This document shows, piece by piece, positions 1-64,000 of a stretch of 64,000 bases of DNA. Made by a program: the position numbers and the translations under genes. The DNA comes from Candidatus Heimdallarchaeum aukensis (GTDB taxonomy: Archaea; Asgardarchaeota; Heimdallarchaeia; Heimdallarchaeales; Heimdallarchaeaceae): the NCBI GenBank assembly GCA_021513695.1, contig CP084166.1, forward strand, positions 1,120,001 through 1,184,000, read 5' to 3'. Below the pieces are notes generated by a model, which ran no database searches, was not told where the DNA came from, and saw nothing but the letters and a program-made list of their open reading frames with translations. Each line of letters begins with the position of its first letter. Positions within the stretch are counted from its first letter, which is position 1.

Positions 1-559
1 TAAACGTAGGGCAAAGTTACAGTCAATCTATGACAAGCAAGGATTAACCACCTGGGGAAGAAAAATGTTTCAACTCCAGTTAGAACGAATGTGTAAAATC
101 ACCAACTATTTCCATAAAGCAAGTAGAAAAATAGTAGACTATTGTTCAGAAAAAAACATTGATACGATAGTTATAGGTTACAACCCCCGATGGAAACAAG
201 AAGTGATTATGGGTAAAAAGAATAATCAAACCTTTGTTTTTATACCCTTCAAATCGCTAATTGACAAAATCACTTACAAAGCAGAAGAAAAAGGAATAAA
301 AGTTCTTCCTACCGAAGAGTCCTACACCTCTGTCTACAGTTTCTTGGATAATGAAGAGATAGCTTTCCACCTCCATTATGCTGGTAAAAGAATCCATCGT
401 GGACTATTTATCAGTACCAGAGGATTAAAAATTAATGCTGATATCAACTCTGCAGGTAATATCGGTCGCAAAGTATTCCCCACGTTATTCTCTGTTATGT
501 CTAACTACGGGATAGTCTGGGGTGCAGTGGTTCACCCCGTCCGTTGGAAAATAAGTTAG
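1..559 (+). CDS. tnpB: TnpB (IS200/IS605 OrfB family) C-terminal fragment, truncated by window start; copy of 9850..10728
   Basis: Nucleotide and protein near-identity to 10171..10728. RuvC-II E (TEESYTS) and RuvC-III D (ADINSAGNIGRK) motifs are present. The reading frame continues upstream of position 1. Confidence 0.8.
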   Translation, partial: KRRAKLQSIYDKQGLTTWGRKMFQLQLERMCKITNYFHKASRKIVDYCSEKNIDTIVIGYNPRWKQEVIMGKKNNQTFVFIPFKSLIDKITYKAEEKGIKVLPTEESYTSVYSFLDNEEIAFHLHYAGKRIHRGLFISTRGLKINADINSAGNIGRKVFPTLFSVMSNYGIVWGAVVHPVRWKIS

Positions 560-682
560 TTAGTTGAGTTAGTTAGTCCAGCTCTTACGCTGTTCTTTCT
601 TTCTCTTTATTTTTCGACCGACTAAACTTACTCTTTCTTCCGATTTTTAATCAAAATCGGAATTTGGGAAAAGGTAAACCAT
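1..682 (+). mobile_element. Right part of IS1341-like (solo tnpB) element, copy 1; right end at ~682
   Basis: Homology with copy 2 extends ~120 nt past the tnpB stop and ends at ...GGTAAACCAT (682) in both copies. The conserved subterminal hairpin CCGATTTT-TAATC-AAAATCGG is at 640..660. Confidence 0.7.
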
Positions 683-687
683 AAGGA

Positions 688-1677
688 TTAAGGTATAAGT
701 CCCCAGAAAAAGGCTTCCAAAAGTTTTGTTTTGAACTCTTTAGTTGTAGAGTAACAGGAAGAGAAGAAAGCTACATTATCGAGTATATCTTGCAAATTGC
801 TGAAAAATGCACCATATTCTACACTTAGCTTTTCAATATCGACGTTATAACGAATCAATACACCTATTTTCTTCAAGTTCTTTTTCTTAAGCAATGAATC
901 CTTGAGTGATTGATATTTCTCTTTCATGATGTCTAGCATCAACAAGAGAACTTCTTGTTCATTAGCAATATCGCTATCAATCTCTTCTAAAGGAATAATT
1001 GAAAACTGGAAAGTTTTAGTTTTTATTATTCCTACCTCATCTTCAAATTTAACAAAGGTAAAAGGTAATGTTAAGAGCAAAGAGGCGAATGAGTTCTTTA
1101 TCTTTTCAACTTCTTTCTTTGAGTAAAGTAGAGCTATTTTTTTAACTTTAGTTTTAAATAATCCTTTACTAATAAGTTCTTTTAGTTCTTGAGTAAGAAG
1201 ATTTGCTTGTGAAACACTTAACAACTCTCTTACAATCCTTTCATATTCGTTAACAATACTTGTCAATAGTTTTTCATCTACTTGATCAATAGATTTAATG
1301 TTATGAAACTTATAAATGAGCAATTTAGCAAACTCTTCTCTAAAATCATCTATTTTGCTTACTATTTCAGGAACAAGACACAATAACAATCCTATGGTTT
1401 TCTTTTTCATTCTTTTATCTTGCATCGTAGGATCGTCAACTAGGAAAGAAAACGCATATTGAACAAATCCTTCAGAGAAGGCAAAAGGGAATGGTCCATA
1501 CAGTTCAGAAGATATTTCATCAATGTCAACTACACCTTGAAAAACAAGTGAATAGGTCATAGCTCCAGAGAACTCAAACTTATCTATTATCTCTTCTTCA
1601 AATTGAGTCTCTTCAGATGTTACCATTTGAGTTAATGCTGGACCTATATCTTCAAGTTTAAACAATGCTATAAGCAT
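688..1677 (-). CDS. hypothetical protein (329 aa), no recognisable domain
   Basis: Long ORF with coding-like composition; no motif recognised. Confidence 0.5.
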   Translation of the reverse strand: MLIALFKLEDIGPALTQMVTSEETQFEEEIIDKFEFSGAMTYSLVFQGVVDIDEISSELYGPFPFAFSEGFVQYAFSFLVDDPTMQDKRMKKKTIGLLLCLVPEIVSKIDDFREEFAKLLIYKFHNIKSIDQVDEKLLTSIVNEYERIVRELLSVSQANLLTQELKELISKGLFKTKVKKIALLYSKKEVEKIKNSFASLLLTLPFTFVKFEDEVGIIKTKTFQFSIIPLEEIDSDIANEQEVLLLMLDIMKEKYQSLKDSLLKKKNLKKIGVLIRYNVDIEKLSVEYGAFFSNLQDILDNVAFFSSCYSTTKEFKTKLLEAFFWGLIP

Positions 1678-1759
1678 AATTATAACTATTTAAAAAAGAA
1701 TATTAAAACTTTACATATGCTTGACCTGTCTGTTTACTCAATAGACCTAGGTTACACTT

Positions 1760-1935
1760 TTGGGCACTAGAGAAACACAGAGGTGATTCATAAGTTTTTT
1801 TCCAGGAGTAGGGAGGTTAAGAGACTAGTGAAGGAGACTAAAATTGTAGTAAGAGCGGTAGAAGGAGAGGTCGGGGGAGCAGTAGGTTAGTCCTAGTCTT
1901 TTCGCTCACGGATGATCATTTACCCTCGTAACCCA
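1760..1935. ncRNA. candidate structured ncRNA (GC-rich island in an AT-rich intergenic region), identity unknown
   Basis: Local GC near 50% against a ~30% background. Long-range complementary segments: AAGAGACTAG at 1816..1825 with CTAGTCTTTT at 1893..1902, and CACTAGAG at 1766..1773 with CTAGTG at 1824..1829. No ORF. Confidence 0.3.
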
Positions 1936-2045
1936 CTTTCTATTTGTTTGTTACCAACGTAGGTAGAGTAAATAGTTCAAAGAAATAAGGCTTTTATTAA
2001 ATAGAGAATCTTTTAGACTATTCTCTATGTAAAAAAAAAAGAAAA

Positions 2046-4817
2046 TTAATTCTTTTTTCTCTTTAGGACTGCTAAGCTAAAGAATGAAAGAATAGTAATA
2101 GTAATAAGAGGATGAAAACTTAAAATCATTGTATTATCATTCGAGGTCGTATTTTCATCTTGGGATTCAACAACTTCAAAAGAATAATAGTTTCCATTAT
2201 TATCTGCAATGGCTTCATTTGGATTAGCAGCAATGTCTACAGCTTTGATATAATATTCTACATAATCTCCAGCGTCTAGAGGACTTAACGTTTTAGTATA
2301 GAGATATCCATCGGAAGAACTCATTGATTTAGCATCCCAAGCTCCACCATTAATTCTTATATAGAGTGTAACTGAAGCGATACCAACATTATCTGTAACC
2401 TCTGCAGAAATTTTTACATAATCTTGAGATGTTGGATTTGAAGGGCTATGAAATACATTTTGGATTGTAGGTTTTTGAGTATCTGGTTCTAATACGGTAA
2501 AAGAGTAATATAGACCATCGTTGTCGTAGGTAATTGTGTTGGAATTTTCTGAATTATCAGCACAAGTAATATAATAATCTATTTTCTCATTTGCTAAAAA
2601 TGATCCTATGTTTTTTGTAAATTTGTTCTGAATTTGAGAATCCACTTCCATTTGTGCTTCATTCCAGGCTGAACCATCAACCCGATAGTACAAAGTAACT
2701 GAAGCTATTCCTGAAGCATCTTCTAAATAAGCTAGAATAGTAACATTTTGACCTTCAAAAGGATCAGCTGGACTATGAGTTATTTCTACAAGCTCAGGAG
2801 GAGTAGAATCTGGTAAAAGTTCAAAGATAGATAGACCAAAAGTTTTCGAACCTACATATACCATTGAATTATTTACAAAAATTGTATCACATTGAGCATA
2901 TCCACCATATTCCCAACCTAAGGAATTGGAACTAGCAATCTTTTCAAGATTTGAAGGGTCAACAGTGACATTAAAGACTTCTAAACCATATCTGAAAGAA
3001 GTTACATAGAGTAGGCCATTTTTATAATAGAAATTAGACGGATAATAATCTGTAAATTCTTTTAGCTTCATTATACTAGTTATATTTGATATATCAAACA
3101 CTTTGAATGATGACCCACATGCAAGATAAAGGTAGTTTCCAACTATTTTAAAGTTAAGAGTATTCTCATTATCGGAGAAATATGATAACACTTGAGGATT
3201 ATATAAATCAGAAACGTTTACGAAAACTAATTCATTGTAATCGTAATACCTGCTTCCAAGAACAACTATATCCCCATATTTATCTATGTCAGTTAAAATC
3301 GCAGAAGATACGCTTATTGAAGAGATTTCGTATGGGGTAGTTGGTTCTGTCATGTTAACAATAAGCAGTTTACCATCTTCGTCAGATACTAAGAATCCAA
3401 TGCCATTTTCAACTACGATATCTTTAATTCTTTTGTGTGTTCCTACAAATTGTCCTATTTTATTTGGACTAAGAGGGTCTGTGATATTCAAAATATCTAT
3501 TCCATCCCAAGATTTTGCAATATAGGCTCTATCATCCTCAACCTCTAGTGCAAAAATCTCTCGATACATACCTTCATTAGTTAAGTATTGAGAAATTATT
3601 TTTGGAGATGAGGGATTTATAACATCAATAAATGTGATATCACCTTCTCCATTTGCGACAACAACATTTGATTTATAAGTAGAAATATCAGTAATCCAAC
3701 CCCATTGGGTAGTAATATCTAAGAGCTCTGGATTGTATATATCGGTAACATTAACTGTTATCAATCCTCCTCCCCCTCCAGCGATGTATGCAAATTGTTG
3801 ATTATATACAATAAGGTCATTAATTCTATTGTATTTAACATTACAACTTGAAATTAAAGTAGGATTCGAAAGAACAGATACATTAAACAATCTCATATCC
3901 ATGTAAGTACAAGTAACATAAAGAATCTGATTTTCAAGGTAAAGCCCCGTCATTCCTGCATAAGGTTCAGAATACTCTCCGATCTTTACGGGATTAGATG
4001 GATTTGTACAATCTAGAATAATGAGATGATCTTGTCTGTCTGCAATATATACGATATCATTATCCGCAATGACATCACAAGCATAACAATTATAAGTTGC
4101 TAATAAAGCTGGTGATGAGGGATTTGAGACATCAAAAATTTTCACGCCTAAATTTTGATCCGCGGCAAATATAGTTGAACCTTCACCTGTGATACTTTGA
4201 GGAAATTCAAAATTACTTGTCATTGCAAGAAATTCAGGATATTGGGGATCAGAAATATCATAAACACAAAGACCTTTGTTAACATCAGTTATATATGCAT
4301 ATGAATCATTTAGATATATAGAAGTGGGTCTTTGTAAACTCGATTCAGAAGCAATGAGTTGTGGATTAGCTAAATCAGTTGACATATCTAGTACAATCAA
4401 TCCCTTTCCATCAACAACTAAGTAAGCATAAGGATAGTCAATCTTTACATCTAAGACACGACCATCAAAATCTAATTCATTAGAGATCGTAGGGTGAATT
4501 TCATTTTCAATATTGAAAATAGTTAATCCCCTTGCATCATTAGCAGCATAGATGTAGTTTCCATATTGTTCAATTGAAATTGTTGTACCTTTGTAATAAG
4601 TAGATAAGTGATTTAGTTCCCGTTTAGGTGCATTTTTTTGTTTTTCAATGTCTTGAAGTTTTATCGTTGTTTTATCTTGTTCCATGCTTGCTCCATCCGT
4701 CAATTTAACTAATTTGGAAGTTTCATCCAACAAATTATTATTTAAATTAGATCCAATAACAAAAATGAAGCTTAAAGCAATTAATTTATAGATTTGGTTC
4801 TTTTTTATAGTTTTCAT
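2046..4817 (-). CDS. LVIVD-repeat beta-propeller surface protein with signal peptide, Ig/PKD-like C-terminal domains and a C-terminal TM anchor
   Basis: N-terminal signal (MKTIKKNQIYKLIALSFIFVIG). Repeated xYxxVxD / GGGGGLITVNVTD motifs typical of LVIVD repeats. Duplicated ASVTLYYRVDG / ASVTLYIRING modules. C-terminus is a Thr/Ser-rich linker, then a TM helix and KRKKN. Confidence 0.7.
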   Translation of the reverse strand: MKTIKKNQIYKLIALSFIFVIGSNLNNNLLDETSKLVKLTDGASMEQDKTTIKLQDIEKQKNAPKRELNHLSTYYKGTTISIEQYGNYIYAANDARGLTIFNIENEIHPTISNELDFDGRVLDVKIDYPYAYLVVDGKGLIVLDMSTDLANPQLIASESSLQRPTSIYLNDSYAYITDVNKGLCVYDISDPQYPEFLAMTSNFEFPQSITGEGSTIFAADQNLGVKIFDVSNPSSPALLATYNCYACDVIADNDIVYIADRQDHLIILDCTNPSNPVKIGEYSEPYAGMTGLYLENQILYVTCTYMDMRLFNVSVLSNPTLISSCNVKYNRINDLIVYNQQFAYIAGGGGGLITVNVTDIYNPELLDITTQWGWITDISTYKSNVVVANGEGDITFIDVINPSSPKIISQYLTNEGMYREIFALEVEDDRAYIAKSWDGIDILNITDPLSPNKIGQFVGTHKRIKDIVVENGIGFLVSDEDGKLLIVNMTEPTTPYEISSISVSSAILTDIDKYGDIVVLGSRYYDYNELVFVNVSDLYNPQVLSYFSDNENTLNFKIVGNYLYLACGSSFKVFDISNITSIMKLKEFTDYYPSNFYYKNGLLYVTSFRYGLEVFNVTVDPSNLEKIASSNSLGWEYGGYAQCDTIFVNNSMVYVGSKTFGLSIFELLPDSTPPELVEITHSPADPFEGQNVTILAYLEDASGIASVTLYYRVDGSAWNEAQMEVDSQIQNKFTKNIGSFLANEKIDYYITCADNSENSNTITYDNDGLYYSFTVLEPDTQKPTIQNVFHSPSNPTSQDYVKISAEVTDNVGIASVTLYIRINGGAWDAKSMSSSDGYLYTKTLSPLDAGDYVEYYIKAVDIAANPNEAIADNNGNYYSFEVVESQDENTTSNDNTMILSFHPLITITILSFFSLAVLKRKKN

Positions 4818-5006
4818 TTATAAAGCACCATTCGTGTACTATTCTATGTTAAATAAATTAGATTATAAAAATATTATGGAAAACTAAATAGTTAAAATGT
4901 TCTATATTTTTTTCTTCATTTGAATATGTTATTATTTTCTTCCACATGTTTCTGTTGGTTAAAATTGCCTTTATAAAAAAGAAAATGAGTGAATATTTAT
5001 CATAAA

Positions 5007-6029
5007 CTATTTTTTCTTTTTCATCAAAATCCATGAAGTCAATGAAAGTAGTATTAGAGAGAAAATAGCACCAATGAACGGAAATGAAGCACTCTCTGCT
5101 AAATTTTCTGGATTTTGAAGTGCATAAATATCATATTCAATTAATGAAATATATGAAGTTAATCCAAAAGCTGGTAACAATGGTGACAAAGAAGCAATTT
5201 TCGCTCCTGTTTCGCTCACAATCTGACTTATTACATTTGCATCAAATTGTGGTTGAACAACAATAGTTTTCACATTTTCTTCTTTCATCTCATTTATTAC
5301 ATTCTGTATATGCTCGGGACTGGGCTCTGTTTCATGTTGTTCTTCAATTATTGCAACTCTTTCAATACCTAAAAGATCAAAAAGATACATAAAAGAGGGG
5401 TGATGTACAACAACTTTCATTCCTTCAACTTCAGGTCTGTATTCATCATTTATTCTTTTTATTAAGTCATCAAGATCATACAGATAGTTATCTCTATTAG
5501 AGAGGTATTTTTCTTCATTTTCAGGGTCTAAGGAAATAATTGTTGTAGTAATATTTTTCACAAAACTTTTTGCATATATTGGACTCATCCATACATGAGG
5601 ATTAAGAAAACTCTCATCTGCTGCAGGATCCTCTCTCATTATACTCTCATTAGCCAATGTAATAACTACCAAATTAGGATTATCTTCTAATATTGAATCC
5701 ATAGCTGAAGAAAGCCAAGATTCTAGTCCTTCTATCCCTAAACGTATGAGAACATCTGCTTCTGAAAGCAATTCTCGTTCTTGAGTAGTCATTTCATATG
5801 TATGAGGATCTTCAAGACCAGAAACAATAGAGATAGGAGTGAACAAACCTTTCCCAATTTCATAAGCCCAATTTTGTACTATACCTATAGTTGTAACGAC
5901 GTTTAAAGTGTCATTAGGGTCAAATTCTTGTTTTTGCAGTGCTAAAGCGAGATTCCTCTCAGTATTAAGATTTGCGAACATTAACGCTGTGAAGAATAAG
6001 AGAAAAGCCATCATTCTTTTTTTATTCAT
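5007..6029 (-). CDS. znuA: metal (Mn/Zn) ABC transporter substrate-binding protein, ZnuA/TroA family, with C-terminal TM anchor
   Basis: TroA/ZnuA-like fold signatures (DPHTYEMT, HVWMSP, VVHHPSFMYL). N-terminal signal and C-terminal hydrophobic segment plus KKKK. Divergent to the dtxR-znuBC genes. Confidence 0.75.
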   Translation of the reverse strand: MNKKRMMAFLLFFTALMFANLNTERNLALALQKQEFDPNDTLNVVTTIGIVQNWAYEIGKGLFTPISIVSGLEDPHTYEMTTQERELLSEADVLIRLGIEGLESWLSSAMDSILEDNPNLVVITLANESIMREDPAADESFLNPHVWMSPIYAKSFVKNITTTIISLDPENEEKYLSNRDNYLYDLDDLIKRINDEYRPEVEGMKVVVHHPSFMYLFDLLGIERVAIIEEQHETEPSPEHIQNVINEMKEENVKTIVVQPQFDANVISQIVSETGAKIASLSPLLPAFGLTSYISLIEYDIYALQNPENLAESASFPFIGAIFSLILLSLTSWILMKKKK

Positions 6030-6117
6030 TTGTTTTACCTCCGATTTACGACTCTTCGTAAATATTTCAATAAAACAAAATTTATAAACTTTACTTTATT
6101 TCAATTTATTAGAAAAG

Positions 6118-6573
6118 GTGAAAAGCTTGATCTTAGAAGATGATCAACAGATAGATATTTCTATCAATGAAAAAATAATTCTAGATTTTCTCTATCGCTG
6201 GATTCGTCCTATTCGCGTAGGAGACCTGAAAGATTATTTGAATGTTAAACATTCTACACTTAATTCACAGCTTCAAAATTTAGAAGAAAAACAACTGATT
6301 AGATGGAAAAGATATGGTAGTGTAGAACTTACAGAAAAGGGAAAGAAGTATTCATCTCATTTAACTCGTCATCACAGGATTTTAGAACTATTTCTTGTTG
6401 AAACTCTTTCCATTTCTATATCTGAAGCACATGAGATTAGTACAGAGATAACTCCTGTGGCTAGTTGTAAGTTTATTCAACACATAGTCCAACGATTTGG
6501 TGAACAAGAAAAATGTCCTTGTGGGAATGAAATCCCCAAGATTGAGGGTAAATGTTCAATTGGAGGGGTCTAA
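6118..6573 (+). CDS. DtxR/MntR-family metal-dependent transcriptional repressor
   Basis: wHTH region plus the LTRHHRILELFLVE helix typical of DtxR/MntR. Sits immediately upstream of the metal ABC permease. Confidence 0.8.
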   Translation: MKSLILEDDQQIDISINEKIILDFLYRWIRPIRVGDLKDYLNVKHSTLNSQLQNLEEKQLIRWKRYGSVELTEKGKKYSSHLTRHHRILELFLVETLSISISEAHEISTEITPVASCKFIQHIVQRFGEQEKCPCGNEIPKIEGKCSIGGV

Positions 6574-7596
6574 ATGGGTTCGTTTCTAGATTTTTTCTAT
6601 GCATTAGCAAATTATAGTTGGATGCAAAGGGCCTTTTATACTGCTTTGATAGTAGGAATTGTTGGTGGAATTATTGGAGTTTTTATTTTGTTGAAGGGAA
6701 TGGTATTTCTAGGTCAAGCAATTGCTCATACGGCTTTTGCTGGTGCAGCTCTTGCTATTTTATTAGGGATAGAACCTTTATACATAATAATTATTTTTGG
6801 AGTTATTGCTGCATTGGGTGTAGGGTACGTTAATGAGAAGAAAATTATGAAGGAAGATATAATCATCGGTGTAATTTTCACTTTTTTCATGGCATTAGCT
6901 ATAATATTCATCACTCTAAATAAGCAATATAGTACTGATGTCAATGCTATTTTGTTTGGAAACATCTTATTGGTTTCAAAGCTTAATTTTGTCGTCTTAA
7001 TTATAACTTTAGGAATAGTTGGGGTGTTGATTCTTGGATTAAAGAAAGAGTATTATCTTATAACATTCAATTCTGATATAGCTACAGTTTCTGGAATACC
7101 TGTAAAATTATTAGAATATCTTTTACTTATATTACTTGCATTAACAATAGATGTATCTCTTAAAGCTATTGGAGCGATTTTAGTTTTTGCCATGATTGTT
7201 ACTCCAGCTGCAGCAGCTTATCAATGGACTTTCAAGATTAACAAAATGCTACTGCTATCGTCATTGATCGGAGTGATTTCTAGCATAGGAGGGTTGTTCC
7301 TTTCCTATCTCTTAAATCTGTCAAGTGGTGCAACTATAGTAAGCTTATCTACCTTGATTTTTCTCTTTTCTTTCATAATGTCACCAAAACGTATCAAAAC
7401 AGGTTTTACTACAGCTGAATGTAAATTCTGTAGACATGTGATTAATGGAGAAAGTTACTGTTTAGATGAACCAGAGTGTAGAGCTTTAGATATTCCTCAT
7501 TACCATGATGATAAGGGAATAATTATTTTGAAAAAGGACATTAAACCTCTCTCCACTCCAACAAAACATAAACATGACAAAGAGGAGGAGAAATAG
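6574..7596 (+). CDS. znuB: metal ABC transporter permease (ABC-3/ZnuB family) with Cys/His-rich C-terminal tail
   Basis: Polytopic membrane protein with ABC-3 family similarity. C-terminal ~70 aa carry CKFCRHV...CLDEPECRALDIPHYHDD...KHKHDKEEEK. Confidence 0.8.
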   Translation: MGSFLDFFYALANYSWMQRAFYTALIVGIVGGIIGVFILLKGMVFLGQAIAHTAFAGAALAILLGIEPLYIIIIFGVIAALGVGYVNEKKIMKEDIIIGVIFTFFMALAIIFITLNKQYSTDVNAILFGNILLVSKLNFVVLIITLGIVGVLILGLKKEYYLITFNSDIATVSGIPVKLLEYLLLILLALTIDVSLKAIGAILVFAMIVTPAAAAYQWTFKINKMLLLSSLIGVISSIGGLFLSYLLNLSSGATIVSLSTLIFLFSFIMSPKRIKTGFTTAECKFCRHVINGESYCLDEPECRALDIPHYHDDKGIIILKKDIKPLSTPTKHKHDKEEEK

Positions 7597-8367
7597 ATGC
7601 AGCTCAAACAAGAATCTAATAACTTAACTTCAAATAGAGATCACTCAGATGTAATTGTATGTCTCAAAGATGTTTCTGTTGCTTATGGGAAGAACATAGC
7701 TTTATACAAAATTAACTTAGATATAGAAAAAGGAGAATTTATTGGAATTGTTGGCCCTAATGGAAGCGGGAAAACTACCTTACTCAAAACTGTTCTTGGG
7801 TTAATTAAACCTATTCAAGGAAATATACGCCTTTTCAATCAAAACATAGATGGAAAGATACCCAGAGAGATTAAGAATAAAATAAGCTATATTCCTCAAT
7901 TTACACCCTTTGATAAGAACTTTCCTGCTTTAGTTGAAGATGTTGTTATGATGGGAAGATATAACAAAATAGGTATGTTCAGGGTTCCTTCTAAAGAAGA
8001 TAGAGAGAGAGTAAAACACGCTTTAGAGCTTGTAAAAATGGATAACATGGCACATAGACCTATAGGACATTTAAGTGGAGGTCAACAACAGAAGGTAATG
8101 ATTGCACAAGCTCTTGCTACTTCTCCATCCATACTCCTACTTGATGAACCAACATCAGCATTGGACTTTAAAATGACTAAAAACGTGATGGACATACTTA
8201 CCCAACTTAATAAGACATATGGAATTACAATAGTAACAATTCACCATAATTTAAGAATAATTAAAGAATATACAAAACGAGTAATAGCAATCAACAAAAC
8301 TCTTGTTTATGATGGATCACCCAATGACTCCCAATTTGATGAGATAATTGATGAAATGTACATCTAA
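7597..8367 (+). CDS. znuC: metal ABC transporter ATP-binding protein (ZnuC-like)
   Basis: Walker A GPNGSGKTT, ABC signature LSGGQQQKV, Walker B LLLDEPTSALD. Confidence 0.85.
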   Translation: MQLKQESNNLTSNRDHSDVIVCLKDVSVAYGKNIALYKINLDIEKGEFIGIVGPNGSGKTTLLKTVLGLIKPIQGNIRLFNQNIDGKIPREIKNKISYIPQFTPFDKNFPALVEDVVMMGRYNKIGMFRVPSKEDRERVKHALELVKMDNMAHRPIGHLSGGQQQKVMIAQALATSPSILLLDEPTSALDFKMTKNVMDILTQLNKTYGITIVTIHHNLRIIKEYTKRVIAINKTLVYDGSPNDSQFDEIIDEMYI

Positions 8368-8572
8368 CCTTTTTTTATTTTATTTTTTTCAAAAATATTT
8401 ATATTCCACCTTCTAATAGTTATCAAATCAGTAAAATATATGCAAAAAATGATTGCAATGGATAGTGGATTTGTTGCTTTATTAGTTATTATCGTCATTA
8501 GTGGATCATTGTTAATTTATGATCTATTTAAATTCGTAATTACAATAAAAAAAGAGATCGCGAGAAGAAAAA

Positions 8573-9349
8573 ATGTCCCAGAAAAAAACTGAATTCCTTG
8601 AACCTGTTTTATCTAATGATTTAATAGTCACATTAAACGCTGCAATTGGTGAGCGAATGCTAATTTTAGCAGGCAGCTGTACAGCTTTTTTTGATGGAAG
8701 AATAAAGTCTACTTTAGAATTAGGAGAGAGGATATTAATAATTAAAAAAGACCTATCCATATTAATGCATGGAGTTTCAGGGGTAAAACCTTTAAATTGG
8801 CAAAAGCCAAATCAAGGGCCAATTTCATTTCTAAAAGAGAAAAATGAATTAGTTATGTACACAAAAAGGAAAAAAACAGAAGAAGAGTTATGGATTAGAT
8901 TTCGTTCTATTGATTTTGTTATTTTATGGTCAGGTAGCGATTTTTCTTCTTTAGAGATTTATGGGGATGAATCTGACCTTGTTCAATATCTCGTAAAACA
9001 TCCCTCAATAATTGAAAAGGATTTGCAAATTCTTTCTACAGAATACCCAACTGATGTAGGATTTGTTGACATTAAAGCTCTTGATAGCAAGAAAAGACTG
9101 ATTATTATTGAAGTAAAAAAACGTAACGCTACACCTTCAGATGCTTTTCAGTTAAAAAGATATAAGGACTATTTTGAAAATATCGAAAATAAAAAAATTA
9201 GAGCTATACTTGTTGCTCCTTCTTTCCCTGACAAAGTAAAAAAATATTTAGAGATAAATAACTTAGAATTTCAAGAAGTAGATTGGAAAAACATCTTTCC
9301 CACTATTTCTAGAGAAAAAAATATGAAAATTGATGATTTCTTTTTCTGA
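8573..9349 (+). CDS. nucS: endonuclease NucS/EndoMS (mismatch-specific RecB-like nuclease)
   Basis: Collinear similarity to archaeal NucS: GERILIIKKDLSILMHG, NWQKPNQG, GFVDIKALD...IIIEVKKRNA...QLKRYKDYF, AILVAPSF (RecB-like D-E-K nuclease core). Confidence 0.85.
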   Translation: MSQKKTEFLEPVLSNDLIVTLNAAIGERMLILAGSCTAFFDGRIKSTLELGERILIIKKDLSILMHGVSGVKPLNWQKPNQGPISFLKEKNELVMYTKRKKTEEELWIRFRSIDFVILWSGSDFSSLEIYGDESDLVQYLVKHPSIIEKDLQILSTEYPTDVGFVDIKALDSKKRLIIIEVKKRNATPSDAFQLKRYKDYFENIENKKIRAILVAPSFPDKVKKYLEINNLEFQEVDWKNIFPTISREKNMKIDDFFF

Positions 9350-10845
9350 AATTATGAAGTTATAGAAAAAGTTGAAAAAAGAAGAAAGAAAGGGAGAGGA
9401 AAGAAAGCGGAGGAGAGAGGAAAGGAGGGAAAATGAGGAGTTTAAATAGTGAAAAAAAGTAAAAATGAATGAATGAGAAAATGAGGAAAAAGGTGTGGCG
9501 AACTGAGGAAATATGGGGGAAAGAATCGATCACTCTAAAGCAGTTGGCACACCAGGTAAAAAACTTGTATAATCAAGCAAATTACATTATTAAGTATCAG
9601 TTAAGAAAAAGTAAATATTTCACGAGAGAGTTCGAACTGATGAATATTTTAAGGTATCACCCGACCTACACAGCACTACCTGGTCATACGGCACAACAGA
9701 CGATAAAGTTTCTATGTTTAGCGTGGAAAGGGTATTTTAGGTCTTTAGAAGAATGCAAAAAAGAACCAGAAAAGTTTAATGGTAAACCCCGTCCTCCAAA
9801 ATAGAAGAAGAAAGATGGACTTGCTATAATCTATTTTACTAACTCTCAAGTGAAAATTAAAGAAGAAAAAGAGCAAGAAAAAGAAAAATTTTTTATCTCT
9901 TTCCCTAAACGTGTAGGACTAAAGATAGTTACAAGACTGTGTCCTTCAACGAAAGTGAAGTTTGCCCGTCTTATACCTATGGGAACGAAATTTAAATTAG
10001 AGATAGTTTACGAGAAAGAGATAGAAGAACGAAAAAAACGACATGCAGAAAGAGTTCTAGCTCTTGATCTGGGAGTGAATAACCTTGTAGGCGGGTTAAC
10101 CACTATTCCTGGTGAAAAAGGTTTTCTGATAAATGGTAGACCCATTAAAGCTGTTAATCAGTGGTTTAATAAACGTAGGGCAAAATTACAGTCAATCTAT
10201 GACAAGCAAGGATTAAACACCTGGGGAAGAAAAATGCTTACTCTCCAGTTAGAACGAATGTGTAAAATAGCTGACTATTTCCATAAAGCAAGTAGGAAGA
10301 TAATAGACTACTGTTTAGAAAAAAACATTGATACGATAGTTATAGGTTACAACCCCAGATGGAAACAGAAAGTGAATATGGGAAAGAAAAATAACCAAAC
10401 CTTTGTTTTTATCCCCTTTAAATCCCTCATTGATAAAATCACTTACAAAGCAGAAGAAAAAGGGATAAAAGTTATTCCTACCGAAGAGTCCTACACCTCT
10501 GTCTGCAGTTTCTTAGATAATGAAGAGATAGCTTTTCACCCCCATTATGCTGGCAAAAGAACTCACCGTGGACTGTTCATCAGTACCAGAGGATTAAAAA
10601 TTAATGCTGATATCAACTCTGCAGGTAATATCGGTCGCAAAGTATTCCCCACGTTATTCTCTGTTATGTTTAACTACGGGATAGTCTGGGCTGCAGTGGT
10701 TCACCCCGTCCGTTGGAAAATAAGTTAGCAAGTTAAGTTAGTCCAGCTCTTATGCTGTTCTTTCTCTTTCTTTTTTTCCACCGACTAAACTTCCTCCTCC
10801 TTCCGATTTTTAATCTAAATCGGAATTTAGGAAAAAGTAAACCAT
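9350..10845 (+). mobile_element. IS200/IS605-family (IS1341-like) element carrying only tnpB; copy 2 (complete)
   Basis: TnpB N- and C-terminal regions are present. GA-rich leader at 9380..9460. The 3' ~120 nt beyond the tnpB stop are conserved with copy 1, including a subterminal hairpin at 10803..10823. Homology ends at 10845. No tnpA. The left boundary is not determinable from one copy. Confidence 0.7.
9469..10728 (+). pseudogene. tnpB: tnpB interrupted by a single in-frame TAG (9802..9804); N-part 9469..9804 and RuvC part 9850..10728 are in the same frame
   Basis: Both ORFs are in frame 1 and separated only by a TAG. The N-part has the typical TnpB helical N-terminus ending GKPRPPK. The C-part has RuvC-I D (LALDLGVNN), RuvC-II E (TEESYTS) and RuvC-III D (ADINSAGNI). 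The zinc-finger cysteines are degenerate. Confidence 0.75.
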
Positions 10846-10860
10846 GATTTTTTTTAAGAA

Positions 10861-11172
10861 TCATTCTGTTATACATTCTGCTTCAGGAATAATTATCCAA
10901 GCAATAACATATGCTATAAATAATGATGTCCCACTAGCAAAAAAAAGCAATATTGCCAGCAATCTAACCAATGAAACATCCATATTAGAATAGATCGCAA
11001 GTCCAGAACACACTCCGCCTAGTACTTTATTGTTAGCACATCTAAATAATTTATTTGATTGAGGGTAATAAGTCGAAGATGGAACGGTTTGCTCTTCTTC
11101 AAATTGGCGCCCACATTTTTGACAAAACAATGACCCCGGGGGGTTATCTGTACCACATTGTTCACAAATCAC
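10861..11172 (-). CDS. zinc-ribbon / PspC-domain membrane protein
   Basis: N-terminal CxxC...CxxC (CEQCG...CQKCG), PspC-like motif LGGVCSGLAIY...VRL, then a TM helix. Confidence 0.6.
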   Translation of the reverse strand: MICEQCGTDNPPGSLFCQKCGRQFEEEQTVPSSTYYPQSNKLFRCANNKVLGGVCSGLAIYSNMDVSLVRLLAILLFFASGTSLFIAYVIAWIIIPEAECITE

Positions 11173-11377
11173 ACAATCACCACTATCTAATGAATTTCTA
11201 GAGATATAAATCTATTCAAATAAAACAGGATAAATTCTTTTCAAACTTAAAATTAAGCATTTTTTAGCTAGTATATGAAATTGAAATTAATTATTTTTGT
11301 AGCAAGTTTTTGCTTATTATTATAAGCCTCTAATTAACAAATAGTAAAATTTTAAATAAAAGTGATAATTCTGTCAT

Positions 11378-12394
11378 TTGATGTCTGATATTCCTTTTAT
11401 TATTATTAACCCCCAAGCTCGTTCTGGTAAAATAGGTAAAAAACTTGAAGAGATAAAGAAAAAGTTCAAACAATATCTTGGGGAATTTGAGTATGAGTTA
11501 ACACAAGGTCCTTTAGATGAAATAAGAATAGCAACAGAAGCTATAGAAAAAGGATTTAAGAAAATACTTGTTTGTGGCGGAGATGGTACAGCAACAAACA
11601 CTGGAGATGCAATCATAAATTCAGGAAATAAAGATGTGGTTCTAGGTTTAATAAGTGCAGGAAGCATGTGTGACTGGCATAAAACCCATTCAATTCCCTT
11701 TAATATGGATGAAAGTTTACAAATTATCGCAGAAGGACATTACGAATCTTTTCCTGCTATGAAATGCATAGGAGACAAAACTTACTACTCTTTTGACATG
11801 GCTGATGGTGGTTTCACTGGCGCAGCAGCTGCAGCAGCACATCATGAAGTGAAATGGATCAAGAATGGAGACATAAAATACTTATGGTTAGCTCTTAAAT
11901 ATGTTCTAGTATCAAAAAACACTAAAGCCAAAATTACTATTGACGACAGAGAACCAATAGAAATAAATGATTTCACAAATCTTATCGTTGCCTTTGGAGA
12001 TGAAATTGTAGGATTTAAAGTTCTTCCTGGAAATGACTATTTCTCAAGAGTTAACAAAGATTTAGGTGTTTTTGTTCTTCACAAACTCAAAGGGTTTAGA
12101 AGAATTATTATGCTAATTAGGGCATTAAGCGCAAAGCATGTAGGTAAAAAAGGTGTTTGGTTAACAAGAGGAAGAAAAGTAGTCATAGAAACCGAGAGAC
12201 CTATTCCCTGGGAAGCAGAAGGAGAGATATTTAACGAAAAATCTCACACAGTAACAATTGAATATGTAGAAGATGCTCTGAAACTATTCGTTCCAAAGAA
12301 CAGAACTTACAATGATAAAATAGACGAAAATATCTACAATGAGCCTTTTGAAAATTCATTCAAAAAAAGAAAAGTAGAAATTTATAAAAAATAA
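11378..12394 (+). CDS. diacylglycerol kinase catalytic-domain family lipid kinase (YegS/sphingosine-kinase-like)
   Basis: DAGK_cat motif ILVCGGDGT plus a conserved C-terminal beta-sandwich region. Confidence 0.65.
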   Translation: MMSDIPFIIINPQARSGKIGKKLEEIKKKFKQYLGEFEYELTQGPLDEIRIATEAIEKGFKKILVCGGDGTATNTGDAIINSGNKDVVLGLISAGSMCDWHKTHSIPFNMDESLQIIAEGHYESFPAMKCIGDKTYYSFDMADGGFTGAAAAAAHHEVKWIKNGDIKYLWLALKYVLVSKNTKAKITIDDREPIEINDFTNLIVAFGDEIVGFKVLPGNDYFSRVNKDLGVFVLHKLKGFRRIIMLIRALSAKHVGKKGVWLTRGRKVVIETERPIPWEAEGEIFNEKSHTVTIEYVEDALKLFVPKNRTYNDKIDENIYNEPFENSFKKRKVEIYKK

Positions 12395-12396
12395 TT

Positions 12397-14352
12397 CTAC
12401 TTTTTATTTTCTAACTTTTTTGACCAAGTATCTTTTAATGTAATTATTCTGTTGAAAACTAAATTGTCTTTTGTCGTATCATTATCAATAATGAAATAGC
12501 CCAGTCTTTCGAATTGATATCTTGACCCGATTTCTGCTTTTGCGAGGAATGATTCAACAAAACCCTTGACGATTCTTAATGAATCAGGGTTTATGTAATC
12601 AGTGAAATCTTTTCCTTCCTCTACATCTAAAGGATTTTCTTTCATGAATAATCTATCATATAACCTTATTTCAGCTGGAATAGCATTCTTCTCAGATATC
12701 CAATGGATACTTACTTTTACTTCTGGGTCGTCTTTAGTAGAATTTGATTTTGAATCTGGGTCATAAGAACAGTGTAACTCTTTGATTTTGCCTGTTTTTT
12801 CATCTTTTATTACTTTCTCACATTTTATTGTATAGCTGTATTTTAACTTAACTTTTCGTCCAGGTGCGAGTCTGTAGAAATCTTCAGGAGGTTCTTCTTC
12901 AAAGTCGCTATTATCGATATAGATTACTTTACTGAAAGTTATCGTTCTTTTACCCATTTCTTTGTTTCGAGTATGGTTATCAACTTCGATTTTTTCTTCT
13001 TTATCTTCTGGATAATTAGTTATTATAACTTTTAAGGGTTCAATTACACTCATAACTCTTGGACATCGTTCTTCTAGATCTTCTCTTATGTAATGTTCTA
13101 AAATTGATAAATCAACTATTCTTTCTCTTTTGGATACACCTATACCATCGGTGAACTTCTTTATTGCTTCAGGAGTAACTCCTCGTCTTCTGAAGGCAGC
13201 TATCGTAGGCATACGGGGGTCATCCCAACCATCAACATATCCTTCATTTACTAAGCGTAGCAATTTTCTTTTACTCATCACAGTATAAGAAAGATTTAAT
13301 CTGGCAAACTCTATTTGCTGTGGATGAAAGATTGGATTACCTTCTTCATCTTCTAATTGATCAAGAAACCAATCGTACAATTCTCTATGTACCTCAAATT
13401 CCAAGGTACAAATAGAATGAGTTATTCCTTCAATAGAGTCTTCTAAACCATGAGCCCAATCATATAATGGATATATACACCATTTATCCCCAGTGTTATG
13501 GTGAGTTTTATGTAATATTCTGTAAATTATAGGATCCCTCATTAAGAGGTTAGGGTGTGACATATCAATTTTAGCTCGTAAGACTTTTTCTCCATCAGCG
13601 AACTCTCCGTTCTTCATTCTTTCAAATAAATCGAGATTTTCTTCTATGCTTCTATTTCTATATGGGCTCTCTTTTCCTGGTTCTGTTACTGTCCCTCTTA
13701 ATTTCCTTATTTCCTCAACACTCAAATCGTCAACATACGCTTTCCCTTTTTTAATTAGTTGAACTGCATACCCATATAATTGGTCAAAATAATCAGAAGC
13801 AAAGAAGAGTCTATCTTCCCAATCAGCTCCTAGCCATTTAACATCCTCAATAATTGATTTCACGTATTCTTCCTCTTCAGTAATAGGATTAGTGTCATCA
13901 AACCTGAGGTTGAATTTACCATTATACTCTTTTGCTATCCCATAATTGAGGTTAACAGAAACAGCATGTCCAATATGTAGGTACCCATTTGGTTCTGGAG
14001 GAAAACGAGTATGAACTCTTCCATTATATTTACCCGTTTTCATATCTTCGTTTATTATTTTACGGATGAAATCAACTTCTTTTGTCTCTTTTACTTCTTC
14101 TTTTTCTTCCGAAAGTAGCTCAGGGTATTTGCGTTGAATAAGTTGCTTAGTTTCATCTAGAGGTTGTGCATTGAGTTTTTCTATCATTTTATGTGCAATT
14201 TCCTTCAATTCTTTTGCACGACCTCGAAACTCTGGATGGTTTGACATTAATTTACCCATCACAGCGCTAAGTTTCGCGTTGCCAAATTCTAGAATATTCT
14301 CTAGTACATATTTTTCAATGATGTCTTCTTCGGAATTCATTGTGACATACAT
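12397..14352 (-). CDS. glnS: glutaminyl-tRNA synthetase, bacterial/eukaryotic type, with N-terminal YqeY/GatB-like extension
   Basis: Collinear strong similarity to E. coli GlnRS: [17 protein letters not shown] (HIGH), [41 protein letters not shown] (KMSKS), [11 protein letters not shown]-terminal anticodon-binding beta-barrels ([17 protein letters not shown]). About 110 aa of N-terminal extension. Confidence 0.85.
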
Positions 14353-14513
14353 TAAATTTTCATCAAATTAAAATCTTTAGTCTTTAGTTAAAAGAGAGTT
14401 AAACATAAAGGTGTTTAAATTACTTTTTCCTCCTTAGGAAGTTTTGACTTAGATATCACTATTTTGCAAAAAAAAGAATGAATTATTACAAGTTAAACAA
14501 GAAACACTTCGTA

Positions 14514-15713
14514 CTACCCTATTAGTGGTTGAGGAGCATGAGTTAATTGTTTTACTTTTGATTGTTCAATCGCATAAGTATTTTCTGAACCCAAAGTCAT
14601 CCTATTTGGAAAGATCAATTTGGGTTCAACTGCGAGAACATTTCCTTCTTGAATCACATAGTCAGACCTTTTAATTATAACTGGCAAATCATTTAACTCT
14701 AAACCAACTCCATGAGCAAGAAAGGGTATTTGTCCTCCTAACATCATTGTTTTATCTAATCCTAGTTCTTTAGCGAATTCATAGGACGCCATATAAATTT
14801 CAGAAACTTTCTTTCCTACTTTTAATAACTCTGCTACCTTTTTCTCACACAGCCAAGACTGATAGTATAATTCTTTGATAGAATCAGATGGATTACCAAA
14901 AACATAGCATCTTGTTTCATCAGCAATGTAGCCTTTATAGGTTGCAGAAATGTCAACGAGCACTATTTCATCTTGTTTTATCTTTTTCTTACTAGGTCCC
15001 CAAGGATTTGATTGATGTAGCCCTGGGCCAGCAGTTGCAGTTAATGTATAGCTAGAAATACCTGTGTTAATTCCTGATAGAACAATTCCATTTCCACCTG
15101 CTTCTGTATAAAAATCTCTGCTTCGTACTGAAGCTTGAGCTCCATTTTTCCTCATTTCGGCATATAATAATCCACTTGCTTCTATCTCTGTCATCCCAGG
15201 TTTTATTATTTCTAGGACTTTTGAATGAACTTCATCTAAAATTTTAGCAGCTTTAGCAATCTGATTGATTTCATTTTTAGACTTTGATGCACGTAATTCT
15301 CGTAATACTCTACCAATAGATGTAGTCTTTTTCTCAGGAAATAGTTTTGCTAATTTTTGAAATAGATCATAGGGTAAAACATCTCCTTCCAGACCGATTA
15401 ATCCTTCTTTTCCAAGCTCAAACTCTTTTTTTTCTAAATGGTTAATTATCTCATTTGTTCTTCGAATTGGGACAATATTCTCGATAATTGTTTCTTCTTT
15501 TATTCTATCTAGCACCCTTCTAGCAAAAAGTATACTCTCTCCTTCTTGGGGAATGAATAACAGACAGGATTGTCCTGTTCCTGAATAATAATAGAGATCT
15601 GACTTATATTGAATGATAGAAAAGTCAATATCTAGTTCAGCCAATTTTTTTTGCAAACGTTGAATCCTTTCTTCAAACTCTTCTTTTGGAATATCATCTT
15701 TTTCTAAAATCAT
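14514..15713 (-). CDS. M24-family Xaa-Pro aminopeptidase/prolidase (creatinase-N + M24 domains)
   Basis: M24 metal-ligand motifs (DISATYKGYIADETR, FLAHGVGLELND, AVEP). Confidence 0.7.
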   Translation of the reverse strand: MILEKDDIPKEEFEERIQRLQKKLAELDIDFSIIQYKSDLYYYSGTGQSCLLFIPQEGESILFARRVLDRIKEETIIENIVPIRRTNEIINHLEKKEFELGKEGLIGLEGDVLPYDLFQKLAKLFPEKKTTSIGRVLRELRASKSKNEINQIAKAAKILDEVHSKVLEIIKPGMTEIEASGLLYAEMRKNGAQASVRSRDFYTEAGGNGIVLSGINTGISSYTLTATAGPGLHQSNPWGPSKKKIKQDEIVLVDISATYKGYIADETRCYVFGNPSDSIKELYYQSWLCEKKVAELLKVGKKVSEIYMASYEFAKELGLDKTMMLGGQIPFLAHGVGLELNDLPVIIKRSDYVIQEGNVLAVEPKLIFPNRMTLGSENTYAIEQSKVKQLTHAPQPLIG

Positions 15714-15765
15714 TAAGTTTCAAAAAAAAATGTATGTTAAAATACTTTCGAAAGGTATTTTGTTC

Positions 15766-16425
15766 TTAAACTATCTTTACCCATCTGGGTTCATACTCAT
15801 ATTTTGCAAATTTCACTCTTATTAGCTGAGTTGGACCTTTTTCTAGGTCATCTTCTCTTCTTGTTTCAACCATCATATCGGCAATACTATGAAGAGAACG
15901 CTCTATTTGCTCATCCATTACGCCTTTGTCCAATACTAGTAAAGCACATTGGTTTCTAAGTCTAATTCTAGCTGCAACAGTTTGGATAAAATTAATCACT
16001 TGCATGGGATCATTATAGAGCATTAATAGAGAAAATTGATCAAAAACTATTCTTAACTTATCACTCTGTTGAGAACGCTCGTTAATACTTACAGAAATTG
16101 ACAACAGATCATTTGCTTTCTCAACAATTATGGTATTAGGCGTTTTCTCTTTGGGTAGGGCCCTAAATGAAAAAACATCAATAAAATTTAATCTTCCTTT
16201 CTCTATATGTTCGTCTATGTTATCTATACGCTTTTTTAGAATATTGAGTGTATCAAGAGCAGAGTTAGCATATAATACTAAAAGAACAGAATCACCATTA
16301 TTCAATCCATCTTCTATGAATCTGTACATCATTTCTCTTTTAGACGTACCAGATTCTCCTGTCATTAAAATGAGTGAGGAATCTATGGATCGTGTTAAGA
16401 TATCTATTCTTGTTTTAACTGACAT
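15766..16425 (-). CDS. KaiC-like RecA-superfamily ATPase, single domain
   Basis: P-loop-like MTGESGTSKREM and KaiC/RadA-like fold length (~220 aa). Confidence 0.55.
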   Translation of the reverse strand: MSVKTRIDILTRSIDSSLILMTGESGTSKREMMYRFIEDGLNNGDSVLLVLYANSALDTLNILKKRIDNIDEHIEKGRLNFIDVFSFRALPKEKTPNTIIVEKANDLLSISVSINERSQQSDKLRIVFDQFSLLMLYNDPMQVINFIQTVAARIRLRNQCALLVLDKGVMDEQIERSLHSIADMMVETRREDDLEKGPTQLIRVKFAKYEYEPRWVKIV

Positions 16426-16442
16426 ACATACTAACCCTCTAT

Positions 16443-17177
16443 TTATTTGCTCATAGCTTTATAAGCTTCTTGACAGAATGTTAATGCTTCTGAAATGAGA
16501 TTACTTTTATCTACGTTTTGAGAACCTAAACGTAGTTTGAAACAAGTATGTACTACTTCAGAAGGTAAGTTATCAGCATACTTTTCTTTGATAAGGTCTT
16601 GAACATTGCTTCTATAGAATTCTGTTTCACCATTATAATACATAAAAGCACAAGCGCAGCCTAAAACAGCATCTACAGTCATATAAATTGCTTGATATTC
16701 ATCTTCTGGAGGATATAACACTAGATCTTTCATTTGGTTATAAAATTCTGTTCCCATTGCTCTTGCTGATTCTTTTATTGCATCTTCAGTAACCTTTAAA
16801 GCTGAAAATGGGTTTTTTCCAATCAGTTCTCTTCCTTTTTGGGCTAAAAGGATTTGAGTAGCAGGTAACGATGAAATTGAAGAAGCTTCTAAAACTTTAA
16901 CATCAATTAATGAAGCAAATAATGGGTCTTCCAAATATTTAGTAATTATTTTACCCAATTTACTAATTGTTTTTTCCCACTTATTTTTTGTTGCAAATTT
17001 TTCATCAATTATTACTAAAAAGTCACAGTCGGATTCTCCTGCGATGTGTACGTTGTCAACTACACTTCCAACTAGAAGAAGACTTTTTACTTCTTTCTCA
17101 AGTTGCTCTTTTATATCCTTAGAAAACTCATCGATCAAACTTTGATATTCATCTCTTGTAAAGCCCATTTCTTTCAC
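16443..17177 (-). CDS. nucleotidyltransferase (Pol-beta superfamily minimal NTase) with helical C-terminal domain
   Basis: GS...DhD motif: LVGSVVDNVHIAGESDCDFLVIID. Confidence 0.6.
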   Translation of the reverse strand: MKEMGFTRDEYQSLIDEFSKDIKEQLEKEVKSLLLVGSVVDNVHIAGESDCDFLVIIDEKFATKNKWEKTISKLGKIITKYLEDPLFASLIDVKVLEASSISSLPATQILLAQKGRELIGKNPFSALKVTEDAIKESARAMGTEFYNQMKDLVLYPPEDEYQAIYMTVDAVLGCACAFMYYNGETEFYRSNVQDLIKEKYADNLPSEVVHTCFKLRLGSQNVDKSNLISEALTFCQEAYKAMSK

Positions 17178-17418
17178 CTTTTTATTTATGCGAACATGTT
17201 TTTATATACTATAAATAATTTACTGATTATAATAATTTTTTCTGTTTTACCGTAAAAATAGAGAAAAAAAGTATAATGACGAAGGAATAATAGGCAAAAA
17301 CAGTTTTTTCTCAATACTGGAAGCAAAAAACAAATAACCCCCACAATTTAGCATATCATATTAGGGAAAACGCTTAATTATATTATGATAAAATTAATTA
17401 ATATACAGCTTTTTCTAT

Positions 17419-20346
17419 GTGATTACTATGGGCAAAAAGAAGAAGTCTATTCAAATCAACCAAGAGATTATTTATGGACACACGCTTACCCCAGACGAAG
17501 TTGCTCTTAAATTAGGGACAGATCTTAAATTTGGGTTAAAAGAAAAAGATATCGAAAAAAGGCAAGATATGTTTGGAAAAAATGTTATTCCTCCTGTTAA
17601 AGGAAACATTTGGGATGTTTACTTAGCTCCTCTTTTTAATTGGTTGATTAATATTTACTTAATCGTTGCCGCAATTTTAGCCATTTTAGCAATTTGGGTT
17701 CCTGGTCAATGGTCCCAGATAGGTTTTTGGATGATTATTATATTATTTAATGTTGCATTCACCATTTTTCAGCAAGTTAGAGCACAGTTTAAGCTTGATG
17801 CTTTACACAAGTTAACAGCTCCTACCTCTGTTGTAATTAGAGATGCTATTCCTGATACCGTAGAAGCTGCAGAACTTGTCCCTGGGGACTTAATAGAACT
17901 AGATCAAGGAGATAGGGTACCTGCAGATGCTAGAATAATTCAAGCAAATAATTGTTTAGTTAATGAATCAGCACTAACTGGCGAATCTATTGCTGTTGAA
18001 AAAACAAACAACACAAAAATTACTTTACCTATGGATACACCTATCGGTCAAAGAAGCAATATGCTTTTTACTGGTACATATATAGAGAGTGGGAGAGCTG
18101 TAGCTGTTGTAACCAATACTGGTATATTCACTGAACTTGGAAAACTATCAAAAGAGCTTGAGAATATAAGTACAAACGAGATTCCAATTAGAGCTAAGGT
18201 TAATAGATTAGCAATGTGGTTAGGAATAGCTGTAGTTTCATATTTGATTATCTCTGTTATTTACAAAGTCATTTATCATCTAAAAAGAGGAACGTTAGAA
18301 AACATTGATATCTTTCTTCAAGATATCGTTTCTTCTCTTACAACTTCAATGGCAATAATGCCAATTACCATCCCTCTTCTAACTACACTTATTTTAATTA
18401 CAGGAGTTCTCTCAATGGCTAAAAAAAGAGTAATCATAAGAAATTTGTCAGCAGTGGAGACTCTTGGTAGAAGTTCTGTTTTATGCACTGACAAAACGGG
18501 AACTATTACAGCTAATCAGATGACTATTCAGAGGATTTGGGATACATCTTTATTTTATGGTGTTTCGGGTTCAGGCTATAGTATTCAAGGAGCAATTTTC
18601 CCAATTGGCGAAGAGAAAGAAGTAAAAATCGAAGAATATATGATTCCAGATTATTCAAGACCTTTTACAAAAGGTTCTCCTCTACAAGATATTCTAATTG
18701 GAGGTTTCTTAAATAATAATGCTCACTTAGTTGTTGAAGAAGTGTTTGAACCTTTTCATCAAACTTCTTGGAAAACAACAGGAGATCCTACTGATGGAGC
18801 TTTTCTTGCATTATTCAACAAGTCAGGATTAAGAGAAGAGGAAGTTAAAAAGGAATTCGGTTTTCTTAAGGAATTCAATTTTGATTCCACAATTAAAAGG
18901 ATGAGTAAACTTTACGAAATAGAAGAAGGTTATATTCTATTCTGTAAAGGTGCAACAGAAACTATCTTACCCTTATGTAATAGTATAGGTTCATCTTCAG
19001 GCTCTACTCCTTTGACTGAAGAAAAAAGGAAAGAGATTATAGAAAATGTTAACTACTTTGCATCTCAAGGTTATAGGGTAATTTCACTAGCTTTACGGAT
19101 TTTGCCCAAAGGAGAGCTAATTCCTGATGAAAGAGAAGAAGTAGAAAAAGATCTGGTTTACAATGGTTTTGTTGCCATGCTTGACCCTCCCAGATATGGT
19201 GTTAAAGAAGCAGTGGAAGAATGTTATAATGCTCAGATAACTCCAATTATGATCACTGGTGATTCTCTCTTAACTGCTAAAGCAATAGGTAAAGAAGTAG
19301 GAATAATAAAAGAGGGACAATTGGCAGTAGAAGGAAATAAAATTTCAGAACTATCAGATGAAGAATTCTTTAACACAAGAATTTTTGCTAGAGTTTCTCC
19401 TCAACATAAACAGGAGATTGTTGCAAAGTACCAGAGTAAAGATAAAATCGTTAGTATGACAGGAGATGGAGTAAACGATGCTTTAGCTTTGACTAATGCA
19501 GATGTAGGAATATGTATGGGCATTGCAGGAACAGATGTGGCTAAACAAGCTTCTGATGTTGTTATTGCAGACGATAGTTTTACAAGTACGGTTTTAGGAA
19601 TAAGAGAAGGAAGAGGGTTATTCGAAAAAATAAGAGTAATGATCTTTTTCTACATTTCATTAAATGTCGCCGAAGCTCTAGTTTACTTTACTAGTTCGTT
19701 TATCCCTGGCTTTCATTTATTAAATGACTATCAAAGAGTAATTATTTTTTCAACTGCCCACGCTATTCCCCCTCTTGCTTTCATAGTTGATTCGATAGCA
19801 AGCGATATCATGAATTATCCACCAAAAGATAACGAAGATATATTCAACAAAAGATATGTCATTGCGTTAGCTTCTCTGGCTACTACACTTGCTCTATCCT
19901 CTGGATTAATTTATATCTTGGCTTATACTGGAATTATTCCTGTATTCTCTTTTAATCAAGCAATACCTCTGGCTGAAGATACCCTAAACGCTGCGCAATC
20001 TTGGGAACAAGCAAAAGCTAGAACCATGTTTGTAATGGTTTTAGTTATTAGCGAAAGTTTAGTTGTTTTATCTCTACGAAGATTCAACAAGAGTTTAATA
20101 AAATCATTAAAAGAAGATTGGAAAAACATAGTTATGATTTTAGTCTTTGTAGTTCCTATCGGTCATATTTTAACTATGTACATCTTACCTTTCCAGAATT
20201 TCCTTAAAAACGCCATTGGGTTCAACTTAGAATATCTTCCTTTGTCAATTATAGATTGGTTAATTTTGATACCGGCTATTCTTTTTCCAATAATTGCTCT
20301 AGAGACAACAAAATGGCTAGTTAGAAAAAGGAAAAAATATTTCTGA
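17419..20346 (+). CDS. P-type cation-transporting ATPase (P2-type, Ca2+/Mg2+-like)
   Basis: Phosphorylation site CTDKTGTIT, TGES, hinge MTGDGVNDALAL, 10 predicted TM helices. Confidence 0.9.
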   Translation: MITMGKKKKSIQINQEIIYGHTLTPDEVALKLGTDLKFGLKEKDIEKRQDMFGKNVIPPVKGNIWDVYLAPLFNWLINIYLIVAAILAILAIWVPGQWSQIGFWMIIILFNVAFTIFQQVRAQFKLDALHKLTAPTSVVIRDAIPDTVEAAELVPGDLIELDQGDRVPADARIIQANNCLVNESALTGESIAVEKTNNTKITLPMDTPIGQRSNMLFTGTYIESGRAVAVVTNTGIFTELGKLSKELENISTNEIPIRAKVNRLAMWLGIAVVSYLIISVIYKVIYHLKRGTLENIDIFLQDIVSSLTTSMAIMPITIPLLTTLILITGVLSMAKKRVIIRNLSAVETLGRSSVLCTDKTGTITANQMTIQRIWDTSLFYGVSGSGYSIQGAIFPIGEEKEVKIEEYMIPDYSRPFTKGSPLQDILIGGFLNNNAHLVVEEVFEPFHQTSWKTTGDPTDGAFLALFNKSGLREEEVKKEFGFLKEFNFDSTIKRMSKLYEIEEGYILFCKGATETILPLCNSIGSSSGSTPLTEEKRKEIIENVNYFASQGYRVISLALRILPKGELIPDEREEVEKDLVYNGFVAMLDPPRYGVKEAVEECYNAQITPIMITGDSLLTAKAIGKEVGIIKEGQLAVEGNKISELSDEEFFNTRIFARVSPQHKQEIVAKYQSKDKIVSMTGDGVNDALALTNADVGICMGIAGTDVAKQASDVVIADDSFTSTVLGIREGRGLFEKIRVMIFFYISLNVAEALVYFTSSFIPGFHLLNDYQRVIIFSTAHAIPPLAFIVDSIASDIMNYPPKDNEDIFNKRYVIALASLATTLALSSGLIYILAYTGIIPVFSFNQAIPLAEDTLNAAQSWEQAKARTMFVMVLVISESLVVLSLRRFNKSLIKSLKEDWKNIVMILVFVVPIGHILTMYILPFQNFLKNAIGFNLEYLPLSIIDWLILIPAILFPIIALETTKWLVRKRKKYF

Positions 20347-20413
20347 AAACCATTTAAATTCATTTTTTCTTTTTTTCTGCGTAAATGTTATTAAGGGAGA
20401 AGTTGAAAAACGA

Positions 20414-20794
20414 ATGAAAATGATTGGAGTAAATTATCATATTAAAATGATAATACCTAATAAAGGAGAAATAAATGCAGAATTAATAAGAATCAAAGCT
20501 CCTCAGTTAACTGAGCAGTTGGTTAGAATACTTCCCTTGAACACAAGAGCCATCAGGAGAGAAAATATTTTCTTAATTCCTATAAACCAGACTTTTGGTA
20601 TTGAAAAACCAATGAAAAAAGTAAAGAAGGGAGATCTAGTTTATGACCCAAAATCTCAAGCAATATTAGTTATTTTGGAAGATTCAGAACTAGACTTCAG
20701 AGTAGCACAAATAGGAATAGTTGTTAAAAACCTTGATTTAATTCAAGAGATAAAAACAACCGTGGGAGTAAGAATTGAAAGCCTTAGCCAATAA
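20414..20794 (+). CDS. hypothetical protein (126 aa)
   Basis: ORF with coding-like composition only. Confidence 0.4.
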   Translation: MKMIGVNYHIKMIIPNKGEINAELIRIKAPQLTEQLVRILPLNTRAIRRENIFLIPINQTFGIEKPMKKVKKGDLVYDPKSQAILVILEDSELDFRVAQIGIVVKNLDLIQEIKTTVGVRIESLSQ

Positions 20795-20830
20795 TAAATT
20801 AGATTGACCTTGTAATCAAATTTTATTTGC

Positions 20831-21031
20831 TTATTTTTCATCTTCAACTATAATTCTTTGAAGAAAAATGTTACACTCCTTACAAACTAAAAAATCAAAA
20901 GTTTCTTTTTCTTTATAGTAAATTTGGAAATGCATTGGTTTGTTACATTTTCCGCACTTTACTTCTGTCTCTTGCTCTTCAATTAGAATCAATTCATTTA
21001 CATCCACTCTCGGAGAAACATATTTCTGCAT
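20831..21031 (-). CDS. small zinc-ribbon protein
   Basis: CGKCNKP...CKECN double CxxC in 66 aa. Confidence 0.45.
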   Translation of the reverse strand: MQKYVSPRVDVNELILIEEQETEVKCGKCNKPMHFQIYYKEKETFDFLVCKECNIFLQRIIVEDEK

Positions 21032-21152
21032 TAGACAACAACCCTTAGATTCTCAATGAAAAAATGTATATTTATTAATAAAGCTTTTTAAACAAAATAT
21101 AGTAAAAATGGATTCTAAAAGAATCCTTTAGTTTGCTTTGATTTTTAGTTGT

Positions 21153-21440
21153 TTAGCTTCTTCGGAGTGTAATGTCGATAGTACTTACAGTCTTTACTCC
21201 AGTGTCAGTTTCTATCTCTTCAGAGCCTATTTTGATGTCATCAATTTTGATTTGTTCAGCTAGGAATTTGCGAGTACTAATTTCTGCTACATCTACAGCT
21301 TTGCTTATTGAACGACCACGAGCTTTGAGAATACATTCATCAGCTCCTTTGTTAAAGATAGTCACTACCACTAGACAGTAAGACATTGTTCCTTTTCTAC
21401 CGATGTAAATTACTTGTTGATCTTGTTGTTCTTCAGACAT
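21153..21440 (-). CDS. albA: Alba (Sso10b) DNA/RNA-binding chromatin protein
   Basis: VIYIGRKGTMSYCLVVVTIFNKGADECILKARGRSISKAVDVAEI closely matches the Alba consensus (IRIGKKPVMNYV...GADEV.IKARGRAISRAVDVAEI). Confidence 0.85.
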   Translation of the reverse strand: MSEEQQDQQVIYIGRKGTMSYCLVVVTIFNKGADECILKARGRSISKAVDVAEISTRKFLAEQIKIDDIKIGSEEIETDTGVKTVSTIDITLRRS

Positions 21441-21541
21441 GTTTATCCATCCTCGTTAATTGGTTTTAATGATTTTTTCAAATTGATATTTATAAAGTTT
21501 ATTAACTGGTAAACATTGAGACTAAAGAGAAAAAAAAATAC

Positions 21542-22093
21542 TTAAGGCTTATATCTATCAAATAAGAAAAAGTGCAGTTTTCCTTTCATTTTTGTGGCTA
21601 AAACAAAGTTTTTTCTTACTGTGGTTGCAAGCCGTCCAGCTCTAACTAATTCAATTGGATTAATAGAGCCTTCTTTCTTTATAATTTGAACAAGATAAGG
21701 AGAGTGTTCTAATCCTGGGCCTTTAGTATAAACAGCAAAGTCAGTACCAAACTTCAATCCAGGTTTAACAACATAACCTTTTTCTCTTAAATGGTTGTAA
21801 ACCTCCATTTTCTGGTCAAAATTGATGTGATTTTCGCGACATCGTTTAAGAAACTGCTCTTTATCCAAAAGATTACCCTCTTCATCAAAGATCTCAATTA
21901 TCTTCTTTTCTTGGAGATAAAAAGCTTCAAAGTAAGACAACTCTAAAGGGTCTCTAAATTCATCACCGATATTAGGCTTTCTGACACCTATGGGCTTACC
22001 ATAAAAACCATTATTGTATAGCCAAGTTCCTTTTTCTAAGTCCCATACGACTACTCGGTTGCCAATAAATTGAGCTTTAATTAGTTCATTCAT
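21542..22093 (-). CDS. endA: tRNA-splicing endonuclease EndA (likely start at MNELIKAQ; the track ORF extends to 22153)
   Basis: Catalytic domain YVVKPGLKFGTDFAVY, HSPYLV and VRAGRLATTVRK align with the M. jannaschii EndA motifs (YIVKTGLKYGADFRLY, HSVYLV, VRVAHSVRK). Confidence 0.8.
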   Translation of the reverse strand: MNELIKAQFIGNRVVVWDLEKGTWLYNNGFYGKPIGVRKPNIGDEFRDPLELSYFEAFYLQEKKIIEIFDEEGNLLDKEQFLKRCRENHINFDQKMEVYNHLREKGYVVKPGLKFGTDFAVYTKGPGLEHSPYLVQIIKKEGSINPIELVRAGRLATTVRKNFVLATKMKGKLHFFLFDRYKP

Positions 22094-22188
22094 TCTTGTT
22101 ACTAGTGATATAACCATTTTTATTTTTATGTTTTTTAGTGAAAAAAACCACAAAAAATAAAGATAATGACGATTTTATTTAATTATAG

Positions 22189-23382
22189 ATGACCAATACT
22201 AACGATTTTCCCTTATCTATTGAGAAATATGTCCAACAATGCATTTACTGTGGATATTGTTCTGTATGCCCAACATATAAAGAAATAGGTTGGGAGAGTA
22301 ATCATCCCCGAGGAATTCTTAAACAGATTGAAAAATACATCAATGAGGATACAAGTAGAGAAGAACAAAAAACTTTGTTTCAAGCAGTTTTTGATTGTAC
22401 TTTGTGTGGAGCGTGTCAAAATATTTGTTTGTCTGACATCCCGATCATAGATATTTGGATACAGATGAGAAAAGAAGCATTTGATAAAGGTCTTTGGAAA
22501 CAAGAATTAGTTCAAGTAACAGAATTTGTTAAAACAACCCATAATATATATGGATTAGAACCAGAGGACAGATTAAAATGGACAGAATATGTGAATATTA
22601 ACCTTAATCGAAGAGTGAAAAAGAATAAACCAGTCCTATTCTTTTTTGGTTGCCAAGCTTCTTATTCAGGAAAAATGATGAAAATAGCAGAAAGTGCAGT
22701 AAAAGTCCTTCGTAAAGCAAAAGTCGATTTCACAGTACTAGGAGAAGATGAATGGTGTTGTGGTTCACCCATATTCCTGGGAGGAGGATTTGATCTAGGA
22801 AAATCTTTAGCGAAACACAATCTAGAAGAAATAAAAAAACTAGGTATAAAGACACTTGTAACTGCATGTTCAGGATGTTATAGAACTTTCAAAAACGTTT
22901 ATCCAAATATCTTAGGTGAAGAATGGAACATAGAAGTACTTCATTTCTCAGAACTTATTTCCAAATTGATAAAAGAAGGGAAAATAGAGTTTAAAAAGGA
23001 ATTATCAGAAAAAATTACTTACAAAGACCCATGTGAGTTAGTAAGGCATACTGGAGTAATTCAAGCTCCAAGAGATGTAATTTTAAACATCAAAAACGTT
23101 CGCTATGAAGAGTTAATCTCCAATAAAGAAAATGCACTTTGTTGTGGGGGAGGAGGTTTACTAAAAATCAATAATCGTCCTTTAGTTGAGCAAGTAAATG
23201 ATAGATTAATGGACGAAATTGCTTATTCTGAAGCAGATATTGTGGTAAACAATTGCCCTCTTTGTCTAGACACAATTAGCCTAGGTGTGAAGAAGAAAAA
23301 CCTGAATGTAGAAGTCATAGATATGACAGAACTTGTAGCGCGAGCTATGGGAATAAAGGAGAAGGAGGAGGATAAGGATTAA
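22189..23382 (+). CDS. (Fe-S)-binding protein: 2x[4Fe-4S] ferredoxin-like N-domain plus two CCG domains (HdrD/GlcF/LutA-like)
   Basis: CIYCGYCSVCP and CTLCGACQNIC cluster motifs. Two Cys-rich CCG repeats (CCGSP...; CCGGGG...CPLC). Confidence 0.75.
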   Translation: MTNTNDFPLSIEKYVQQCIYCGYCSVCPTYKEIGWESNHPRGILKQIEKYINEDTSREEQKTLFQAVFDCTLCGACQNICLSDIPIIDIWIQMRKEAFDKGLWKQELVQVTEFVKTTHNIYGLEPEDRLKWTEYVNINLNRRVKKNKPVLFFFGCQASYSGKMMKIAESAVKVLRKAKVDFTVLGEDEWCCGSPIFLGGGFDLGKSLAKHNLEEIKKLGIKTLVTACSGCYRTFKNVYPNILGEEWNIEVLHFSELISKLIKEGKIEFKKELSEKITYKDPCELVRHTGVIQAPRDVILNIKNVRYEELISNKENALCCGGGGLLKINNRPLVEQVNDRLMDEIAYSEADIVVNNCPLCLDTISLGVKKKNLNVEVIDMTELVARAMGIKEKEEDKD

Positions 23383-23539
23383 AGACAATGAAAGAGCGCA
23401 ATTTAGAAGATTCTTTAAAAAGAGATTCGAAGAAGGAGAACATATTTTAGAACTTTATACAAGAGATTTTGCTAAAGTTCCAAATTTAGTAAAAAAACTA
23501 GTTATTGCTAAACCAGAAGCAGTAATATTAGTAGAAACA

Positions 23540-24781
23540 GTGGAAGACATTAAGAAAGCATTTGAGATAGCAAATAAAACAAAAATACCTCTTATCCCTC
23601 GCGCAGGAGCTACTTCAGGACATGGAGGAACACTAGTTTATAAAAAAGGAATAATAGTCGATCTAACAAAACTTAACAGGATAATAGATATAGAGTTGAT
23701 GGATCAATCAGTAACAGTAGAACCAGCAGTAACTTTCCACGACCTAGAAAAAGCTCTAACAATGCAAAGTTTAGCTCTTTGCTCCTATCCATCAAGTATC
23801 TACTCAGGAACAATAGGAGGGTGGATAGCACAAGGAGGAGAAGGTATAGGGAGTTTGAAATATGGAAGCATTATAGACCTATTACTGGGTTTAGAAGTAG
23901 TTTTACCCAATGGAAGTGTAAAATACTACACTGAGAAAGAAGATTTTGAAATGTTTGTAGGAGCACAAGGAACAACGGGAATAATAACAAAAATAAAAAT
24001 GAAGTTTAGATTTGATATACCTCTAAAACATATAGCTTTTACATTTGATAACTTCACAGACATGCTAAAAGGGTTATCAAGATGTAGAGAAGTAGAACCA
24101 TTTTCAGTTTGGTTCCTAAATAAACATAAAGTAGATTACCTAAATAAAACACTAGGATATATCTTACCTTCACGTCATCTAGTAATTGTTTCAAAAGAGA
24201 TAAGCTATGATGAAGAAGAAAAAGAGTTCAGAGAAAAAATATACAAGATAGTAAGAGAAGAAAAAGGACAGCTAATTTCAGATTATTATATTCAAGGAAT
24301 TTGGAAAGCAAGATTCAAAATCTTTTCAATATTAAAAGAAATGGACAACTATATTTTGGGAGAAGTAAGCATACCCTTAGATTACGGAGCAGCGTATATA
24401 GAGAATCTACCAAAGAAAATAGATAGAAAAATATTGATAGAAGGAACAATGGTCTCTTTTTCCACTGTATCAATAATCTTGAATTTGGTGCTAAAAACAG
24501 ACCAATCAAAAATTAAACAATATAAAAAATTCTTGAAAGTCTATAAATGGATACTAAAAGCAATAAAAATAGGTGGATTCCCCTCAGCAACAGGGTTGTG
24601 GTTCGGAGGATATTACCACACTATTTATGGAAAAGAAAGAGAAGAGAAATTATTGAAATTTAAGAAAGAAGTAGATAAAAACAATATTTGCAATCCGGAT
24701 AAAGTATGGTCGCCTAAAGTAAAACAATTACCCTTAATCTCTTTGAAAACAGCGATAAAAATTATTGGTGGATTATTTTGA
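23540..24781 (+). CDS. FAD-linked oxidase (GlcD / D-lactate dehydrogenase-like); true N-terminus probably upstream of the called GTG
   Basis: FAD_binding_4 motif PRAGATSGHGG. The same frame is open from 23357 and encodes a typical FAD-domain N-terminus (ELYTRDFAKVPNLVKKLVIAKPEAVILVETVEDIKK) with no ATG/GTG/TTG. Confidence 0.7.
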   Translation: MEDIKKAFEIANKTKIPLIPRAGATSGHGGTLVYKKGIIVDLTKLNRIIDIELMDQSVTVEPAVTFHDLEKALTMQSLALCSYPSSIYSGTIGGWIAQGGEGIGSLKYGSIIDLLLGLEVVLPNGSVKYYTEKEDFEMFVGAQGTTGIITKIKMKFRFDIPLKHIAFTFDNFTDMLKGLSRCREVEPFSVWFLNKHKVDYLNKTLGYILPSRHLVIVSKEISYDEEEKEFREKIYKIVREEKGQLISDYYIQGIWKARFKIFSILKEMDNYILGEVSIPLDYGAAYIENLPKKIDRKILIEGTMVSFSTVSIILNLVLKTDQSKIKQYKKFLKVYKWILKAIKIGGFPSATGLWFGGYYHTIYGKEREEKLLKFKKEVDKNNICNPDKVWSPKVKQLPLISLKTAIKIIGGLF

Positions 24782-25212
24782 AAATAAAGGAATACTTTTT
24801 TCCTGAAGATTTACTGTATGATATAAGTAAACCAGGACACATTTGGATAAGGAAAATAGAAGAAAATAAAATAGAGATAGGAATAGACGATTATGCAGCT
24901 AAACGTGCAGGAGAAATAGAGTTTATTAGAACAATGAAAGTTGGAAAACAAATTACAAAAGGGGGAACAATAGGAACATACGAAACAGGAAAATGGATAG
25001 GACAAATAAAAAGTCCAGTATCAGGAAAAATAGTAGAGAAAAATGAACTACTAAAAAAGCAACCAGAGTTGGTAAATAAAGCACCCTATAGTGCATGGAT
25101 AGTGAGAATAGAAGGAGCAAAAATAGAAGAAGAACTAAAAGAAAATGAGTTGATAGTAGAAGCAGGAGAAAAACTGAAAGAGCACATATTATTTAGAATC
25201 TCAAAAGAATAA
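24778..25212 (+). CDS. GcvH-like lipoyl-domain protein (glycine cleavage H protein family)
   Basis: Aligns to the GcvH core. The lipoyl-lysine position is conserved (YETGKW for ESVKA), followed by SPVSGKIVEKNELL...PELVNKAPY..WIVRI. TTG start overlaps the upstream stop by 4 nt. Confidence 0.65.
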   Translation: MKIKEYFFPEDLLYDISKPGHIWIRKIEENKIEIGIDDYAAKRAGEIEFIRTMKVGKQITKGGTIGTYETGKWIGQIKSPVSGKIVEKNELLKKQPELVNKAPYSAWIVRIEGAKIEEELKENELIVEAGEKLKEHILFRISKE

Positions 25213-25245
25213 AGAAAAAAAAAGAAAATTCCTGGAAAAGAACAA

Positions 25246-26067
25246 TTAAAGTAAAATTCCTAAAAGGAAGAAAAGAATAATTATTAAACCAAGAACTAAA
25301 CAAACAAAAGCAAAACTGTATTTTTTAGCAACACGAAGAAGTAATTCAATGGTTAAGAAGCCAATTATAGCTGTAACCAAAATAGCTAAACTTATCTCCC
25401 ACCATTTGAAGAGAAGAACAGGTTCGTGAGTGATAAGTGACCAAGATAAGTTGAGTGTAAAACCTCCAAGAACAGCAGGAATGCTCATAATAAAACTGCC
25501 TTTAAGAGCTTCCTCTTTATCCACACCAAGAAAAAGCAACCCACCAACAGTGGTACCAGAACGACTGATACCAGGAATAATAGTAAAACCCTGCAATAAA
25601 CCAACAATAAGCATACGTTTCTTACTCAGTTCAGCGATAGTAACACCTTCTTTCTCAACCTTACGTGAAAAATAAAGAACAAAAGCTGTAACTAAAAGAG
25701 CAAGACCAATAATTAAGGTAATGTACTCGCCAAAAACAGGATTCTCACCTAAATAGGATAATAAAAGATAACAAGGAATACCAGTGATAGCTGTACCAAA
25801 AGTAGTAACTAAAATAAACCAACGCCATTGAACAACCTCAGGAGAACGAACGCGAAAATCAATAAAAAAGAAAAGCTCCTTGTAATATTTTAAAACAACA
25901 GCAATAAGAGTACCTAAATGAAGCCACAAAGAAAGAGAAATAGCTTCTTGAGAACCAATATGCAAAAAAGAAACAAGTAAAGTAACAGATTGACCTTCAG
26001 AACTGACAGGTAACCACTCCAATAAACCTTGAAGGACAGCAAAAAGAAGTAAAAACCAGAAGAGCAT
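25246..26067 (-). CDS. uppP: undecaprenyl-diphosphatase UppP (BacA)
   Basis: Polytopic membrane protein with the GISRSG motif and a Gly/Thr-rich region (SRSGTTVGGLLFLG). Confidence 0.8.
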   Translation of the reverse strand: MLFWFLLLFAVLQGLLEWLPVSSEGQSVTLLVSFLHIGSQEAISLSLWLHLGTLIAVVLKYYKELFFFIDFRVRSPEVVQWRWFILVTTFGTAITGIPCYLLLSYLGENPVFGEYITLIIGLALLVTAFVLYFSRKVEKEGVTIAELSKKRMLIVGLLQGFTIIPGISRSGTTVGGLLFLGVDKEEALKGSFIMSIPAVLGGFTLNLSWSLITHEPVLLFKWWEISLAILVTAIIGFLTIELLLRVAKKYSFAFVCLVLGLIIILFFLLGILL

Positions 26068-26208
26068 GAGGTAAAAAAAAGAGAGACAGATAAAAATATA
26101 TCTATTAAATAAGAAAAGATGAAAAAGGAAAATAGCAAAATATAATAAAAAAAAGTAATCATTTAGTACAAAAAAAGAAAAAGTCTAGAATGAAAAAAAA
26201 GGGAGGGG

Positions 26209-27114
26209 TTAAAAAACAAAGCTAGGCAGGAGAGAAATAATAAATAAAAGAGTAAATATCATGTGCAACTGTGCAGTGTGAACATCGATAATAGAAAAAA
26301 TCTTTTCATTTTCATTTTTAAGAGCAATGATGTTCTTTAACGCAAGTGGAAAAGTCAAAAAAGTCAAAAGAGACCAATAATCAACTATGTCCAACAACAA
26401 ATAAACAAAAACAAGAATAAAAGGTAAGACAACTAATAAAACATACTCAAAGAAAGCAAAGCGTTTACCAAATAAAATAGAGAGAGATTTCATACCAAAA
26501 CCAGCATCGATTTCAAGATCACGGTAGTTATTGCCCTGTAGAACAGCCAAAATAAGCAAAGCTTGAGGAAGAGATAAGAAGAGAGATAACCAAGAAAAGA
26601 AACCTGATTGAACAATAAAAGTACCAAGAGTTATGCCAATACCAAAAGTAAAAAATATAGCAAACTCACCAAGACCACGATATTTTAACTCAAAAGGAGC
26701 TAAACCATAGAAAAAAGCAAGAATAACACCTAACAAACCTAAATATAAAACCCAAAAAATCCTGGTAAGATAGAAAATATACAAACCAACAAAAATACCA
26801 ACTAAAAAAGAAAAAAATCCAACCCAAAAAACATGTTTTGGAATAAGTAAACCCCTAACAAGAATCCTACCTTGGGTGTGAATATTAGAAACATCAATGC
26901 CTTTCTTGAAATCAACATATTCGGAAACAAGATTAGCACCTAAATGTAAAAGAAAAATACCAATGAAAGTTAAAAAAGCAAGAAACCAATTAATGTAACT
27001 AATTTCGTACCAGGAAATAATAAGACCAAGTGTAACAGTAAATAAACTAAGAGTAAAAGAAAAAGGACGAGAAACAATAAACCATAATTTAAATCTGGAA
27101 AGAAAAGTTAACAT
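26209..27114 (-). CDS. UbiA-family aromatic/polyprenyl prenyltransferase (MenA-like)
   Basis: Asp-rich motifs NLVSEYVDFKKGID and NNYRDLEIDAGFG within a 8-9 TM protein. Confidence 0.6.
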   Translation of the reverse strand: MLTFLSRFKLWFIVSRPFSFTLSLFTVTLGLIISWYEISYINWFLAFLTFIGIFLLHLGANLVSEYVDFKKGIDVSNIHTQGRILVRGLLIPKHVFWVGFFSFLVGIFVGLYIFYLTRIFWVLYLGLLGVILAFFYGLAPFELKYRGLGEFAIFFTFGIGITLGTFIVQSGFFSWLSLFLSLPQALLILAVLQGNNYRDLEIDAGFGMKSLSILFGKRFAFFEYVLLVVLPFILVFVYLLLDIVDYWSLLTFLTFPLALKNIIALKNENEKIFSIIDVHTAQLHMIFTLLFIISLLPSFVF

Positions 27115-27495
27115 CTGAAATCACAACTAAAAAAAAACATTTGACCGATTAAAAAAAGATTGTTGTTAAAATAAAAAAAGGAAATGATATAGGAAGAAGA
27201 AGAGTAGAAAAGAAGGAAAATTAAAAGGAAATAATAAATAAATACAAAACAAACTGTGAAAAAAAAAGAGCAAAAAGGAAAACAAACCAATGAAACGATA
27301 GAAATACATAAGAATTTTAGCCCAGGAAGCTTCAGGAAAAATCTTTTCTACGCATTAAGAGATTAAAATCAATTTTAATCCTACCAAATCGATGAGAAAT
27401 AATAGGATATAAGAATTCTACAAAAATATAAGTAAAAAGGATAAGAATAGAAAAACCTAGACAAAGCAAATAGATTAAACTCTTAAGAAAACAGA

Positions 27496-27570
27496 TTGGT
27501 AGTCCCCAGGAGATTTGAACTCCTGCCCCCGGATCCAGAGTCCGGGATCCTTGCCACTAGACTAGGGGAC
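27496..27570 (-). tRNA. tRNA-Gln (anticodon CTG), CCA encoded
   Basis: Cloverleaf with A1:U72, 7-bp acceptor stem, anticodon stem CCGGA/TCCGG and loop CUCUGGA. T-arm AGGAG-TTCAAAT-CTCCT. 3' end GGGGACT-A-CCA. Confidence 0.9.
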
Positions 27571-27606
27571 TCTAAATTACAAGCGGTAACAAAGGATTGG
27601 AAAAGA

Positions 27607-27681
27607 TGGTAGTCCCCAGGAGATTCGAACTCCTGCCACCGGATTCAAAGTCCGGAATCCTTGCCGCTAGACTAGGGGACT
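27607..27681 (-). tRNA. tRNA-Gln (anticodon TTG), CCA encoded
   Basis: Same scaffold as the neighbour, with anticodon loop CUUUGAA, T-loop TTCGAAT and D-loop AGCGGCAA. A1:U72. Confidence 0.9.
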
Positions 27682-27751
27682 TTTTATCTTAACTATTAGT
27701 CTTCTGTCGATTCTTTTTTTTAATTGTGTTTTAAACTTTTCTTTATCTACT

Positions 27752-29266
27752 ATGCTTTATAAACTATTAAATTTTTTTGATTTTTTTCGACTTTTTTCTT
27801 TTTTTCTTTCTCTCATTCTTTTTCCTTATCAAAAAATAAATAAGAGTAAACTTACATTTTATATTATTATGCTTATAAAAACTGGTATTAATGAGCTTGA
27901 CCAGATGATTGATGGTGGTTTACGTACCCATTATTGTTATTCTATCAAGGGTTCTGCTGGTGCTGGTAAGACTGTTTTATCTATTTTTCTTGCTTGGGGT
28001 GCTCTCAATCAGGACATCCCTGTTGTTTTTATTAGTACTGAGATTGAACCTGATCGTATTATTCATTATTTTCACTCTTTTGGTCTTCCTGTTGAGGACT
28101 ACATTGACCGAGGGTTATTAGTCATTGATAAGATGTCTTTGAAGTCTTCTGGTGAGGAGATTATCCAGACTAACAGTTTTGATTTATCAGGTATTATTTT
28201 ACGTGTTACTAAGAAGATTGAGCGTATTCGAGCTAAGTTGGTTATTTTTGATTCTCTTTCTGCTTTTATTGCTGACTTTGAGTATAAAGACACTGCCCGT
28301 AGTAAGTATATTGATTTTATTAAGCGCATTACTAGTTTAGATACTTCTTTAATTATTACTATTGAGTGTGACCCTATTACTAGCAGTTCTCAGATTGACT
28401 ATTTAGTTGACGGTGTTATTGCTTTAAAGACCGAATTAATCAACAATCAGCTAATCAAGAAGATTTCTGTTCCTAAATTAAGAGAAGCCAAGCCTTTAGT
28501 TTATGAAAACCGTTATACTATTACTCAGAAAGGTTTTAGGATTTTCAAATCTGAGAGCGAGCCTTTGTTTACCGTTGATCGTTCTACTGGTATTAAGGTT
28601 TTGGACAATCTTTTAGGTGGAGGTATTGCTCGAGGTTCTGTTGTTTTAGTTGAGATCAATGGTGAGATTAATTATTTTCCTTTCTTCTTGACTCTTCTTT
28701 ACAATTATTTAACTCTAAACCATGGTGTTATCATTCATTCCAATGTTCAGATGAATGTTAATCGTATTTTGGAGGAGTTTGAGCGAGGTCAGTGTGACAT
28801 TTCTGACTACTTACGTGATGGTAATATTGTCTTTTTGGATAAGTACAATCGTTCTGTCACTGCTGTTGAAGCTAAAGAGATTCGTGATATGATTAACTTA
28901 GATGACATGTTAGCTATTACTGTTGAGATGATGCAGGCTTTTGGTTCTGACACTGAAGTTGTTGTTTTTGGTGATCTTACTGATGATGTTAACATTTTGA
29001 ATGAGCGTGATTTCTTAAAATTGTTTGCTCTTCAGTCTTACAACATTAAGGAGCATAATGCTATTTCCTTTTCTTTTATCAATTACAATGCTGTTGACAA
29101 AAAAATTCTCGCTCGTTTACGTACCACCTCTGATGTTATCATTCGTTTATCGCGTGAAAATTATTCTAACTACATTGAATGTTTGAAGAGCACTACTGGT
29201 GCTACATTTCTTGCTAAGAATATTGAATTTAAAAAAAGTTATCCTATGATTGAAATTGTTGAGTGA
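27752..29266 (+). CDS. KaiC-like tandem RecA-superfamily ATPase (N-domain with Walker A, degenerate C-domain); true start possibly at 27869 (MLIKTGINELDQ)
   Basis: GINELDQMIDGGL...IKGSAGAGKT (Walker A) in domain 1. Domain 2 (GIKVLDNLLGGGIARGSVVLVEINGE) lacks a P-loop. The first ~39 codons of the ORF are low-complexity and hydrophobic. Confidence 0.7.
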   Translation: MLYKLLNFFDFFRLFSFFLSLILFPYQKINKSKLTFYIIMLIKTGINELDQMIDGGLRTHYCYSIKGSAGAGKTVLSIFLAWGALNQDIPVVFISTEIEPDRIIHYFHSFGLPVEDYIDRGLLVIDKMSLKSSGEEIIQTNSFDLSGIILRVTKKIERIRAKLVIFDSLSAFIADFEYKDTARSKYIDFIKRITSLDTSLIITIECDPITSSSQIDYLVDGVIALKTELINNQLIKKISVPKLREAKPLVYENRYTITQKGFRIFKSESEPLFTVDRSTGIKVLDNLLGGGIARGSVVLVEINGEINYFPFFLTLLYNYLTLNHGVIIHSNVQMNVNRILEEFERGQCDISDYLRDGNIVFLDKYNRSVTAVEAKEIRDMINLDDMLAITVEMMQAFGSDTEVVVFGDLTDDVNILNERDFLKLFALQSYNIKEHNAISFSFINYNAVDKKILARLRTTSDVIIRLSRENYSNYIECLKSTTGATFLAKNIEFKKSYPMIEIVE

Positions 29267-29275
29267 GGAAGTATT

Positions 29276-29524
29276 ATGCACAAGATTTTATACTTCAAGA
29301 GCAAAACTTGTAACTGGTGTCCTTTTGTCGAATCGATTTTAAAGAAGATTGTTTCTGAAAAATCTACTTTAGAGTTAGAAGTTATTGATATTGAAGAAAA
29401 TTATGAAATCGCTGAAAAGTATAATATTATCGCTGTTCCTACTATTATTCTTCCTAACTCTACTAAAATTGTTGGTGCTACCGATGAAACTTTTCTACGC
29501 CAGCAGTTATCATTTTTTTTGTGA
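29276..29524 (+). CDS. thioredoxin/glutaredoxin-like small redox protein (CNWC active site)
   Basis: 82 aa with a CxxC (CNWCP) at the start of helix 1 and a cis-Pro-like AVPT motif. Confidence 0.6.
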   Translation: MHKILYFKSKTCNWCPFVESILKKIVSEKSTLELEVIDIEENYEIAEKYNIIAVPTIILPNSTKIVGATDETFLRQQLSFFL

Positions 29525-29641
29525 TTGGTGAGAACTGCTTTCTTTTTGTTCTTTTTTTTGGTAAATTGTTTTTTTCGTTCTTTAATTCTACTTTCATCTC
29601 TATAAGAAAACTCTTTAAATTCTTTTCTTTTTTGTAAATTA

Positions 29642-32266
29642 ATGACTTGGTCCTTAAATGATTCAAAGCTTATCTATGGTGTTGATCAAAACGATCTTTA
29701 TTTTTTAGATATTAATGATCAAGGTGAACTTTTACTTAAGCTTAAGGATCAATCTATTTCTTTTAATGAAATCATCAATCTTGTTAAGTCTCAGTTTAAC
29801 TCTTCTTCTCTCTCTTCTGTTCCTTCATTTACTCTTCGCATTCCTCAATTAATAACTGAACAAATTTCCAAACTTAACACTTGTTTCCAGTCTGCTATTC
29901 ATCAATATCAATATTCTGGCAATTTTCAAGGCATCTATCCTATTAAAGTTAATTCTTTGAGTTATGTTCTTGAAACTATTAAAGCGAACAGTCCTTCCTA
30001 TGCTTTTGAAGCTGGAACTGTTAATGAATTAGATGTTTTGCTTTCTCTTCTTCGTGATGATAAAACTCGTATGATAATGTGTAACGGTGTTAAAGATTCA
30101 GACTATATAGATAAGATTAGAGGAGCTCTTAACGATGGTTATTCTATTGTTATTAGTTTGGAGTCATGCTCTGAGTCTACTACCATTCTTGATTTAATAG
30201 ACCATGATTTACTTAAACTTGCTTTGAGAATCAAACCCTATCCCACTGTTAAATCTCATTGGGGAAGTTCTTCTGGTCGCGATTCTAAATTTGGTTTATC
30301 TATTCATGAATTTAAGCGCATTATTAATTTGTTAGAAAAAAGAGGAGTAAAGGATAAAGTTATTGCTATTCACGCTCATCCTGGTTCTCAGATTATTGAT
30401 ATTGATGGTTTAAGGTTCTTTGTTCTGTATCTTTCAAACAGGTATTTAGAACTTAAGCGTCTTGGTTTCACCAACCTTAACAATATAGACTTTGGTGGAG
30501 GTATACCTATTAATTATGATAATAGGTTACCCTCTGACATTTTAGATAATTATGTTAAAACGCTTGTATTAACTCTAAAAGAGACTATCACCGATTCTGA
30601 CGTTCAACCTAATATTTGGATTGAAGCAGGAAGGTTTCTTACTGCTCCCTCTTCCTTAATTATTGTTGAAACTATTGCTCTTTACTCTATTTTCCCCTCT
30701 GAAGAGAGTTTAAATGACCATAAGGCTATGATTAGCTCAATGCTTGAAAAAATCACTCATCCTTCTTCGATACTTAATTTATTTTCTCATTGGACTGAAT
30801 TACAATCTCCTACAATCGACTCAAATGTTAACGAAATCTTGAAGACTGAAATTTTGATGAAACACTTAAAATTAGCTATCAGAGAAAAAATGATGAATTT
30901 TGATGATGAGCAAAAGTTCAACAGGATTTTTGATTTAGATTTGGATGAGATATTCTATGAGATTTATTCCCCTGAACATATCTTAATCGGTAATTTCAGT
31001 GTTTTCAATACTATTATTGATTGGTTACTTGTTGGTCAATATTTTCCTATTCTTCCTATAGACAATCTTGATCATCAACCTGTTTCTTTAGCTAGATTGG
31101 TGGATAAAACATGTGATTCTGATGGTGAGATATCTATTTACCATCCTGTCTTTAATGAAGAAAAGATTTTGTATACCAAGGATGGTTTTCCATTAACAGT
31201 CAAAGACAAGAAATTTAATCTCATGGGCTTTCCTATTGGTTGTTTGCCTACTAATTTCCCATATTATTTAGTTATTGCTTTAACAGGTGCCTACCAAGAT
31301 AACATTAAGATGCATCACAATCTAATTGAGCCATTAAGTAGTATTATTATCAAGCATGAGAATGGGCAGTGGACTATTACTAGCAGTTCTCAGATTGACT
31401 ATTTAGTTGACGGTGTTATTGCTTTAAAGACCGAATTAATCAACAATCAGCTAATCAAGAAGATTTCTGTTCCTAAATTAAGAGAAGCCAAGCCTTTAGT
31501 TTATGAAAACCGTTATACTATTACTCAGAAAGGTTTTAGGATTTTCAAATCTGAGAGCGAGCCTTTGTTTACCGTTGATCGTTCTACTGGTATTAAGGTT
31601 TTGGACAATCTTTTAGGTGGAGGTATTGCTCGAGGTTCTGTTGTTTTAGTTGAGATCAATGGTGAGATTAATTATTTTCCTTTCTTCTTGACTCTTCTTT
31701 ACAATTATTTAACTCTAAACCATGGTGTTATCATTCATTCCAATGTTCAGATGAATGTTAATCGTATTTTGGAGGAGTTTGAGCGAGGTCAGTGTGACAT
31801 TTCTGACTACTTACGTGATGGTAATATTGTCTTTTTGGATAAGTACAATCGTTCTGTCACTGCTGTTGAAGCTAAAGAGATTCGTGATATGATTAACTTA
31901 GATGACATGTTAGCTATTACTGTTGAGATGATGCAGGCTTTTGGTTCTGACACTGAAGTTGTTGTTTTTGGTGATCTTACTGATGATGTTAACATTTTGA
32001 ATGAGCGTGATTTCTTAAAATTGTTTGCTCTTCAGTCTTACAACATTAAGGAGCATAATGCTATTTCCTTTTCTTTTATCAATTACAATGCTGTTGACAA
32101 AAAAATTCTCGCTCGTTTACGTACCACCTCTGATGTTATCATTCGTTTATCGCGTGAAAATTATTCTAACTACATTGAATGTTTGAAGAGCACTACTGGT
32201 GCTACATTTCTTGCTAAGAATATTGAATTTAAAAAAAGTTATCCTATGATTGAAATTGTTGAGTGA
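29642..32266 (+). CDS. chimeric ORF: biosynthetic arginine decarboxylase (SpeA-like) residues 1..~579 fused in frame to the C-terminal half of the KaiC-like ATPase; a product of the tandem duplication
   Basis: The N-part is identical to 32644..34375 (SpeA). The C-part is identical to 28374..29266 (KaiC-like C-domain). The junction is at 31373/31374. Confidence 0.6.
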   Translation: MTWSLNDSKLIYGVDQNDLYFLDINDQGELLLKLKDQSISFNEIINLVKSQFNSSSLSSVPSFTLRIPQLITEQISKLNTCFQSAIHQYQYSGNFQGIYPIKVNSLSYVLETIKANSPSYAFEAGTVNELDVLLSLLRDDKTRMIMCNGVKDSDYIDKIRGALNDGYSIVISLESCSESTTILDLIDHDLLKLALRIKPYPTVKSHWGSSSGRDSKFGLSIHEFKRIINLLEKRGVKDKVIAIHAHPGSQIIDIDGLRFFVLYLSNRYLELKRLGFTNLNNIDFGGGIPINYDNRLPSDILDNYVKTLVLTLKETITDSDVQPNIWIEAGRFLTAPSSLIIVETIALYSIFPSEESLNDHKAMISSMLEKITHPSSILNLFSHWTELQSPTIDSNVNEILKTEILMKHLKLAIREKMMNFDDEQKFNRIFDLDLDEIFYEIYSPEHILIGNFSVFNTIIDWLLVGQYFPILPIDNLDHQPVSLARLVDKTCDSDGEISIYHPVFNEEKILYTKDGFPLTVKDKKFNLMGFPIGCLPTNFPYYLVIALTGAYQDNIKMHHNLIEPLSSIIIKHENGQWTITSSSQIDYLVDGVIALKTELINNQLIKKISVPKLREAKPLVYENRYTITQKGFRIFKSESEPLFTVDRSTGIKVLDNLLGGGIARGSVVLVEINGEINYFPFFLTLLYNYLTLNHGVIIHSNVQMNVNRILEEFERGQCDISDYLRDGNIVFLDKYNRSVTAVEAKEIRDMINLDDMLAITVEMMQAFGSDTEVVVFGDLTDDVNILNERDFLKLFALQSYNIKEHNAISFSFINYNAVDKKILARLRTTSDVIIRLSRENYSNYIECLKSTTGATFLAKNIEFKKSYPMIEIVE

Positions 32267-32275
32267 GGAAGTATT

Positions 32276-32524
32276 ATGCACAAGATTTTATACTTCAAGA
32301 GCAAAACTTGTAACTGGTGTCCTTTTGTCGAATCGATTTTAAAGAAGATTGTTTCTGAAAAATCTACTTTAGAGTTAGAAGTTATTGATATTGAAGAAAA
32401 TTATGAAATCGCTGAAAAGTATAATATTATCGCTGTTCCTACTATTATTCTTCCTAACTCTACTAAAATTGTTGGTGCTACCGATGAAACTTTTCTACGC
32501 CAGCAGTTATCATTTTTTTTGTGA
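32276..32524 (+). CDS. thioredoxin-like protein, duplicate copy
   Basis: Identical to 29276..29524. Confidence 0.6.
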   Translation: MHKILYFKSKTCNWCPFVESILKKIVSEKSTLELEVIDIEENYEIAEKYNIIAVPTIILPNSTKIVGATDETFLRQQLSFFL

Positions 32525-32643
32525 TTGGTGAGAACTGCTTTCTTTTTTTTGTTCTTTTTTTGGTAAATTGTTTTTTTCGTTCTTTAATTCTACTTTCATC
32601 TCTATAAGAAAACTCTTTAAATTCTTTTCTTTTTTGTAAATTA

Positions 32644-34401
32644 ATGACTTGGTCCTTAAATGATTCAAAGCTTATCTATGGTGTTGATCAAAACGATCTT
32701 TATTTTTTAGATATTAATGATCAAGGTGAACTTTTACTTAAGCTTAAGGATCAATCTATTTCTTTTAATGAAATCATCAATCTTGTTAAGTCTCAGTTTA
32801 ACTCTTCTTCTCTCTCTTCTGTTCCTTCATTTACTCTTCGCATTCCTCAATTAATAACTGAACAAATTTCCAAACTTAACACTTGTTTCCAGTCTGCTAT
32901 TCATCAATATCAATATTCTGGCAATTTTCAAGGCATCTATCCTATTAAAGTTAATTCTTTGAGTTATGTTCTTGAAACTATTAAAGCGAACAGTCCTTCC
33001 TATGCTTTTGAAGCTGGAACTGTTAATGAATTAGATGTTTTGCTTTCTCTTCTTCGTGATGATAAAACTCGTATGATAATGTGTAACGGTGTTAAAGATT
33101 CAGACTATATAGATAAGATTAGAGGAGCTCTTAACGATGGTTATTCTATTGTTATTAGTTTGGAGTCATGCTCTGAGTCTACTACCATTCTTGATTTAAT
33201 AGACCATGATTTACTTAAACTTGCTTTGAGAATCAAACCCTATCCCACTGTTAAATCTCATTGGGGAAGTTCTTCTGGTCGCGATTCTAAATTTGGTTTA
33301 TCTATTCATGAATTTAAGCGCATTATTAATTTGTTAGAAAAAAGAGGAGTAAAGGATAAAGTTATTGCTATTCACGCTCATCCTGGTTCTCAGATTATTG
33401 ATATTGATGGTTTAAGGTTCTTTGTTCTGTATCTTTCAAACAGGTATTTAGAACTTAAGCGTCTTGGTTTCACCAACCTTAACAATATAGACTTTGGTGG
33501 AGGTATACCTATTAATTATGATAATAGGTTACCCTCTGACATTTTAGATAATTATGTTAAAACGCTTGTATTAACTCTAAAAGAGACTATCACCGATTCT
33601 GACGTTCAACCTAATATTTGGATTGAAGCAGGAAGGTTTCTTACTGCTCCCTCTTCCTTAATTATTGTTGAAACTATTGCTCTTTACTCTATTTTCCCCT
33701 CTGAAGAGAGTTTAAATGACCATAAGGCTATGATTAGCTCAATGCTTGAAAAAATCACTCATCCTTCTTCGATACTTAATTTATTTTCTCATTGGACTGA
33801 ATTACAATCTCCTACAATCGACTCAAATGTTAACGAAATCTTGAAGACTGAAATTTTGATGAAACACTTAAAATTAGCTATCAGAGAAAAAATGATGAAT
33901 TTTGATGATGAGCAAAAGTTCAACAGGATTTTTGATTTAGATTTGGATGAGATATTCTATGAGATTTATTCCCCTGAACATATCTTAATCGGTAATTTCA
34001 GTGTTTTCAATACTATTATTGATTGGTTACTTGTTGGTCAATATTTTCCTATTCTTCCTATAGACAATCTTGATCATCAACCTGTTTCTTTAGCTAGATT
34101 GGTGGATAAAACATGTGATTCTGATGGTGAGATATCTATTTACCATCCTGTCTTTAATGAAGAAAAGATTTTGTATACCAAGGATGGTTTTCCATTAACA
34201 GTCAAAGACAAGAAATTTAATCTCATGGGCTTTCCTATTGGTTGTTTGCCTACTAATTTCCCATATTATTTAGTTATTGCTTTAACAGGTGCCTACCAAG
34301 ATAACATTAAGATGCATCACAATCTAATTGAGCCATTAAGTAGTATTATTATCAAGCATGAGAATGGGCAGTGGAATGTTTTATATTATAGAGATAAATA
34401 A
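32644..34401 (+). CDS. speA: biosynthetic arginine decarboxylase (SpeA; PLP-dependent fold-III decarboxylase)
   Basis: YPIKVN, HAHPGSQI and DFGGG motifs characteristic of SpeA. About 585 aa. Confidence 0.8.
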   Translation: MTWSLNDSKLIYGVDQNDLYFLDINDQGELLLKLKDQSISFNEIINLVKSQFNSSSLSSVPSFTLRIPQLITEQISKLNTCFQSAIHQYQYSGNFQGIYPIKVNSLSYVLETIKANSPSYAFEAGTVNELDVLLSLLRDDKTRMIMCNGVKDSDYIDKIRGALNDGYSIVISLESCSESTTILDLIDHDLLKLALRIKPYPTVKSHWGSSSGRDSKFGLSIHEFKRIINLLEKRGVKDKVIAIHAHPGSQIIDIDGLRFFVLYLSNRYLELKRLGFTNLNNIDFGGGIPINYDNRLPSDILDNYVKTLVLTLKETITDSDVQPNIWIEAGRFLTAPSSLIIVETIALYSIFPSEESLNDHKAMISSMLEKITHPSSILNLFSHWTELQSPTIDSNVNEILKTEILMKHLKLAIREKMMNFDDEQKFNRIFDLDLDEIFYEIYSPEHILIGNFSVFNTIIDWLLVGQYFPILPIDNLDHQPVSLARLVDKTCDSDGEISIYHPVFNEEKILYTKDGFPLTVKDKKFNLMGFPIGCLPTNFPYYLVIALTGAYQDNIKMHHNLIEPLSSIIIKHENGQWNVLYYRDK

Positions 34402-34462
34402 AACAGATAATTTTATAAACAGTTGTTTTTCATTATCATTCGACCATTTAAAAGAGGACCAT

Positions 34463-34816
34463 TTAATGAGCATGCGAGAATCTATTGTTAAAACGTTAAA
34501 AGAAATAAAAGATGAATATAGAGAAGTTGAGACTACAGACAAAATTTTAGATCTAATCAGTTTAGTTGGTATTGTACTCTTCTTTGTAAGTGCGTTAGTA
34601 ATGAGTTTGAACAATAAAATTAATCCTATCAACATTGCTTTCTCTATCTATCCATTAGCTATTGCTGGTACTGCTACTGCTATACGAATGAAACTTAAAA
34701 AGATAACCAATGAAGAAGAAGCCTCTAGAGTTTTTAGAGAATACATAACAATTGTTAGTTTATTAACAGTATTAGTATTAATTGTGATTTTATTTACTGT
34801 AATAATTTATGTTTAA
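34463..34816 (+). CDS. small membrane protein (2-3 TM); the track ORF starts at 34358 but overlaps the speA end, so a later start is used
   Basis: Hydrophobic helices in the C-terminal two-thirds. Confidence 0.4.
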   Translation, partial: LMSMRESIVKTLKEIKDEYREVETTDKILDLISLVGIVLFFVSALVMSLNNKINPINIAFSIYPLAIAGTATAIRMKLKKITNEEEASRVFREYITIVSLLTVLVLIVILFTVIIYV

Positions 34817-34870
34817 TTCACTTCTTTTTTTAAAAAGTACCACAAATTTTTTTATATACAATATGGTTAT

Positions 34871-36283
34871 TTGTGGACAATGAGTTACAATATTGAAAAG
34901 CAATATACTAGAGTTATTAAATATGGTATGAGTTTAGGTGTGAGGAGAGTATTTGAAACCGTTGTTTTTGCAGTTACTATCTTTAGTATGACTTTTATTT
35001 ACCTTTATGTACTTTTTACTGAAAATGTTTCAGCTATTGGAAAATACATTTTCTTTCCTATTGGAATATTTTTAGAGATTGTGCTTATTTTAGCATACAT
35101 TGAAAACCATTATAGCATAGAGATTTTTGGTGAGATTGTTACAAAATTTTTCACTATCCTTAGCATTTTATCTCTTTTAATGATAGTTATTTATTCTTCT
35201 ATTCCCGCACTCTATACTACCAGAACACTTGATGGAGTAAACACTTCTCTTTTAGTTATTTACTTTATTTTAGTTGTTGTTGAAACGGGCTATTTTTTGT
35301 ATTCTGTTCCTAGAGGCGAGTTATCTGAGTCTTTTGGAATGGAGAAGCAGTTTTCTATTTTGGAAAAGAAACTAAAAAGCATTGACTTAGATTCCTTACC
35401 TGTTGAAAAGGCAATTAAAAAAGGAATTGAGACTTTAAAGAAGAAAGTTTCTGAGAATGGTGTCTGGGGTTCTTTAAATCCCCTTTATGAGACTGCAATG
35501 GTACTAGATTTTTTCCATTCCCAGAATTATGAAATAGATTCATCTTGGACTATTAAGACTTCTCAAGGCAAAAAAATTGTTTCTCTAAAGAATTCATTTG
35601 ACTATATCTCCACGATCGTTGACATGCTTGAAGAATCTGAAATTTCTTACGAACAATTGTACATTCTATATGTTGTTAGCTTATTTGACCCTTCAACTCT
35701 TGACCCTCACCTTAATTTGATTGAAAACTTCAAAAATGAATTAAAAGAGGAAACTGAATGGGATTTTATTAATTCTCTTAATCAATTTTCTCCAAACATC
35801 AGATCAAGAAGTAGTCCTAACCATTTTGTTTTCGCTTATATTGCTGATGTAATTGGAGATATAGAGTTATTAGATCGAATTTCTATGTTATTTACAAAAA
35901 GCATAGACATTATAATCAAAAGAGGTTATTCTCGATTTTCTACATCAAAAACAGGAAGAACACCTATGGAAATGTTTGCTCGATTAATGTTGACCTTATA
36001 TCACATTAGAAGAATGCCACCTAAAAGGCAAGAATTTCTAAAAGCTGTTCAGCAAACTCAATTTATCGAAGGAAGCTGGGAAGATGATATAGGAACAACA
36101 GGCTATGTTATGCAATCCTTAATTCCAAGCGAAACAATTGAATCCATGCCCTTAAAGAAAGGTACTCTATACTTGCTTGCGATGCAAGATAAGGAAGGAA
36201 TGTGGAACGGTAGTATTGAGGAGACAATAATTGCTCTTAAAACACTTATTCAAGTCAGGAAATTCATTGAAGAACAAGTCTAA
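34871..36283 (+). CDS. membrane-anchored protein with possible prenyltransferase/terpene-cyclase-like (alpha-alpha toroid) repeats
   Basis: About 4 N-terminal TM helices, then a soluble domain with repeated aromatic-Gly motifs (ENGVWGSL, EGSWEDDIGTTGY, KEGMWNGS). The domain call is weak. Confidence 0.4.
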   Translation: MWTMSYNIEKQYTRVIKYGMSLGVRRVFETVVFAVTIFSMTFIYLYVLFTENVSAIGKYIFFPIGIFLEIVLILAYIENHYSIEIFGEIVTKFFTILSILSLLMIVIYSSIPALYTTRTLDGVNTSLLVIYFILVVVETGYFLYSVPRGELSESFGMEKQFSILEKKLKSIDLDSLPVEKAIKKGIETLKKKVSENGVWGSLNPLYETAMVLDFFHSQNYEIDSSWTIKTSQGKKIVSLKNSFDYISTIVDMLEESEISYEQLYILYVVSLFDPSTLDPHLNLIENFKNELKEETEWDFINSLNQFSPNIRSRSSPNHFVFAYIADVIGDIELLDRISMLFTKSIDIIIKRGYSRFSTSKTGRTPMEMFARLMLTLYHIRRMPPKRQEFLKAVQQTQFIEGSWEDDIGTTGYVMQSLIPSETIESMPLKKGTLYLLAMQDKEGMWNGSIEETIIALKTLIQVRKFIEEQV

Positions 36284-36354
36284 TTTTTTCTTACTCTTTT
36301 CTTACTACATTTCATATTCACAATTCTTTTAAGAATAAATAAAAAATACAATAT

Positions 36355-37155
36355 ATGGCAGATATTATTCACATTTTACTATACATTCAAACAGCAACAG
36401 TAATATTATGTTTATTATATGGTTCTATTATAGACATCTTTAAACGCGAGATTTCTGATATTCCGTGGATTGTTATGGTTGTAGAGGGGATCATTACTTC
36501 CATTCTTATGATTATTTTTTATGAGGACAAAAAAGAGATCTGGAGAATTATAGGAATAAACTTCTCTCTCGCATTAATTATAGGAATAATTATTTATTAT
36601 ACTGGGATCATGGGAGGAGCTGATGCTAAAGCTATAATGGCTTTATCTGTAAATACTGCTATTTTTCCTTTTGATTTTCCATTAACAAAACTAACTGTTT
36701 ATCTTTTCTTACCTCCTGTATTCAATATCTTTTTCAACTGGTTACTTGCGATAATTATTTTTTATCCTATTCCTTTAGCAATTTACAATGTGATTCTGAA
36801 AATTAAAGGAGTAAAACTATTCAATGAAACTCATGCAAATTTCTTTGATAAAATTCTCTCTTTAATCTCAGGTTATGTAATTCAAGTTGAAAAAGCCAAA
36901 GATAGAGTAGATATTGTTTATTCTGAAGTTTATAATCAAAAGAATGAACGTTGGGAAGTTAAACATTTTATGAAGGTAGAAGAACAGGAAGAAGAAGACA
37001 AATTCAAGCGTGAAGTTGAAGAATGGATTGATAAAACTAATAAAAAATACATCTGGGTTAAAGTTCTTCCTCCTGGAATAGTGTTCTTGCTAATAGGTTA
37101 CATCGTTTCATTATTTATTGGGAATCCTTTATTCGCTTTATTTACTATTCTTTGA
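36355..37155 (+). CDS. A24-family aspartic peptidase (archaeal prepilin/preflagellin peptidase, PibD/FlaK-like)
   Basis: Polytopic protein with the second catalytic motif GGADAK (consensus GG[AG]DxK) and an N-terminal Asp region (IDIFKREISD). Confidence 0.65.
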   Translation: MADIIHILLYIQTATVILCLLYGSIIDIFKREISDIPWIVMVVEGIITSILMIIFYEDKKEIWRIIGINFSLALIIGIIIYYTGIMGGADAKAIMALSVNTAIFPFDFPLTKLTVYLFLPPVFNIFFNWLLAIIIFYPIPLAIYNVILKIKGVKLFNETHANFFDKILSLISGYVIQVEKAKDRVDIVYSEVYNQKNERWEVKHFMKVEEQEEEDKFKREVEEWIDKTNKKYIWVKVLPPGIVFLLIGYIVSLFIGNPLFALFTIL

Positions 37156-37177
37156 TTCTCTTTTCTTTCTTTTTGTT

Positions 37178-37813
37178 TTATATTCCTTGATTATGTTTAT
37201 CAAACATACTTGCTTCTGTTAAATTTAGTGCAATTGCTAACTCAGCTACTATCCCATCCAAGAAGGATAAAGCTGCACTTTCAAACATTGTTCCTTCTGG
37301 AGTTAAAGTACTATCTAGTCCTATTTCTCTTCTTGCAAGATCGGTTTTTGTACGCCCAATTAATTTGACTGTTACATCTCCTAATCTTCCTATCACACTT
37401 AAAGGATAACTTGTTATAACAATCACGAATGGATTCCAAATTAAGTATGTTTCCAAAACTGCTTTTACAATTGGAGTTGTTCCTGACCCACTTATAACCA
37501 CTATCGTTTCTCCTTCTTTCACTCTTGGAACAGACCGTGAGTTAGTTATAAATCTTGATTCTGCGCCTAAATGTTCTAAACGGGTTTGAAACATCTGTCC
37601 TACCATTGCAGAACGTCCACTAGCCAAAATGAATATTCTTCTTTCATTTTTGATATCATCAAGCAGTCTATCTCTAACTGCTGTCACATACTCATGATGT
37701 TTCCTCATGTGTTCTACATTTTTCTTTAGATTATCGATCATTAATTCTATCGCTCTAAAAATGATTAGATCTTTATTTTCAGTTAATGACTCTTTATTCT
37801 TGGATTCATCCAT
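37178..37813 (-). CDS. SIS-domain sugar-phosphate isomerase, likely 6-phospho-3-hexuloisomerase (PHI)-like
   Basis: SIS motifs RIFILASGRSAMVGQMFQTRLEHLG and VISGSGTT. Length ~211 aa. Confidence 0.65.
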   Translation of the reverse strand: MDESKNKESLTENKDLIIFRAIELMIDNLKKNVEHMRKHHEYVTAVRDRLLDDIKNERRIFILASGRSAMVGQMFQTRLEHLGAESRFITNSRSVPRVKEGETIVVISGSGTTPIVKAVLETYLIWNPFVIVITSYPLSVIGRLGDVTVKLIGRTKTDLARREIGLDSTLTPEGTMFESAALSFLDGIVAELAIALNLTEASMFDKHNQGI

Positions 37814-38076
37814 TATTTTTTCGCTCCTTATTGCGAAATAATGAAATAGCTACAGTTTTTTTTTTACTGTAGAATTTATTTCTAAGCTAAAAGAACTACA
37901 ACTATTTTTAAATTAAATGGTTTAAACTAGAATTTTTATCAAACAAGGTACTGTTTGAAGCCCAAAAATCTCTTTTTTTCAGCAACTATTCCTTGCATAA
38001 TAATGCAAATATCAATACGAAAACTTTTTTTCCTAAAAAAAACAATGGAGAGATATAAGCTATAGGGACGAATCAT

Positions 38077-41004
38077 ATGTTGAAGAAGTTTAACAAAATT
38101 AAAAACTCCAAAAATCGTCCTGCATTTATAGCTGGATTTACTATATTATTTTGGTTAATTATTATTGCATCAAATATTAATCAAGTTTTACATCTTTCTC
38201 AACATTTAACCGATGAAGGCGATTTTTCTTCTTCAGCTAGTTCTGAATCAAGAATAGCTTCCAACATTATTGCAAAATATCAAGAAGATAATTCAACCTT
38301 TTTTCTTATCATTCGAAATAGAAATGGAAGTTCAATTTTAACAGAAGAAATGTACAAAAAAACTGCAGAAATAGAGAAAAATATAACAAGTAACAGGTTG
38401 ATTGGGCCTTATTTATCTTCATCAACACCTTATTCTTCTATTTTTGATACTACAGATAACTTACTGCGAAGTGTATTAAGTTTACAATGGTATTCTACCA
38501 AATTCATTATCTCTTCTTCTGCAATTATGTGGGGAGGAATAGAATATTTCTGTGATAATTGGCTAAAATACTACAATGATTCAGCAAACCTTACAAGTTC
38601 CGTAGAAAATGCAGACTATTTTACAAAACAGTTCTTAGAAGAATATATTTCAGATATTAACAGTTCAATTTTCTTGCCAATAATGAACTCTTTTATATCC
38701 AATTTCTCTGCTTTATTTCTTAAAAACTTGAAATTTGAGGAAAACATTCCGTCGAATGTATCAGAAGCGATATCTTTTTCTTCATCTTTAATTAGTAGTA
38801 ATAAAACATTTTTTTCTCAGATTGCAACTGATTCAAGGTTCTTGGACACTTTAGTTTTTCTTTCAAGTTCTTTTAATATTAATAGATGGAATGAATCTTA
38901 CTATTTGTACCTAAAAACTAGCGAATTCTTGTTTAATTCTACTAAAAAGCCAGATGTTGATTTTATTAATGAAGTATATTCTAATGGTTCTTTAACTGGT
39001 TTTGTTAACGCAAAAAACAAGTACTTGATTCCATTATTACGACTAGAAAAAACAATACCACCTATTTCTGAAGATATGATTATTTCTTTGCTAACCTTGT
39101 ATACTAACTATAATAAGACAAGAGAACCTGATACTATGATTATTTTGTTTAATACTGCTTTATCTTATAAAACAGTAAATGGTTACGATTTATATAAAGA
39201 AATTATTCGTATTCTTCCTCTATTACAAAAAGAAAATCCTTCTTTAGAAATTGAAGTTACAGGTTTTGATCTTTTCATTATTGAGTTAACTGAAGATTCA
39301 GAAAATCAAGCTAAAAAAATGGATATTATTGTTATTGTATTCTTGATTGTGATACTAGTTTTGGCATATCGTTCTCCTATCTTACCACTCATTCAGATTC
39401 TTGCTATTGGAATTGCCATGGTTGTTTCTCGCTCAATATTCATTTTAATAAGTAAAACTGTTTATCCTCTCTCTAGTACAAGTTTAATACTTATGAGCAT
39501 TAATTTATTAGGGGCCACAACAGATTACAGCGTTTTTCTTATTGGAGATTATTTGTTAATGTATGAAAAAATCAAAGATAAGAAAAAATCAATTAAAGAA
39601 ACTCTAGAGAGAACAGCGAAGAGTATAGTTATTTCTTCAATTTCTCTTGCTATCGGCTTTGGTTCATTAATTTTTTCTCGCATTCCATCAATTAGAGGAA
39701 TGGGAATAGGAGGAGCTATTGGCTTTCTTTCAGGAATGGTAGTTTCCTTGACAGTTGTTCCTTCTTGTTTATTTCTCATAAAACAGGAATTTCTAACTAA
39801 GTGGAAATTTAAGAAAAAAATTTTACCTAAGTTTGACTTATTCGGTAAATCTCAGAAACTTGTTCTAAAACACCCTACTCGAGTGTTCTTTGCTTTCACA
39901 ATTATTTCTGCTTTATGCTTTGGTTTATTTTTTATAACTCCATTAGATTATTCGCAATTGAGCACAGCTCCTGATAGATATATTTCAAAACAAGGGTTCA
40001 ATTTAATTTCAGAGCATTTAGGTGAAGATAAACTTAATCAAATTGTTATTTTATATAAAACACCTGAAAATGAGTCTTTCATGTTTAAGAACAATTCTCT
40101 TAATATTGATGCTATAAAAAAGGTAGAAAAAACAATAGCAGAACTGATGAAAAATACAAACTTTACATATATTTACGGAGTTAGTCACCCTTTAGGTAAA
40201 CCCTTTTCAGAAAGTTTAGAAAATACTTCTTATTTCCTTTACCAAGAAATTCTTTTATTAACTACTAAATTTATTCTACCTGATAGTCGCTATGCTTTAG
40301 TTACTTGTGGTTCTCCTTTCAAAGAAGAGGATATAAAGCTAGATCAACAAGTTTCTATAATTCGAGATACAATAAAAGAATTGATTGATACCCCACAATT
40401 CGAAGATTGGGAGATTTTAGTAACAGGATTTCCAGTTACTTTAGTAGATGGAAAAAGAATAATTCAAGAAGACTTTTTACTTATTTCCTTAATGATTCTA
40501 GTTAGCTCTTTCATCTTGTTAGTCTTCTTCATGAAAGATGTCTTTATGGCTTTTAGGATATTATTAACTATAGTCATTAGTCTTGGATTGAATCTTGGTT
40601 TATTTGCTATTTTTTCTCACATTTTCTTTGGAGGAAGTATATTATTTATGGTGCCTTTGTTCCTTTTTTCAGTTTTAATATCATTAGGGTTAGATTTTGA
40701 TATTCTATTTCTGGGTATATTTAATAGGCTACTTAAGAAGACCGGAGAATTAGAATCAAGTATTTTTAACTCTGTCAAACAAACGATGTCAAACATTTCT
40801 ATTGCTGGAATAATTATGATGGCAACTTACTTCTCGTTAATATTCACGAACTCAATCCAAATGATACAAATTGGTTTAGGATTAAGCATAGGCATTTTTA
40901 TTGATGTTTTTATTTCTCGATTATTTATTGTTCCCTCTGCGGTAATTCTGACTTCAAAGTTTGAACAAAAATTAAAGTTCTGGAGGAAAAAAGATGAAAA
41001 CTAA
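38077..41004 (+). CDS. MMPL/RND-superfamily membrane exporter
   Basis: 975 aa. Two blocks of about 6 TM each, separated by large extracytoplasmic domains (MMPL topology). Conserved ...LGATTDYSVFL... in TM region 1. Confidence 0.7.
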   Translation: MLKKFNKIKNSKNRPAFIAGFTILFWLIIIASNINQVLHLSQHLTDEGDFSSSASSESRIASNIIAKYQEDNSTFFLIIRNRNGSSILTEEMYKKTAEIEKNITSNRLIGPYLSSSTPYSSIFDTTDNLLRSVLSLQWYSTKFIISSSAIMWGGIEYFCDNWLKYYNDSANLTSSVENADYFTKQFLEEYISDINSSIFLPIMNSFISNFSALFLKNLKFEENIPSNVSEAISFSSSLISSNKTFFSQIATDSRFLDTLVFLSSSFNINRWNESYYLYLKTSEFLFNSTKKPDVDFINEVYSNGSLTGFVNAKNKYLIPLLRLEKTIPPISEDMIISLLTLYTNYNKTREPDTMIILFNTALSYKTVNGYDLYKEIIRILPLLQKENPSLEIEVTGFDLFIIELTEDSENQAKKMDIIVIVFLIVILVLAYRSPILPLIQILAIGIAMVVSRSIFILISKTVYPLSSTSLILMSINLLGATTDYSVFLIGDYLLMYEKIKDKKKSIKETLERTAKSIVISSISLAIGFGSLIFSRIPSIRGMGIGGAIGFLSGMVVSLTVVPSCLFLIKQEFLTKWKFKKKILPKFDLFGKSQKLVLKHPTRVFFAFTIISALCFGLFFITPLDYSQLSTAPDRYISKQGFNLISEHLGEDKLNQIVILYKTPENESFMFKNNSLNIDAIKKVEKTIAELMKNTNFTYIYGVSHPLGKPFSESLENTSYFLYQEILLLTTKFILPDSRYALVTCGSPFKEEDIKLDQQVSIIRDTIKELIDTPQFEDWEILVTGFPVTLVDGKRIIQEDFLLISLMILVSSFILLVFFMKDVFMAFRILLTIVISLGLNLGLFAIFSHIFFGGSILFMVPLFLFSVLISLGLDFDILFLGIFNRLLKKTGELESSIFNSVKQTMSNISIAGIIMMATYFSLIFTNSIQMIQIGLGLSIGIFIDVFISRLFIVPSAVILTSKFEQKLKFWRKKDEN

Positions 41005-42601
41005 GATTATTCACTTATTTCTGATACTTTTATTTGTAACAACTTGTATTCCTGTTATCACTAAAGCTTCTAGTGAAATTGATTTCAGAGAGTTAGAGTT
41101 TTCATCTAAAGGCTATGATATAACTTATGAAATTCTAGAAGGAAAGAATATAGGAACTTTGTTCAGTGATATTGGTTTCAACCTATCAGGCTCATTGTCT
41201 GGTTCAGAATTTCATGTTTTGCTTAAGAATCGAAGAAATGAGTTAAGAGACATTTATTCGATGGAATCTAATTCAGTTTTTCAACAAAACACTTCAATTT
41301 TTATTTTCGATAATTACATACAGTTAAAAAACAATTTAGAATTTAGTTCTGAATTATCAAAACTTCTCTCTCAGATAAAAATTGGAAAAAATTATCTAGA
41401 ACCGACAGAAGATAAAGAAATTTCCGCTATTCTTCCCTATAACTCTACAATCCCAATACCTAGAATTTTTACGCAAGTTACGTTTCCAAATTTCAATTCC
41501 ATAATCAGTAGTAATAACTTTTTTGACTTTCTTCCAATTATTTTAGGAAACGAATATGAAAGATATGAGGCAGAGTTTTCTTTTCTTCAACTAACTGGAA
41601 ATTTCACAGTAAATGTTTATAACAAATTACTAGACTATTTTACAGTCTCAATAAGAAAAAGTGATTCCAGTTTAATCATTAAAAGCTCTTGGAATAAAAA
41701 CAATGGTCTTCTCCAATCCCTGTCTATACAGTTCAAACATGGAGATATAACTAATCTTTTCAGTATAGAGTACAAAAATTTTAAAGAAATTCAAAGCCCT
41801 GAAGGTAGCGATATTATCTCTTTTTTTATTACGAATAGCACAGCCGATTTAGACTTTTATAATGGACCAAATACTAAGAGAAGCCAACTAGAAAACGCTA
41901 CAAGTTTAATTAATGAAATCAATAATACAGAAGCTTTTCAATATCTAATTCAAAATAATGGAGGATTATCACTTTCTTGGACTTGGCAGGTGTTAGATCC
42001 CTTAACAGAAGAATATGTTGAACCCTCAATACTTCAAGAGACAACATTTCTTTCTCAAATGCAACCTGTTATTATTCCAGATTGGGATATGAATAAAGGG
42101 ATTATTTTGTTTGTAGAAAGTATAGGTAAAAGTTTGTATGAACAAGTTCAAGATTTTAGAATCAAGATTGGTAACAGAACAGAATATTCATTATCAATAA
42201 ACAAATTTAATATTCAATTACAAGAGTTTGAGCAATTCTATTACTTATTAGTTGATTTTGACATAAGTTATCAGAGAAAGGAAATCAGCTTTTTAGCAAG
42301 TAGGGTTCAGATTCAAAAATGGAATTTATCATACTATTTCTGGTTAAGTTATTCTAAATTGGGGATATTAAGCGCCTTTTCTATATCTTGCCAAGAAATT
42401 AACCATTTTTATTTTGAACCTTTTGACATAGAAAGAGAAACACATTATAAGTGGAATTACAAAATAGAAAGTATACAAAAAGCTGACATTATTCCTACCT
42501 TTACTACAATTACAACGAAAACTCCAATCTCAAAAATTGTCTTTGTTACTTTATTTGTACTTACAGTTATTAGAAAAATAAAAAAGAAAGAGTTGAAGTA
42601 A
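40994..42601 (+). CDS. secreted/surface protein with signal peptide and C-terminal TM anchor + basic tail
   Basis: N-terminal signal (MKTKIIHLFLILLFVTTCIPV). C-terminus TTITTKTPISKIVFVTLFVLTVIRKIKKKELK. Overlaps the MMPL gene by 11 nt. Confidence 0.6.
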   Translation: MKTKIIHLFLILLFVTTCIPVITKASSEIDFRELEFSSKGYDITYEILEGKNIGTLFSDIGFNLSGSLSGSEFHVLLKNRRNELRDIYSMESNSVFQQNTSIFIFDNYIQLKNNLEFSSELSKLLSQIKIGKNYLEPTEDKEISAILPYNSTIPIPRIFTQVTFPNFNSIISSNNFFDFLPIILGNEYERYEAEFSFLQLTGNFTVNVYNKLLDYFTVSIRKSDSSLIIKSSWNKNNGLLQSLSIQFKHGDITNLFSIEYKNFKEIQSPEGSDIISFFITNSTADLDFYNGPNTKRSQLENATSLINEINNTEAFQYLIQNNGGLSLSWTWQVLDPLTEEYVEPSILQETTFLSQMQPVIIPDWDMNKGIILFVESIGKSLYEQVQDFRIKIGNRTEYSLSINKFNIQLQEFEQFYYLLVDFDISYQRKEISFLASRVQIQKWNLSYYFWLSYSKLGILSAFSISCQEINHFYFEPFDIERETHYKWNYKIESIQKADIIPTFTTITTKTPISKIVFVTLFVLTVIRKIKKKELK

Positions 42602-44359
42602 TTGCTGAAACATAAAAATAAGTTTATTTTGGATACAAACTTTATTATTAGTGCTTTTGAGAAAAACCCTTCCACAATTAACATTTTTATAAAGAAGATA
42701 AGAAGTCTCAATATTCAATTATTAATTACGAATCACATTATCAAAGAAGTTAGATGGTATTTACGTAGAAGAATAATAAATGAAATTACCATCAAAGAAG
42801 TCTCCACTAAAGAGATTAGGAAATTACTTTCTGAAATAGAAAAAAAGGGTATTTCACCACCACATTTTCCTGACTTATCAAACATAGTTTTAGCTAGAAA
42901 ATTGGAAGGTACAGTTGTAACAAGTGATCTTCAACTAGTAAAAACTTGCGAAGAATTGGGAGTACCAGTTCATATGTCATCTTCATTTGTGTTTTTTTTG
43001 AAAGAAAAGGTAAATAATTTTGAAGATAAGAAATTCTTCAACGAACTCTATGATATTATTCTTTCTGATGAGATTATGCACAGTGTGGAGCAGAGTGAGA
43101 CATATAATCCTGTCTATAGAATAAAAGAAATTCAATTACATGCGATTAAAGTTTTACAAAAACTACCTAAAATATCTCCTAATAAAACACAAGAAATGTT
43201 CTTTTTAAAAGAAGAGAATGAACTGTTGGACTTAATTAATGAAATTGAATTTGAGATGCCAAATTATATAACCCAAATTCAAGATGGTAAGGACTTAGAA
43301 ACTCTAGAGGTAGAACTGAAAGATATTTACAATCAAATTAATGACATTGTTTGGCAATTACAACTTCAGCTCAAAACGAGAAAGAGTCTTATTTTATCTG
43401 CATCTATAAGAATTAAAGCTAGAATACTTTTTGCTCTGAGTATTGTAGAATTTACTTTATTAAACTTTGAAAAATTAGAAAATACTTTGAATATTCTTTC
43501 AGAGATAGTATCCAGTTCACCAGACATGGTTTCAGATCTGTTTATGGATTTACAATTTCTCAGGATGGTTTTTCTTTTTGTCACCCAAAATTATAACAGA
43601 CTAACAGGATACTTTTCAGACAATTTTCTTTTATTGTGTGAAATTGAAAAAAGAAAAGATTTGACAAAGCTCACTAGAACAATAATTTTCGCTTGTACAA
43701 TTTTAGAAAGCAGGATAATAGATAAAAATGCTTCTTTAGAAGGTAAAAAAGAAATCTCTCTTTTATTCCAATTAGGCTATATTTTATTACAAAAAAGAAA
43801 TATTGAGAATGCTCTCCTTATCTTATTACAAACTCATTATTTAGCTCTACAAATTAAGGATGAAGAATTGATCCGAAATTCTCTAGAACTCATGATTGTT
43901 ATTCATTACATCTCCAATGAAAATATAAGTACTGAAATAGAACAAGGAATATTAGAATTAAAAAAAATTAATCCGTTTAATGTTCCTGTTTTTTCTATAA
44001 AAGAAGAATTAGATCTAAATATTTTTACTAATACAGAGTTTAAACAAATTGATGATTTTCCAAGCTTATTAAAAGAGTGGTTCTATATCTACGATTATTT
44101 GATAAAAGAAGAAGGACAAACAAAAACTGCAATATTTGTTATAAGTCCTTATTTTTCTCCTAAAACAGTTTTTATTACAACTCAACGTTTGCCAATGTAT
44201 GAACTTAGACCAGGAAGACAAATAAAAATAATAAAAGGAATGCTAAAAATTCGTAAATGCAGTTATAATTACGAGAAAAGAGAAGTTGATTTAGTTATTG
44301 AAATTAAAGAACCATTATTCTCTTTGAGAGATCCATGGGGAATGAAGATTATTAGGTAA
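42602..44359 (+). CDS. PIN-domain protein (N-terminal ~130 aa) with a long alpha-helical C-terminal region
   Basis: PIN acidic residues are in the right spacing (ILDTNFIIS ... EVRW ... VVTSDLQLV). Starts directly at the upstream stop. Confidence 0.5.
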   Translation: MLKHKNKFILDTNFIISAFEKNPSTINIFIKKIRSLNIQLLITNHIIKEVRWYLRRRIINEITIKEVSTKEIRKLLSEIEKKGISPPHFPDLSNIVLARKLEGTVVTSDLQLVKTCEELGVPVHMSSSFVFFLKEKVNNFEDKKFFNELYDIILSDEIMHSVEQSETYNPVYRIKEIQLHAIKVLQKLPKISPNKTQEMFFLKEENELLDLINEIEFEMPNYITQIQDGKDLETLEVELKDIYNQINDIVWQLQLQLKTRKSLILSASIRIKARILFALSIVEFTLLNFEKLENTLNILSEIVSSSPDMVSDLFMDLQFLRMVFLFVTQNYNRLTGYFSDNFLLLCEIEKRKDLTKLTRTIIFACTILESRIIDKNASLEGKKEISLLFQLGYILLQKRNIENALLILLQTHYLALQIKDEELIRNSLELMIVIHYISNENISTEIEQGILELKKINPFNVPVFSIKEELDLNIFTNTEFKQIDDFPSLLKEWFYIYDYLIKEEGQTKTAIFVISPYFSPKTVFITTQRLPMYELRPGRQIKIIKGMLKIRKCSYNYEKREVDLVIEIKEPLFSLRDPWGMKIIR

Positions 44360-45296
44360 GCTCTTCTTTCCACTCTTCTATAATGCCTATAATTTCTTCA
44401 ACGTCAATAGGTTTTCTTCTCATTTTTTCTATTAATTGACTCATTTTATGTCTCATAAAAGGTGATAGGGCGCCTGCTTCCATTAAAGCATCTCTTGCTT
44501 TATCAAAAGCTTTTATTATTTGTTCTTTATCTCTTGATACTGTTACGATAGTCTTAAGATTATCAAAAACTTTCTTGGGTTCAACACTCTCCCAATCTTC
44601 TTCAATCTTTGTCGCTTGAACTAATGAGGAAGTAACTAGAGCGTATCCTTCACCTATTTGTTTAATTAAACCCTTCTTTTCAAGGTTAAACATAAGCTGA
44701 TCTATTTTTCTTTTTTCTACTCCAAGTTCATTTGCCAGTGTTTCTGCGTTTTTTGGCAGATTTGAATTAGATAGAACTCCAAGAATTCTTTGAGATACAG
44801 TACCATTCTTCTTACAATATTGAACAAGAGAGGTTAAGGCATTAACAAATTTGTCATCAGTAGGTTTCGAATAGTAAGTTACTAATTCTTCTAGTAATCT
44901 GTCAATTTCTTCTGTCTCTATATGTACAGGAGTAAAACTTTCTTCTTCTTTTGGTTTAGTAAAAGTTTCTTTTTTCAATCTATCAATTTCTATTTCTAAA
45001 TCCCTTATTTTTAATTTAAGTTCATTTTCTCTTTCATTTCGAGCTTGAGCATCTTGTTCTTTCCAATATCGCTCTTCTTCCATTCTCTTGGAATATCTTT
45101 CTATTTCTTCATCTTTCTGCTGAATAACTTGTTTAAGTTTAGCTATCTCTGCATTTAAATTTTCTATCATATTTGATTGATGGGAGATGCGTTGTTGTAA
45201 TTGAGACATGTATTGTTCTTGAGCTTGCATTTGCAATTTCATGCGTCTAACATCATTATCACCTTCACCGTTTTCCCCATATGGAGTTCTTACCAC
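44352..45296 (-). CDS. coiled-coil protein with C-terminal TrmB/MarR-like winged-helix domain
   Basis: About 150 aa of heptad-rich N-terminus, then SQRILGVLSNSNLPKNAETLANELGVEKRKIDQLMFNLEKKGLIKQ. Confidence 0.5.
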   Translation of the reverse strand: MVRTPYGENGEGDNDVRRMKLQMQAQEQYMSQLQQRISHQSNMIENLNAEIAKLKQVIQQKDEEIERYSKRMEEERYWKEQDAQARNERENELKLKIRDLEIEIDRLKKETFTKPKEEESFTPVHIETEEIDRLLEELVTYYSKPTDDKFVNALTSLVQYCKKNGTVSQRILGVLSNSNLPKNAETLANELGVEKRKIDQLMFNLEKKGLIKQIGEGYALVTSSLVQATKIEEDWESVEPKKVFDNLKTIVTVSRDKEQIIKAFDKARDALMEAGALSPFMRHKMSQLIEKMRRKPIDVEEIIGIIEEWKEELT

Positions 45297-45364
45297 AAAA
45301 AGTCACCTCAATTATAAGCAATATTCTCTCTCACAATTAAAAAATTTTAGATTTGGAGAAAATA

Positions 45365-46009
45365 TTAACCCAATATTTCTAACAATATGATTTCAAATAT
45401 TTTCTTACATCTTGAAACATTTGAATAGGGCCATTTCTTGTCTTCAGTATTAAGAACATAGTCTGCTAAAGCCATTACTGAGCCTACCCCATAACCTAGT
45501 TCTTTTTTATTTCGTGCTAGAAAATTATCAAAATTCCTTAAATATTCATCTTCCTTCGCTTTAGAACTATTTTCTCCTTCTTTTCTATCAGGATTATCTA
45601 AACGTCCAAATCTGGTTCTCAAAGAAGCATGGAATGCAATAAGGAAGACATTTGTTTCTCCAAAATGTTTTTTCAAAACTTCAATTTCAGAAACTGCTCG
45701 GATCCCAGAGACAAAAACTGCTTTAATTTCTTCATCTAAATTGTCAATCTTCTCAATCAATCGTTCGGTAAAATAACTATCAGATATCTTCTTACAATCA
45801 TCTGTAACCTTCTTAATATTTTCTGGGATAAAATCATAACCTCGTTTTTTCACTTCTTCCAAGACTACTGTTCCAGTTTCAAACAGAGGAATATTGTACT
45901 TTTCTCCAAAAATTTTAGCATAAGTTGTTTTTCCTGCTAATGGAAGAGATGTGAGAACTATAACTTTCATACTCTCAATTTCATGTGGTATAAAATAAAT
46001 TTTTCTCAA
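45365..46009 (-). CDS. P-loop NTPase / nucleotide kinase-like protein (UPF0200 / dephospho-CoA-kinase-like)
   Basis: Walker A SLPLAGKTT at the N-terminus. About 214 aa. Confidence 0.5.
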   Translation of the reverse strand: MRKIYFIPHEIESMKVIVLTSLPLAGKTTYAKIFGEKYNIPLFETGTVVLEEVKKRGYDFIPENIKKVTDDCKKISDSYFTERLIEKIDNLDEEIKAVFVSGIRAVSEIEVLKKHFGETNVFLIAFHASLRTRFGRLDNPDRKEGENSSKAKEDEYLRNFDNFLARNKKELGYGVGSVMALADYVLNTEDKKWPYSNVSRCKKIFEIILLEILG

Positions 46010-46023
46010 TAAAAATAAAATAA

Positions 46024-46092
46024 ACGGTCAGAGAGCTCCAGTGGTTCATAGTAAGCCATAGCTTAACTCCCCCGGTCTATGAGGCTCTGACC
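46024..46092. other. long imperfect hairpin in a divergent intergenic region (possible small RNA or regulatory structure)
   Basis: GGTCAGAG(AG)CTC at 46026..46038 pairs with GAG(G)CTCTGACC at 46081..46092, enclosing ~42 nt. Local GC is higher than the surroundings. Confidence 0.3.
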
Positions 46093-46199
46093 TAAGTTAA
46101 CTTCTTCATTTTTATTTAAAAATTAAGTGATTAAATATAGAAAAAAATCACCTAATACTTTGTCAAAAAAGAAATAAATCTAAATCTTTTCATATCCTT

Positions 46200-46460
46200 A
46201 TGGAAAACCAAAAAGGCAAAATTCCTATATTTCAAGTTGATGCTTTCACTGATAAAGCCTTTCAAGGCAATCCTGCAGCTGTTTGTATCTTAGAAGAAAA
46301 ATACTCTTTTTCTGATTCTTTACTACAAAAAATAGCTCAAGAAATGAATCTTTCTGAAACAGCTTTTATTTACGTGAAAGATCTAGATCAAATTACTAAC
46401 CAAAGTGAGTTCAGGTTACGTTGGTTTACCCCAAATAAAGAAGTCAAAATGTGTGGACAT
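46200..46460 (+). pseudogene. phzF-family (phenazine-biosynthesis-like isomerase) gene, 5' part, interrupted by IS insertion after ...KMCGH
   Basis: IPIFQVDAFTDKAFQGNPAAVC...AFIY...RWFTP..EVKMCGH, then PhzF homology stops. It resumes at 48326 with (H)ATLASAAVLF. Confidence 0.75.
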
Positions 46461-48325
46461 GATTTACTTTTTTACGTAAAGTTTTTCACACTCTGTCTTG
46501 CAAGAGAGAAAACTAAAGGAAGTTTAATCTCTTGAACTCAACCAAGCCATACAATGCCATGAAGGGGTTGAGACAGACATCATACACGAATCGTGGGAAT
46601 CATAAAGAAGAATAGAAAGTTTTTCTTTCTTTTCTTCACTCCACGAGAGACAAAAAAGAAAGAAAGAAAGAAAGAATTACTCCTATAATAGAGAAGGAGT
46701 TACTTTCCTTTTTGTCTACTGGGACTGCAACCAATGGCTGAGCCCTCGGCAAACAGTGAAATGGGAAGAACTGAACCTTTGACCAGTGAGGTAATCAGTG
46801 ATAGTTGTTCCTCGAGGACGAAAAAGAGCACCAAGGAACTTACGAGCGATATTCATTGCCCCTGTGAGGTCAGAGTGGAAAGTGTAGTTACAGGAAGAAC
46901 AATGAACTAAACCTCTAACGGGACGGATAACTTTTCTCCCACAACGAGCACAGTAAGAAGATGTCCCTCTTTCTCCTATTGTTAATATTCGGTGAGGTTC
47001 AAAACCTCGAAGTATCAATGCTCGACGAAGAAGAGCAAGAACAAGAGAAAAGTTCCACTGATGAAGTTTCCTGCGAAACTTACGAGTACTTTTACCTTTT
47101 CCTTTCTCCTCGCGAACATGTTTAGGGTAACCTACAACGACGAAAAGGTCATACATTCGCGCATAGGTCTCTATCGTCTGCACAACCTCACTTATAAATT
47201 GGTGAATATATGCTCGTTTAACGTTTCTATATCTTCTTCGGAGGAGACTAAGAAAACGATAAACTTGATGTTTTTTACCCGACTGGTCATTTAAAGCTGC
47301 TTTCCTCTGAAGACGGGAAAGTTTGAGTTTATATCTATGATTGACTCTATTCCACTGTTTGGTATACCAAAATTTTATCTCTTTACTTGTTAATTTCTTT
47401 TTAGGGGTTAGTAACACTCCTGTAGCAGGAATGTTTATACCTAGATCTATTCCCAGCACAGCTGGGGGAAGAGAAGAAGAACTTTTTTCTTTAGTAGGAT
47501 AAAAAGAAGGAGGAGGAAGAACTCTTAGTTGGAAATACACCCACCATTCAAGTGTAGAACGTTTATATCTTAGTTCTAAACTTTTTATTCGTCCTTTCTT
47601 TAATTCCTTCTGGTGGAAAGTGCTCATCTCTAAAGGTAACCATAGTTTCTGATGATAAGGTGTGTTTCTTTTCCATGTATCTAACGAGTCTCTTATCCCC
47701 ACCCACCAACGAGTGAGAGTGTTATTCTTCTCTTTAGGTAGATGGACGAGAACGAACCTCTTTGCATTAATTAGTTGTCTTCTTGCTCTCTTTATGGGTG
47801 GACGAGTATTATTAGGTCTATACCCTTGTTCATATAACTGTACGGCTATATCTCTACACTCTTGAAATTCGTTGTGGGAACAATAAGGGAACATTTTCTT
47901 CAGATCGTGAGGGACATTCTTTCTTCTCTCTTCTTCTTTAACTTTGGAAGTAGTTAGCGTCAGTTCATCTAGTTTTCCTCTATGCACTCTTATTTTCCCT
48001 TTTTTAGTTTTAGTACATATTTTTCTTCTGTTATGATGTATAATTCTCACATATTTTTCTATTATCCTCGTATCTCTTCCCGTTATTCTCCTTAACCTTT
48101 CCTTCTTCCTCGTCGTCAATACCTCCTTCTTTATTCTCACTTTCAAGGTTTTGACGACGTCCTCCACCATCTTTCTCTTTTCTCCTTCTTTCCTCTTTTT
48201 TTGTTTCTTCTTCTCTTTTTTTTATTATACTTTTTTCCCTATAAAAACCCCTCTCCTTCCTCTCCTCTCTTCTCTTTTTTTTTTATTTTGCTGTCAACAA
48301 CTGTAAACTACGTAAAAAATAGACG
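46461..48325 (-). mobile_element. IS200/IS605-family (IS1341-like, solo tnpB) element inserted into phzF-like gene; no target duplication
   Basis: The original target reconstructs as GGACATG|CAACCC. The element is bounded by ATTTACTTTTTTACGTAAAG... at the left and ...AACTACGTAAAAAATAGACG at the right (short imperfect inverted ends around ACGT). Subterminal hairpins are at 46540..46568 (CTCAACC...GGTTGAG) and 46495..46506 (CTCTTGCAAGAG). Confidence 0.75.
46716..48170 (-). CDS. tnpB: TnpB (RNA-guided RuvC-like nuclease, IS605 OrfB family), second unrelated family with intact zinc finger
   Basis: RuvC-I LGIDLGINIPATG, zinc finger CARCGRKV...CSSCNYTFHSD, RuvC-III DLTGAMNIARK. 484 aa. Confidence 0.8.
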   Translation of the reverse strand: MVEDVVKTLKVRIKKEVLTTRKKERLRRITGRDTRIIEKYVRIIHHNRRKICTKTKKGKIRVHRGKLDELTLTTSKVKEEERRKNVPHDLKKMFPYCSHNEFQECRDIAVQLYEQGYRPNNTRPPIKRARRQLINAKRFVLVHLPKEKNNTLTRWWVGIRDSLDTWKRNTPYHQKLWLPLEMSTFHQKELKKGRIKSLELRYKRSTLEWWVYFQLRVLPPPSFYPTKEKSSSSLPPAVLGIDLGINIPATGVLLTPKKKLTSKEIKFWYTKQWNRVNHRYKLKLSRLQRKAALNDQSGKKHQVYRFLSLLRRRYRNVKRAYIHQFISEVVQTIETYARMYDLFVVVGYPKHVREEKGKGKSTRKFRRKLHQWNFSLVLALLRRALILRGFEPHRILTIGERGTSSYCARCGRKVIRPVRGLVHCSSCNYTFHSDLTGAMNIARKFLGALFRPRGTTITDYLTGQRFSSSHFTVCRGLSHWLQSQ

Positions 48326-48934
48326 CATGCAACCCTTGCTTCAGCAGCAGTCTTATTTAATGAGTTTAAGATTACAACTAACATCATTGAATTTGAAACT
48401 TTAAGTGGTTCTTTACTTGTATCAAAGAAAGATAATGATTTTTATTTGGATTTCCCCATTTCTAGTTTGTTCAAAGATGAAGAGAATTATCAAGAACTCA
48501 TTTCTGCTTTAGGAATCGAAGAAGCATTAAACATCGAATATTGTGAAACTTTAGACTATCTTATAGTTGAAGTGGAAAACGATCAAATTGTAGAAGATCT
48601 AGCCCCTAATTTTCAAAGAATGTTAGACAGTCATTTACCTAAGAATGTTGGATTAGTAATTGTTACTTCTAAATCTACTTCTAACAAAGATTTTGACTTT
48701 GTTTCTCGTTGCTTTGCTCCTTGGTTTGCTATCAATGAAGACCCTGTAACTGGTTCTGCTCATACTATTTTGTATCCTTACTGGTCAAAAAGGCTAATGA
48801 AAAAAGAACTTATTGCTTACCAATGTTCTCCACGAGGAGGAATTCTTCATCTTCAACCTTCAACTTCTCCTGATAGACTTTATATAGTAGGAAAAGCAAC
48901 TGTTGTTTTACATGGTCATCTATTTCTTGATTAA
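48326..48934 (+). pseudogene. phzF-family gene, 3' part (resumes in frame 2: HATLASAAVLF...; track ORF 48446..48934 is its distal portion)
   Basis: FDFVSRCFAPWFAINEDPVTGSAHTILYPYWS...SPRGGILHL matches the PhzF C-terminal domain. Confidence 0.75.
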
Positions 48935-49076
48935 TTTTATTTTTTGACCGACCGTTAATTTTATATATCAGTCAATGTCTTGAAAGTATCAGAAAATTAG
49001 AAATCTGAATTACGAGGTTACATTTAAGCTCGGAGAACACACAATACACATTTGATATCAAGGAGTGTAGATTAGA

Positions 49077-49790
49077 TTGTATGAAGAAGAAAAGGAATTA
49101 GTAGAAGTTGATGTCAACGAAGAGGGTATTGAAGAGATATCTGTTGATGAACAAAAACAAGAAGCTGAATCTAAAGAAGAAGTGGAAGAAAAGAAAGAGT
49201 CACAAGATGAGGTTGACGAAATAGAAGAATTGCGAAAATCGCTCAAAGCACTTTTTTCAGATCCTGAAGCATTAATCGAACAATATGTTCAATTATACAA
49301 GGAGCTAAAAGAAACAAAGGAAAAGCGCGATGAATACCTTTACCTTGCTCAAAAAACTCAAGCTAATTTGGAAAACTATAGAAAACAAGTACTCAAAGAT
49401 CAACAATGGGCTAATTTCCACAATAAATCCAAAATCTTGGAGAAGTTTCTTTCCATCTACGATGACCTTGCCAGAACTCAAGCTGAATTCGATAAGAATC
49501 CAGATATCGAACATGTAAAAGAAGCTCTTCGAATGATTTTTGATAACTTCAAGGCTACTTTTGATAATTTAGAAGTTAAAGTGATCTCACCAAAAGAAGG
49601 TGAAAAATTCAATCCTCGTATTCATGAAGCTATTCATGTTTTAGAGTTAGAGGACAAAGAAAACAACTCTATTGTTGAGGTTGTAAGTTTAGGATTTATG
49701 TTACAAGACTTAGTTCTTCGTCCTGCTAAAGTAGTGATTTCAAAAGTAAAAAGCAAACAAAAAGAGGAAAATAAAGATCAAGGTGATTAG
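49077..49790 (+). CDS. grpE: nucleotide exchange factor GrpE
   Basis: Acidic N-terminus, long paired helix, and C-terminal beta domain ([10 protein letters not shown]...[20 protein letters not shown]). Immediately upstream of dnaK. Confidence 0.85.
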
Positions 49791-49792
49791 AA

Positions 49793-51703
49793 ATGTCTGA
49801 AGAAAAGAAAGAAACCAAGAAAGAAATAGTTGTTGGAATTGACTTAGGAACAACAAACTCTGCCATTGCTTATATGGTAGGAAATCAACCTCAGATTATT
49901 CCCAACGCTGAAGGAGGGAGAATCACTCCCAGTGTTGTAGCATTTAATGAGGATGGAACTAGAACTGTTGGTATTCAAGCAAAAAGGCAAGCTGTTGCTC
50001 AAGCTGAAAGAACAGTTATTGAGATTAAAAGAAAGATGGGAACTGATTATAGATTTGAAGTTGATGGAAAGAAATACAGACCAGAAGAAATTAGTGCTAT
50101 GATTCTTTCCAAACTTAAACATGATGCTGAGGAATATTTAGGTCAAAAAATTAACAAAGCAGTTATTACTGTTCCTGCATATTTCAGTGATGCTCAAAGA
50201 CAAGCAACAAAAGATGCAGGAGAAATTGCAGGTCTGGAAGTTTTAAGAATCGTTAATGAACCTACTGCATCTGCCTTAGCATATGGTTTAGATAAAGAAG
50301 AAGCAGAAAAAGTTCTCGTTTTTGACCTTGGAGGAGGAACTTTTGATGTTTCAATATTAGAATTAGATGAAGGTTTATTCCGAGTTATTGCTACAAGTGG
50401 AAACAATCTTCTTGGAGGTTCTGATTGGGATCAAAAGATAATTGACTGGATGATTGAAGAATTTAAGAAAAATGAGGGAATTGATCTTTCTGGAGACCCC
50501 AAGATTGTTCAACGTCTAAAAGATGCTGCTGAACAAGCAAAGATTGAATTAACTTCCAAACTCCAAACAAGAATTAATCTTCCTTACATTACCTTTGACC
50601 CAAAAACTAATACTCCAAAACACTTAGAGATGACACTTACAAGAGCTAAATTTGAGGAAATGACAAGAGACCTTGTTGAAAAATGCCGTGAACCTTCCTT
50701 ACAAGCAATGAAAGACGCAAAGTTAAAACCAGAGGACCTAGATAAGATTATTCTTGTTGGTGGAGCCACTCGTATGCCAATGATACAAAAAATGGTTAAA
50801 GAGCTCTTTGGCAAAGAACCTCACAAAGGAATTAACCCTGATGAGGTAGTTGCTTTAGGAGCTGCTGTTCAAGCAGGAGTCTTAGCTGGAGAGGTAAAAG
50901 ACATCCTTCTACTTGATGTTACACCTTTAACACTAGGTGTTGAAACTTTAGGAGGAGTTATGACTCCATTAATTGAAAGAAATACAACTATACCTGTAAC
51001 AAAGAAAAAAGTTTTCACTACAGCAGTTGACGGGCAACCTAGTGTGGAAATCCATGTTCTTCAAGGAGAACGTACTATGGCCAAAGATAATATCACTCTT
51101 GGTCGATTCCAGCTAGTTGGTATTCCTCCTGCGCCTAGAGGAGTTCCTCAAATTGAAGTTAGCTTTGAAATCGATGCCAATGGTATTCTTAAGGTATCTG
51201 CCAAGGACTTAGGAACTGGAAAAGAGCAATCAATTACAATTCAATCCTCACATCTAACCGAAGAAGAAATCGAACGCATGAGAAAAGACGCAGAAAAATA
51301 CAAAGAAGAGGATCAAAAGCGCAGAGAACTAATTGAAGCAAAGAACAGTGCAGAACAAGCCATATACACCACTGAGAAGACAATCAAAGAAGCTGAAGAC
51401 AAAATAAACGAAGACGAGAAAAACGCTCTTAACTCTAAAATTGAGGAACTAAAGAAAGTCCTTGAGGGAGAAGATCTTGACAAAATAAAGAAAAAGACTG
51501 AAGAATTAATGCAAGAAATGTTCAAGATCTCTCAAAGAATCTATGGCGCTGCAGGTCCTCAAGGAGCACCAGGAGCAGGGCCTACAGGCTTCCCAGGTTA
51601 TGGCGCTCCAGGTGAAGCTGCAGGAACTCAAACTGGTTCAGATATAGATGAAGAAAGTGTAATAGATGTCGACTACGAACCAGTTGACGAAGATGAAAAA
51701 TAA
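49793..51703 (+). CDS. dnaK: molecular chaperone DnaK (Hsp70)
   Basis: [18 protein letters not shown] and VGGATRMP signatures over the full length. Confidence 0.97.
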
Positions 51704-51768
51704 AACTCGGTAAAGGATAAATTTAATATTATTTCTTTTTCTTCTTTCTACCGTTAGGAAGTGACGCT

Positions 51769-52917
51769 ATGTCAGAGAAACGAGATTACTATGAAGTCTT
51801 AGGAGTTAGTCGTGATGCCTCAGAAAGTGAAATAAAAAAAGCTTTTAGAAAAAAAGCTATGCAGTATCATCCTGATCGAAATCCTGATGACCCTAAAGCA
51901 GCTGAAAAGTTCAAAGAAGTTTCTGAAGCTTTTGAAGTCCTTTCTGATCCTGAAAAACGTGCAGCTTATGACAGATTTGGTTTTGCTGGTGTAGACTCAA
52001 GTTTCTCTCATGTAAGTGCGAGTGACTTTTCCTCCTTCAGTGATTTATTTTCTACACTTTTTGGTGAGGATCTTTTTAGTGAATTTTTTGGTGGACATAG
52101 AAGAAGAGCTAGTGGACCCAGAAAGGGTTCAGATTTAGTAATGAATTACTCTATTTCTTTCTACGACGCAATTTTCGGTACAAAAAGAGTTGTTGAAGTT
52201 CCAATAAAGAAAGTTTGTTCCACATGCAATGGTTCAGGAACGAAAAAAGGTTCTTCTCCTAGAATTTGCCCCACTTGTCAAGGTTCTGGTGTGGAGACAC
52301 TAACACAAAGAAGTGGTTTCACAATTTTCCAAAGACAAATTCAATGCCGTCAGTGCAATGGAAAAGGGCAAATTATTGACAACCCTTGTCCTACTTGTAA
52401 AGGAACTGGTCGTTCAAAAGAGAATGAAAAAATTAGATTAGAAATTCCCCCAGGAGTTGATAGTGGATTTAGACTTCGAATAAAAGGAAAAGGAGAAGAA
52501 GGGCATTTAGGAGGGCCTAGAGGAGACTTATATATTAGAATAATAGTTGATGAACATCCCTTCTTCAAACGCAGTGGAGATGATCTTGCCGCTGAAATAG
52601 CTATTCCTTATCCAATTGCTGTTTTAGGAGGAGAAATAACTATACCTACTCCTTATGGACCAGAGAAGGTAAATATCCCCAAGAATACTAAAGATGGAGA
52701 TGTTATTAGACTATCCAGAAAAGGAGTTCAACGAGAAACTAGATATGGAATTAATCGTGGAGACTTTCATGTAGTTGTAAGGATAGACATTCCAAAGAAG
52801 TTAACATCTGAAGAAAAGGAGCTACTTACTAAATTATCTAAAGTAATGAAAATGCCAGAAAAACAGCAAAAACTGTTTAATAAGCTATTTGAAGAGATTG
52901 AGAAAAATAAAAAATAG
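51769..52917 (+). CDS. dnaJ: molecular chaperone DnaJ (type I: J domain, G/F region, 4x CxxCxGxG zinc finger, CTDs)
   Basis: J-domain HPD (YHPDRN). [24 protein letters not shown] and CPTCKGTG repeats. Confidence 0.95.
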
Positions 52918-52980
52918 TTATTCTATAACTTCTTTTTATTTTCAGATACTTTTTTATTATGTAAATGTGATTTATTATAT

Positions 52981-53916
52981 ATGAGTGATGAAGATTTTGT
53001 TCGTTGTCCCAACTGTGGAAATCTTAACATTAAAGGTTCGACAAAATGCCTTTTCTGTGATCAGGAATTAGAAGTTTCAGAAGAAGACAAGGGTAAAGTT
53101 GTTGAAATTTTTTCCTGCCCTAGCTGTTCTACTGATTTACCTGTTGGGGTAAAGTCATGTCCCATTTGTGGATGGAGTGAAGAAGGAATAACAGAGGAAG
53201 AAGAAACCCCAACGGATAGAGGAGAATCGTTAGGTATTCCTCAAGTGGGAGCAAGTGCGCCTCCAACACCTATTGTTCCAGAAATCCCCCAAACTGAGGT
53301 GACAGAAGAAGCGAAAGAAGAAGTTCTTACTCCCAAGATTCCAGAAATATTGGAAGAAGAAGTAAAAGAAGTAGAAGAAAAAATAGTTATTGAAGAAGAG
53401 CTTGTTCTACCAGAAAAAGTATCTGTTAAATTTACAATAGCGTTCATATGTTTATCAATATTAATTTCAATATTCCATTATGGGCTCAGTTTCGTAATAG
53501 CTCTTCCTTCAGTTAAGATTATAGACCCTAATGTCCAAGTTATTCCTCTAGAAGGTGACTTATCAACTTCAGTAAAAATTAATGCTGCAGCTTTTTATTT
53601 ATCTGCAATAATATCTATTGCTACCGGATACATTATTTCGTTGTTCATTAGAAGAAGAATCAAAGAAACAAAGGATATCATTCTATGGTTAGGAATTTTC
53701 ATATTTATCGACATGTTAATTCACATTGCTATTCCTGCTTTAGCTACAATAATATTCTATCCCAGAGAGATATTGTTTATTAATTTAACAGGGGCAACAT
53801 TAGTGTTTTTAGTAACAAATATGGTTCTAATGTTCACCCCATTTATTGTTGGAGGACACTGGTTGTTTACAAAACTTGATAAACTTTATTTCCCTAAAAA
53901 ATATGCACAAAACTAA
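52981..53916 (+). CDS. double zinc-ribbon membrane protein with acidic/Pro-rich linker
   Basis: CPNCG...CLFCD and CPSCS...CPICG. PTPIVPEIPQTEVTEE linker. About 5 TM C-terminal domain. Confidence 0.5.
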   Translation: MSDEDFVRCPNCGNLNIKGSTKCLFCDQELEVSEEDKGKVVEIFSCPSCSTDLPVGVKSCPICGWSEEGITEEEETPTDRGESLGIPQVGASAPPTPIVPEIPQTEVTEEAKEEVLTPKIPEILEEEVKEVEEKIVIEEELVLPEKVSVKFTIAFICLSILISIFHYGLSFVIALPSVKIIDPNVQVIPLEGDLSTSVKINAAAFYLSAIISIATGYIISLFIRRRIKETKDIILWLGIFIFIDMLIHIAIPALATIIFYPREILFINLTGATLVFLVTNMVLMFTPFIVGGHWLFTKLDKLYFPKKYAQN

Positions 53917-53928
53917 AGATGTTACAAA

Positions 53929-54360
53929 ATGTACGGAGAAAAAATAGAAAAATTCTTGAAATATGAACTTGACAACATTAACAAACATTTGCCAAGAAAG
54001 AGGATACCACTCAAGAAAGGGTTGGAAGTAAATACTTATGTAAGTAAAGGTAACGATAAAATTTCAATTGACCCTCGAGAAATACAATTTTTGCAATCCT
54101 TATGTCCAAAGAATAAACTCAATTCTGTCTACTTGCCAATAATTATAGTGAGAAGAAGGGATCTTGGCGAAGGAGCGTATATAATTAGTGGTGAATCTAT
54201 AGAAGAATTTCTAGTTTTGAAAGCTATTAACAAATGGAAGGGCGATTGGGAAGAATTTATCAAAGAAAAAGAAAAGAGACACTATTTTTATCTTTATAAA
54301 CCAGATTTACTAGAAATAAGAAAAAAACTTTCTACATGCACTGTTATTGCTTTTAGTTAA
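53929..54360 (+). CDS. hypothetical protein (143 aa), possibly archaeal UPF0216/DUF61-like
   Basis: Coding-like ORF only; the family call is weak. Confidence 0.35.
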   Translation: MYGEKIEKFLKYELDNINKHLPRKRIPLKKGLEVNTYVSKGNDKISIDPREIQFLQSLCPKNKLNSVYLPIIIVRRRDLGEGAYIISGESIEEFLVLKAINKWKGDWEEFIKEKEKRHYFYLYKPDLLEIRKKLSTCTVIAFS

Positions 54361-54411
54361 ATTATGTGGGGAAACTTTATTTATTTCTATTCTTTTTTTT
54401 CTTGATAAAAA

Positions 54412-55596
54412 ATGAATTCTTACTCAATTTCTAAAGAAACTTACAAAAAAAGAATGGAAAAAATTAGAAGTTGGCTTGAAAAAGAGAAACTATCAGCAAT
54501 GATTTTCTTTAACCCTATTTCTATTTATTATTTAACAGGATATCGTTTTATTCCTACAGAGAGACCTATTTCTTTTATTTTTCCCACTGCTGATGAACCC
54601 TGGTTTTTCATCCCAAGGTTAGAAGTTGAACACATTAGAGAGAAGATACCTTGGATAACTTACGAGTACTATTTCGAATATCCAGATTTAAAACATCCTG
54701 CCAAAATATTTGTAGAATTATTAAAAAGAAAGAAACTCTTTACTGATCCTATTGCCCTTGAATCCTCTAATTTTTCAGCACATTGGGGATATAAAGGTCC
54801 GTTAATCACAGATTTATTAAAAGACGATGTTGAAACCAAACTTTTTCCTTATCTTATTATGGAAATGAGAAAAATTAAAGATGAAGAAGAACTCAAACTT
54901 ATTCGCGAATCTGCGAAATGGGGAAATCTTGCCCACAAATTATTACAAGAATATACTGAAATAGGAAAAGATGAAGTTGAAGTTAGCTTAAAAGCTTCTT
55001 GGGATGCAACAAAAGAAATGTTAGGAAAACTAAAAGATTTCATTCCACATAATGCGCTATCAGCTTATGCTGGATATAGAGGTCAAATCGGTGAATGGAG
55101 TGCAATTCCTCATTCTGTACTACAAAAAACAAAGTTTAAGGAAGGTCAAACACTTGTGACAGGAGCTTCAGCCAATGTTTCAGGATATTTGTCTGAACTT
55201 GAAAGAACAATGTTTGTTGGGAAGCCTAACGACAAACAACGTAAATATTTCCAAATAATGAAAAAAGCTCAAGATGCAGCTTTAGAAACATTTTCTCCAG
55301 GAATCCCTTGTAGCGAAGTAGACAAAGCGGCTAGAAAAGTTTTCAAAGATGAAGGGGTTTTTCATTTAGTTCAACACCATACTGGTCATGCTATAGGATT
55401 GGAAGGTCACGAACCTCCTTTTCTTGATATTGGGATAGAAGAAATTATCAAGCCAAGAATGGTTTTCACATGTGAACCAGGAATCTACGAATACAAGTTT
55501 GCAGGCTTTCGTCATTCTGACACAGTTATTATTCATGAAGATGGAGCAGAAAGAATCACTCTATATCCCAGAGATATTGAAGATTTAATTATCTGA
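54412..55596 (+). CDS. M24-family Xaa-Pro aminopeptidase (second paralog)
   Basis: HHTGHAIGLEGHEPP and FTCEPGIY metal-ligand motifs; creatinase-like N-domain. Confidence 0.7.
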   Translation: MNSYSISKETYKKRMEKIRSWLEKEKLSAMIFFNPISIYYLTGYRFIPTERPISFIFPTADEPWFFIPRLEVEHIREKIPWITYEYYFEYPDLKHPAKIFVELLKRKKLFTDPIALESSNFSAHWGYKGPLITDLLKDDVETKLFPYLIMEMRKIKDEEELKLIRESAKWGNLAHKLLQEYTEIGKDEVEVSLKASWDATKEMLGKLKDFIPHNALSAYAGYRGQIGEWSAIPHSVLQKTKFKEGQTLVTGASANVSGYLSELERTMFVGKPNDKQRKYFQIMKKAQDAALETFSPGIPCSEVDKAARKVFKDEGVFHLVQHHTGHAIGLEGHEPPFLDIGIEEIIKPRMVFTCEPGIYEYKFAGFRHSDTVIIHEDGAERITLYPRDIEDLII

Positions 55597-56520
55597 CGCT
55601 TTTTTTCTGGTTAATATAACCTTTTTTCCATTTTCTTTAATGAATATTGTGTCTTCTGCTTGAGCTACAGGTTTATTAGTTATCTCTTTTAAAACAGAAT
55701 ATCCGTGTAAAACATGTTGTTCTGTTAACTCTTCTAAAGCTTTTTCTATTTGTCTTTTACTAAATTTACTAACTAACCATCGAGGAGAAAAAGGTAATCC
55801 ATAAAAGTTATTTTTTATGTAAACAAACACTTCTCTGGCTTGAGAACTTGGAGTGTTTCTTAACTGTGAATAATGGATAAATATAGTGTCTAGATCATCG
55901 TCAATTACTATTCCTTTTCCAGTTGTTGAAAATGGTTCTATTGCATAGGCATTATTCTTGTGAAAAACATCTTTAGGTTTCCACAATTTTTTATTTTTTC
56001 CATAATTAGGAACAGATAATCCATCATGAAGAGAGTAGTGTCCAAGAGAGTGACCTGATAAGTTTGTTATAGGTTTGAATCCTTCTTTTTTGATTATTTT
56101 TTCAACAACTGCACCCACTTCGTAAACATTTACTTTATCGTTTATCTTCTTTAAAGCTGCAAAAAGTGCGTGTTCAGCAGATGTTTTTAACTTTTCAAAT
56201 TTAGGGTCAAAAATCTTCATTCTTGCTGCATCAGTTATAAAACCATCAAAGGCCACACCTAGATCTATTTTAACAATCGAGTTATCAGGTATTTCACTAA
56301 TATCATCTATTATAGGCGAATAATGTGCAGCAATTTCATTAATAGAAATATTTACTGGAAAAGCGGGTATTGCTCCTTGTTTTCTGATAAAATTCTCTGT
56401 TTTTTCAGCTATTTCTAGTAAAGATCGTCCAGGCTCGCACAAACTCAAAGCTAGTTCCATAGCTTTTACATGTATTTGTCCACTTAGTTTGTATTTTTTT
56501 TCTACTTGCATTTTAATCAT
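55585..56520 (-). CDS. map: methionine aminopeptidase (M24A; archaeal type-2-like MetAP)
   Basis: AAHYSP, DLGVAFDGFITDAA, LSGHSLGHYSLHDG and YAIEPF motifs. Confidence 0.7.
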   Translation of the reverse strand: MIKMQVEKKYKLSGQIHVKAMELALSLCEPGRSLLEIAEKTENFIRKQGAIPAFPVNISINEIAAHYSPIIDDISEIPDNSIVKIDLGVAFDGFITDAARMKIFDPKFEKLKTSAEHALFAALKKINDKVNVYEVGAVVEKIIKKEGFKPITNLSGHSLGHYSLHDGLSVPNYGKNKKLWKPKDVFHKNNAYAIEPFSTTGKGIVIDDDLDTIFIHYSQLRNTPSSQAREVFVYIKNNFYGLPFSPRWLVSKFSKRQIEKALEELTEQHVLHGYSVLKEITNKPVAQAEDTIFIKENGKKVILTRKKASDN

Positions 56521-56716
56521 TTCGTTAATATAATCAAGAAGGTATTCTGTTTTTTATTTGTTTTCTTAATACAGAAAAAGAGAAAAAGTAGATTTATGAG
56601 GACTAAATTTCATTTTTTTAAAAAAAAGGAGACTTTGAAAAGTAACGATAATATTAAAATAGAATAAATGATAAAGTAACAAGTAACTAAACCTTACTTA
56701 TTTAGGAGAAAAAAAT

Positions 56717-58471
56717 ATGCCACTTGAAACAAAAAATAACTATTTCAAACCTGTTGAACCAAAAAAATACATTGGACAGCAAGAAATCATTAAGAGTTTC
56801 AATGAACTTATAAGCAAGTTTAAAGTTGGAGAAACAGAGAAAAGGTCTGTTCTAATCATAGGAAATAATGGTACTGGAAAATCTTCGCTTCTTTTCAAAT
56901 TATCAGATTATATTAGTGGAAGAAGAGACATAAAAACAATTTACAACATTAAGCCAATAAAAGAACAAGTTGAAGGATTCTTTAGAAATTGGTTAAATGA
57001 CATCGATAAGCTTACTCCTAGCTGGGGAGGTATTTTTGAAAAGATCCCTGAACTTCCTCTTCTAAAGGATGATAATAGAATTACTGATGAAAAAGAGTAT
57101 GTAAAAAACTTTACTGATAAGTTCTTCGAAAAGATGAACAAAATCGATAAAAAATTAAAGAGTGAAAAAATAAGGCTTTATTTTTTCATCGATAATACTT
57201 CAATCTTTAGAATGATGAGATATTCTATTTTCTATAAGATTTTTTCACAAATTATTGATGAAATAGCAAAAAAAGGTTTCAATCTTTTCGTTGTAACAAC
57301 TATAGACGAACTTTTCCTTTCAGAAATTGATGTCGAAAAGAAACTTACTTTCAATTCTGAAATCTTCAAACTAGAACCATTAACAGAGGCGGAAGCTCAG
57401 ATTTTCATAAAGGAAAAATCTCCTGAATTGAAATCATCTGATGTTTTAGAGCTTCTTGAAAATAGTGAAAGGACATATTTTGATCTTGTTTTAGCTATAT
57501 ACTTCATAGAGAAGAAGCTATCTGTAACTGATTATGTTGAAAAGAACATCGTAAAACTGCTTGATATATCTGAAGAGGAACATGAAGCTCTCCAAGAAAT
57601 GAGCACCTATTCTGAGAATCTATTTCCTGAAGAAAGACTACTTAAGTTCATTCAAAAGGAAACTTTAGATAATTTAGAAAAAAAAGGTCTAATCGAATAT
57701 TTTGGTGACTATATCCGTTTTACTCAAAATGCTCTTTTAGACGTGGTTAAATTTAATGAAAAATTGTATTCTACATTGACAATAATTATGATCAAACTTG
57801 ATAAAATACATCATGATTTAGAGAGTAACATAATACCGACAGATATTGAGTTTCAAGAATTGAGAAAAATAACTTCACGAATTCACGATGGACTGTCATA
57901 CAATGTTGTTGGAGCAAAAGTTAACCAAATAATTAAACTACTAATTAAGAAAAAAGAGTTCCAAAAAGCTTATGATTTTGCTTTATTAAACATAAACAAT
58001 TTTGACCAACTTCATGATTTTGTAAGAGCAGCTACTATCGCAGAAAAGGTAGGAAGAGATTTAGAAGAAAAACACTACGCCTTTGCTGGAAAATTGTATT
58101 ATAGAGCTGGTATTTTTTACGAGACTATGAAAGAAGATTCAAAAGCTAAACGAGCATTTATTCGTGCAGCTGATCAATTTGAGAAACAATTTTCCTCATT
58201 AGATGCTAAAAACAGTCCTTATTTATTGAGAGCGCATATAAAATCATGTTTAGATTGCTACAGAAAAGCAAAAGATGAAACTAAATTTAGAAGAATCAAA
58301 GAAAAAGCAATCAAAATCTTCCCTGAAGAATCGATACATCATCGTTACATCAGTGAAATTAATTACAAGAAAATAGAAGCCATACAAGCCACTCCAATTA
58401 TAGAAGAACCAAGAGAAGAAGAAAAGAAATCCATAGATATCGACGATTTAGAAAAAGAATTAGAATTTTAG
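56717..58471 (+). CDS. Arch_ATPase-family P-loop NTPase (archaeal ATPase, PF01637-like) with helical C-terminal half
   Basis: N-terminal pattern YIGQQEIIKSFNELISKF...RSVLIIGNNGTGKSSLL typical of the archaeal-ATPase family. About 300 aa of alpha-helical, repeat-like C-terminus. Confidence 0.55.
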   Translation: MPLETKNNYFKPVEPKKYIGQQEIIKSFNELISKFKVGETEKRSVLIIGNNGTGKSSLLFKLSDYISGRRDIKTIYNIKPIKEQVEGFFRNWLNDIDKLTPSWGGIFEKIPELPLLKDDNRITDEKEYVKNFTDKFFEKMNKIDKKLKSEKIRLYFFIDNTSIFRMMRYSIFYKIFSQIIDEIAKKGFNLFVVTTIDELFLSEIDVEKKLTFNSEIFKLEPLTEAEAQIFIKEKSPELKSSDVLELLENSERTYFDLVLAIYFIEKKLSVTDYVEKNIVKLLDISEEEHEALQEMSTYSENLFPEERLLKFIQKETLDNLEKKGLIEYFGDYIRFTQNALLDVVKFNEKLYSTLTIIMIKLDKIHHDLESNIIPTDIEFQELRKITSRIHDGLSYNVVGAKVNQIIKLLIKKKEFQKAYDFALLNINNFDQLHDFVRAATIAEKVGRDLEEKHYAFAGKLYYRAGIFYETMKEDSKAKRAFIRAADQFEKQFSSLDAKNSPYLLRAHIKSCLDCYRKAKDETKFRRIKEKAIKIFPEESIHHRYISEINYKKIEAIQATPIIEEPREEEKKSIDIDDLEKELEF

Positions 58472-58481
58472 GTGAAATAAG

Positions 58482-59921
58482 GTGTCAGAAAAAGAAATTA
58501 GTAAATTCAGTAAAGAAATAGAAAATTTAGAAAATGAAATTTTTGCACTAAATAGTTCTCTAGAAGAACTACAAGCTTTTGATAAATATTATAGCGAGCT
58601 TTTACAAATAATTCAGAATAAACTACTCTCGCTGAATGAAAAGCTTCGAGAATTGCATGATAACTCACATAAAGAATTAACGAATAATGTTGAAACAATC
58701 GAGGAAAAAACAAAGAATCTAACTCAAAAATGGACTGAAACAAATAAAGAAACAGTATCAACAGAGTTAAAGAACATAGGTGAAAAGTTAAACAATCTAA
58801 AGATAAAATTTGTTGAAAGTTTAAATTCAAACAAAAAAACAATTGAAAACTTATCCCAAAAATTTGTAAATGATATTAACAATATTATTAACACACACAT
58901 ACAAGAGTATGAGCGTTTTTCTACTAATCAAGTTAAGACAACAAGAGACAGTTTTACAGACATGAAAAAAGAGTTATCAGAACTACATTTGAACAGCATA
59001 AAAGAATTAGAAAAGAATACAAAAGATATAAGGACTAATTTTGATGCCAATATTAAAATTAATGAAGATATTCTGAAAGAGAGTATTCAACACTTGAGAT
59101 CAGAATATCGTGACAAATTAACTATGAATATGGAAGGAGTTTTTGAAAGTTTTGAGCGAATTAAAGACGAACTAGGTAACATGGTTACAAATACTATCCA
59201 AAAAATCCAGAATGAACTTTCAGGAATTACAGAAACAATGGATAAATACCTTATTCAAGAGATTTCTAAGATTCAAGAAATCTTAGGAGATTATGAAGAA
59301 GGAATGTTAGATGTAAACAATATAGTTATGAGTAACTTCGATGCATCTAAAAATGAACTGTTACAAACTTATGATGATCTTACAGAAAAATACATTTCTA
59401 AATACAAGAATGCGTATGCAGAACTTGAAGAGAATTACATAAAGAATAATGAATCAATATTAGAGGGTTTAGTTTCTAAATCTCAAGAGATGGTTCAGAG
59501 AGCAAAAACTGAATTCAGTCAACAACAAGAAAATATCAGTTCAATTTTAGAACAAACACACGAACAAATTATAAAAGATACATCTTACTTAGAAAGATTA
59601 TCTCAGGAACAGTTCAGCAAAATACAGCAAAGCATAGAAAGTTCATCTACTAAAATAAAAACGACCATAGAATCTTCACAAAATGATGTTAATTCTGCTC
59701 TTTCTGAACAAACTGTATCTACTAAAGAAAAAATCAACGAGTTAATTGCTAATATCAAAAAACAGGTTAAAGATCTACAAGAAAGTTCATTGAAGGCTTT
59801 AGATGAAGAAGCGAAACTTAAGATTACAGAAGCGGATAAAGCACAAAAAGAAAAGATAAAGGTAATTAATCAATTGAAAAAGACTAGTAAAACAATAGAG
59901 AAAATTAAAGAAGAACTTTAG
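58482..59921 (+). CDS. coiled-coil protein (479 aa)
   Basis: Heptad-rich, E/K/N/L-dominated throughout. Starts 11 nt after the upstream stop. Confidence 0.5.
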   Translation: MSEKEISKFSKEIENLENEIFALNSSLEELQAFDKYYSELLQIIQNKLLSLNEKLRELHDNSHKELTNNVETIEEKTKNLTQKWTETNKETVSTELKNIGEKLNNLKIKFVESLNSNKKTIENLSQKFVNDINNIINTHIQEYERFSTNQVKTTRDSFTDMKKELSELHLNSIKELEKNTKDIRTNFDANIKINEDILKESIQHLRSEYRDKLTMNMEGVFESFERIKDELGNMVTNTIQKIQNELSGITETMDKYLIQEISKIQEILGDYEEGMLDVNNIVMSNFDASKNELLQTYDDLTEKYISKYKNAYAELEENYIKNNESILEGLVSKSQEMVQRAKTEFSQQQENISSILEQTHEQIIKDTSYLERLSQEQFSKIQQSIESSSTKIKTTIESSQNDVNSALSEQTVSTKEKINELIANIKKQVKDLQESSLKALDEEAKLKITEADKAQKEKIKVINQLKKTSKTIEKIKEEL

Positions 59922-59933
59922 GAAGTGAAAAAA

Positions 59934-62900
59934 TGGAGTCCACGTTAGAGAAAATGGGTTTATCAAAAGAAGAAATAGAGGTTTACGCAAATATTGTTCA
60001 ATTTGGTTTCAGAACAATTGGGCAAATACAAGTATATACAAAAACAAATACTGAAACTATTGTACAAGCTTTAAATAAATTAGTAGAAAAAGGTTATATT
60101 AAAGAAATAAAACCAAGAAAGCCAGAAGGCACTTCAATATTCATTCCTCTTCCTCCTCAAATTAAACTTACAGAAGATGTGGCAAAGAGATTAGATAACG
60201 AATTATCAGCTCTAAGTAAAGAAGTAAGTGAAGATTGGAATAAAACAATCACTTTATTACGTAAAGAATTACTCTCTTTTCACGAGAATATATCTTCTAA
60301 CATTGGAGAACATAAAAATCATATTTCTGCTGATGCAAACAAATTTCACTCTAATATGAATGAACTTATTGATAAAAAGAGAACAGAGTTAGAAAACGCG
60401 ATTTCAAAAATTAACCAAGAAATAAAAACAATCCTAGAGACTGATGAAGAAAATCTCCAAAAATCTTCAGAAAGAGTAAAAGAAACAATAAATAATAGTT
60501 TTGATACTACTATTCACAAAATAGGTGAATTTCACGATAATTTCAAATCAAAAATTGAAGAAACATACCAAAAACTAGAAGATAAGCATAAAGAAAGAAT
60601 CGAGAAACAAAAAGAGAACATTCAAAATAAGCTTCAAGAGATCTCTGAATTAGCAAAGAGCAATCTTGACAAAAATTTAGCTGTTTTAGATGAAAATCAG
60701 GTAATTGTTAATGAAAAAACTTCTGATGTTTTTTCTGATTTAGCTGAAAAGAGTAACAGTGTTGGAAATAATAGCATTGAATCAACAAAGAAAACAATTA
60801 GCTCGATCATAGAGGAATATAAAGGAAAAATTAACCAATATCAATTAAATGTTAAAGAAATTTTAAGTTCTCTAAACGAAGAACTAACAGCTCTTGAGAA
60901 TTCAACGAATGACAACATTATTCAAACCATTACTCAAGCTAAAGATATCGCTATTTCTGTACTAAATGAGAATGAAAAACAATTCATAAAGTTAGTAGAA
61001 GACACAAAAACAAATGCAGTTCAGAAACTAAGTCAACTTATTTCTGAAACAGGAGAGAAGAATAACAATGCAAAAGAGGAATTAATCTCTGCATTAAAGG
61101 ATTATCTCTCCCAATTTGAAGAGAATAGCAAAAATCTTCTTGACTTACTAAAAAATGGAATAAACGCAGGTTTTGCTAATTTACAAGATGGATTAGAAAA
61201 ATCAATTACTCAACTCAATGAACAGATAACAGCTATGCAAGAAGACATAGAAGAATTTGTTGAGACATATATTGGCTCTTTATTCGAAGATATTGAAAAC
61301 ATTAAACAAACCATACTAACAAAATTAAATACAAATATTGAAAAGTTCTCAAAAGACACAACTGACAAACATAAGAAGAACAAAGAACTGATCGCAAAAA
61401 TAGAAAATGACTTCACTCAAGCTACTACTGATATTATTAAGAAATCAAATGAAATGATAGTAAGTGAAACAGAGAAAATATCTTCTGAAATAAAAGAAAA
61501 CAAAGAAAAACTGAAGGAAGAAAATACCTCTTTCCTTACAATAATTAATGAAAACATAGAGAGTTACAAGGACACACTTTCTGAAACTATGAAACAACTT
61601 TCTGAAAATAAGCAAGAGTTCAATTCATTCTTTGTAGAACACCTGGAAAACTTGAAAACTGAAGTAATAGAAAAAATAGAAGCTAATAAAGATACAAATA
61701 TCGAAAATATACAAAAGAAACTAGATTTAAAGAACGAAGAATATGCTTCAAAAATCAATGATTTTGTAGAAGAATATCTACAAAAGTCTAGAGATATAAG
61801 AGATGAAACACCAAATCTCGTTGAACTAGAATATACAAAGGCTTCTAACAAAATCAATGAACTAAGTTCTACTCTATCAGAACTTATCAGTGCCTTCACT
61901 TCTATGGTTAATGAGATTTATGAAAAAATAGATGAAAAAGCCGCCAACAAGTTATTTGGTAAAGGTGAAGGATTAAACTTCATTGATAGATTAGAAAAGA
62001 TCAAGAATGATAATCAAAACATAGCTGAAAAAGTAAAAACAGATCTTGACACACTTTATCGCACTTTTGAAAGTTCTAAAGAAAAATTAAGTGAAGATAT
62101 TTTTTACAAAATGAATAGACATATTGAATCCTTTACAAGTTATAACGAGGAAAATATTACAAAGTTTAAAGAATTCATGGAAAATACAAAGAAAGAAATT
62201 AAAGAAAGCTTGGATTCTGCAACAGGAGAATTAAAAAATAAGATAAACGTTGAGATGTCAGAATATAAAACAGCTTTTGATACACAAATTAATGATAAAT
62301 TCATAATATTATCTTCGTTAGTTGGTGAAGAAATAGAAAATAAAACAGAGGATTTACTTGAGATTGACACTTTAGAAGACTTTTTCACGAAGGTAAAAGA
62401 TGAAACCAGTACAAAAATTAAAGAATTTGTTAAAATGCTTGATTCATCACTTACTAAACAGGAAAAATCTTCTGATTCTTTGCACAAATCTTTAGTTAAA
62501 AAACTTGATGAATTACAGATACAATCTCTGAAGACACTAAATAAAGCTAAAATAGAGTTAGAAAAAGTAAATGATGAAATTACTACAGAGTCGAACTCTC
62601 TTCTTCAGACAACTGTAGAAAACATGGAACAAGATATTGAAAACACAATTACAGAGAGTAAGGAAAAAGCAAATGAAAAAGTGGCTGAAAAGAAAGAAGA
62701 ACTAACCAAAATTGTCACAGAGAGTATTGATGGTTTAGTAGAATCAAAGAATAGAATTCAAGCTGAAATAGAAAAAAGTAACAATGATGTTTTTGCTAAT
62801 TTAGATGATTCAATTGTTAAAAATATAGAGTCACATTCAGAGCTAGTAGACTCATTATCTAACAAGATGGACAATTCAATGGTAAGTTTACAAGCAGAAC

Positions 62901-64000
62901 TCGATGAAGCAAAGAAAGCTTTGGACACAGAAGTCAGTGATACTTTAGATAAAGCTTCTGAAGATTATAGTACTCATACTAACAAAGTCAACAAGGAAAT
63001 AGAAGAAAAGATCAATGAAAAAATAAACGAATTCAAAGAACAGTTTAGAGAAATCACTGCAGAGATTTCTGTAGATCCTGAGAAGGAATCACCTTTAGAT
63101 GAAACTACTTCAGAAATTATTGCTCAGTTAGAAAAAATAACGAAACAGTATCCTTCTCAAATGAAGAAAGAGAGAGATGAATATGTGGAAAAGATTAAAG
63201 AAACATTGTCTCAATTCCAAGAATCTACTCAAACTAAAATTGATACAATAATATCAAGTGTAAAGAAAGATGTGCAAAATGTTTTCGACTCTTCTTCTGA
63301 GTTCCTTGGTAAAAGTATCAATGAAATAGAACAAAGTTTTGAAAAAGAAGTAAACGATTATACTTTAGCGGTAAATTACGATGTTAATACACTTGTAAGT
63401 TCATCTGACAGCAATTCAGGAGCTCTGGTTACCAATATTCAAAGTACAAGAGACTCATTAATTGATACAATTGACGTAACAAACAAATCCATCGCTTCGA
63501 ATTTGGATACAATCGAAAAATCAACTAATGATGCTCTAGCTGTTTTTCTCTCATCTACTTTAGAACAATTGAAAGAGATTTCTCAAGGAACAGAGGAGAT
63601 TCTCAATCAAAAAGACGCTTATCTAAAAACAGTAGATGAATTTAGAGACAAATTCATTGAAACAAATACAAGTATTATTGACAAGGTTGAAAAAGATGTT
63701 TCAAAGACCTTAAAGACTATTCCTGAAAAGATCAAGAATGTTTTAGAAGCAACAGCTGATGCAATGGAATTAATGCGTAAGGTTCTATCTTTAGGAGCAG
63801 GAATTGAGCCTAAAGCAATTGAAGAAACCTGGGTAGTTTATGGTAAAGAGCAAGTAGATTCAGCTATAATGTCAATGTTTTCTCGAACAAAACGATCCTT
63901 AACTGCTGTAACACCTTACTTAAATTGGATGGACATCGAAACCTTGGAACAGGATGCTAATATTTCAAGAAAGAGGATTGAAATTATATCTGATATGGGT
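59934..64000 (+). CDS. giant coiled-coil protein with N-terminal TrmB-like winged-helix DNA-binding domain; over 1350 aa within the window, 3' end beyond the window
   Basis: Open frame from ATG 59934 to the window end (not in the ORF track because it has no stop). The N-terminus MESTLEKMGLSKEEIEVYANIVQFGFRTIGQIQVYTKTNTETIVQALNKLVEKGYIKEI matches the TrmB-type HTH. The remainder is continuous coiled-coil-like sequence. Confidence 0.6.

Follow-up and report, generated by a model that had tools for sequence, protein, structure and literature searches.

The window analyzed here, a 64,000-nucleotide stretch of DNA from Ca. Heimdallarchaeum aukensis, carries a tnpB-only insertion sequence of 1,511 bp at positions 9335..10845 (copy B), as well as the 3' portion of a second copy at its edge (copy A). 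The target site, left end and gene of copy B, together with copy A, are laid out as follows:

9330..9334, + strand: left flank TTGAT, target and putative transposon-adjacent motif (TAM), ending in the putative core dinucleotide AT
9335..9371, + strand: left end; homology between copies begins at 9335, and the terminal motif is reverse-complementary to the right end
9340-9347 and 9364-9371, + strand: inverted pair CTTTTTCT / AGAAAAAG, part of the left end
9372..9440, + strand: purine-rich spacer of variable length, from the left end to the promoter region
9441..9448, + strand: candidate archaeal TATA box TTTAAATA, approximately 20 nt before the first ATG
9469..10728, + strand: tnpB pseudogene, 419 codons long, which retains the RuvC D/E/D residues and lacks a C4 zinc finger
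9802..9804, + strand: in-frame TAG in place of a conserved Tyr codon (TAT), a nonsense mutation according to comparison with copies and homologues
1..682, + strand: copy A, a second element of which the window edge leaves the 3' 682 nt, with its right end at 682

The element, its copies and its TnpB protein

In a comparison of family copies, the ends 9335 and 10845 were common to five independent insertion sites. Both ends are fixed to the base by an uninterrupted orthologous site, which reads ...TTGAT/GATTTTTT... (the slash marks the insertion point). In this empty site (L106/L107), the left flank is joined to the right flank with nothing added, i.e., AAAAATTGAT/GATTTTTTTT. The insertion falls directly 3' of TTGAT within nucS, five codons from the end of that gene, and changed the C-terminus of the encoded protein almost neutrally, from …KIDDFF* to …KIDDFFF*. 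A preliminary description of this DNA had proposed a solo-tnpB insertion sequence starting at approximately 9350, with right ends at exactly 682 and 10845. The unit bounded by the empty site and the five insertions does carry tnpB alone, and both right ends were placed correctly; its start, however, lies at 9335. Other copies, to which that description had looked for the left end and the TAM, gave this start as well as the flank TTGAT at three of four independent insertion sites (AGGAT at the fourth), from which TTGAT would be the TAM.

Copy A had likewise been recognized correctly as a second copy: it is 91.1% identical to positions 10170..10845 of copy B, and both end in ...GTAAACCAT, after which the flanks are unrelated. 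Its annotated product (P0207, 219 aa) begins at GVNNL, and copy A is also disrupted, since the region of the first RuvC aspartate falls outside this ORF. Indeed, each of the four recorded H. aukensis copies is broken, including copy C (UJG40617/UJG40618). Intact ORFs occur in the siblings P0203 (414 aa) and P0216 (418 aa) and in the family TnpB of H. endolithica (UJG44046.1), and dN/dS between copies was 0.13-0.21. The spacer at 9372..9440 diverges more than any other part of the element (pairwise 0.20, JC 0.23) and contains indels among copies; downstream of it, GGTTTAAATA / GGTTTATATA is kept at the TATA-box position both in family copies and in two relatives, L103 and L100.

The N-terminal part of tnpB (9469..9804) and its RuvC part (9850..10728) share one frame and are interrupted by a lone TAG at 9802-9804, just as the preliminary description had it. 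With this stop masked, the translation matched the Pfam families OrfB_IS605 (E=5e-18, 65.9 bits, cutoff 30.5) and Cas12f1-like_TNB (E=4.5e-9, 36.8 bits, cutoff 26.3), and the intact sibling P0001 scored 160.8 bits against the NCBIfam model NF040570 guided_TnpB (cutoff 100). An AlphaFold2 model of P0001 (pLDDT 87.4) supported a WED/REC/RuvC/TNB fold and matched AsCas12f (8j12, E=1e-16) and ISDra2 TnpB (8h1j, E=2e-9, TM 0.57/0.62), as well as ISFba1 TnpB (8iaz) and Fanzor2.

The RuvC D/E/D residues, reported earlier as intact, are D200 (10066-10068), E340 (10486-10488) and D381 (10609-10611); among 38 aligned homologues, the E340 and D381 columns were invariant and the D200 column was conserved in at least 90%. 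The zinc-finger cysteines are indeed lost, with one of the four positions kept (CSFL for CxxC, FISTRG for CxxCG), but a reading of this loss as damage to copy B does not hold: it is the same in all 38 aligned relatives, intact ones included, and is a trait of the whole clade. The absent zinc finger leaves membership of TnpB standing, because such loss is reported for certain large branches of TnpB (Altae-Tran et al. 2023, PMC10691335). By its profile matches and modeled fold, the family is that of RNA-guided RuvC nucleases, a 'derived' NADXN-type TnpB without a zinc finger, and predicted to be active as a nuclease in its intact members. It resembles the 'derived' NADXN major clade both in its RuvC-III motif, INADINSAGN, and in the zinc-finger loss found in large branches there (PMC10691335). 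Assignment to RIIIr-4, a zinc-finger-less clade, was rejected by comparison with the same source, given that RIIIr-4 has a His for the RuvC-III Asp whereas Asp381 is kept here.

Junctions and mobilization

The dinucleotide AT stands before the left end in four of four copies and forms the last two bases of the right end in five of five. No repeat longer than AT was found at any copy, and there is no target-site duplication beyond a possible AT. The terminal 16 nt of the right end are mirrored at the left end, the complementarity of the left end to the reversed right end exceeding that of shuffled sequences (P = 0 to 0.013), and the joined ends (right end, AT, left end) form a near-palindrome. 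Genes for Y1 and serine-recombinase transposases were absent from the element and from the window; the Y1 probe was an IS608 TnpA sequence, confirmed by Pfam. At 24 relatives' loci, a gene with MerR-HTH and Resolvase domains lies directly upstream of tnpB, with Y1_Tnp occurring only at the distant loci L010 and L013 (TnpB identity 29-31%).

The serine recombinase TnpA_S of IS607 works with matched core dinucleotides and inverted end motifs (doi 10.1101/2023.11.20.567912). The AT at both junctions, the near-palindromic joint and the serine-recombinase relatives favor an IS607-type element, and mobilization by an IS607-type serine recombinase, rather than an IS605-type enzyme, is most likely, judging from these sequence features. 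Against this reading, the terminal inverted repeat is clearer here than described for IS607, whose elements are generally said to have none (PMC6188088).

We consider it unlikely that the element is instead moved by a Y1 HUH transposase (IS200/IS605, IS1341-like), by single-strand 'peel and paste' 3' of TTGAT. Precise insertion 3' of a conserved pentanucleotide without duplication fits this route, but is a feature that IS607 shares, and TTGAT is both TAM and target of the Y1-type ISDra2 (PMC10097598). The strong hairpin located 20 nt inside the right end would then be a subterminal hairpin bound by TnpA, with the omega-RNA unchanged. When the left-end hairpin was examined as its Y1-type counterpart, however, it folded no better than shuffles (z -0.2 to -1.1), and it does not resemble the right-end hairpin. 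Moreover, Y1 genes lie only beside the most distant relatives and the closer transposase carriers all have serine recombinases, while termini that are inverted repeats, with an identical junction AT and a palindromic joint, are foreign to IS605.

The 3' tail and the predicted omega-RNA

The 117-nt tail of copy B (123 nt in copy A; approximately 120 nt in the preliminary description, which had noted its conservation) evolves at under half the neutral rate, with a divergence of 0.10 as against 0.23 for 5' non-coding sequence and an ORF dS of 0.21-0.38. Furthermore, dS drops to 0.13 over the final 50 codons and to 0.085 over the final 20; counted from the right end, constraint extends for approximately 180-270 nt and includes synonymous positions in the ORF. 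The tail was conserved in all copies, the point on which the earlier proposal of an omega-RNA scaffold had been staked. We infer that the last approximately 50 nt of the ORF and the tail together (approximately 10676..10845) encode the scaffold; the earlier proposal was right about the tail, but the predicted RNA starts within the ORF. Its predicted parts are:

10676..10713, + strand: stem A, located within the ORF and analogous to stem 1 of ISDra2 (RNAalifold prediction)
10696-10701, + strand: 5' pseudoknot strand GUGGUU in the loop of stem A
10714..10780, + strand: long-range helix B, in which TGGAAAA (10714-10720) pairs with TTTTCCA (10774-10780)
10744-10747 and 10754-10757, + strand: small hairpin CAGC/GCTG within helix B
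10782..10790, + strand: single-stranded linker motif CGACTAAAC, between helix B and the terminal hairpin
10789..10838, + strand: extended terminal hairpin C (the hairpin of the preliminary description), with the core TTCCGATTT (10801-10809) / AAATCGGAA (10817-10825)
10840..10845, + strand: right-end terminus AACCAT, 3' pseudoknot strand, which likewise ends in the putative core dinucleotide AT
10846..10865, + strand: predicted guide segment GATTTTTTTTAAGAATCATT in the flanking DNA, following the right end
683-702, + strand: predicted guide of copy A

Positions 10726-10845 folded as RNA better than shuffles (z=-3.7), folds of the scaffold region gave z=-3.0 to -3.7, and the minimum free energy fold paired 10696-10701 with 10840-10845. 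The terminal hairpin is present in both copies as previously described: in copy A it is formed by CCGATTTT/AAAATCGG at 640-647/653-660 (extended, 638-662), its full stem being TTCCGATTTT/AAAATCGGAA, and in copy B, at 10803..10823, one pair is lost and seven of eight are left. Since the right ends sit at 682 and 10845, the guide positions proposed earlier (683.. and 10846..) are also correct. The sequence at 10846..10865 is that adjoining TTGAT in the empty site, and a second target consisting of TTGAT and this guide was not found within the window.

Metagenome and viral scans with protein alignment yielded, among the matches listed, almost only relatives of 35-57% identity, which were useless for direct tail alignment. 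The tail of one relative, L099, could not be aligned to the family by MAFFT, and independent folds were therefore compared. Folded in this way, the L099 tail showed the same architecture (z=-4.4), with helix B built from other bases (GTCGTTTGAAAGTA / TACTTTCTAACGAC, 13 of 14 paired). The linker CGACTAAAC occupies the same place in family copies and in the otherwise unalignable L099 tail, and one-mismatch matches to it elsewhere in the loci fall outside that place. Unrelated hairpins stand at the place of hairpin C in L099, L100 and L103.

Pair changes on both sides were seen in stem A and in the pseudoknot. Across lineages, two stem-A pairs changed in this way (G-C/A-U and U-A/C-G). The outer pairs of hairpin C change via G-U intermediates, and one of them changed on both sides, from C-G to U-A. 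Within the family there was one both-sided change among 45 predicted pairs, variation too low for statistics. A private G-to-C change in copy B breaks one stem-A pair, and copy B may be inert because of this as well as its TAG.

The terminus of the right end pairs with a homologous hexamer of the ORF in the Heimdall family and in the Promethearchaeota and gut-phage subfamilies, i.e., the pairing persists in three subfamilies with different bases. Their right ends were each defined from independent insertions; the regularity was found after looking, with only subfamilies with known ends counted. In shuffle tests of this AT-rich DNA, a chance 6/6 match to the loop (G-U counted) arose at approximately 1% of positions, or 0.9-2.8 times per 200 nt. 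Given that such chance matches are expected, the pseudoknot partners in L099, L100, L102 and L103 were dropped as evidence. A possible rule for the 3' boundary of omega-RNAs is that the terminal 4-6 bases at the right end are complementary to the hexamer of the ORF immediately upstream of the conserved (H/Y/N)-P codons, which could help to mark boundaries in uncharacterized TnpB lineages. No Rfam omega-RNA family matched the window at gathering thresholds or positions 10500-10900 at E up to 10; these scans returned two tRNAs and chance matches only.

As a candidate omega-RNA scaffold, the tail is upheld by its slow evolution and by a TnpB-type architecture with a predicted pseudoknot beside the guide. 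It might, alternatively, act at the DNA level only, as a site of recombination or of transposase binding, or serve as a transcription terminator, with no guide RNA produced, but we regard this as highly unlikely. End recognition can explain part of the tail conservation, given the mirror image of the terminal 16 nt in the left end, and the hairpin region folds as DNA too (z=-3.3). However, IS607 requires only 40-60 bp per end (doi 10.1101/2023.11.20.567912), which is shorter than the constrained stretch, and the constraint extends to synonymous sites within the ORF. The G-U route of substitutions in the outer hairpin, the exchange of bases in a terminus-to-loop pairing that nevertheless lasts, and the retention of the same helices by a relative with an unalignable tail also argue against a DNA site. 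Lastly, every TnpB studied to date relies on such RNA (PMC10097598, doi 10.1101/2023.11.20.567912).

The Promethearchaeota and gut-phage relatives, which are TnpB-only elements with inverted repeats and 8-bp duplications, speak for a further alternative, that of a cut-and-paste transposon with terminal inverted repeats of approximately 14 bp, a 2-bp AT target-site duplication and a DDE-type transposase. The inverted-repeat ends flanked by AT on both sides are compatible with this, and the empty site fits 0-bp and 2-bp duplications equally well. We nevertheless give it very little credence: the target is longer than AT, since the TTG upstream is conserved at three of four sites, no DDE gene was linked to any relative examined, and the serine-recombinase relatives account for the same features.

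The in-frame TAG, the proposed cycle and known systems

The codon at the TAG position is TAT in L001, and P-K/R-Y-K is present in all homologues. The preliminary description had left a choice between a fixed, degenerate TAG and read-through, and this can be settled in favor of decay, because all other copies carry TAT; by this comparison, the TAG is a nonsense mutation and the gene of copy B dead. That the TAG is decoded, as pyrrolysine or by programmed read-through, to give a full-length TnpB is scarcely credible, for while both halves remain open in one frame and the break in another H. aukensis copy (P0204 + P0212) falls at the same residue, the other copies and approximately 40 aligned homologues have a Tyr codon one base from TAG, TAG terminates 10 of the 38 long ORFs in the window, tnpB itself among them, copying of an already dead element explains the shared break, and copy B has private damaging changes as well. 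The split annotation in Ca. H. aukensis, a 'hypothetical protein' paired with a 'TnpB-related protein', can accordingly be replaced by one dead insertion sequence.

Taken together, the data make it probable that the element is a non-autonomous TnpB insertion sequence with a dead tnpB, an omega-RNA tail and IS607-type mobilization in trans, and the interpretation in the preliminary description is supported. The predicted scaffold would run from a stem-loop to a long-range helix enclosing a small hairpin, then through the CGACUAAAC linker to a long terminal hairpin and AACCAU, which would form a pseudoknot with the first loop. The guide would come from transcription running on into the flank, from 10846 in copy B and from 683 in copy A. 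An IS607-type serine recombinase, provided in trans, may exchange strands at the AT of both junctions; after excision, the TnpB of an intact copy would cut the vacated site (TTGAT and guide), and the cut would lead to restoration of the element by recombination.

The element is an ordinary small mobile element of a well-known kind with a broken RNA-guided nuclease gene, and current understanding is unchanged by these results. Rather tentatively, the Heimdallarchaeum family may be the first OMEGA system from Asgard archaea to be defined from end to end, with a zinc-finger-less NADXN TnpB (intact in UJG44046.1), a TTGAT TAM, a pseudoknotted omega-RNA of approximately 170 nt and a palindromic AT core for a serine recombinase, and with a TAG-bearing dead copy recopied within H. 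aukensis (copies B and C). If this recopying is real, elements spread without a nuclease of their own. For the TnpB field, the family offers a worked example, drawn from the archaea most closely related to eukaryotes and from a zinc-finger-less branch without a solved or closely related structure.

Amongst known systems, the RuvC nuclease fold is like that of ISDra2 TnpB from Deinococcus radiodurans (8H1J/8EXA; Foldseek probability 1.0), despite the lack of a phmmer match at E<0.01. Guide RNA in ISDra2 comes from the tnpB 3' end and the right end, as predicted here, and the order of parts is alike: stem 1 with a pseudoknot strand, stem 2 enclosing stem 3, stem 4, and a pseudoknot before the guide, which in ISDra2 joins nt -6 to -2 to the loop of stem 1 (PMC10097598). 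The flanking motif is TTGAT in both. In contrast, the present family has NADXN rather than DRDXN, no C4 zinc finger, a predicted scaffold of approximately 170 nt rather than 116 nt and an archaeal host; ISDra2 has a Y1 tnpA, whereas no transposase gene is present here and the element is apparently dependent on a serine recombinase.

The IS607 elements (Clostridium botulinum IStron; ISFba1, PDB 8IAZ) share with it a matched junction core dinucleotide that is included in the TAM, inverted motifs in both ends and precise donor joints without duplication, and relatives of 40-46% identity carry MerR-HTH and Resolvase domains upstream of tnpB. They differ in that no tnpA_S is present in the element or window here, the core is the palindromic AT rather than GG, and there is no group I intron. 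A single tnpB, a length of approximately 1.5 kb, several copies per genome and a non-autonomous character are also found in the IS1341 group (PMC10691335); that name, however, is an architectural label within IS200/IS605 that is silent on ends, and the ends described here fit IS607 better.

Boundaries and copies of the element

Translation of window positions 9349..10731 in a single frame yielded 419 codons for copy B, from the ATG at 9469 to the TAG at 10726-10728, broken once by a TAG at 9802-9804. With this internal TAG masked, the frame matched Pfam OrfB_IS605 (E=5e-18) and a Cas12f1-like TNB domain (E=4.5e-9). Copy A (1..682), which is cut by the window edge, aligned with 10170..10845 of copy B at 91.1% identity, and both copies terminated in ...GTAAACCAT, beyond which their flanks were dissimilar. 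These data uphold the preliminary description of a one-frame tnpB with a single TAG and a second copy sharing its right end. That reading was correct, and the element is an ordinary decaying TnpB insertion sequence.

Close copies (≥86% nucleotide identity) were present at loci L001 (Ca. H. endolithica CP084167.1), L014, L016, L097, L015 and L098. L014 and L016 share the insertion site of L001, L098 shares that of L015, and L097 is a separate site; counting both window copies, there were five independent insertion sites. The left end and a candidate transposon-adjacent motif (TAM), which the preliminary description had left to a search for further copies, emerged from these loci: by alignment, the start at the base aligned with 9335 and the end at that aligned with 10845 were common to all copies, and three sites had TTGAT as the left flank, a fourth AGGAT. 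The upstream NucS is 100% identical to a protein of Ca. H. aukensis; an orthologue of it (P0122, 88% identity) has the C-terminus ...KIDDFF, that of the window being ...KIDDFFF. In the two contigs encoding P0122 (L106 and L107), a PspC-domain gene directly follows nucS, i.e., the site is uninterrupted, with AAAAATTGAT followed immediately by GATTTTTTTTAAT. Since this empty site corresponds exactly to window ..9334 joined to 10846.., with no base gained or lost, sequence comparison delimits the element to 9335..10845 (1,511 bp), placed after TTGAT, with a target duplication of at most 2 bp.

The insertion replaced the last codons (9335-9349) of nucS (8573-9349). With the left end, the frame closes as ...F F F stop, the ancestral ending being ...F F stop, and NucS is thereby one residue longer but otherwise as before. 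A minus-strand stretch at 48172-48283 weakly resembled (74-77%) the purine-rich spacer of the element (9379-9479); it is probably GA-rich sequence of low complexity and not a further left end.

Decay of the H. aukensis copies and affinities of the protein

The preliminary description had asked whether the internal TAG was fixed. The aligned codon in L001 is TAT, all homologues, both close and distant, have P-K/R-Y-K at this position, and TAG serves as the stop codon of tnpB itself and, across the window, of 10 of 38 long ORFs. On these comparative grounds, the TAG at 9802-9804 is a nonsense mutation. In Ca. H. aukensis (genome paper: Wu et al., 2022; PMC8813620), members of the same 90% identity clusters were exclusively fragments of 103-295 aa, representing at least four copies.

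Protein fragments of the family in Ca. H. aukensis
P0202, 111 aa: N-terminal part of copy B
P0204, 103 aa, and P0212, 292 aa: third copy, broken after the same ...PRPPK as copy B
P0207, 219 aa: copy A, first residues GVNNL
P0211, 295 aa: fourth copy, first RuvC Asp changed to Val

Family accessions outside or partly inside the window are UJG40617.1/UJG40618.1, UJG41652.1, UJG42125.1 and UJG41763.1. In the C-terminal part, two residues distinguish the third copy from copy B; because the break after ...PRPPK is common to both, it was probably an already dead element that was copied. H. endolithica encodes an intact protein (P0203, 414 aa), as do metagenome-assembled genomes (P0216, 418 aa). Among the copies, dN/dS was 0.13-0.21, and the divergence was therefore mostly built up while a working protein was under selection, the lesions being recent.

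The loss of zinc-finger cysteines noted in the preliminary description was correct except for one of the four positions, which copy B keeps. It is a shared trait: one of four also remained in all 38 aligned relatives (Heimdall-, Hod-, Kari- and Promethearchaeota, Methanophagales) and in gut-phage relatives. Zinc fingers are gone from some large TnpB branches, and a 'derived' major clade carries an NADXN RuvC-III motif (Altae-Tran et al., 2023; PMC10691335); the motif here is INADIN. Since it keeps its RuvC-III Asp, the protein does not belong to the RIIIr-4 clade of that study. For an intact sibling (P0001), an AlphaFold2 model (pLDDT 87.4) matched Cas12f, ISFba1 TnpB, ISDra2 TnpB and Fanzor2 with probability 1.0; the top solved-structure match from a sequence-only search reached only E=4e-5.

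A predicted omega-RNA scaffold at the right end

Conservation of the tail across copies, anticipated in the preliminary description, was confirmed by its low divergence relative to the 5' non-coding part.

Divergence along the element
5' non-coding part: pairwise divergence (JC) 0.23
ORF, first and middle parts: dS 0.21 and 0.38
Last 50 codons: dS 0.13
Last 20 codons: dS 0.085
117-nt tail: pairwise divergence (JC) 0.10

The constrained zone extends approximately 180-270 nt inward from the right end and includes sites neutral for protein sequence. Relative to shuffles, the tail gave z=-3.7 when folded as RNA and z=-3.3 as DNA. RNAalifold on six copies, together with folds of single sequences, predicted the following structure.

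Predicted elements of the scaffold in copy B
10676-10713: stem A, within the ORF
10714-10720 (TGGAAAA) with 10774-10780 (TTTTCCA): helix B, enclosing a small hairpin
After helix B, before the terminal hairpin: linker, CGACTAAAC
10789-10838: extended terminal hairpin

The tail hairpin lies where the preliminary description had placed it, and seven of its eight pairs are indeed kept in copy B. The tail of a more distant relative (L099, 64% protein identity) could not be aligned by MAFFT; folded separately (z=-4.4), it shows these elements in an unchanged order but built from other bases, CGACTAAAC at the linker position being the sole motif kept.

In a 246-nt fold, GUGGUU in the loop of stem A (10696-10701) paired with the six bases that close the element (AACCAU, 10840-10845), forming a predicted pseudoknot. 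In the solved ISDra2 complex, the loop of stem 1 contains nucleotides -102 to -106, whose partners, -6 to -2, adjoin the guide; stem 3 lies inside stem 2, and the pseudoknot strand comes after stem 4 (PMC10097598); the predicted order of stems and pseudoknot in copy B agrees with this. Two further subfamilies, whose right ends were set from many independent insertions, served as an independent test. In both, the terminus pairs with an ORF hexamer right before conserved (H/Y/N)-P codons, i.e., GGGUUA with UAACYU in Promethearchaeota (6/6 pairs, five sites) and GGUA(U) with (A)UACC in gut-phage elements (4-5 pairs, 56 of 58 loci, ~40 sites). This terminus-to-loop rule was found after looking. 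As 6/6 matches including G-U occur by chance at ~1% of positions, partners chosen in L099 and three other distant relatives (L100, L102, L103) were not taken as proof alone.

Tail covariation, also raised in the preliminary description, was scant within the family, both-sided changes affecting 1 of 45 pairs; across Heimdall lineages, two pairs of stem A were altered on both sides. Taken together, the prediction that the tail is an omega-RNA scaffold is well supported in silico. Such value as the element has lies in providing a cleanly delimited Asgard TnpB example and a terminus-to-loop pairing rule. The predicted scaffold matched no Rfam family; at gathering thresholds, Rfam identified nothing in the window but two minus-strand tRNA genes (27500-27571 and 27610-27681).

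Candidate routes of mobilization

No transposase gene was found in the window or the Asgard loci. A MerR-HTH + Resolvase gene overlapping the tnpB start was present in 24 of ~187 relatives' loci, including those of the nearest relatives outside the Heimdall clade (44-46% identity). In all Heimdall copies, the left end is directly preceded by AT, and the right end itself finishes in AT. Inward of these dinucleotides, 14-16 nt of the two ends form inverted repeats (shuffle P 0 to 0.013), making the joint of right end, AT and left end a near-palindrome centred on AT. In experiments with one IS607-family element, matched core dinucleotides were needed at both junctions, the core dinucleotide lay within the TAM, short inverted motifs occurred in both ends, donor joints were exact and boundary ambiguity was exactly the dinucleotide (doi 10.1101/2023.11.20.567912); the Heimdall element is alike in its putative core dinucleotide and TAM, inverted ends, joints and boundary ambiguity. 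Given the serine-recombinase relatives, the AT junctions, the inverted ends and this likeness, we consider IS607-type movement in trans the probable route. Mobilization by a Y1 transposase appears unlikely, as Y1 genes occur beside just two of the ~187 relatives, with TnpB identities of 29-31%. Compared with IS607-type movement, a DDE transposase producing a 2-bp duplication is highly improbable.

Other tnpB-only relatives, in Promethearchaeota (L002:2878-4237, L003:2882-4237, L004, L008) and on gut-phage contigs (L057, L118, L124), are bounded by terminal inverted repeats of 12-19 bp, and each copy has its own 8-bp direct repeat at the two junctions, e.g., TAACAGCA, TTAATCTA, ATATTTGA, AGGAAATG and AAGACAGTG. 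Judged from their sequences, these direct repeats are target-site duplications. Such duplications are not known from either IS605 or IS607. No transposase for these relatives was identified at the loci examined. In the raw sequence of L100, this relative (59% identity) is followed after ~50 nt by a tRNA-like stretch, GGGCCATTAGCTCAG... (L100:1545-1660 approx.).

Elsewhere in the window, 28374-31373 and 31374-34375 form a 3.0-kb head-to-tail duplication (99.87% identity over 3,003 aligned columns) that covers three long plus-strand ORFs (27752-29266, 29642-32266 and 32644-34401) and may be an instance of the repeats that a study of Heimdallarchaeum genomes reported (PMC8813620).

Follow-up and report, generated by a model that had tools for sequence, protein, structure and literature searches.

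Archaea are described in reviews as lacking GlnRS and as making Gln-tRNA(Gln) only through a non-discriminating GluRS (ND-GluRS) and GatDE, and the missing transfer of GlnRS into archaea has been ascribed to the orthogonality of tRNA-Gln (PMC9499178, PMC8762117, PMC5388404). Archaeal tRNA-Gln, with its GatDE-compatible identity set of A1:U72 and A73 (PMC9499178), has been regarded as orthogonal to GlnRS (Tumbula 2000, cited by both PMC9499178 and PMC8762117). In the literature on GlnRS or GatDE in Asgard archaea, we found one passing mention, of a GlnRS beside cox genes. GlnRS sequences from Heimdallarchaeia are already public as automatic annotations, and GenBank names these proteins after the PRK14703 GlnRS/YqeY model.

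The described enzymes to which we compare the present one are the GlnRS of bacteria (E. coli GlnS, 1GTR and 1O0B; P. aeruginosa, 5BNZ), the archaeal ND-GluRS (M. thermautotrophicus, 3AII; PRK04156), and two kinds of GlnRS with appended domains. In the archaeal ND-GluRS, an N-terminal domain of ~80 residues precedes the Rossmann domain and two beta-barrels; this N-terminal domain goes by the name "YQEY" in the literature. The GlnRS of Deinococcus radiodurans (2HZ7; PRK14703) joins a bacterial-type core to a small helical domain related to the amidotransferase/YqeY tail, which it carries at the C terminus. Eukaryotic GlnRS (yeast Gln4, 3TL4; human QARS, 4YE6) has an N-terminal domain of ~190 residues made of two subdomains, a GatB-like helical part and a tail.

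Here, we report a bacterial-type GlnRS from a Heimdall archaeon, Candidatus Heimdallarchaeum aukensis, encoded in a 64-kb stretch of its genome (the window). Considered as a whole, our sequence data are best explained by a functional, glutamine-specific GlnRS that would charge the organism's own archaeal tRNA-Gln and that is probably a chimera whose core came from bacteria by horizontal transfer; we assign this reading a probability of roughly 0.75. The gene and its parts are as follows.

12397..14352, minus strand: GlnRS gene, a 651-residue open reading frame (ORF list, TIGR00440 and 5bnz matches)
14110..14340, minus strand: appended N-terminal domain, residues ~5-81, a bundle of five helices with homology to the archaeal GluRS "YQEY" N-terminal domain
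14080..14109, minus strand: acidic, lysine-rich linker of ~10 residues (~82-91) between the N-terminal domain and the GlnRS core
13114..14016, minus strand: class I catalytic (Rossmann) domain with insertion, residues 113-413 (Pfam PF00749, tRNA-synt_1c, E=2e-105)
12760..13065, minus strand: first (proximal) beta-barrel, anticodon binding, residues 430-531 (PF03950, tRNA-synt_1c_C, E=4e-29)
12484..12708, minus strand: second beta-barrel, anticodon binding, residues 549-623 (PF20974, tRNA-synt_1c_C2, E=1e-22)

Translation probably starts at Met5 (MNSEED..., at 14340), giving 647 residues, because homologues begin at MNSVE or MKSVE. The NCBIfam glnS model TIGR00440 matches along its entire length (positions 1-524 of 524) and scores 720.3 bits where 425.8 are required, whereas both archaeal GluRS models fall below theirs (PRK04156, 391.7 vs 516; TIGR00463, 400.6 vs 401.75). 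Residues 89-645 align without large gaps to the GlnRS of P. aeruginosa (5bnz, E=4e-201) and E. coli (E=2e-198), with 55% identity to each across the whole core; the core is 64-69% identical to GlnRS from diverse bacteria. The preliminary description of the locus had proposed collinearity with E. coli GlnRS through the catalytic, insertion and both anticodon-binding domains, and not with archaeal GluRS, and these comparisons confirm that the gene encodes a true bacterial-type GlnRS. The protein shares the HIGH and MSK motifs, glutamine pocket, unpairing loop, G36 loop and both beta-barrels with the bacterial enzymes. What sets the protein apart from them is its archaeal host, an additional N-terminal domain plus linker of ~90 residues, and a presumed tRNA substrate with A1:U72 and A73 where bacteria have U1:A72 and G73.

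Bacterial GlnRS sequences can be aligned from residue 89-94 onward, the N-terminal helix that is canonical for GlnRS starts at about residue 92, and the structure model of the appended domain drops to a pLDDT below 50 at its end, in the linker region. The extension had been put at ~110 residues; an extension is indeed present, but its folded part spans ~80 residues, followed by the ~10-residue acidic linker. A profile of the domain matches archaeal GluRS only, including residues 1-75 of the M. thermautotrophicus enzyme (3aii, E=1e-15), and its best GluRS match is from an Asgard archaeon (Odin; 85.6 bits). The domain is universal in the Heimdall clade, and the apparent exceptions are mis-called starts: secondary loss was considered for the forms that seem to lack it and rejected, as both of the two cases checked have an in-frame coding sequence for the domain ahead of the mis-called start.

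The extension had also been described as YqeY/GatB-like and as resembling that of eukaryotic GlnRS. The first of these holds in part, in that the homology is specifically to the archaeal GluRS "YQEY" domain, while direct similarity to YqeY/GatB is weak. A Foldseek search of the PDB with the domain found nothing, 28 N-terminal domains from the clade had no YqeY/GatB match in Pfam (PF09424, PF02637) at E<=10, and hhalign against three YqeY sequences aligned only a G-x-A-x3-VMG-x2-M motif (13 columns, E=0.059, not significant); on this evidence we do not class the domain as YqeY. The general plan, a small helical domain added to a bacterial-type core, is that of the Deinococcus GlnRS, whose appended domain lies at the opposite terminus. 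The Heimdall domain belongs with the archaeal GluRS family, and a relation to Pfam YqeY/GatB_Yqey was not detected. PRK14703 itself is matched only at positions 8-561 of 769, leaving its YqeY part (562-769) unmatched, and the protein ends 6 residues past the core. The second likeness was not upheld: no Pfam family of the eukaryotic GlnRS N-terminal domain matches, and the lengths differ (~80 vs ~190 residues). Because the extension finds its homologue in archaeal GluRS and not in the N-terminal domain of eukaryotic GlnRS, the enzyme is, by homology, a chimera of a bacterial-type GlnRS core and an archaeal GluRS N-terminal domain. Its succession of domains, from the N-terminal domain through the Rossmann domain to the two beta-barrels, is also that of archaeal GluRS.

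As to what the domain does, the "YQEY" domain is without demonstrated function and, in the sole crystal structure of a GluRS that has it, disordered (PMC2978374). A charge analysis seeking a basic RNA-binding surface found the Heimdall domain to be about neutral (mean pI 6.9), which lends no support to generic RNA binding. By analogy with the appended domains of the yeast and Deinococcus GlnRS, it is most likely an auxiliary tRNA-binding or positioning module that would aid the bacterial-type core in handling archaeal tRNA-Gln.

The presumed substrates are the only tRNA genes that ARAGORN and Rfam detect in the window.

27607..27681, minus strand: tRNA-Gln(UUG) (ARAGORN; Rfam RF00005, 63 bits)
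27497..27571, minus strand: tRNA-Gln(CUG) (ARAGORN; Rfam RF00005, 59 bits)

The preliminary description is borne out on both isoacceptors, on A1:U72, on the encoded CCA, and on the distance of 13 kb from the GlnRS gene. tRNA-Gln(UUG) has A1:U72, G2:C71, U3:A70, A73 and C12:G23, and tRNA-Gln(CUG) has the same identity set. Linkage is tighter elsewhere: of 8 other Heimdall loci, which were reached by exact matches to their proteins, 5 have a tRNA-Gln gene no farther than ~2 kb from that for GlnRS. In E. coli (9 kb) and several bacterial phyla, glnS and tRNA-Gln are loosely linked as well; the bacterial loci used as the linkage control, and reused in the tree described below, came from a scan of genome contigs with the protein, which returned bacterial glnS loci only among the matches listed. 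Across the Heimdall loci, the tRNA-Gln genes are of archaeal type, with A1:U72 in 9/9 and A73 in 8/9. Co-transfer of a tRNA-Gln with a bacterial glnS was considered and rejected, since the bacterial neighbors have U1:A72 and mostly G73. The enzyme would charge archaeal-type tRNA-Gln (UUG and CUG) with glutamine directly, providing a one-step route in Heimdallarchaeia.

Such a route might be redundant, with a functional GlnRS coexisting with a retained ND-GluRS/GatDE pathway, and we regard this as a serious prospect of somewhat under even odds. It is favored by the identity elements that the tRNA-Gln genes keep, A1:U72 and A73, and by the occurrence in Heimdallarchaeota of a normal archaeal GluRS with Arg at E. 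coli GlnRS position 229 (protein P0151), whereas GlnRS is strongly conserved throughout the clade, which speaks for its being needed. Some bacteria retain both GlnRS and GatCAB. Neither the window nor ~200 kb of related loci contains gatD, gatE or gltX, but a sample of this size is far too small to inform. That GatDE has been dropped altogether in these archaea, which would make them the first archaeal lineage with the direct route only, seems to us a little less probable again.

The origin of the core was addressed with a distance-based (NJ) tree that contains two eukaryotic sequences only and has a poorly supported bacterial backbone. In this tree, bacterial and Heimdall GlnRS group apart from the eukaryotic sequences (human, yeast) with 100% bootstrap, and the Heimdall proteins form a 100% supported clade nested inside bacterial GlnRS. 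The phylogenetic check suggested in the preliminary description thus places the protein with bacterial GlnRS and not with GluRS. Because the Heimdall proteins make up one such clade, away from eukaryotic GlnRS, the tree points to a single bacteria-to-Heimdall transfer. The core (residues ~92-651) would have been acquired once, in the ancestor of a broad clade of Heimdallarchaeia, and the N-terminal helical domain of ~80 residues would have been recruited from an archaeal, probably Asgard, GluRS, an order of transfer and fusion that we infer. A second bacterial-type GlnRS in Asgard archaea, from an Odinarchaeota metagenome-assembled genome (protein P0101), has a core 67% identical to that of the window and lies on a contig (L093) that carries ribosomal protein L40e, in tandem with an archaeal GluRS that bears the N-terminal domain. 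Lacking the N-terminal extension and branching elsewhere than the Heimdall clade, it was probably acquired independently.

The opposite polarity would make the Heimdall enzyme the ancestral form: a GluRS gene duplicated in the Asgard/proto-eukaryotic lineage would have given rise to a GlnRS that kept the N-terminal domain, this archaeal enzyme would be the source of bacterial, possibly also eukaryotic, GlnRS, and bacteria would have lost the domain. In the classical account, GlnRS is of eukaryotic origin and was then transferred to bacteria, and were the Heimdall form ancestral, this account would need revision. We consider this improbable. The Heimdall clade is nested in bacterial GlnRS in all analyses; with the full outgroup, 0-3% of bootstraps place Heimdall at the base, as do 15% when GluRS serves as the only outgroup, and gamma-proteobacteria branch off first with 71-100% bootstrap across analyses (96% in one). 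Eukaryotic GlnRS, whose core is only 44-45% identical to the Heimdall enzyme and forms a separate clade, is closer to bacteria than to the Heimdall clade, both in identity (human GlnRS, 49.2% vs 44.8%) and in score (464-494 vs 443 bits). Rates of divergence also argue against an ancestral N-terminal domain, with the caveat that this test is affected by saturation and by the choice of GluRS set. Within the clade, the domain is 52% identical and the core 70%, so it evolves faster, and yet it is about as similar to GluRS (34.7%) as the core is (33.0%), and nearly as similar as GluRS N-terminal domains are among themselves (37.6%); it is thus too like them for its rate. Its best match being a present-day Asgard GluRS likewise favors recruitment over ancestry.

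A glutamine-specific GlnRS is also what the active site suggests. The class I motifs HIGH (126-129) and VMSK (358-361) are present, and the glutamine-pocket residues R116, D152, Y297, H301, S313, C315, F319 and Q346 correspond to E. coli R30, D66, Y211, H215, S227, C229, F233 and Q255. R494 (E. coli R402) lies in the G36-recognition loop of the first beta-barrel, and the second beta-barrel has Q613 (E. coli Q517) and R616 (E. coli R520). Across 31 clade members, all eight pocket residues are invariant, and so are K270, R341, R402, Q517 and R520 (E. coli numbering). The archaeal GluRS core is ~32-33% identical and differs at the same sites, lacking Q255 and having Arg at position 229 in 10/10 sequences examined, where the Heimdall enzyme has Cys (residue 315); the G36 loop is missing from archaeal GluRS (PMC2978374). 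Relative to bacterial GlnRS, the clade shows its own substitutions (D235V/I, K72T, N184L, A339C, N368H, K399D, T541I and V542I). The idea that D235V/I adapts the enzyme to base pair 3:70 of the tRNA failed a direct covariation test and was rejected, with Val alongside G3:C70 (P0007), Asp alongside A3:U70 (L061), and Ser (L055) and Asn (L078) alongside G3:C70.

These residues weigh heavily against an enzyme without glutamine specificity, whether a GluRS-like, tRNA-Gln-glutamylating enzyme feeding GatDE (cf. bacterial GluRS2) or one with a non-translational role. Strict retention of A1:U72, a GatDE identity element, in all nine tRNA-Gln genes would suit such an enzyme, as would the near miss of TIGR00463, which owes largely to the N-terminal domain. 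Against this stand the invariant pocket, above all C229 and Q255, the intact G36 loop and anticodon readers, and the 55% identity to biochemically characterized GlnRS, and we consider the idea very improbable.

The gene is archaeal in its setting. As previously claimed for the rest of the window, Pfam identifies archaeal genes on both sides of it: NucS at 8573-9349, Alba at 21153-21440, EndA at 21542-22117, and Arc_PepC_II, an archaeal prepilin peptidase, at 36355-37155. GC content is uniform (0.28-0.38) along the window, an identical gene occurs on an independent Logan contig, and one other locus (L083) shows local synteny with the window. The closest relatives of the protein are dozens of proteins from Heimdallarchaeia metagenome-assembled genomes, in >50 clusters from independent assemblies, and homologues lie on Asgard contigs of 200-550 kb with actin, Arf/Ras and RIO1 genes. 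That the gene is a bacterial contaminant, or was joined to archaeal DNA by an error of assembly or binning, as the 64-69% core identity to diverse bacteria and one clade member labeled "Bathyarchaeia" might suggest, is effectively refuted by this setting, by the gene's position in mid-window, by the clade's own stem branch and by the archaeal-only domain in the protein itself.

A GlnRS conserved across a clade of Heimdallarchaeia contradicts the rule that archaea lack this enzyme. It offers a natural experiment in the adaptation of a bacterial synthetase to a tRNA of archaeal type, possibly by way of a recruited GluRS domain, and has practical relevance to the engineering of orthogonal synthetase/tRNA pairs. 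Heimdallarchaeia are the closest known relatives of eukaryotes, and the finding bears on the origin of eukaryotic GlnRS. On the evidence here, the Heimdall enzyme would not be the ancestor of the eukaryotic one but a separate bacterial import, which cautions against taking it as a eukaryote-like trait.

The preliminary description placed a bacterial-type glutaminyl-tRNA synthetase (GlnRS) with an N-terminal appendage in this archaeal stretch, a finding that proved real and mostly right. The gene and its domains are as follows.

12397..14352, minus strand: GlnRS open reading frame, 651 aa (ORF list)
Residues 113-413, minus strand: class I Glu/Gln catalytic domain (Pfam)
Residues 430-531 and 549-623, minus strand: two beta-barrel anticodon-binding domains (Pfam)

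Because homologues begin at Met5, the start codon is probably at 14340. The protein scores 720 bits against TIGR00440, the NCBIfam GlnRS equivalog model (cut-off 426), and falls under the cut-offs of two archaeal glutamyl-tRNA synthetase (GluRS) models from the same collection. In a search of solved structures, residues 89-645 align over their full span to the GlnRS of P. aeruginosa (E=4e-201) and E. coli (E=2e-198), with weaker matches to human GlnRS (E=2e-131) and archaeal GluRS 3AII (E=2e-64). The collinearity with bacterial GlnRS noted at the outset is thus borne out.

The archaeal surroundings are equally clear. GC content is even along the window, which carries NucS, Alba, the tRNA-splicing endonuclease EndA and an archaeal type-II prepilin peptidase. 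The top database match is a JGI protein (99% identical), followed by over 50 protein clusters (636-651 aa, 63-76% identity), whose named sources are Candidatus Heimdallarchaeaceae, Heimdallarchaeota, 'Gerdarchaeota' or 'Asgard group' MAGs. An independent Logan contig encodes an identical protein with unchanged neighbours. Contigs of the relatives span 200-550 kb and include Asgard hallmark genes: L082 and L086 encode actin, while L084 and L087 encode Arf/Ras GTPases (all four are Heimdallarchaeia GlnRS loci). Another such locus, L083, encodes a 76% identical GlnRS and shares with the window the order P-type ATPase, 241-aa ORF, KaiC-like ATPase, M24 peptidase and GlnRS. The Logan copy, the long Asgard contigs and the L083 synteny rule out contamination or a chimeric assembly.

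The bacterial-type chaperones DnaK (636 aa) and DnaJ (382 aa), a system often imported into archaea, are encoded together at 49793-52917, a further sign of bacterial gene flow into the genome. An exact tandem duplication with a period of ~3,000 nt occupies 28800-34900 (28800-29099 equals 31800-32099 at 100%; 29543-29842 matches 32545-32844 at 99%). Two genes are doubled by it, one for a thioredoxin-like protein of 82 aa (29276-29524, 32276-32524) and one for a PLP-decarboxylase (first copy 29642-32266, 874 aa with a KaiC-like C-terminus; second copy 32644-34401, 585 aa). It is either a very recent event or an assembly artefact.

The origin of the GlnRS core was examined by neighbour joining (n=107, 555 columns, 200 bootstraps). 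The set held 31 Heimdallarchaeia GlnRS, one from Odinarchaeota, E. coli and P. aeruginosa GlnRS from PDB alignments, 62 further bacterial GlnRS drawn from the protein search and translated genome loci, human QARS (100% identical to 4ye6_A), yeast Gln4 (read from that same alignment) and ten archaeal GluRS. GluRS separates from GlnRS at 100% bootstrap. Bacterial and Asgard GlnRS group together with eukaryotic GlnRS outside (100%), and the Heimdallarchaeia proteins form a single clade (100%) with its own stem branch, nested within a poorly resolved bacterial radiation in which gamma-proteobacteria branch first (96%). When the distances were corrected in four ways and the outgroup chosen in three, monophyly of this Heimdall clade held at 89-100%, and trees with the clade branching before every bacterial GlnRS made up 0-3% of bootstraps (15% when the distant GluRS was the sole outgroup). 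The Odinarchaeota GlnRS, which lacks the extension, falls elsewhere among bacteria although its contig is archaeal. The most economical reading is one transfer of GlnRS from bacteria to Heimdallarchaeia. Human GlnRS is 44.8% identical to the clade versus 49.2% to bacteria, and yeast GlnRS 42.7% versus 44.9%; on present evidence, the Heimdall enzyme is not the forerunner of eukaryotic GlnRS.

We mapped the clade alignment onto E. coli GlnRS numbering, at positions whose roles we take to be those described in the E. coli GlnRS literature. All 31 clade members have R30, D66, Y211, H215, S227, C229, F233, Q255, K270, R341, R402, Q517 and R520. In the ten archaeal GluRS, position 229 is always Arg, position 255 is never Gln and the G36-recognition loop is missing, the loop's absence being already reported (PMC2978374); a Heimdallarchaeota GluRS (P0151) shows the expected 'GITHIGRSSEF'. 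This conservation therefore predicts a Gln-specific enzyme that reads the tRNA-Gln anticodon. Clade-fixed differences from bacteria comprise K72T, N184L, A339C, N368H, K399D, T541I and V542I. At position 235, 30/31 clade members have V or I and 45/64 bacteria have D; direct comparison gave no clean match between this residue and the 3:70 pair of the adjacent tRNA.

The N-terminal extension, present as first described, had been likened to the YqeY/GatB-tail domain and to the appendage of eukaryotic GlnRS. Residues 1-111 alone matched no Pfam family; the one solved structure that they hit was M. thermautotrophicus GluRS, at its N-terminus (3aii residues 4-89, E=1e-7). A profile of 28 clade N-domains matched 3aii residues 1-75 (E=1e-15), with no other credible match in the PDB. 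Searched with HMMER against 1.84 billion representatives, it returned 563 matches; the ten full-length ones scanned were all archaeal GluRS (PRK04156), with named sources in Thermoprotei, Nitrososphaerota, Sulfolobales and Heimdallarchaeota. AlphaFold2 models the domain as a confident five-helix bundle (pLDDT 87), for which Foldseek found no match in the PDB. Nureki et al. describe GluRS residues 1-85 as a structurally disordered 'YQEY domain' (PMC2978374). Direct tests for a relationship to YqeY/GatB tails gave little: Pfam found no YqeY/GatB match in the 28 N-domains, and hhalign against three YqeY sequences (that of B. subtilis verified against 1ng6) aligned only a G-x-A-x3-VMG-x2-M motif, weakly (E=0.059). 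Because the GluRS matches are strong and these tests weak, profile similarity firmly identifies the extension as an archaeal GluRS N-domain, and only tentatively as YqeY-like. The eukaryotic comparison is rejected; the domain there is ~190 aa (PMC3333875).

GenBank labels the Heimdall proteins 'GlnRS/YqeY domain fusion protein', but the C-terminal YqeY part of that model (positions 562-769) is unmatched in the window protein. Extension-less or shortened Heimdall entries fall among full-length ones in the tree, and in the two checked (L091 2580-3000 and L092 1-414, from GenBank Heimdallarchaeota MAGs) the reading frame continues upstream of a wrongly called start and encodes the N-domain; the N-domain therefore appears universal in the clade. 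Public annotations of these proteins often start too late, apparently through a fit to bacterial models.

Among clade members, change has been quicker in the N-domain (52% identity) than in the core (70%). Against archaeal GluRS, the N-domain is 34.7% identical and the core 33.0%, and GluRS N-domains are 37.6% identical among themselves; the best match (85.6 bits) comes from an Asgard (Odin) GluRS, the others reaching at most 76 bits. In an Odinarchaeota MAG (GCA_048885365.1; L093 2467-6153), an extension-less bacterial-type GlnRS and an N-domain-bearing archaeal GluRS form a same-strand tandem, on a contig that also carries ribosomal protein L40e. Here both parent types of the chimera are side by side. 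The likeness to GluRS, the Odin tandem and the nested tree position favour recruitment of the N-domain from a resident GluRS after transfer, although the identity test is affected by saturation and not decisive. Judged by its sequence, the window enzyme joins a GlnRS of bacterial descent to an archaeal GluRS N-domain. It is conserved across Heimdallarchaeia, and its gene is linked to tRNA-Gln genes of archaeal type.

Deinococcus GlnRS offers one analogue for an appended tRNA-binding role. By analogy with it and with the yeast Gln4 N-terminal domain (PMC3333875), the N-domain, about neutral in charge, may be an auxiliary tRNA-binding module. Separately, ~700-aa GlnRS in Anaerolineales and Desulfobacterales (L002, L005, L008, L011, L027) bear a ~110-aa C-terminal extension (...DFSKIDLRVA...GKKVIVVANLKPRKMKFG.SEGM...) that by eye resembles a Trbp111/EMAP-type tRNA-binding OB domain; if so, it would be another independently appended tRNA-binding module on GlnRS.

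ARAGORN and Rfam found exactly two tRNAs in the window, the isoacceptor pair reported initially, 13 kb from GlnRS.

27497-27571, minus strand: tRNA-Gln(CUG)
27607-27681, minus strand: tRNA-Gln(UUG)

Both have A1:U72, G2:C71, U3:A70, A73, C12:G23 and encoded CCA, the identity set of archaeal tRNA-Gln (PMC9499178). Of eight further Heimdall loci, five place tRNA-Gln closer to GlnRS:

L082: UUG at +70 nt, CUG at +1.0 kb
L083: CUG at +258 nt
L084: UUG at +232 nt
L086: CUG at +2.0 kb
L089: UUG at -1.0 kb, CUG at +158 nt

L085, L087 and L088 have none within 10 kb. If a 3.5-Mb genome carries two tRNA-Gln genes, the probability that one falls within 2.1 kb by chance is ~0.2%, and within 13 kb ~1.5%. 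The loci are phylogenetically non-independent. In bacteria, tRNA-Gln(CUG) occurs at 8/58 glnS loci, within 200 nt at 6/58 (L032, L035, L045, L049, L058, L078), and in E. coli K-12 a distance of 9 kb separates glnS from all four tRNA-Gln genes (L090, 696430-707757). Linkage thus seems a wider tendency of the gene family. Heimdall tRNA-Gln has A1:U72 and G2:C71 in 9/9 and A73 with encoded CCA in 8/9, whereas bacterial tRNA-Gln beside glnS has U1:A72 and mostly G73; the Heimdall tRNAs are therefore native, and co-transfer with glnS is rejected.

The exception, L086 tRNA-Gln(CUG) at 13978-14052, has G73 and no encoded CCA. In L084 (12059-12229), a tRNA-Lys(CUU) 22 nt from the GlnRS-side tRNA-Gln(UUG) also has A1:U72 and A73, and its acceptor stem is very like that of L083 tRNA-Gln(CUG). 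A dubious ARAGORN call with a 4-nt anticodon lies at L082 16235-16311. The window also holds two TnpB/OrfB_IS605-like ORFs with a Cas12f-like TNB domain (9979-10728, plus strand; 46716-48170, minus strand), one ~1.7 kb downstream of GlnRS, where syntenic L083 has tRNA-Gln; such an element could have caused the relocation of tRNA-Gln 13 kb away.

Neither the window nor related loci (~200 kb) contain gatD or gatE, a sample uninformative for the rest of the genome. Reviews from 2022, in line with the preliminary description, report GlnRS to be missing from all or 'almost all' archaea, and name the orthogonality of archaeal tRNA-Gln as the reason why it was not transferred (PMC9499178, PMC8762117); a 2016 survey of about 2,500 genomes found no archaeal GlnRS (PMC5388404). 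One sentence of a 2024 preprint lists GlnRS among coxABC neighbours in Hodarchaeales and Kariarchaeaceae (10.1101/2024.07.04.601786), and we found no other mention of Asgard GlnRS in literature outside subscription-only sources. The proteins themselves are already in GenBank, automatically annotated and often truncated. A clade-wide archaeal GlnRS contradicts the long-repeated rule that archaea lack this enzyme, and allows clear experiments.

Follow-up and report, generated by a model that had tools for sequence, protein, structure and literature searches.

A segment of 3.0 kb stands twice, head-to-tail, in the deposited genome of Candidatus Heimdallarchaeum aukensis. It probably reflects a real tandem duplication that took place very recently in the PM71 population, which was grown as an ethane/sulfate enrichment. 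The repeated unit runs from within a KaiC-like ATPase gene into an arginine decarboxylase gene (speA), includes a small thioredoxin gene (trx), and creates a chimeric open reading frame at the join. The window is the whole stretch of 64,000 nucleotides that was analysed, and the features of the locus are given here in its coordinates.

27869..29266, + strand: intact KaiC-like ATPase gene, K9W45_04785, 465 aa as annotated (the mechanical ORF starts at 27752 and has 504 aa); Pfam PF06745, E=5e-43.
28374..31373, + strand: duplication unit, copy 1, 3000 nt, from kaiC-like codons 209-504 through trx and the trx-speA spacer to speA codons 1-577; delimited by alignment and by full-length identity to raw-read contig SRR15988954_9443 (L007).
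29276..29524, + strand: small thioredoxin, copy 1, 82 aa with a CNWC motif; PF13192/PF00085, the MJ0307-family thioredoxin model scoring below its cut-off.
29543..29552, + strand: T-run pair, copy-1 version, CTTTC-T5-G-TTC-T8-GG; matches the raw-read contig and the 7 related environmental contigs that reach the tract.
29642..32266, + strand: chimeric ORF, K9W45_04795, 874 aa, composed of SpeA 1-577, a Thr and KaiC-like 209-504; from the ORF, Pfam and a GenBank match.
31373..31374, + strand: novel junction, …GGGCAGTGGA / CTATTACTAGC…, a blunt join that shows no exact microhomology (0 nt) and falls at codon phase 1/2 in both parental genes; from sequence comparison.
31374..34375, + strand: duplication unit, copy 2, 3002 nt, with 0 substitutions relative to copy 1 and T-run indels only; from alignment.
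32276..32524, + strand: thioredoxin, copy 2, identical in protein sequence to copy 1 on translation.
32543..32555, + strand: T-run pair, copy-2 version, CTTTC-T8-G-TTC-T7-GG; seen solely in the deposited assembly.
32644..34401, + strand: intact SpeA-like PLP-dependent arginine decarboxylase gene, K9W45_04805, 585 aa; PF02784 above cut-off.

A preliminary description of this DNA had proposed a head-to-tail tandem duplication of ~3.0 kb and near-100% identity, with a unit made of the 3' part of kaiC, trx and the first 1.7 kb of speA, and with copies that differ only by homopolymer length in one intergenic T-tract. This is borne out by the alignment, in which the two copies abut directly with 0 mismatches, agree in gene content and show no difference other than the lengths of two neighbouring T-runs in the trx-speA spacer. 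The unit starts inside the KaiC-like gene and stops 8 codons short of the speA stop. A perfect repeat of 3 kb cannot arise by chance, and GenBank UJG41782.1 and UJG41784.1 are identical to the 874-aa and 585-aa proteins, so the duplication is present in the deposited Ca. H. aukensis record. An origin of the exact 3000-nt length in a software parameter or in a planted repeat was dismissed, as the raw-read contig is also exactly 3000 nt long and the proteins are in GenBank. The lack of substitutions between the copies implies that the event is very young or that the copies have been homogenised by recombination.

Independent evidence comes from Logan, a k=31 assembly of run SRR15988954 in whose graph all 31-mers are distinct, k-mers seen once are discarded and simplification is performed by Minia3 (PMC12424806). 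Three contigs represent the locus there, all matching the window at 100% identity. On the left flank, SRR15988954_159 stops at 28403 (unit start +29), 30 nt into the unit; SRR15988954_9443 corresponds exactly to 28374-31373; and on the right flank, SRR15988954_10170 begins at 34346 (unit end -29) and so takes in the last 30 nt of the unit. The flanking contigs are 12.1 and 17.6 kb long, and from the 100% identity over 12 kb of each we infer that the unamplified Illumina run of the H. aukensis sample is SRR15988954. Since the contigs overlap by 30 nt at exactly two positions, the first and last 30-mers of the unit must each have two neighbours in the reads. Hence, the branch points of the raw-read graph sit exactly at both unit ends, while the junction itself is not seen (its unitig would be ~60 nt, and Logan contigs exceed 150 nt). 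A repeat or loop with the boundaries of the unit leaves this three-contig pattern in a graph, and one junction from unit end to unit start would account for both branch points together. An overlap between contigs that was simply left untrimmed is unlikely, as such an artefact would be expected to assemble through as a single copy, whereas the contigs break at 28403, 28374, 31373 and 34346. The far end of contig _10170 (46487) served as a control: it is ~230 nt away from an ORF of the TnpB/IS605 family, for which more than one genomic copy is expected, in agreement with contig ends marking repeats. The preliminary description had left the choice between a recent duplication and an assembly artefact open; the breaks at both unit ends favour a junction truly contained in the reads and speak against a plain scaffolding or overlap artefact, while an artefact is probable for the T-tract of copy 2.

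The T8/T7 version of copy 2 is absent from the raw-read contig and from all 7 related environmental contigs that reach the tract. Judged by this comparison, the deposited record probably contains an error here that arose in polishing or gap filling, and the two copies most likely differ for technical reasons. The copy-2 T-runs are compatible with gap filling or faulty polishing of that copy, be the duplication real or not.

The single-copy state is found in the relatives. In the sister species H. endolithica (locus L001), gene order is conserved and the segment occurs once, with no repeat, and the related environmental contigs L004 and L006 (~97% identical) cross both unit boundaries with one copy. 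A duplication common to the related contigs was ruled out, as none of them ends at a unit boundary and L010 begins 14 nt upstream of the unit start, in left-flank sequence. Scanning metagenomes with the final 26 nt of the unit returned one contig only, L003, which belongs to a related strain (95.6% identity along the contig); it carries the native right boundary and is uninformative on the junction. A 141-aa peptide centred on the junction had no match among 5.8 billion proteins, but the search missed the parental cluster as well, so that its negative outcome carries little weight; look-ups of junction-spanning fragments indicated that the protein cluster collection lacks partial Logan proteins. 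Exact-protein look-up of the chimera and SpeA in the contig index, which does not include the deposited genome, returned none.

At the junction, the preliminary description had claimed 1-2 nt of microhomology, which does not hold: the left flank ends in ...GTGACC and the unit in ...AGTGGA, while the unit starts with CTATTA and the right flank with ATGTTT, leaving 0 nt of exact microhomology. Thus, the repeat or microhomology that is a usual, non-obligatory trait of duplication breakpoints is absent. This counts against a real duplication, and joining two contigs end to end would likewise give a blunt join. The breakpoints appear to lie at arbitrary intragenic positions, matching the expectation for a duplication. 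Both fall between codon positions 1 and 2, and the fusion is therefore in frame. Frame and ORF of the proposed SpeA::KaiC-C fusion are thus as described earlier, and the share of SpeA is corrected from ~579 to 577 residues. The SpeA part is near-complete (577/585 aa) and is followed by a single new Thr codon at the join and by residues 209-504 of the 504-aa KaiC-like ORF (170-465 of the 465-aa annotated protein), a part without the P-loop.

The parental proteins are best regarded, from their profile scores, as divergent relatives of SpeA and KaiC with predicted activities. The 585-aa protein resembles the SpeA family in carrying PF02784 and in aligning over residues 2-574 with the NCBIfam biosynthetic arginine decarboxylase (E=1e-89), but its scores lie under the cut-offs of the equivalog models NF003763 / TIGR01273 (301.8 vs 369 bits and 283.5 vs 624). 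Like archaeal KaiC-like and RAD55-family ATPases, the 465-aa protein has PF06745 and a Walker A motif (GSAGAGKT), the only one present, in the N-domain at residue 67 of the 504-aa ORF; the second domain is degenerate. It differs from circadian KaiC (NF006799 / TIGR02655) in its score of 145 bits against a cut-off of 408 and does not have two P-loop domains. By sequence, it is a KaiC-like or RAD55-family ATPase and not the clock protein KaiC. A KaiB-type partnership of the thioredoxin with the KaiC-like ATPase was also considered and was rejected on KaiB scores below the cut-offs and the presence of the CNWC redox motif.

In the proposed mechanism, a 3000-nt segment would have been joined end-to-start without homology, by illegitimate recombination. 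As in any tandem duplication, all parental genes are spared, with one intact kaiC-like gene and one intact speA kept. The cell would gain one more trx and, at the join point, a single fusion gene. This gene would comprise the whole SpeA-homologous region after native upstream sequence, and then the KaiC fragment without a P-loop. The net effect may be an up to two-fold dosage of trx and of the arginine decarboxylase catalytic domains. Two copies are the fewest with which an assembler represents such a loop, and the exact copy count and population frequency are assembler-dependent.

The junction could also be real without there being a fixed two-copy chromosome, and could stem from a minority subpopulation, a higher-order amplification or an excised circle of 3.0 kb, the two copies having been written by minimal traversal of the loop. 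We consider this unlikely, though it is the best of the alternatives. A de Bruijn graph gives one signature for L-U-U-R (L and R being the flanks and U the unit), for L-U-R plus circular U and for mixed copy numbers. Perfect direct repeats of 3 kb are recombinationally unstable, as seen in bacterial duplications, and heterogeneity would be expected from this instability. In addition, the share of Ca. H. aukensis in the community rose from 0.03% to 4-7% within 9 months of enrichment, an expansion that favours jackpots of single lineages. However, metaSPAdes and Minia3 both remove low-coverage edges, and the junction must have outlasted this step in both, which suggests that it is not rare.

A further, rather doubtful proposal builds on the duplication being real and regards it as an adaptive gene amplification, in which the enrichment would select for more agmatine/polyamine synthesis (speA) together with the neighbouring trx and so keep the unstable 3 kb repeat, and the SpeA-KaiC fusion would be expressed as a newborn multidomain gene.

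Improbable, too, is an artefact of assembly or scaffolding on a single-copy chromosome, where contigs sharing the unit, a reused unit contig or a Nanopore-filled gap would have been concatenated by LRScaf or during manual closing, and where the branch points would come from a second copy elsewhere, for example on another replicon or in another strain. The deposited genome was produced with metaSPAdes, LRScaf scaffolding in two rounds on short Nanopore reads of MDA-amplified DNA, and then Pilon, a route that can create or distort repeats and to that extent counts against a real duplication. Concatenating contigs cut at graph vertices would yield exactly a blunt 0-nt junction, the homopolymer differences of copy 2 that are absent from the raw-read contig and the relatives are typical of Nanopore-derived or mis-polished sequence, and the relatives are all single-copy. 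Yet a single-copy locus without a second context would assemble through, and the raw-read graph breaks at both unit ends. A second context identical over exactly 3000 nt, from mid-kaiC to 8 codons before the speA stop, is contrived. Moreover, scans of viral contigs for the junction, the unit and SpeA relatives found none and gave no sign of the unit on a virus, and Pilon at 346x kept the junction in place.

A chimeric library fragment linking 31373 to 28374, formed by ligation, PCR template switching or MDA (if the library was amplified) and then duplicated into the graphs, is very improbable: Logan drops only k-mers seen once, so that a PCR-duplicated chimera could enter the graph, and MDA was applied to the same DNA sample for the Nanopore libraries, but random chimeras seldom link points 3 kb apart in direct orientation within one genome, MDA chimeras are mostly inverted, the junction passed error and edge removal in two different assemblers, and the Illumina library was made with a NEBNext kit, MDA being reported for the Nanopore libraries only.

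Closed Heimdallarchaeial genomes are very few; that of Ca. H. aukensis is among them and is much used in eukaryogenesis comparisons. One very young duplication, or with lower probability a problem of assembly, gave rise to both K9W45_04795 and the second trx; the former should not be taken for an evolved 'arginine decarboxylase-KaiC' domain architecture, nor the latter for an old paralogue. If the duplication is real and frequent, it offers a small, clean case of homology-independent duplication with join-point gene fusion in an Asgard archaeon. Should the adaptive proposal be true, SpeA-KaiC would be a newborn gene within the archaeal lineage closest to eukaryotes.

As an event, a real duplication here is of a known and ordinary kind. 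Spontaneous tandem duplications and gene amplification in prokaryotes are familiar from the Salmonella and E. coli work of Anderson, Roth, Andersson and Hughes and from the innovation-amplification-divergence model. The H. aukensis locus shares with them head-to-tail copies of a few kb, retained parental genes, one novel join point, the absence of the duplication from close relatives and, by prediction, a raised dosage of the genes inside; with young examples it shares the perfect identity of the copies. Repeats or microhomology are usually involved in spontaneous prokaryotic duplications, whereas the H. aukensis join has neither, and in contrast to the Salmonella and E. coli cases the host is an uncultured Asgard archaeon known from an enrichment metagenome alone. 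Anderson and Roth are said to have described, in 1978, his-operon join-point fusions from tandem duplications in Salmonella, and in Drosophila chimeric genes occur at duplication breakpoints. As in such join-point fusions, the in-frame hybrid ORF combines the 5' part of the distal gene, with that gene's own upstream region, and the 3' part of the proximal gene; unlike them, the predicted 874-aa product is nearer to a tagged second speA than to a new function. The locus also resembles the untrimmed-overlap and repeat-expansion artefacts that hybrid assemblies show where scaffolds are joined or circles closed, in its identical abutting copies, blunt junction, homopolymer differences in one copy and scaffolder pipeline, but it differs from untrimmed overlaps in that the independent raw-read assembly branches at both unit ends, which a single-copy overlap would not.

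The preliminary description had proposed an essentially identical head-to-tail repeat of about 3.0 kb, and a repeat search with pairwise alignment bears this out: the two copies abut at 28374-31373 (3000 nt) and 31374-34375 (3002 nt) with 0 substitutions between them. The ORF map of the locus reads as follows.

27752/27869-29266, KaiC-like gene
29276-29524, trx, copy 1
29642-32266, chimeric ORF, 874 aa
32276-32524, trx, copy 2
32644-34401, speA-like gene, 585 aa

Both breakpoints at the junction fall directly after the first position of a codon, which puts SpeA in frame with the C-terminal part of the KaiC-like protein, as had been described. The chimera consists of SpeA residues 1-577 (not 1 to about 579), one new Thr and residues 209-504 of the KaiC-like ORF, and the exact microhomology at the junction is 0 nt rather than the 1-2 nt first reported. 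The SpeA-like protein contains PF02784, and its residues 2-574 align to the NCBIfam biosynthetic arginine decarboxylase model (E=1e-89, score below the curated cut-off); hence the entire SpeA-homologous region is kept in the chimera. The enzyme is of the PLP-dependent SpeA type, and in a species-level genome scan its only hit besides the sister Heimdallarchaeum was in a Bacteroidota MAG (29% identity, locus L002); bacterial transfer is a conceivable origin. The KaiC-like protein matches PF06745 and has one Walker A motif (GSAGAGKT) and a second domain without a P-loop. As the fragment in the chimera comprises the last third of domain 1 and the degenerate domain 2, it is predicted to be incapable of acting as an ATPase on its own. 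The 504-aa mechanical ORF includes a 39-residue Phe/Leu-rich N-terminal extension (27752-27868), which is absent from the 465-aa version called by GenBank and in most related MAGs and is likely not translated. The trx product is a small CxxC thioredoxin of 82 aa with sub-threshold KaiB hits. A second, short KaiC-like/MEDS/DUF835-type ATPase gene (15766-16425, minus strand) lies about 12 kb upstream and is unrelated to the duplication.

The Ca. H. aukensis record is a closed genome of 3,081,793 bp. Exact-sequence look-ups identified the chimera as UJG41782.1 (K9W45_04795) and the intact SpeA as UJG41784.1 (K9W45_04805), and the duplication is thus part of the public record; the KaiC-like protein is K9W45_04785. 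The genome was assembled with metaSPAdes from Illumina PE150 reads (NEBNext Ultra library), scaffolded in two rounds of LRScaf with Nanopore reads from MDA-amplified DNA and polished with Pilon at 346x; its source paper does not mention the duplication (PMC8813620). We infer from the accession neighbourhood, and from 12 kb of 100% identity to the window in each of the two flanking contigs (total lengths 12.1 and 17.6 kb), that run SRR15988954 holds the unamplified Illumina data of DNA sample FW4588. Three Logan contigs from this run, each 100% identical to the window, cover the locus.

Contig _159 (L019), runs to 28403 and includes the first 30 nt of the unit
Contig _9443 (L007), 28374-31373 (3000 nt), exactly the unit
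Contig _10170 (L013), begins at 34346 and includes the last 30 nt of the unit

Logan, a collection of SRA-run assemblies, works with a k=31 graph whose 31-mers are all distinct, removes once-seen k-mers and applies Minia3 simplification (PMC12424806). Since the contigs meet with k-1 = 30 nt overlaps at precisely the two ends of the unit, its first and its last 30-mer must both be followed or preceded by two alternative sequences in the raw reads, whereas a locus present once would give an unbroken assembly. A single join of unit end to unit start accounts for both branch points, and also for the copies abutting without an extra base in the deposited assembly. The junction is deduced from these branch points; its own unitig would be about 60 nt, shorter than the contigs that Logan reports (>150 nt). 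As a control, a TnpB/IS605-family ORF (46716-48170) lies about 230 nt away from the far end of contig _10170 (46487), indicating that contig ends here mark repeats. The 3000-nt length is a coincidence of biology and does not stem from a setting in the authors' pipeline, as the independent raw-read contig is equally long. Short-query negatives of the protein search are not to be trusted: a 141-aa window-derived query gave no match at E<=0.001 despite a protein at least 90% identical (P0005, which represents its 90% cluster) in the same collection.

The assembly graph cannot separate a fixed tandem pair from a mixture of single-unit and amplified forms, or from a single-unit locus together with a 3 kb circle. 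A scaffolding artefact is improbable; we keep a small residual chance for it because the junction is blunt, as expected from concatenation and unusual among spontaneous prokaryotic duplications. The same contig breaks would result if another replicon carried a further copy, identical over all 3000 nt, a contrived alternative. Neither the junction nor SpeA relatives turned up in scans of viral contigs.

The only difference between the copies is confined to the trx-speA spacer, as had been noted, and involves two neighbouring T-runs rather than one: CTTTC-T5-G-TTC-T8-GG in copy 1 and CTTTC-T8-G-TTC-T7-GG in copy 2. The raw-read contig has the copy-1 version, as do the 7 related environmental contigs extending to the tract, whereas the copy-2 version is confined to the deposited assembly and is a probable homopolymer error. 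Most economically, copy 1 would derive from the Illumina graph, and copy 2 would have been either filled from a Nanopore read, with polishing left incomplete, or wrongly altered by Pilon where read mapping is ambiguous. Two unrelated short-read assemblies (L005 and L008) end in or just before the tract, which suggests that sequencing or assembly is difficult there. In archaea, oligo-T runs that closely follow a stop codon are typical of terminators, and the spacer (29525-29641 and 32525-32643), a string of such runs (T8, T5, T8, T7), is plausibly both a terminator and a technical weak spot. A genuine difference between the copies could alter read-through from trx to the intact speA.

In the sister species Ca. 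H. endolithica PR6 (L001), which is 85-89% identical in DNA and collinear for about 16 kb from kaiC onwards, the order kaiC-trx-speA occurs once and no internal repeat was found. Independent environmental contigs from JGI, ENA and Logan assemblies match the window at 97-99% identity. Of these, L004 and L006 run as a single copy unbroken through both unit boundaries, and no other contig stops at either boundary. By these comparisons, the duplication is specific to this genome or population.

Directly upstream of the kaiC-like gene is a tandem tRNA-Gln(CTG)/tRNA-Gln(TTG) pair (27497-27681, minus strand). Between this pair and kaiC, L004 has about 4.9 kb of extra DNA (728-5609; the clearest case), encoding an LRR protein and three proteins without a family match; L005 and L008 also have extra genes upstream of kaiC, and synteny with H. 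endolithica breaks at this point as well. The interval looks like a strain-variable integration hot spot adjoining the duplication. Three TnpB/IS605-OrfB (Cas12f-like TNB) ORFs are found in the window (65-559, plus; 9850-10728, plus; 46716-48170, minus), and the 3' ends of two of them are about 90% identical at a distance of 10.17 kb (repeats 1-682 and 10170-10845). About 180 nt from the third lies a PhzF-like gene truncated to 111 aa (46200-46535), where raw-read contig _10170 ends (46487).

Overall, a very young tandem duplication, formed without homology, is the probable origin of the repeat. Such an event would spare kaiC and speA and add another trx together with an almost complete extra speA, the latter behind its native upstream region and with an inert KaiC tail of 297 residues; the dosage of trx and decarboxylase might be up to doubled. 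A perfect 3 kb direct repeat should be readily lost by homologous recombination, and hence either the event is very recent in an expanding enrichment population or something maintains the repeat. Its main importance is as a caution to users of this reference genome, who will meet a fusion architecture that looks spurious, two copies of trx and what is probably a homopolymer error; as the reads are public, it is also a cheap and well-defined test case. The locus is a textbook tandem duplication with a fusion at the join point, in an unusual host, and not a new kind of system.

Follow-up and report, generated by a model that had tools for sequence, protein, structure and literature searches.

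A phzF-like gene of Candidatus Heimdallarchaeum aukensis is split by a stretch of DNA that carries a tnpB-like gene on the opposite strand. The window, that is, the whole stretch of DNA that was analysed, is 64,000 nt long, and the features at the locus are the following:

46200..46460, plus strand: 5' fragment of the phzF-like gene, codons 1-87 (...KMCGH), matching Pfam PF02567 positions 1-69 with E=6e-28
46439..46458, minus strand: flank 3' of the right end, the guide portion (GUCCACACAUUUUGACUUCU) as predicted from TnpB/omegaRNA architecture
46458..46461, no strand assigned: CATG, the junction by the element's right end as read on the tnpB strand
46458..46488, minus strand: right-end arm of the terminal inverted repeat (TIR) (...CTTTACGTAAAAAAGTAAATCATG), 17/31 positions of which match the left arm in the window copy
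46459..46745, minus strand: candidate omegaRNA scaffold, proposed from fold and covariation, with an uncertain 5' limit and overlapping the tnpB 3' end
46459..48326, minus strand: the insertion, 1,868 nt (filled minus empty site), reading G...CAT on the tnpB strand, its boundary ambiguous inside CATG
46655..46676, no strand assigned: (AAAG)5.5 microsatellite (TRF), corresponding to (CUUU)n, the 3' arm of the RNA hairpin that comes first downstream of the tnpB stop
46716..48170, minus strand: tnpB-like gene, 484 aa, assigned from Pfam, NCBIfam and PDB profile matches and an AF2 model
48171..48298, minus strand: purine-rich leader with a TATA-like box (TTTTTATA, 48240-48247), read from the sequence
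48299..48329, minus strand: left-end TIR arm (CATGCGTCTATTTTTTACGTAGTTTACAG...), matching the right arm
48326..48934, plus strand: 3' fragment of the phzF-like gene, H87-ATLASAAV... to the stop, matching PF02567 positions 69-281 with E=2e-28
48327..48330, minus strand: G-CAT, the target motif (22/22 left junctions read V-CAT) and predicted TAM

The insertion in phzF and its copies

Both phzF fragments aligned collinearly with the intact orthologues at loci L016, L017 and L018, and the PF02567 profile is broken at position 69 and taken up again at position 69 across the insert. When the flanks were rejoined in silico, they yielded a 288-aa ORF that is 90% identical to the intact 288-aa orthologue P0121. 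These results bear out the first-pass annotation, which had proposed a base-precise insertion splitting phzF and a restored phzF reading upon joining of the flanks. The three uninterrupted orthologues also read across the junction as it had predicted, with GGACATGC(A/T)AC. The empty site is ...ATGTGTGGACATGCAACCCTTGC... in L017 and L018 and ...GGACATGCTACGCTTGC... in L016, and the sequence of the empty phzF site is GGACATGCAACC. It holds one CATG, whereas the window reads CATG, 1,864 nt and CATG again. Since there are two CATG in the filled site and one in the empty site, the insert is 1,868 nt long, not the 1,865 nt implied by the extent of 46461-48325 that was originally given for this insertion. 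The absence of a target duplication, likewise claimed at the outset, turns out to be ambiguous over 4 nt because each junction has a CATG (46458-46461 and 48326-48329).

The window phzF is inactivated by the insertion, in which the element lies antisense to the gene. In relatives, phzF was disrupted independently by a second insertion in L020 and by a 1-nt deletion in L017/L018, which suggests that phzF is a dispensable gene and is decaying in this lineage.

According to the ORF list and the annotation, tnpB is the sole ORF between the element ends, in agreement with the earlier reading that the insert lacks tnpA. The insert is multicopy in Ca. Heimdallarchaeum endolithica, whose complete genome is CP084167, with 12 full and 2 truncated copies, and further copies were found in metagenomes; the family is a tnpB-only element of Heimdallarchaeaceae. 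Homology to the 12 full copies spans CATG to CATG, and the starts of the two 5'-truncated copies coincide to the base with internal ACATG and (T>C)ATG sites. Internal CATG is scarcer in the copies than in their flanks (0.6/kb versus 1.6/kb), which is only suggestive because the copies are related. Searches of the window by tblastn and blastn found no further copies of the family. The insert had been called a second, unrelated tnpB element, and this stands for the protein, for which tblastn detected no similarity, but not for the ends: the other elements of the window, at 1-685 and 9331-10846, terminate in ...AAAAAGTAAACCAT(G/A), and their ends are built like those of the phzF insert. Within the window, one sister family has TTGAT as its insertion site, a TAM of the classical IS605 type. 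The empty site of the second element was sought via its neighbour gene, and both contigs carry the identical insertion. In viral contigs, a protein-pattern scan found no relatives and a 15-mer scan for the ends returned only chance AT-rich matches. The clade of the insert is so far seen only in Asgard archaea.

Target site and element ends

The proposed preference for insertion next to CATG holds in the catalogue of copies, which comprises 22 independent insertions. The left junctions follow the pattern V-CAT-G, and none of the 22 has a T before CAT compared with a background of 35% (P about 7e-5). The right end always reads T-CAT, and the next base is G in 17/22 insertions against a background of 11%, A in 2 and T in 3. 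Because T is avoided before CAT and G is favoured after it, both sides of the palindrome matter. The longer TAM first suggested, TTGCATG, is unconserved, and its conserved part is V-CAT-(G). The idea that the 5' flanks mimic the right-end half-site, prompted by five flanks like GAAAAAAGAANCATG, was rejected by comparison with 428 background CATG sites (P=0.32).

The junction tetranucleotides are CATG/CATG in 13 of 18 copies, and the remaining five pairs always differ at the fourth base, being CATG/CAT(A/T) in four copies and CATA/CATG in one (L009, with CATA at the left). In 4/5 mismatched copies, G is thus retained on the left, and the right junction has A or T as in the target; in L020, the T at the right junction is the base that phzF itself has at this position. 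Such mismatched pairs contradict a classical 4-bp duplication unless a flap or heteroduplex mechanism operates.

Each TIR measures ~20-30 bp and consists of CATG, 5-6 nt and two tandem T-run motifs, with the end motif CATG-N5-6-T5-6-[AG]CG. The match between the arms ranges from 17/31 in the window copy to 27/31 among sister subfamilies (P<=0.001 with random 31-mers drawn from the locus itself as reference), and the arms co-vary between lineages (TTTTTTACGTAA; TTTTTGCG(T/A)A; TTTTCCCCAC). The right end of the element reads ...GTAAATCAT and the left end G(N)TT(T/C)AC.... Hairpins had been reported at both ends. When the terminal 64 nt of both ends were folded as single-stranded DNA, on both strands and in two subfamilies, the folds matched dinucleotide shuffles (z -0.7 to +0.7), which refutes the hairpins; instead, each end is the inverted repeat of the other. 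When the two ends are paired, subfamily 2 forms an unbroken helix (CAUG plus 13 bp), and the helix of the window copy contains a 6x6 loop.

The TnpB protein and the candidate omegaRNA

The 484-aa protein matched the Pfam Cas12f1-like TNB family and did not match Pfam OrfB_IS605, and its score against NCBIfam guided_TnpB (E=1.6e-22, 80 bits) lies under the cut-off of 100. A profile searched against the PDB recovered solved TnpB/Cas12f structures at 1e-18; the profile was needed, as a single-sequence PDB search with this TnpB returned zinc-finger look-alikes only. The AF2 model has a pLDDT of 80.6 and matched Cas12f/TnpB in Foldseek with E=2e-14 over ~480 columns, the full length of the protein. 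As modelled, the protein is a RuvC-type nuclease with the TnpB/Cas12f fold. All 31 homologues compared share residues D242, E400 and D434 and cysteines C407, C410, C424 and C427, and the motifs indicate that the former probably constitute the catalytic D/E/D triad and the latter a zinc finger. E400 lies beside the zinc finger and is the putative source of the RuvC-II carboxylate, in place of the canonical strand position, which is an invariant G347. The dN/dS of tnpB between copies is 0.11-0.16, and by this sequence-based measure the gene is under purifying selection. Upstream of tnpB, TTTTTATAGG/TTTTTATAAG is kept in all subfamilies and in relatives with 43% identity, and the TATA-like box is a putative archaeal promoter.

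The nearest relatives outside Heimdallarchaeaceae, at 33-35% identity over >90% of the length, are the Asgard aCas1-associated TnpB groups Cas1H-Asgard-1/2 (PMC10691335). The motif published for aCas1-associated TnpB is GTTCACTCA, which follows a hypervariable stretch (PMC10691335), and the 33-35% relatives have it downstream of tnpB together with a neighbouring 1,420-aa ORF. This ORF of the Thor-like relatives, a candidate for the published aCas1, showed no Pfam, NCBIfam or PDB similarity and Cas1 was not detected in it. In contrast to Cas1H-Asgard-1/2, the window element and all Heimdall copies lack both the motif and an adjacent aCas1, neighbour-gene clustering found no conserved partner in the Heimdall copies, and the homology between copies stops at CATG.

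The RNA of 46458-46760 on the tnpB strand folds with -89.8 kcal/mol (z=-5.7). In the consensus structure, 12/24 pairs show compensatory changes and 94% of the cells are paired, compared with 38-52% when the partners are slid. No Rfam family matched this candidate omegaRNA. The terminal AAUCAU can pair with an internal AUGAUU, and the corresponding sequences in the 43%-identity relatives are ACUCAU/AUGAGU; this long-range helix rests on one covarying position. The microsatellite had been placed at 46615-46638 as (GAAA)5, a stretch which is instead the complementary CTTT-rich arm of the microsatellite's RNA hairpin, and other copies have 2-3 units at the place of the microsatellite. Homology between copies ends at the right-end flank, and this flank is predicted to be the guide part of the omegaRNA by analogy with the architecture of known systems (PMC8612924; 10.1101/2023.03.14.532601).

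Mobilisation of the element

Searches by tblastn of ~750 kb around 98 related loci gave a best E of 0.09 for the Y1 transposase (IS608 TnpA as query) and of 3.7 for serine recombinases (resolvase catalytic domain as query), two bacterial queries that very divergent archaeal forms could escape. There is no DDE gene between the ends of any copy, and the supplementary files of Wu et al. 2022 make no mention of IS200, IS605, IS607, OrfB, resolvase or transposase.

We favour, with a probability of about 0.6, that the insert is a non-autonomous TnpB/omegaRNA transposon mobilised in trans by an enzyme acting on double-stranded DNA. A putative transposase encoded at another locus would bind the symmetric double-stranded ends and exchange strands inside the palindrome CATG. 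It might do so by a core exchange like that of site-specific recombinases, of which IS607 at GG is an example, or by a seamless cut-and-paste reaction that uses 4-nt flaps, the route of piggyBac at TTAA. A single CATG would be left after excision. TnpB, loaded with an RNA whose transcription continues past the right end into flanking DNA, would then cleave this restored empty site at the TAM V-CAT plus ~20 nt of flanking sequence, so that the element would have to be copied back. A filled site would escape cleavage because T-CAT stands at the end of the element itself, in which the T may be fixed by base-pairing within the RNA. A more specific proposal, that Heimdallarchaeaceae TnpB transposons with symmetric ends move seamlessly at CATG, in a piggyBac-like or palindromic-core fashion and with one-base V-CAT/T-CAT discrimination, would be a mechanism undescribed for prokaryotic TnpB; it is tentative and we consider it rather unlikely.

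The insert resembles IS200/IS605 tnpB-only elements (IS1341 type, e.g. ISDra2) in that it is a multicopy element with a single tnpB and no tnpA, a candidate structured RNA overlaps the tnpB 3' end and extends to the right end, and insertion takes place beside a short fixed motif (the would-be TAM) with no long duplication. The canonical IS200/IS605 explanation holds that a Y1 HUH TnpA encoded elsewhere cleaves on the 3' side of V-CAT (left end) and of T-CAT (right end), generates a top-strand circle and reinserts it 3' of CAT in single-stranded DNA without duplication. The polarity fits, since the element reads G...CAT and the left G is kept in 4/5 mismatched copies and in L020, and IS605 elements usually have this arrangement of TnpB with a right-end RNA; the sister family that inserts after TTGAT is also in favour. 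Most TnpB elements lack tnpA, and solo TnpBs are mobilised in trans (PMC10691335). A G...CAT element 3' of a short motif is equally expected from the Y1 reaction, and together with the TTGAT sister family and the description of IS607 without inverted repeats (10.1101/2023.11.20.567912) this counts against the favoured reading. Insertion 3' of a fixed motif is seen here, with the duplication ambiguous as described, but asymmetric ends, subterminal hairpins above shuffles on either strand and a Y1 in the element or near relatives are not: the two-query tblastn gave no Y1 match, and the insert has co-varying 20-30-bp inverted repeats, whereas TnpB ends are asymmetric if Y1- or serine-associated and inverted repeats occur only if DDE-associated (PMC10691335). 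Unlike ISDra2-type elements, the insert targets a palindrome, CATG, and shows preferences on either side, of which the G preference 3' of the insertion is unexplained by a 5'-motif-only reading, and L009 would require an extra mutation; the protein also differs in scoring under the NCBIfam TnpB cut-off without a Pfam OrfB_IS605 match. We therefore regard a Y1 mechanism as unlikely. The IS200/IS605 signature claimed in the first-pass annotation remains valid in the broad sense of a tnpB-only, CATG-adjacent member of the TnpB/IS200-IS605 superfamily, but not as strict Y1 membership.

IS607 has a core dinucleotide common to both junctions and is excised without a scar (10.1101/2023.11.20.567912). 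Like IS607 (C. botulinum IStron), the insert shows a short core at both junctions and in the empty site, namely CATG (at least AT) at the junctions and a single CATG in L016-L018. In altered-core IS607 experiments the left junction carried the donor's core and the right junction the target's base (10.1101/2023.11.20.567912), an outcome that 4/5 mismatched copies of the insert's family resemble. In contrast to IS607, the core is CATG and not GG, the ends are inverted repeats, and a serine recombinase was not detected in or near any copy. Symmetric ends are shared with the DDE-associated TnpB branches (Altae-Tran et al. 2023, PMC10691335), in which no more than about 250 bp separate the 3' end of TnpB from the transposon end, as in the insert, and solo TnpBs share ends with autonomous relatives, the DDE example being IS630-type. 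Unlike in these branches, a DDE gene was not seen in the insert's copies. The IS630 family targets TA and not CATG. Classical DDE cut-and-paste with a true 4-bp CATG target-site duplication, in which TnpB would be cargo like Fanzor in eukaryotic TIR elements, would account for TIRs with subterminal repeats and for a palindromic 4-nt site that occurs at both junctions and singly in the empty site, and the literature has examples of DDE-associated TnpBs whose ends are inverted repeats (PMC10691335). It is nevertheless improbable: the unequal tetranucleotides of 5/18 copies always differ at position 4, whereas random decay would strike any of the 8 positions, and the footprints of ordinary DDE excision would abolish the TAM-plus-guide sequence on which TnpB depends.

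The eukaryotic piggyBac elements are flanked at both ends by the palindrome TTAA, which is seamlessly restored on excision; they have TIRs with subterminal repeats and a DDD transposase in cis, and carry no TnpB. The insert is similar in its palindromic 4-nt target at both ends and its TIRs, and piggyBac-like donor-derived 4-nt flaps would explain CATG/CATA and CATA/CATG junctions alike; it differs in carrying TnpB and in its target, CATG. The inverted ends could also pair in read-through RNA and bring the exons together, such that the insert would be spliced from the phzF transcript as an IStron-like group I or archaeal bulge-helix-bulge intron and the gene would remain functional. A search of 46300-48450 against Rfam returned no group I/II intron or other family, even with E<=1, and on inspection the end pairing lacks the motif of two 3-nt bulges separated by 4 bp, which argues against these forms of splicing; phzF is moreover independently broken in L020 and L017/L018. 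A spliced insert is thus highly improbable.

Taken alone, the phzF event is unremarkable: an insertion sequence has knocked out a decaying gene of this lineage. The interest lies in the element family, an Asgard TnpB clade with 22 independent insertions resolved to the base and a true empty site. Its symmetric ends and palindromic target misfit Y1 and serine transposases, the normal partners of TnpB, and thus point to another mobilising enzyme. The predicted TAM, V-CAT, is unusually short and implies a one-base rule for self/non-self discrimination that is directly testable, and a compact archaeal TnpB with a predicted 3-4-nt TAM could interest genome-editing work.

The interrupted phzF gene

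The phzF-like gene lies in two fragments that flank an element whose sole sizeable ORF runs on the opposite strand:

46200-46460, + strand: phzF 5' fragment, first 87 residues (Pfam PF02567 profile positions 1-69)
46716-48170, minus strand: tnpB ORF, 484 aa
48326-48934, + strand: phzF 3' fragment in another frame, remainder of the protein (PF02567 profile positions 69-281)
46458-46461 and 48326-48329: CATG at both junctions

With 1,868 nt removed, phzF becomes an open gene of 288 codons, whose product is 90% identical to the intact 288-aa orthologue P0121 on contig L016. L016 and the syntenic MAG contigs L017 and L018, which share the order phzF-grpE-dnaK-dnaJ, are insertion-free, contain a single CATG at this site and read ...ATGTGTGGACATGC(A/T)AC(C/G)CTTGC... 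across it; the joined window flanks around the junction are identical to L017 and L018. The first-pass annotation had proposed a base-precise interruption of phzF with the empty site GGACATGCAACC. The interruption is real, since the PF02567 profile resumes at position 69 and uninterrupted orthologues exist; these orthologues match the predicted sequence, and the proposal withstood the refutation tests put forward with it.

In this lineage phzF seems to be undergoing decay. In L017 119-984 and L018 1-741 (GCA_054384295.1, GCA_054381415.1), loss of 1 nt about 60 nt 3' of the insertion site, unrelated to the insertion, breaks the gene into ORFs of 111 and 162 aa, which reflects either pseudogenisation or a faulty assembly. 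Another, independent insertion by a member of this element family, with a TnpB 92% identical, is found in a phzF orthologue on metagenome contig Ga0180301_10055326 (L020 1294-1700), at the equivalent of window ~48518 (GAAGCAT|TAAACATCG), in the opposite orientation to the window element and with CATT as its right junction.

Element ends and junctions

Read on the tnpB strand, every copy has a left end of the form flank-CATG-(5-6 nt)-[T-run motif]x2 and a right end of the form [motif]x2 inverted-(5-6 nt)-CAT(G/A/T)-flank. The motif is lineage-specific, yet always matched between both ends of one element:

End motifs by lineage
Window subfamily: TTTTTTACGTAA
Second Heimdallarchaeum subfamily: TTTTTGCG(T/A)A
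43%-identity relatives: TTTTCCCCAC

The left arm and the reverse-complemented right arm agree at 17-27 of 31 positions (P<=0.001). Hairpins had been reported at both ends, but the single-strand ends fold no better than shuffles; they constitute terminal inverted repeats rather than hairpins of the IS605 type.

Junctions were tabulated for 22 left and 22 right ends, with both known for 18 copies:

Bases at the element junctions
Left junction: V-CAT-G in 21/22; CATA in L009
T before left-junction CAT: 0/22, background 35%, P about 7e-5
C before left-junction CAT: 13/22, background 18%
Base after right-end T-CAT: G 17, T 3, A 2; background G 11%

Bases beyond V-CAT-G are not conserved, therefore the TTGCATG put forward as the target is not the motif. 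The two junctions of a copy differ in 5 of the 18 cases, always at the fourth base (CATG/CATA twice, CATG/CATT twice, CATA/CATG once), and the right-junction T of L020 is the target's own base, as the window phzF reads GCATTAAAC there. Strand exchange is therefore placed within CAT or immediately 3' of it, and the junction tetranucleotides are no simple duplication. Two 5'-truncated copies in CP084167 (L013 ~2500, L014 ~2508) start exactly at internal tnpB ACATG and TATG with unrelated flank adjoining, and the junction of the TATG-start copy itself reads CATG, that is, (T>C)ATG. Such starts again suggest that (C/T)ATG is where strands are broken and joined, and may reflect either pseudo left ends being used or deletions from one CATG site to another.

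TnpB, its predicted right-end RNA and related elements

The 484-aa protein is a diverged TnpB that is apparently functional. Pfam detected a Cas12f1-like zinc-ribbon domain only, and NCBIfam guided_TnpB gave 80 bits against a cut-off of 100; a profile of 31 sequences matched TnpB and Cas12f chains of known structure at 1e-18, and the AlphaFold model (pLDDT 80.6) matched Cas12f/TnpB structures over its whole length. All 31 aligned sequences retain D242, E400, D434 and four zinc-finger cysteines, and dN/dS between element copies is 0.11-0.16. The protein may resemble the 'rearranged RuvC-II' classes (PMC10691335), in that its invariant glutamate adjoins the zinc finger, not the canonical strand.

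The stretch of 303 nt between the tnpB end and the element's right end has an RNA fold of z=-5.7 and matched no Rfam family. In a consensus structure from 15 copies of three lineages, compensatory changes are seen at 12 of the 24 pairs, and 94% of cells are paired, versus 38-52% with partners slid. The element's terminal six nucleotides, AAUCAU, pair with an internal AUGAUU, and in the 43%-identity relatives both partners are changed jointly, to ACUCAU and AUGAGU; support for this helix is modest because only one position covaries. An (AAAG)5.5 run (46655-46676) is the expanded arm of the first hairpin and has fewer units in other copies. A purine-rich leader separates the left end from tnpB (48171-48298 in the window, and the corresponding region of L001-L012). 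Its length differs from copy to copy owing to short AG-rich repeats, with TRF periods of 5 and 20, that surround a conserved TTTTTATA box.

The nearest relatives of the ORF (82-93% identity) are annotated Candidatus Heimdallarchaeum and Heimdallarchaeaceae, and remoter ones (33-45%) come from other Heimdall- and Thorarchaeota-annotated assemblies. In Ca. H. endolithica, the species-representative genome (CP084167) carries 12 full and 2 truncated copies, a metagenome scan yielded 80 further loci, and no second copy of this family was found within the window. Multicopy transposase/integrase families have been described in these genomes, their ends and targets not being described (Wu et al. 2022, PMC8813620). 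In relatives of 33-35% identity, a divergently oriented ORF of roughly 1,420 aa lies about 265 nt upstream of TnpB (L031 477-4739, L036 471-4736 and 36 other metagenome loci), with several copies per assembly. This ORF showed no Pfam, NCBIfam or PDB similarity, and Cas1 was undetected. These loci are probably the Asgard 'aCas1'-TnpB transposon of PMC10691335, because they carry the GTTCACTCA motif described there for Asgard aCas1-associated TnpBs; the window element, in contrast, has neither this neighbour nor the motif.

Another TnpB family, canonical and roughly 400 aa in length (PF01385+PF07282 relatives), is present twice in the window:

1-685, + strand: first copy, cut by the window start; right end 682-685 (...GTAAACCAT|A)
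9331-10846, + strand: second copy, tnpB split by an in-frame TAG (9805-9807)

The left end of the second copy overlaps the final codons of the upstream gene (8573-9349). The ends of this family read TTGAT|G-GTTTAC-TTTTTCC ... GGAAAAAGTAAAC-CAT|(G/A), or, more generally, TTGAT|G-(G/A)TTT(A)C-TTTTTC... and ...GGAAAAAGTAAACCATG, and resemble the ends of the phzF-interrupting element; the two families share the same end architecture and a nearly identical terminal 15-mer, and one enzyme probably serves both. Elsewhere in the window, a perfect-register tandem duplication (28374-31373 and 31374-34375; 3,002 bp, 99.87% identity) spans KaiC-like and Orn/Arg-decarboxylase-like genes, with a fused ORF of 874 aa (29642-32266) as a result.

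Mobilisation and the proposed role of TnpB

No gene other than tnpB lies between the ends, and clustering of neighbouring ORFs of the Heimdall copies gave no recurrent partner. A tblastn search of about 750 kb with two bacterial queries, which very divergent forms could escape, found no Y1 transposase or serine recombinase. Mobilisation in trans is possible for solo TnpBs, and asymmetric ends are described for Y1- and serine-associated TnpBs, inverted repeats for DDE-associated ones (PMC10691335). IS607 elements lack inverted repeats, have a core dinucleotide common to both junctions and excise scarlessly (10.1101/2023.11.20.567912).

On the preferred reading, a trans-acting enzyme would act on double-stranded DNA and recombine inside CATG. 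Serine-type core exchange at CATG explains four of the five mismatched junctions; a Y1 reaction there explains the same four, but leaves the symmetric ends, the absent hairpins and the 3'-side G preference unexplained. A piggyBac-like flap mechanism would explain both kinds of mismatched junction. There are no grounds for placing the element in IS200/IS605 in the strict sense, as first suggested, since it lacks two defining end features and no transposase was seen. The element would instead behave as a TnpB/omegaRNA transposon whose junctions follow an IS607-like or piggyBac-like logic.

The role of TnpB was inferred from known family biology (PMC8612924; 10.1101/2023.03.14.532601). With about 20 nt of flanking sequence (46458 down to 46439) in its RNA as guide, TnpB would cut the regenerated empty site, GCAT then GTCCACAC...; the occupied site has TCAT ahead of GTCCACAC... 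Because T is absent before CAT in all 22 targets and is fixed in the element by predicted RNA pairing, this suggests a one-base rule by which self may be told from non-self.
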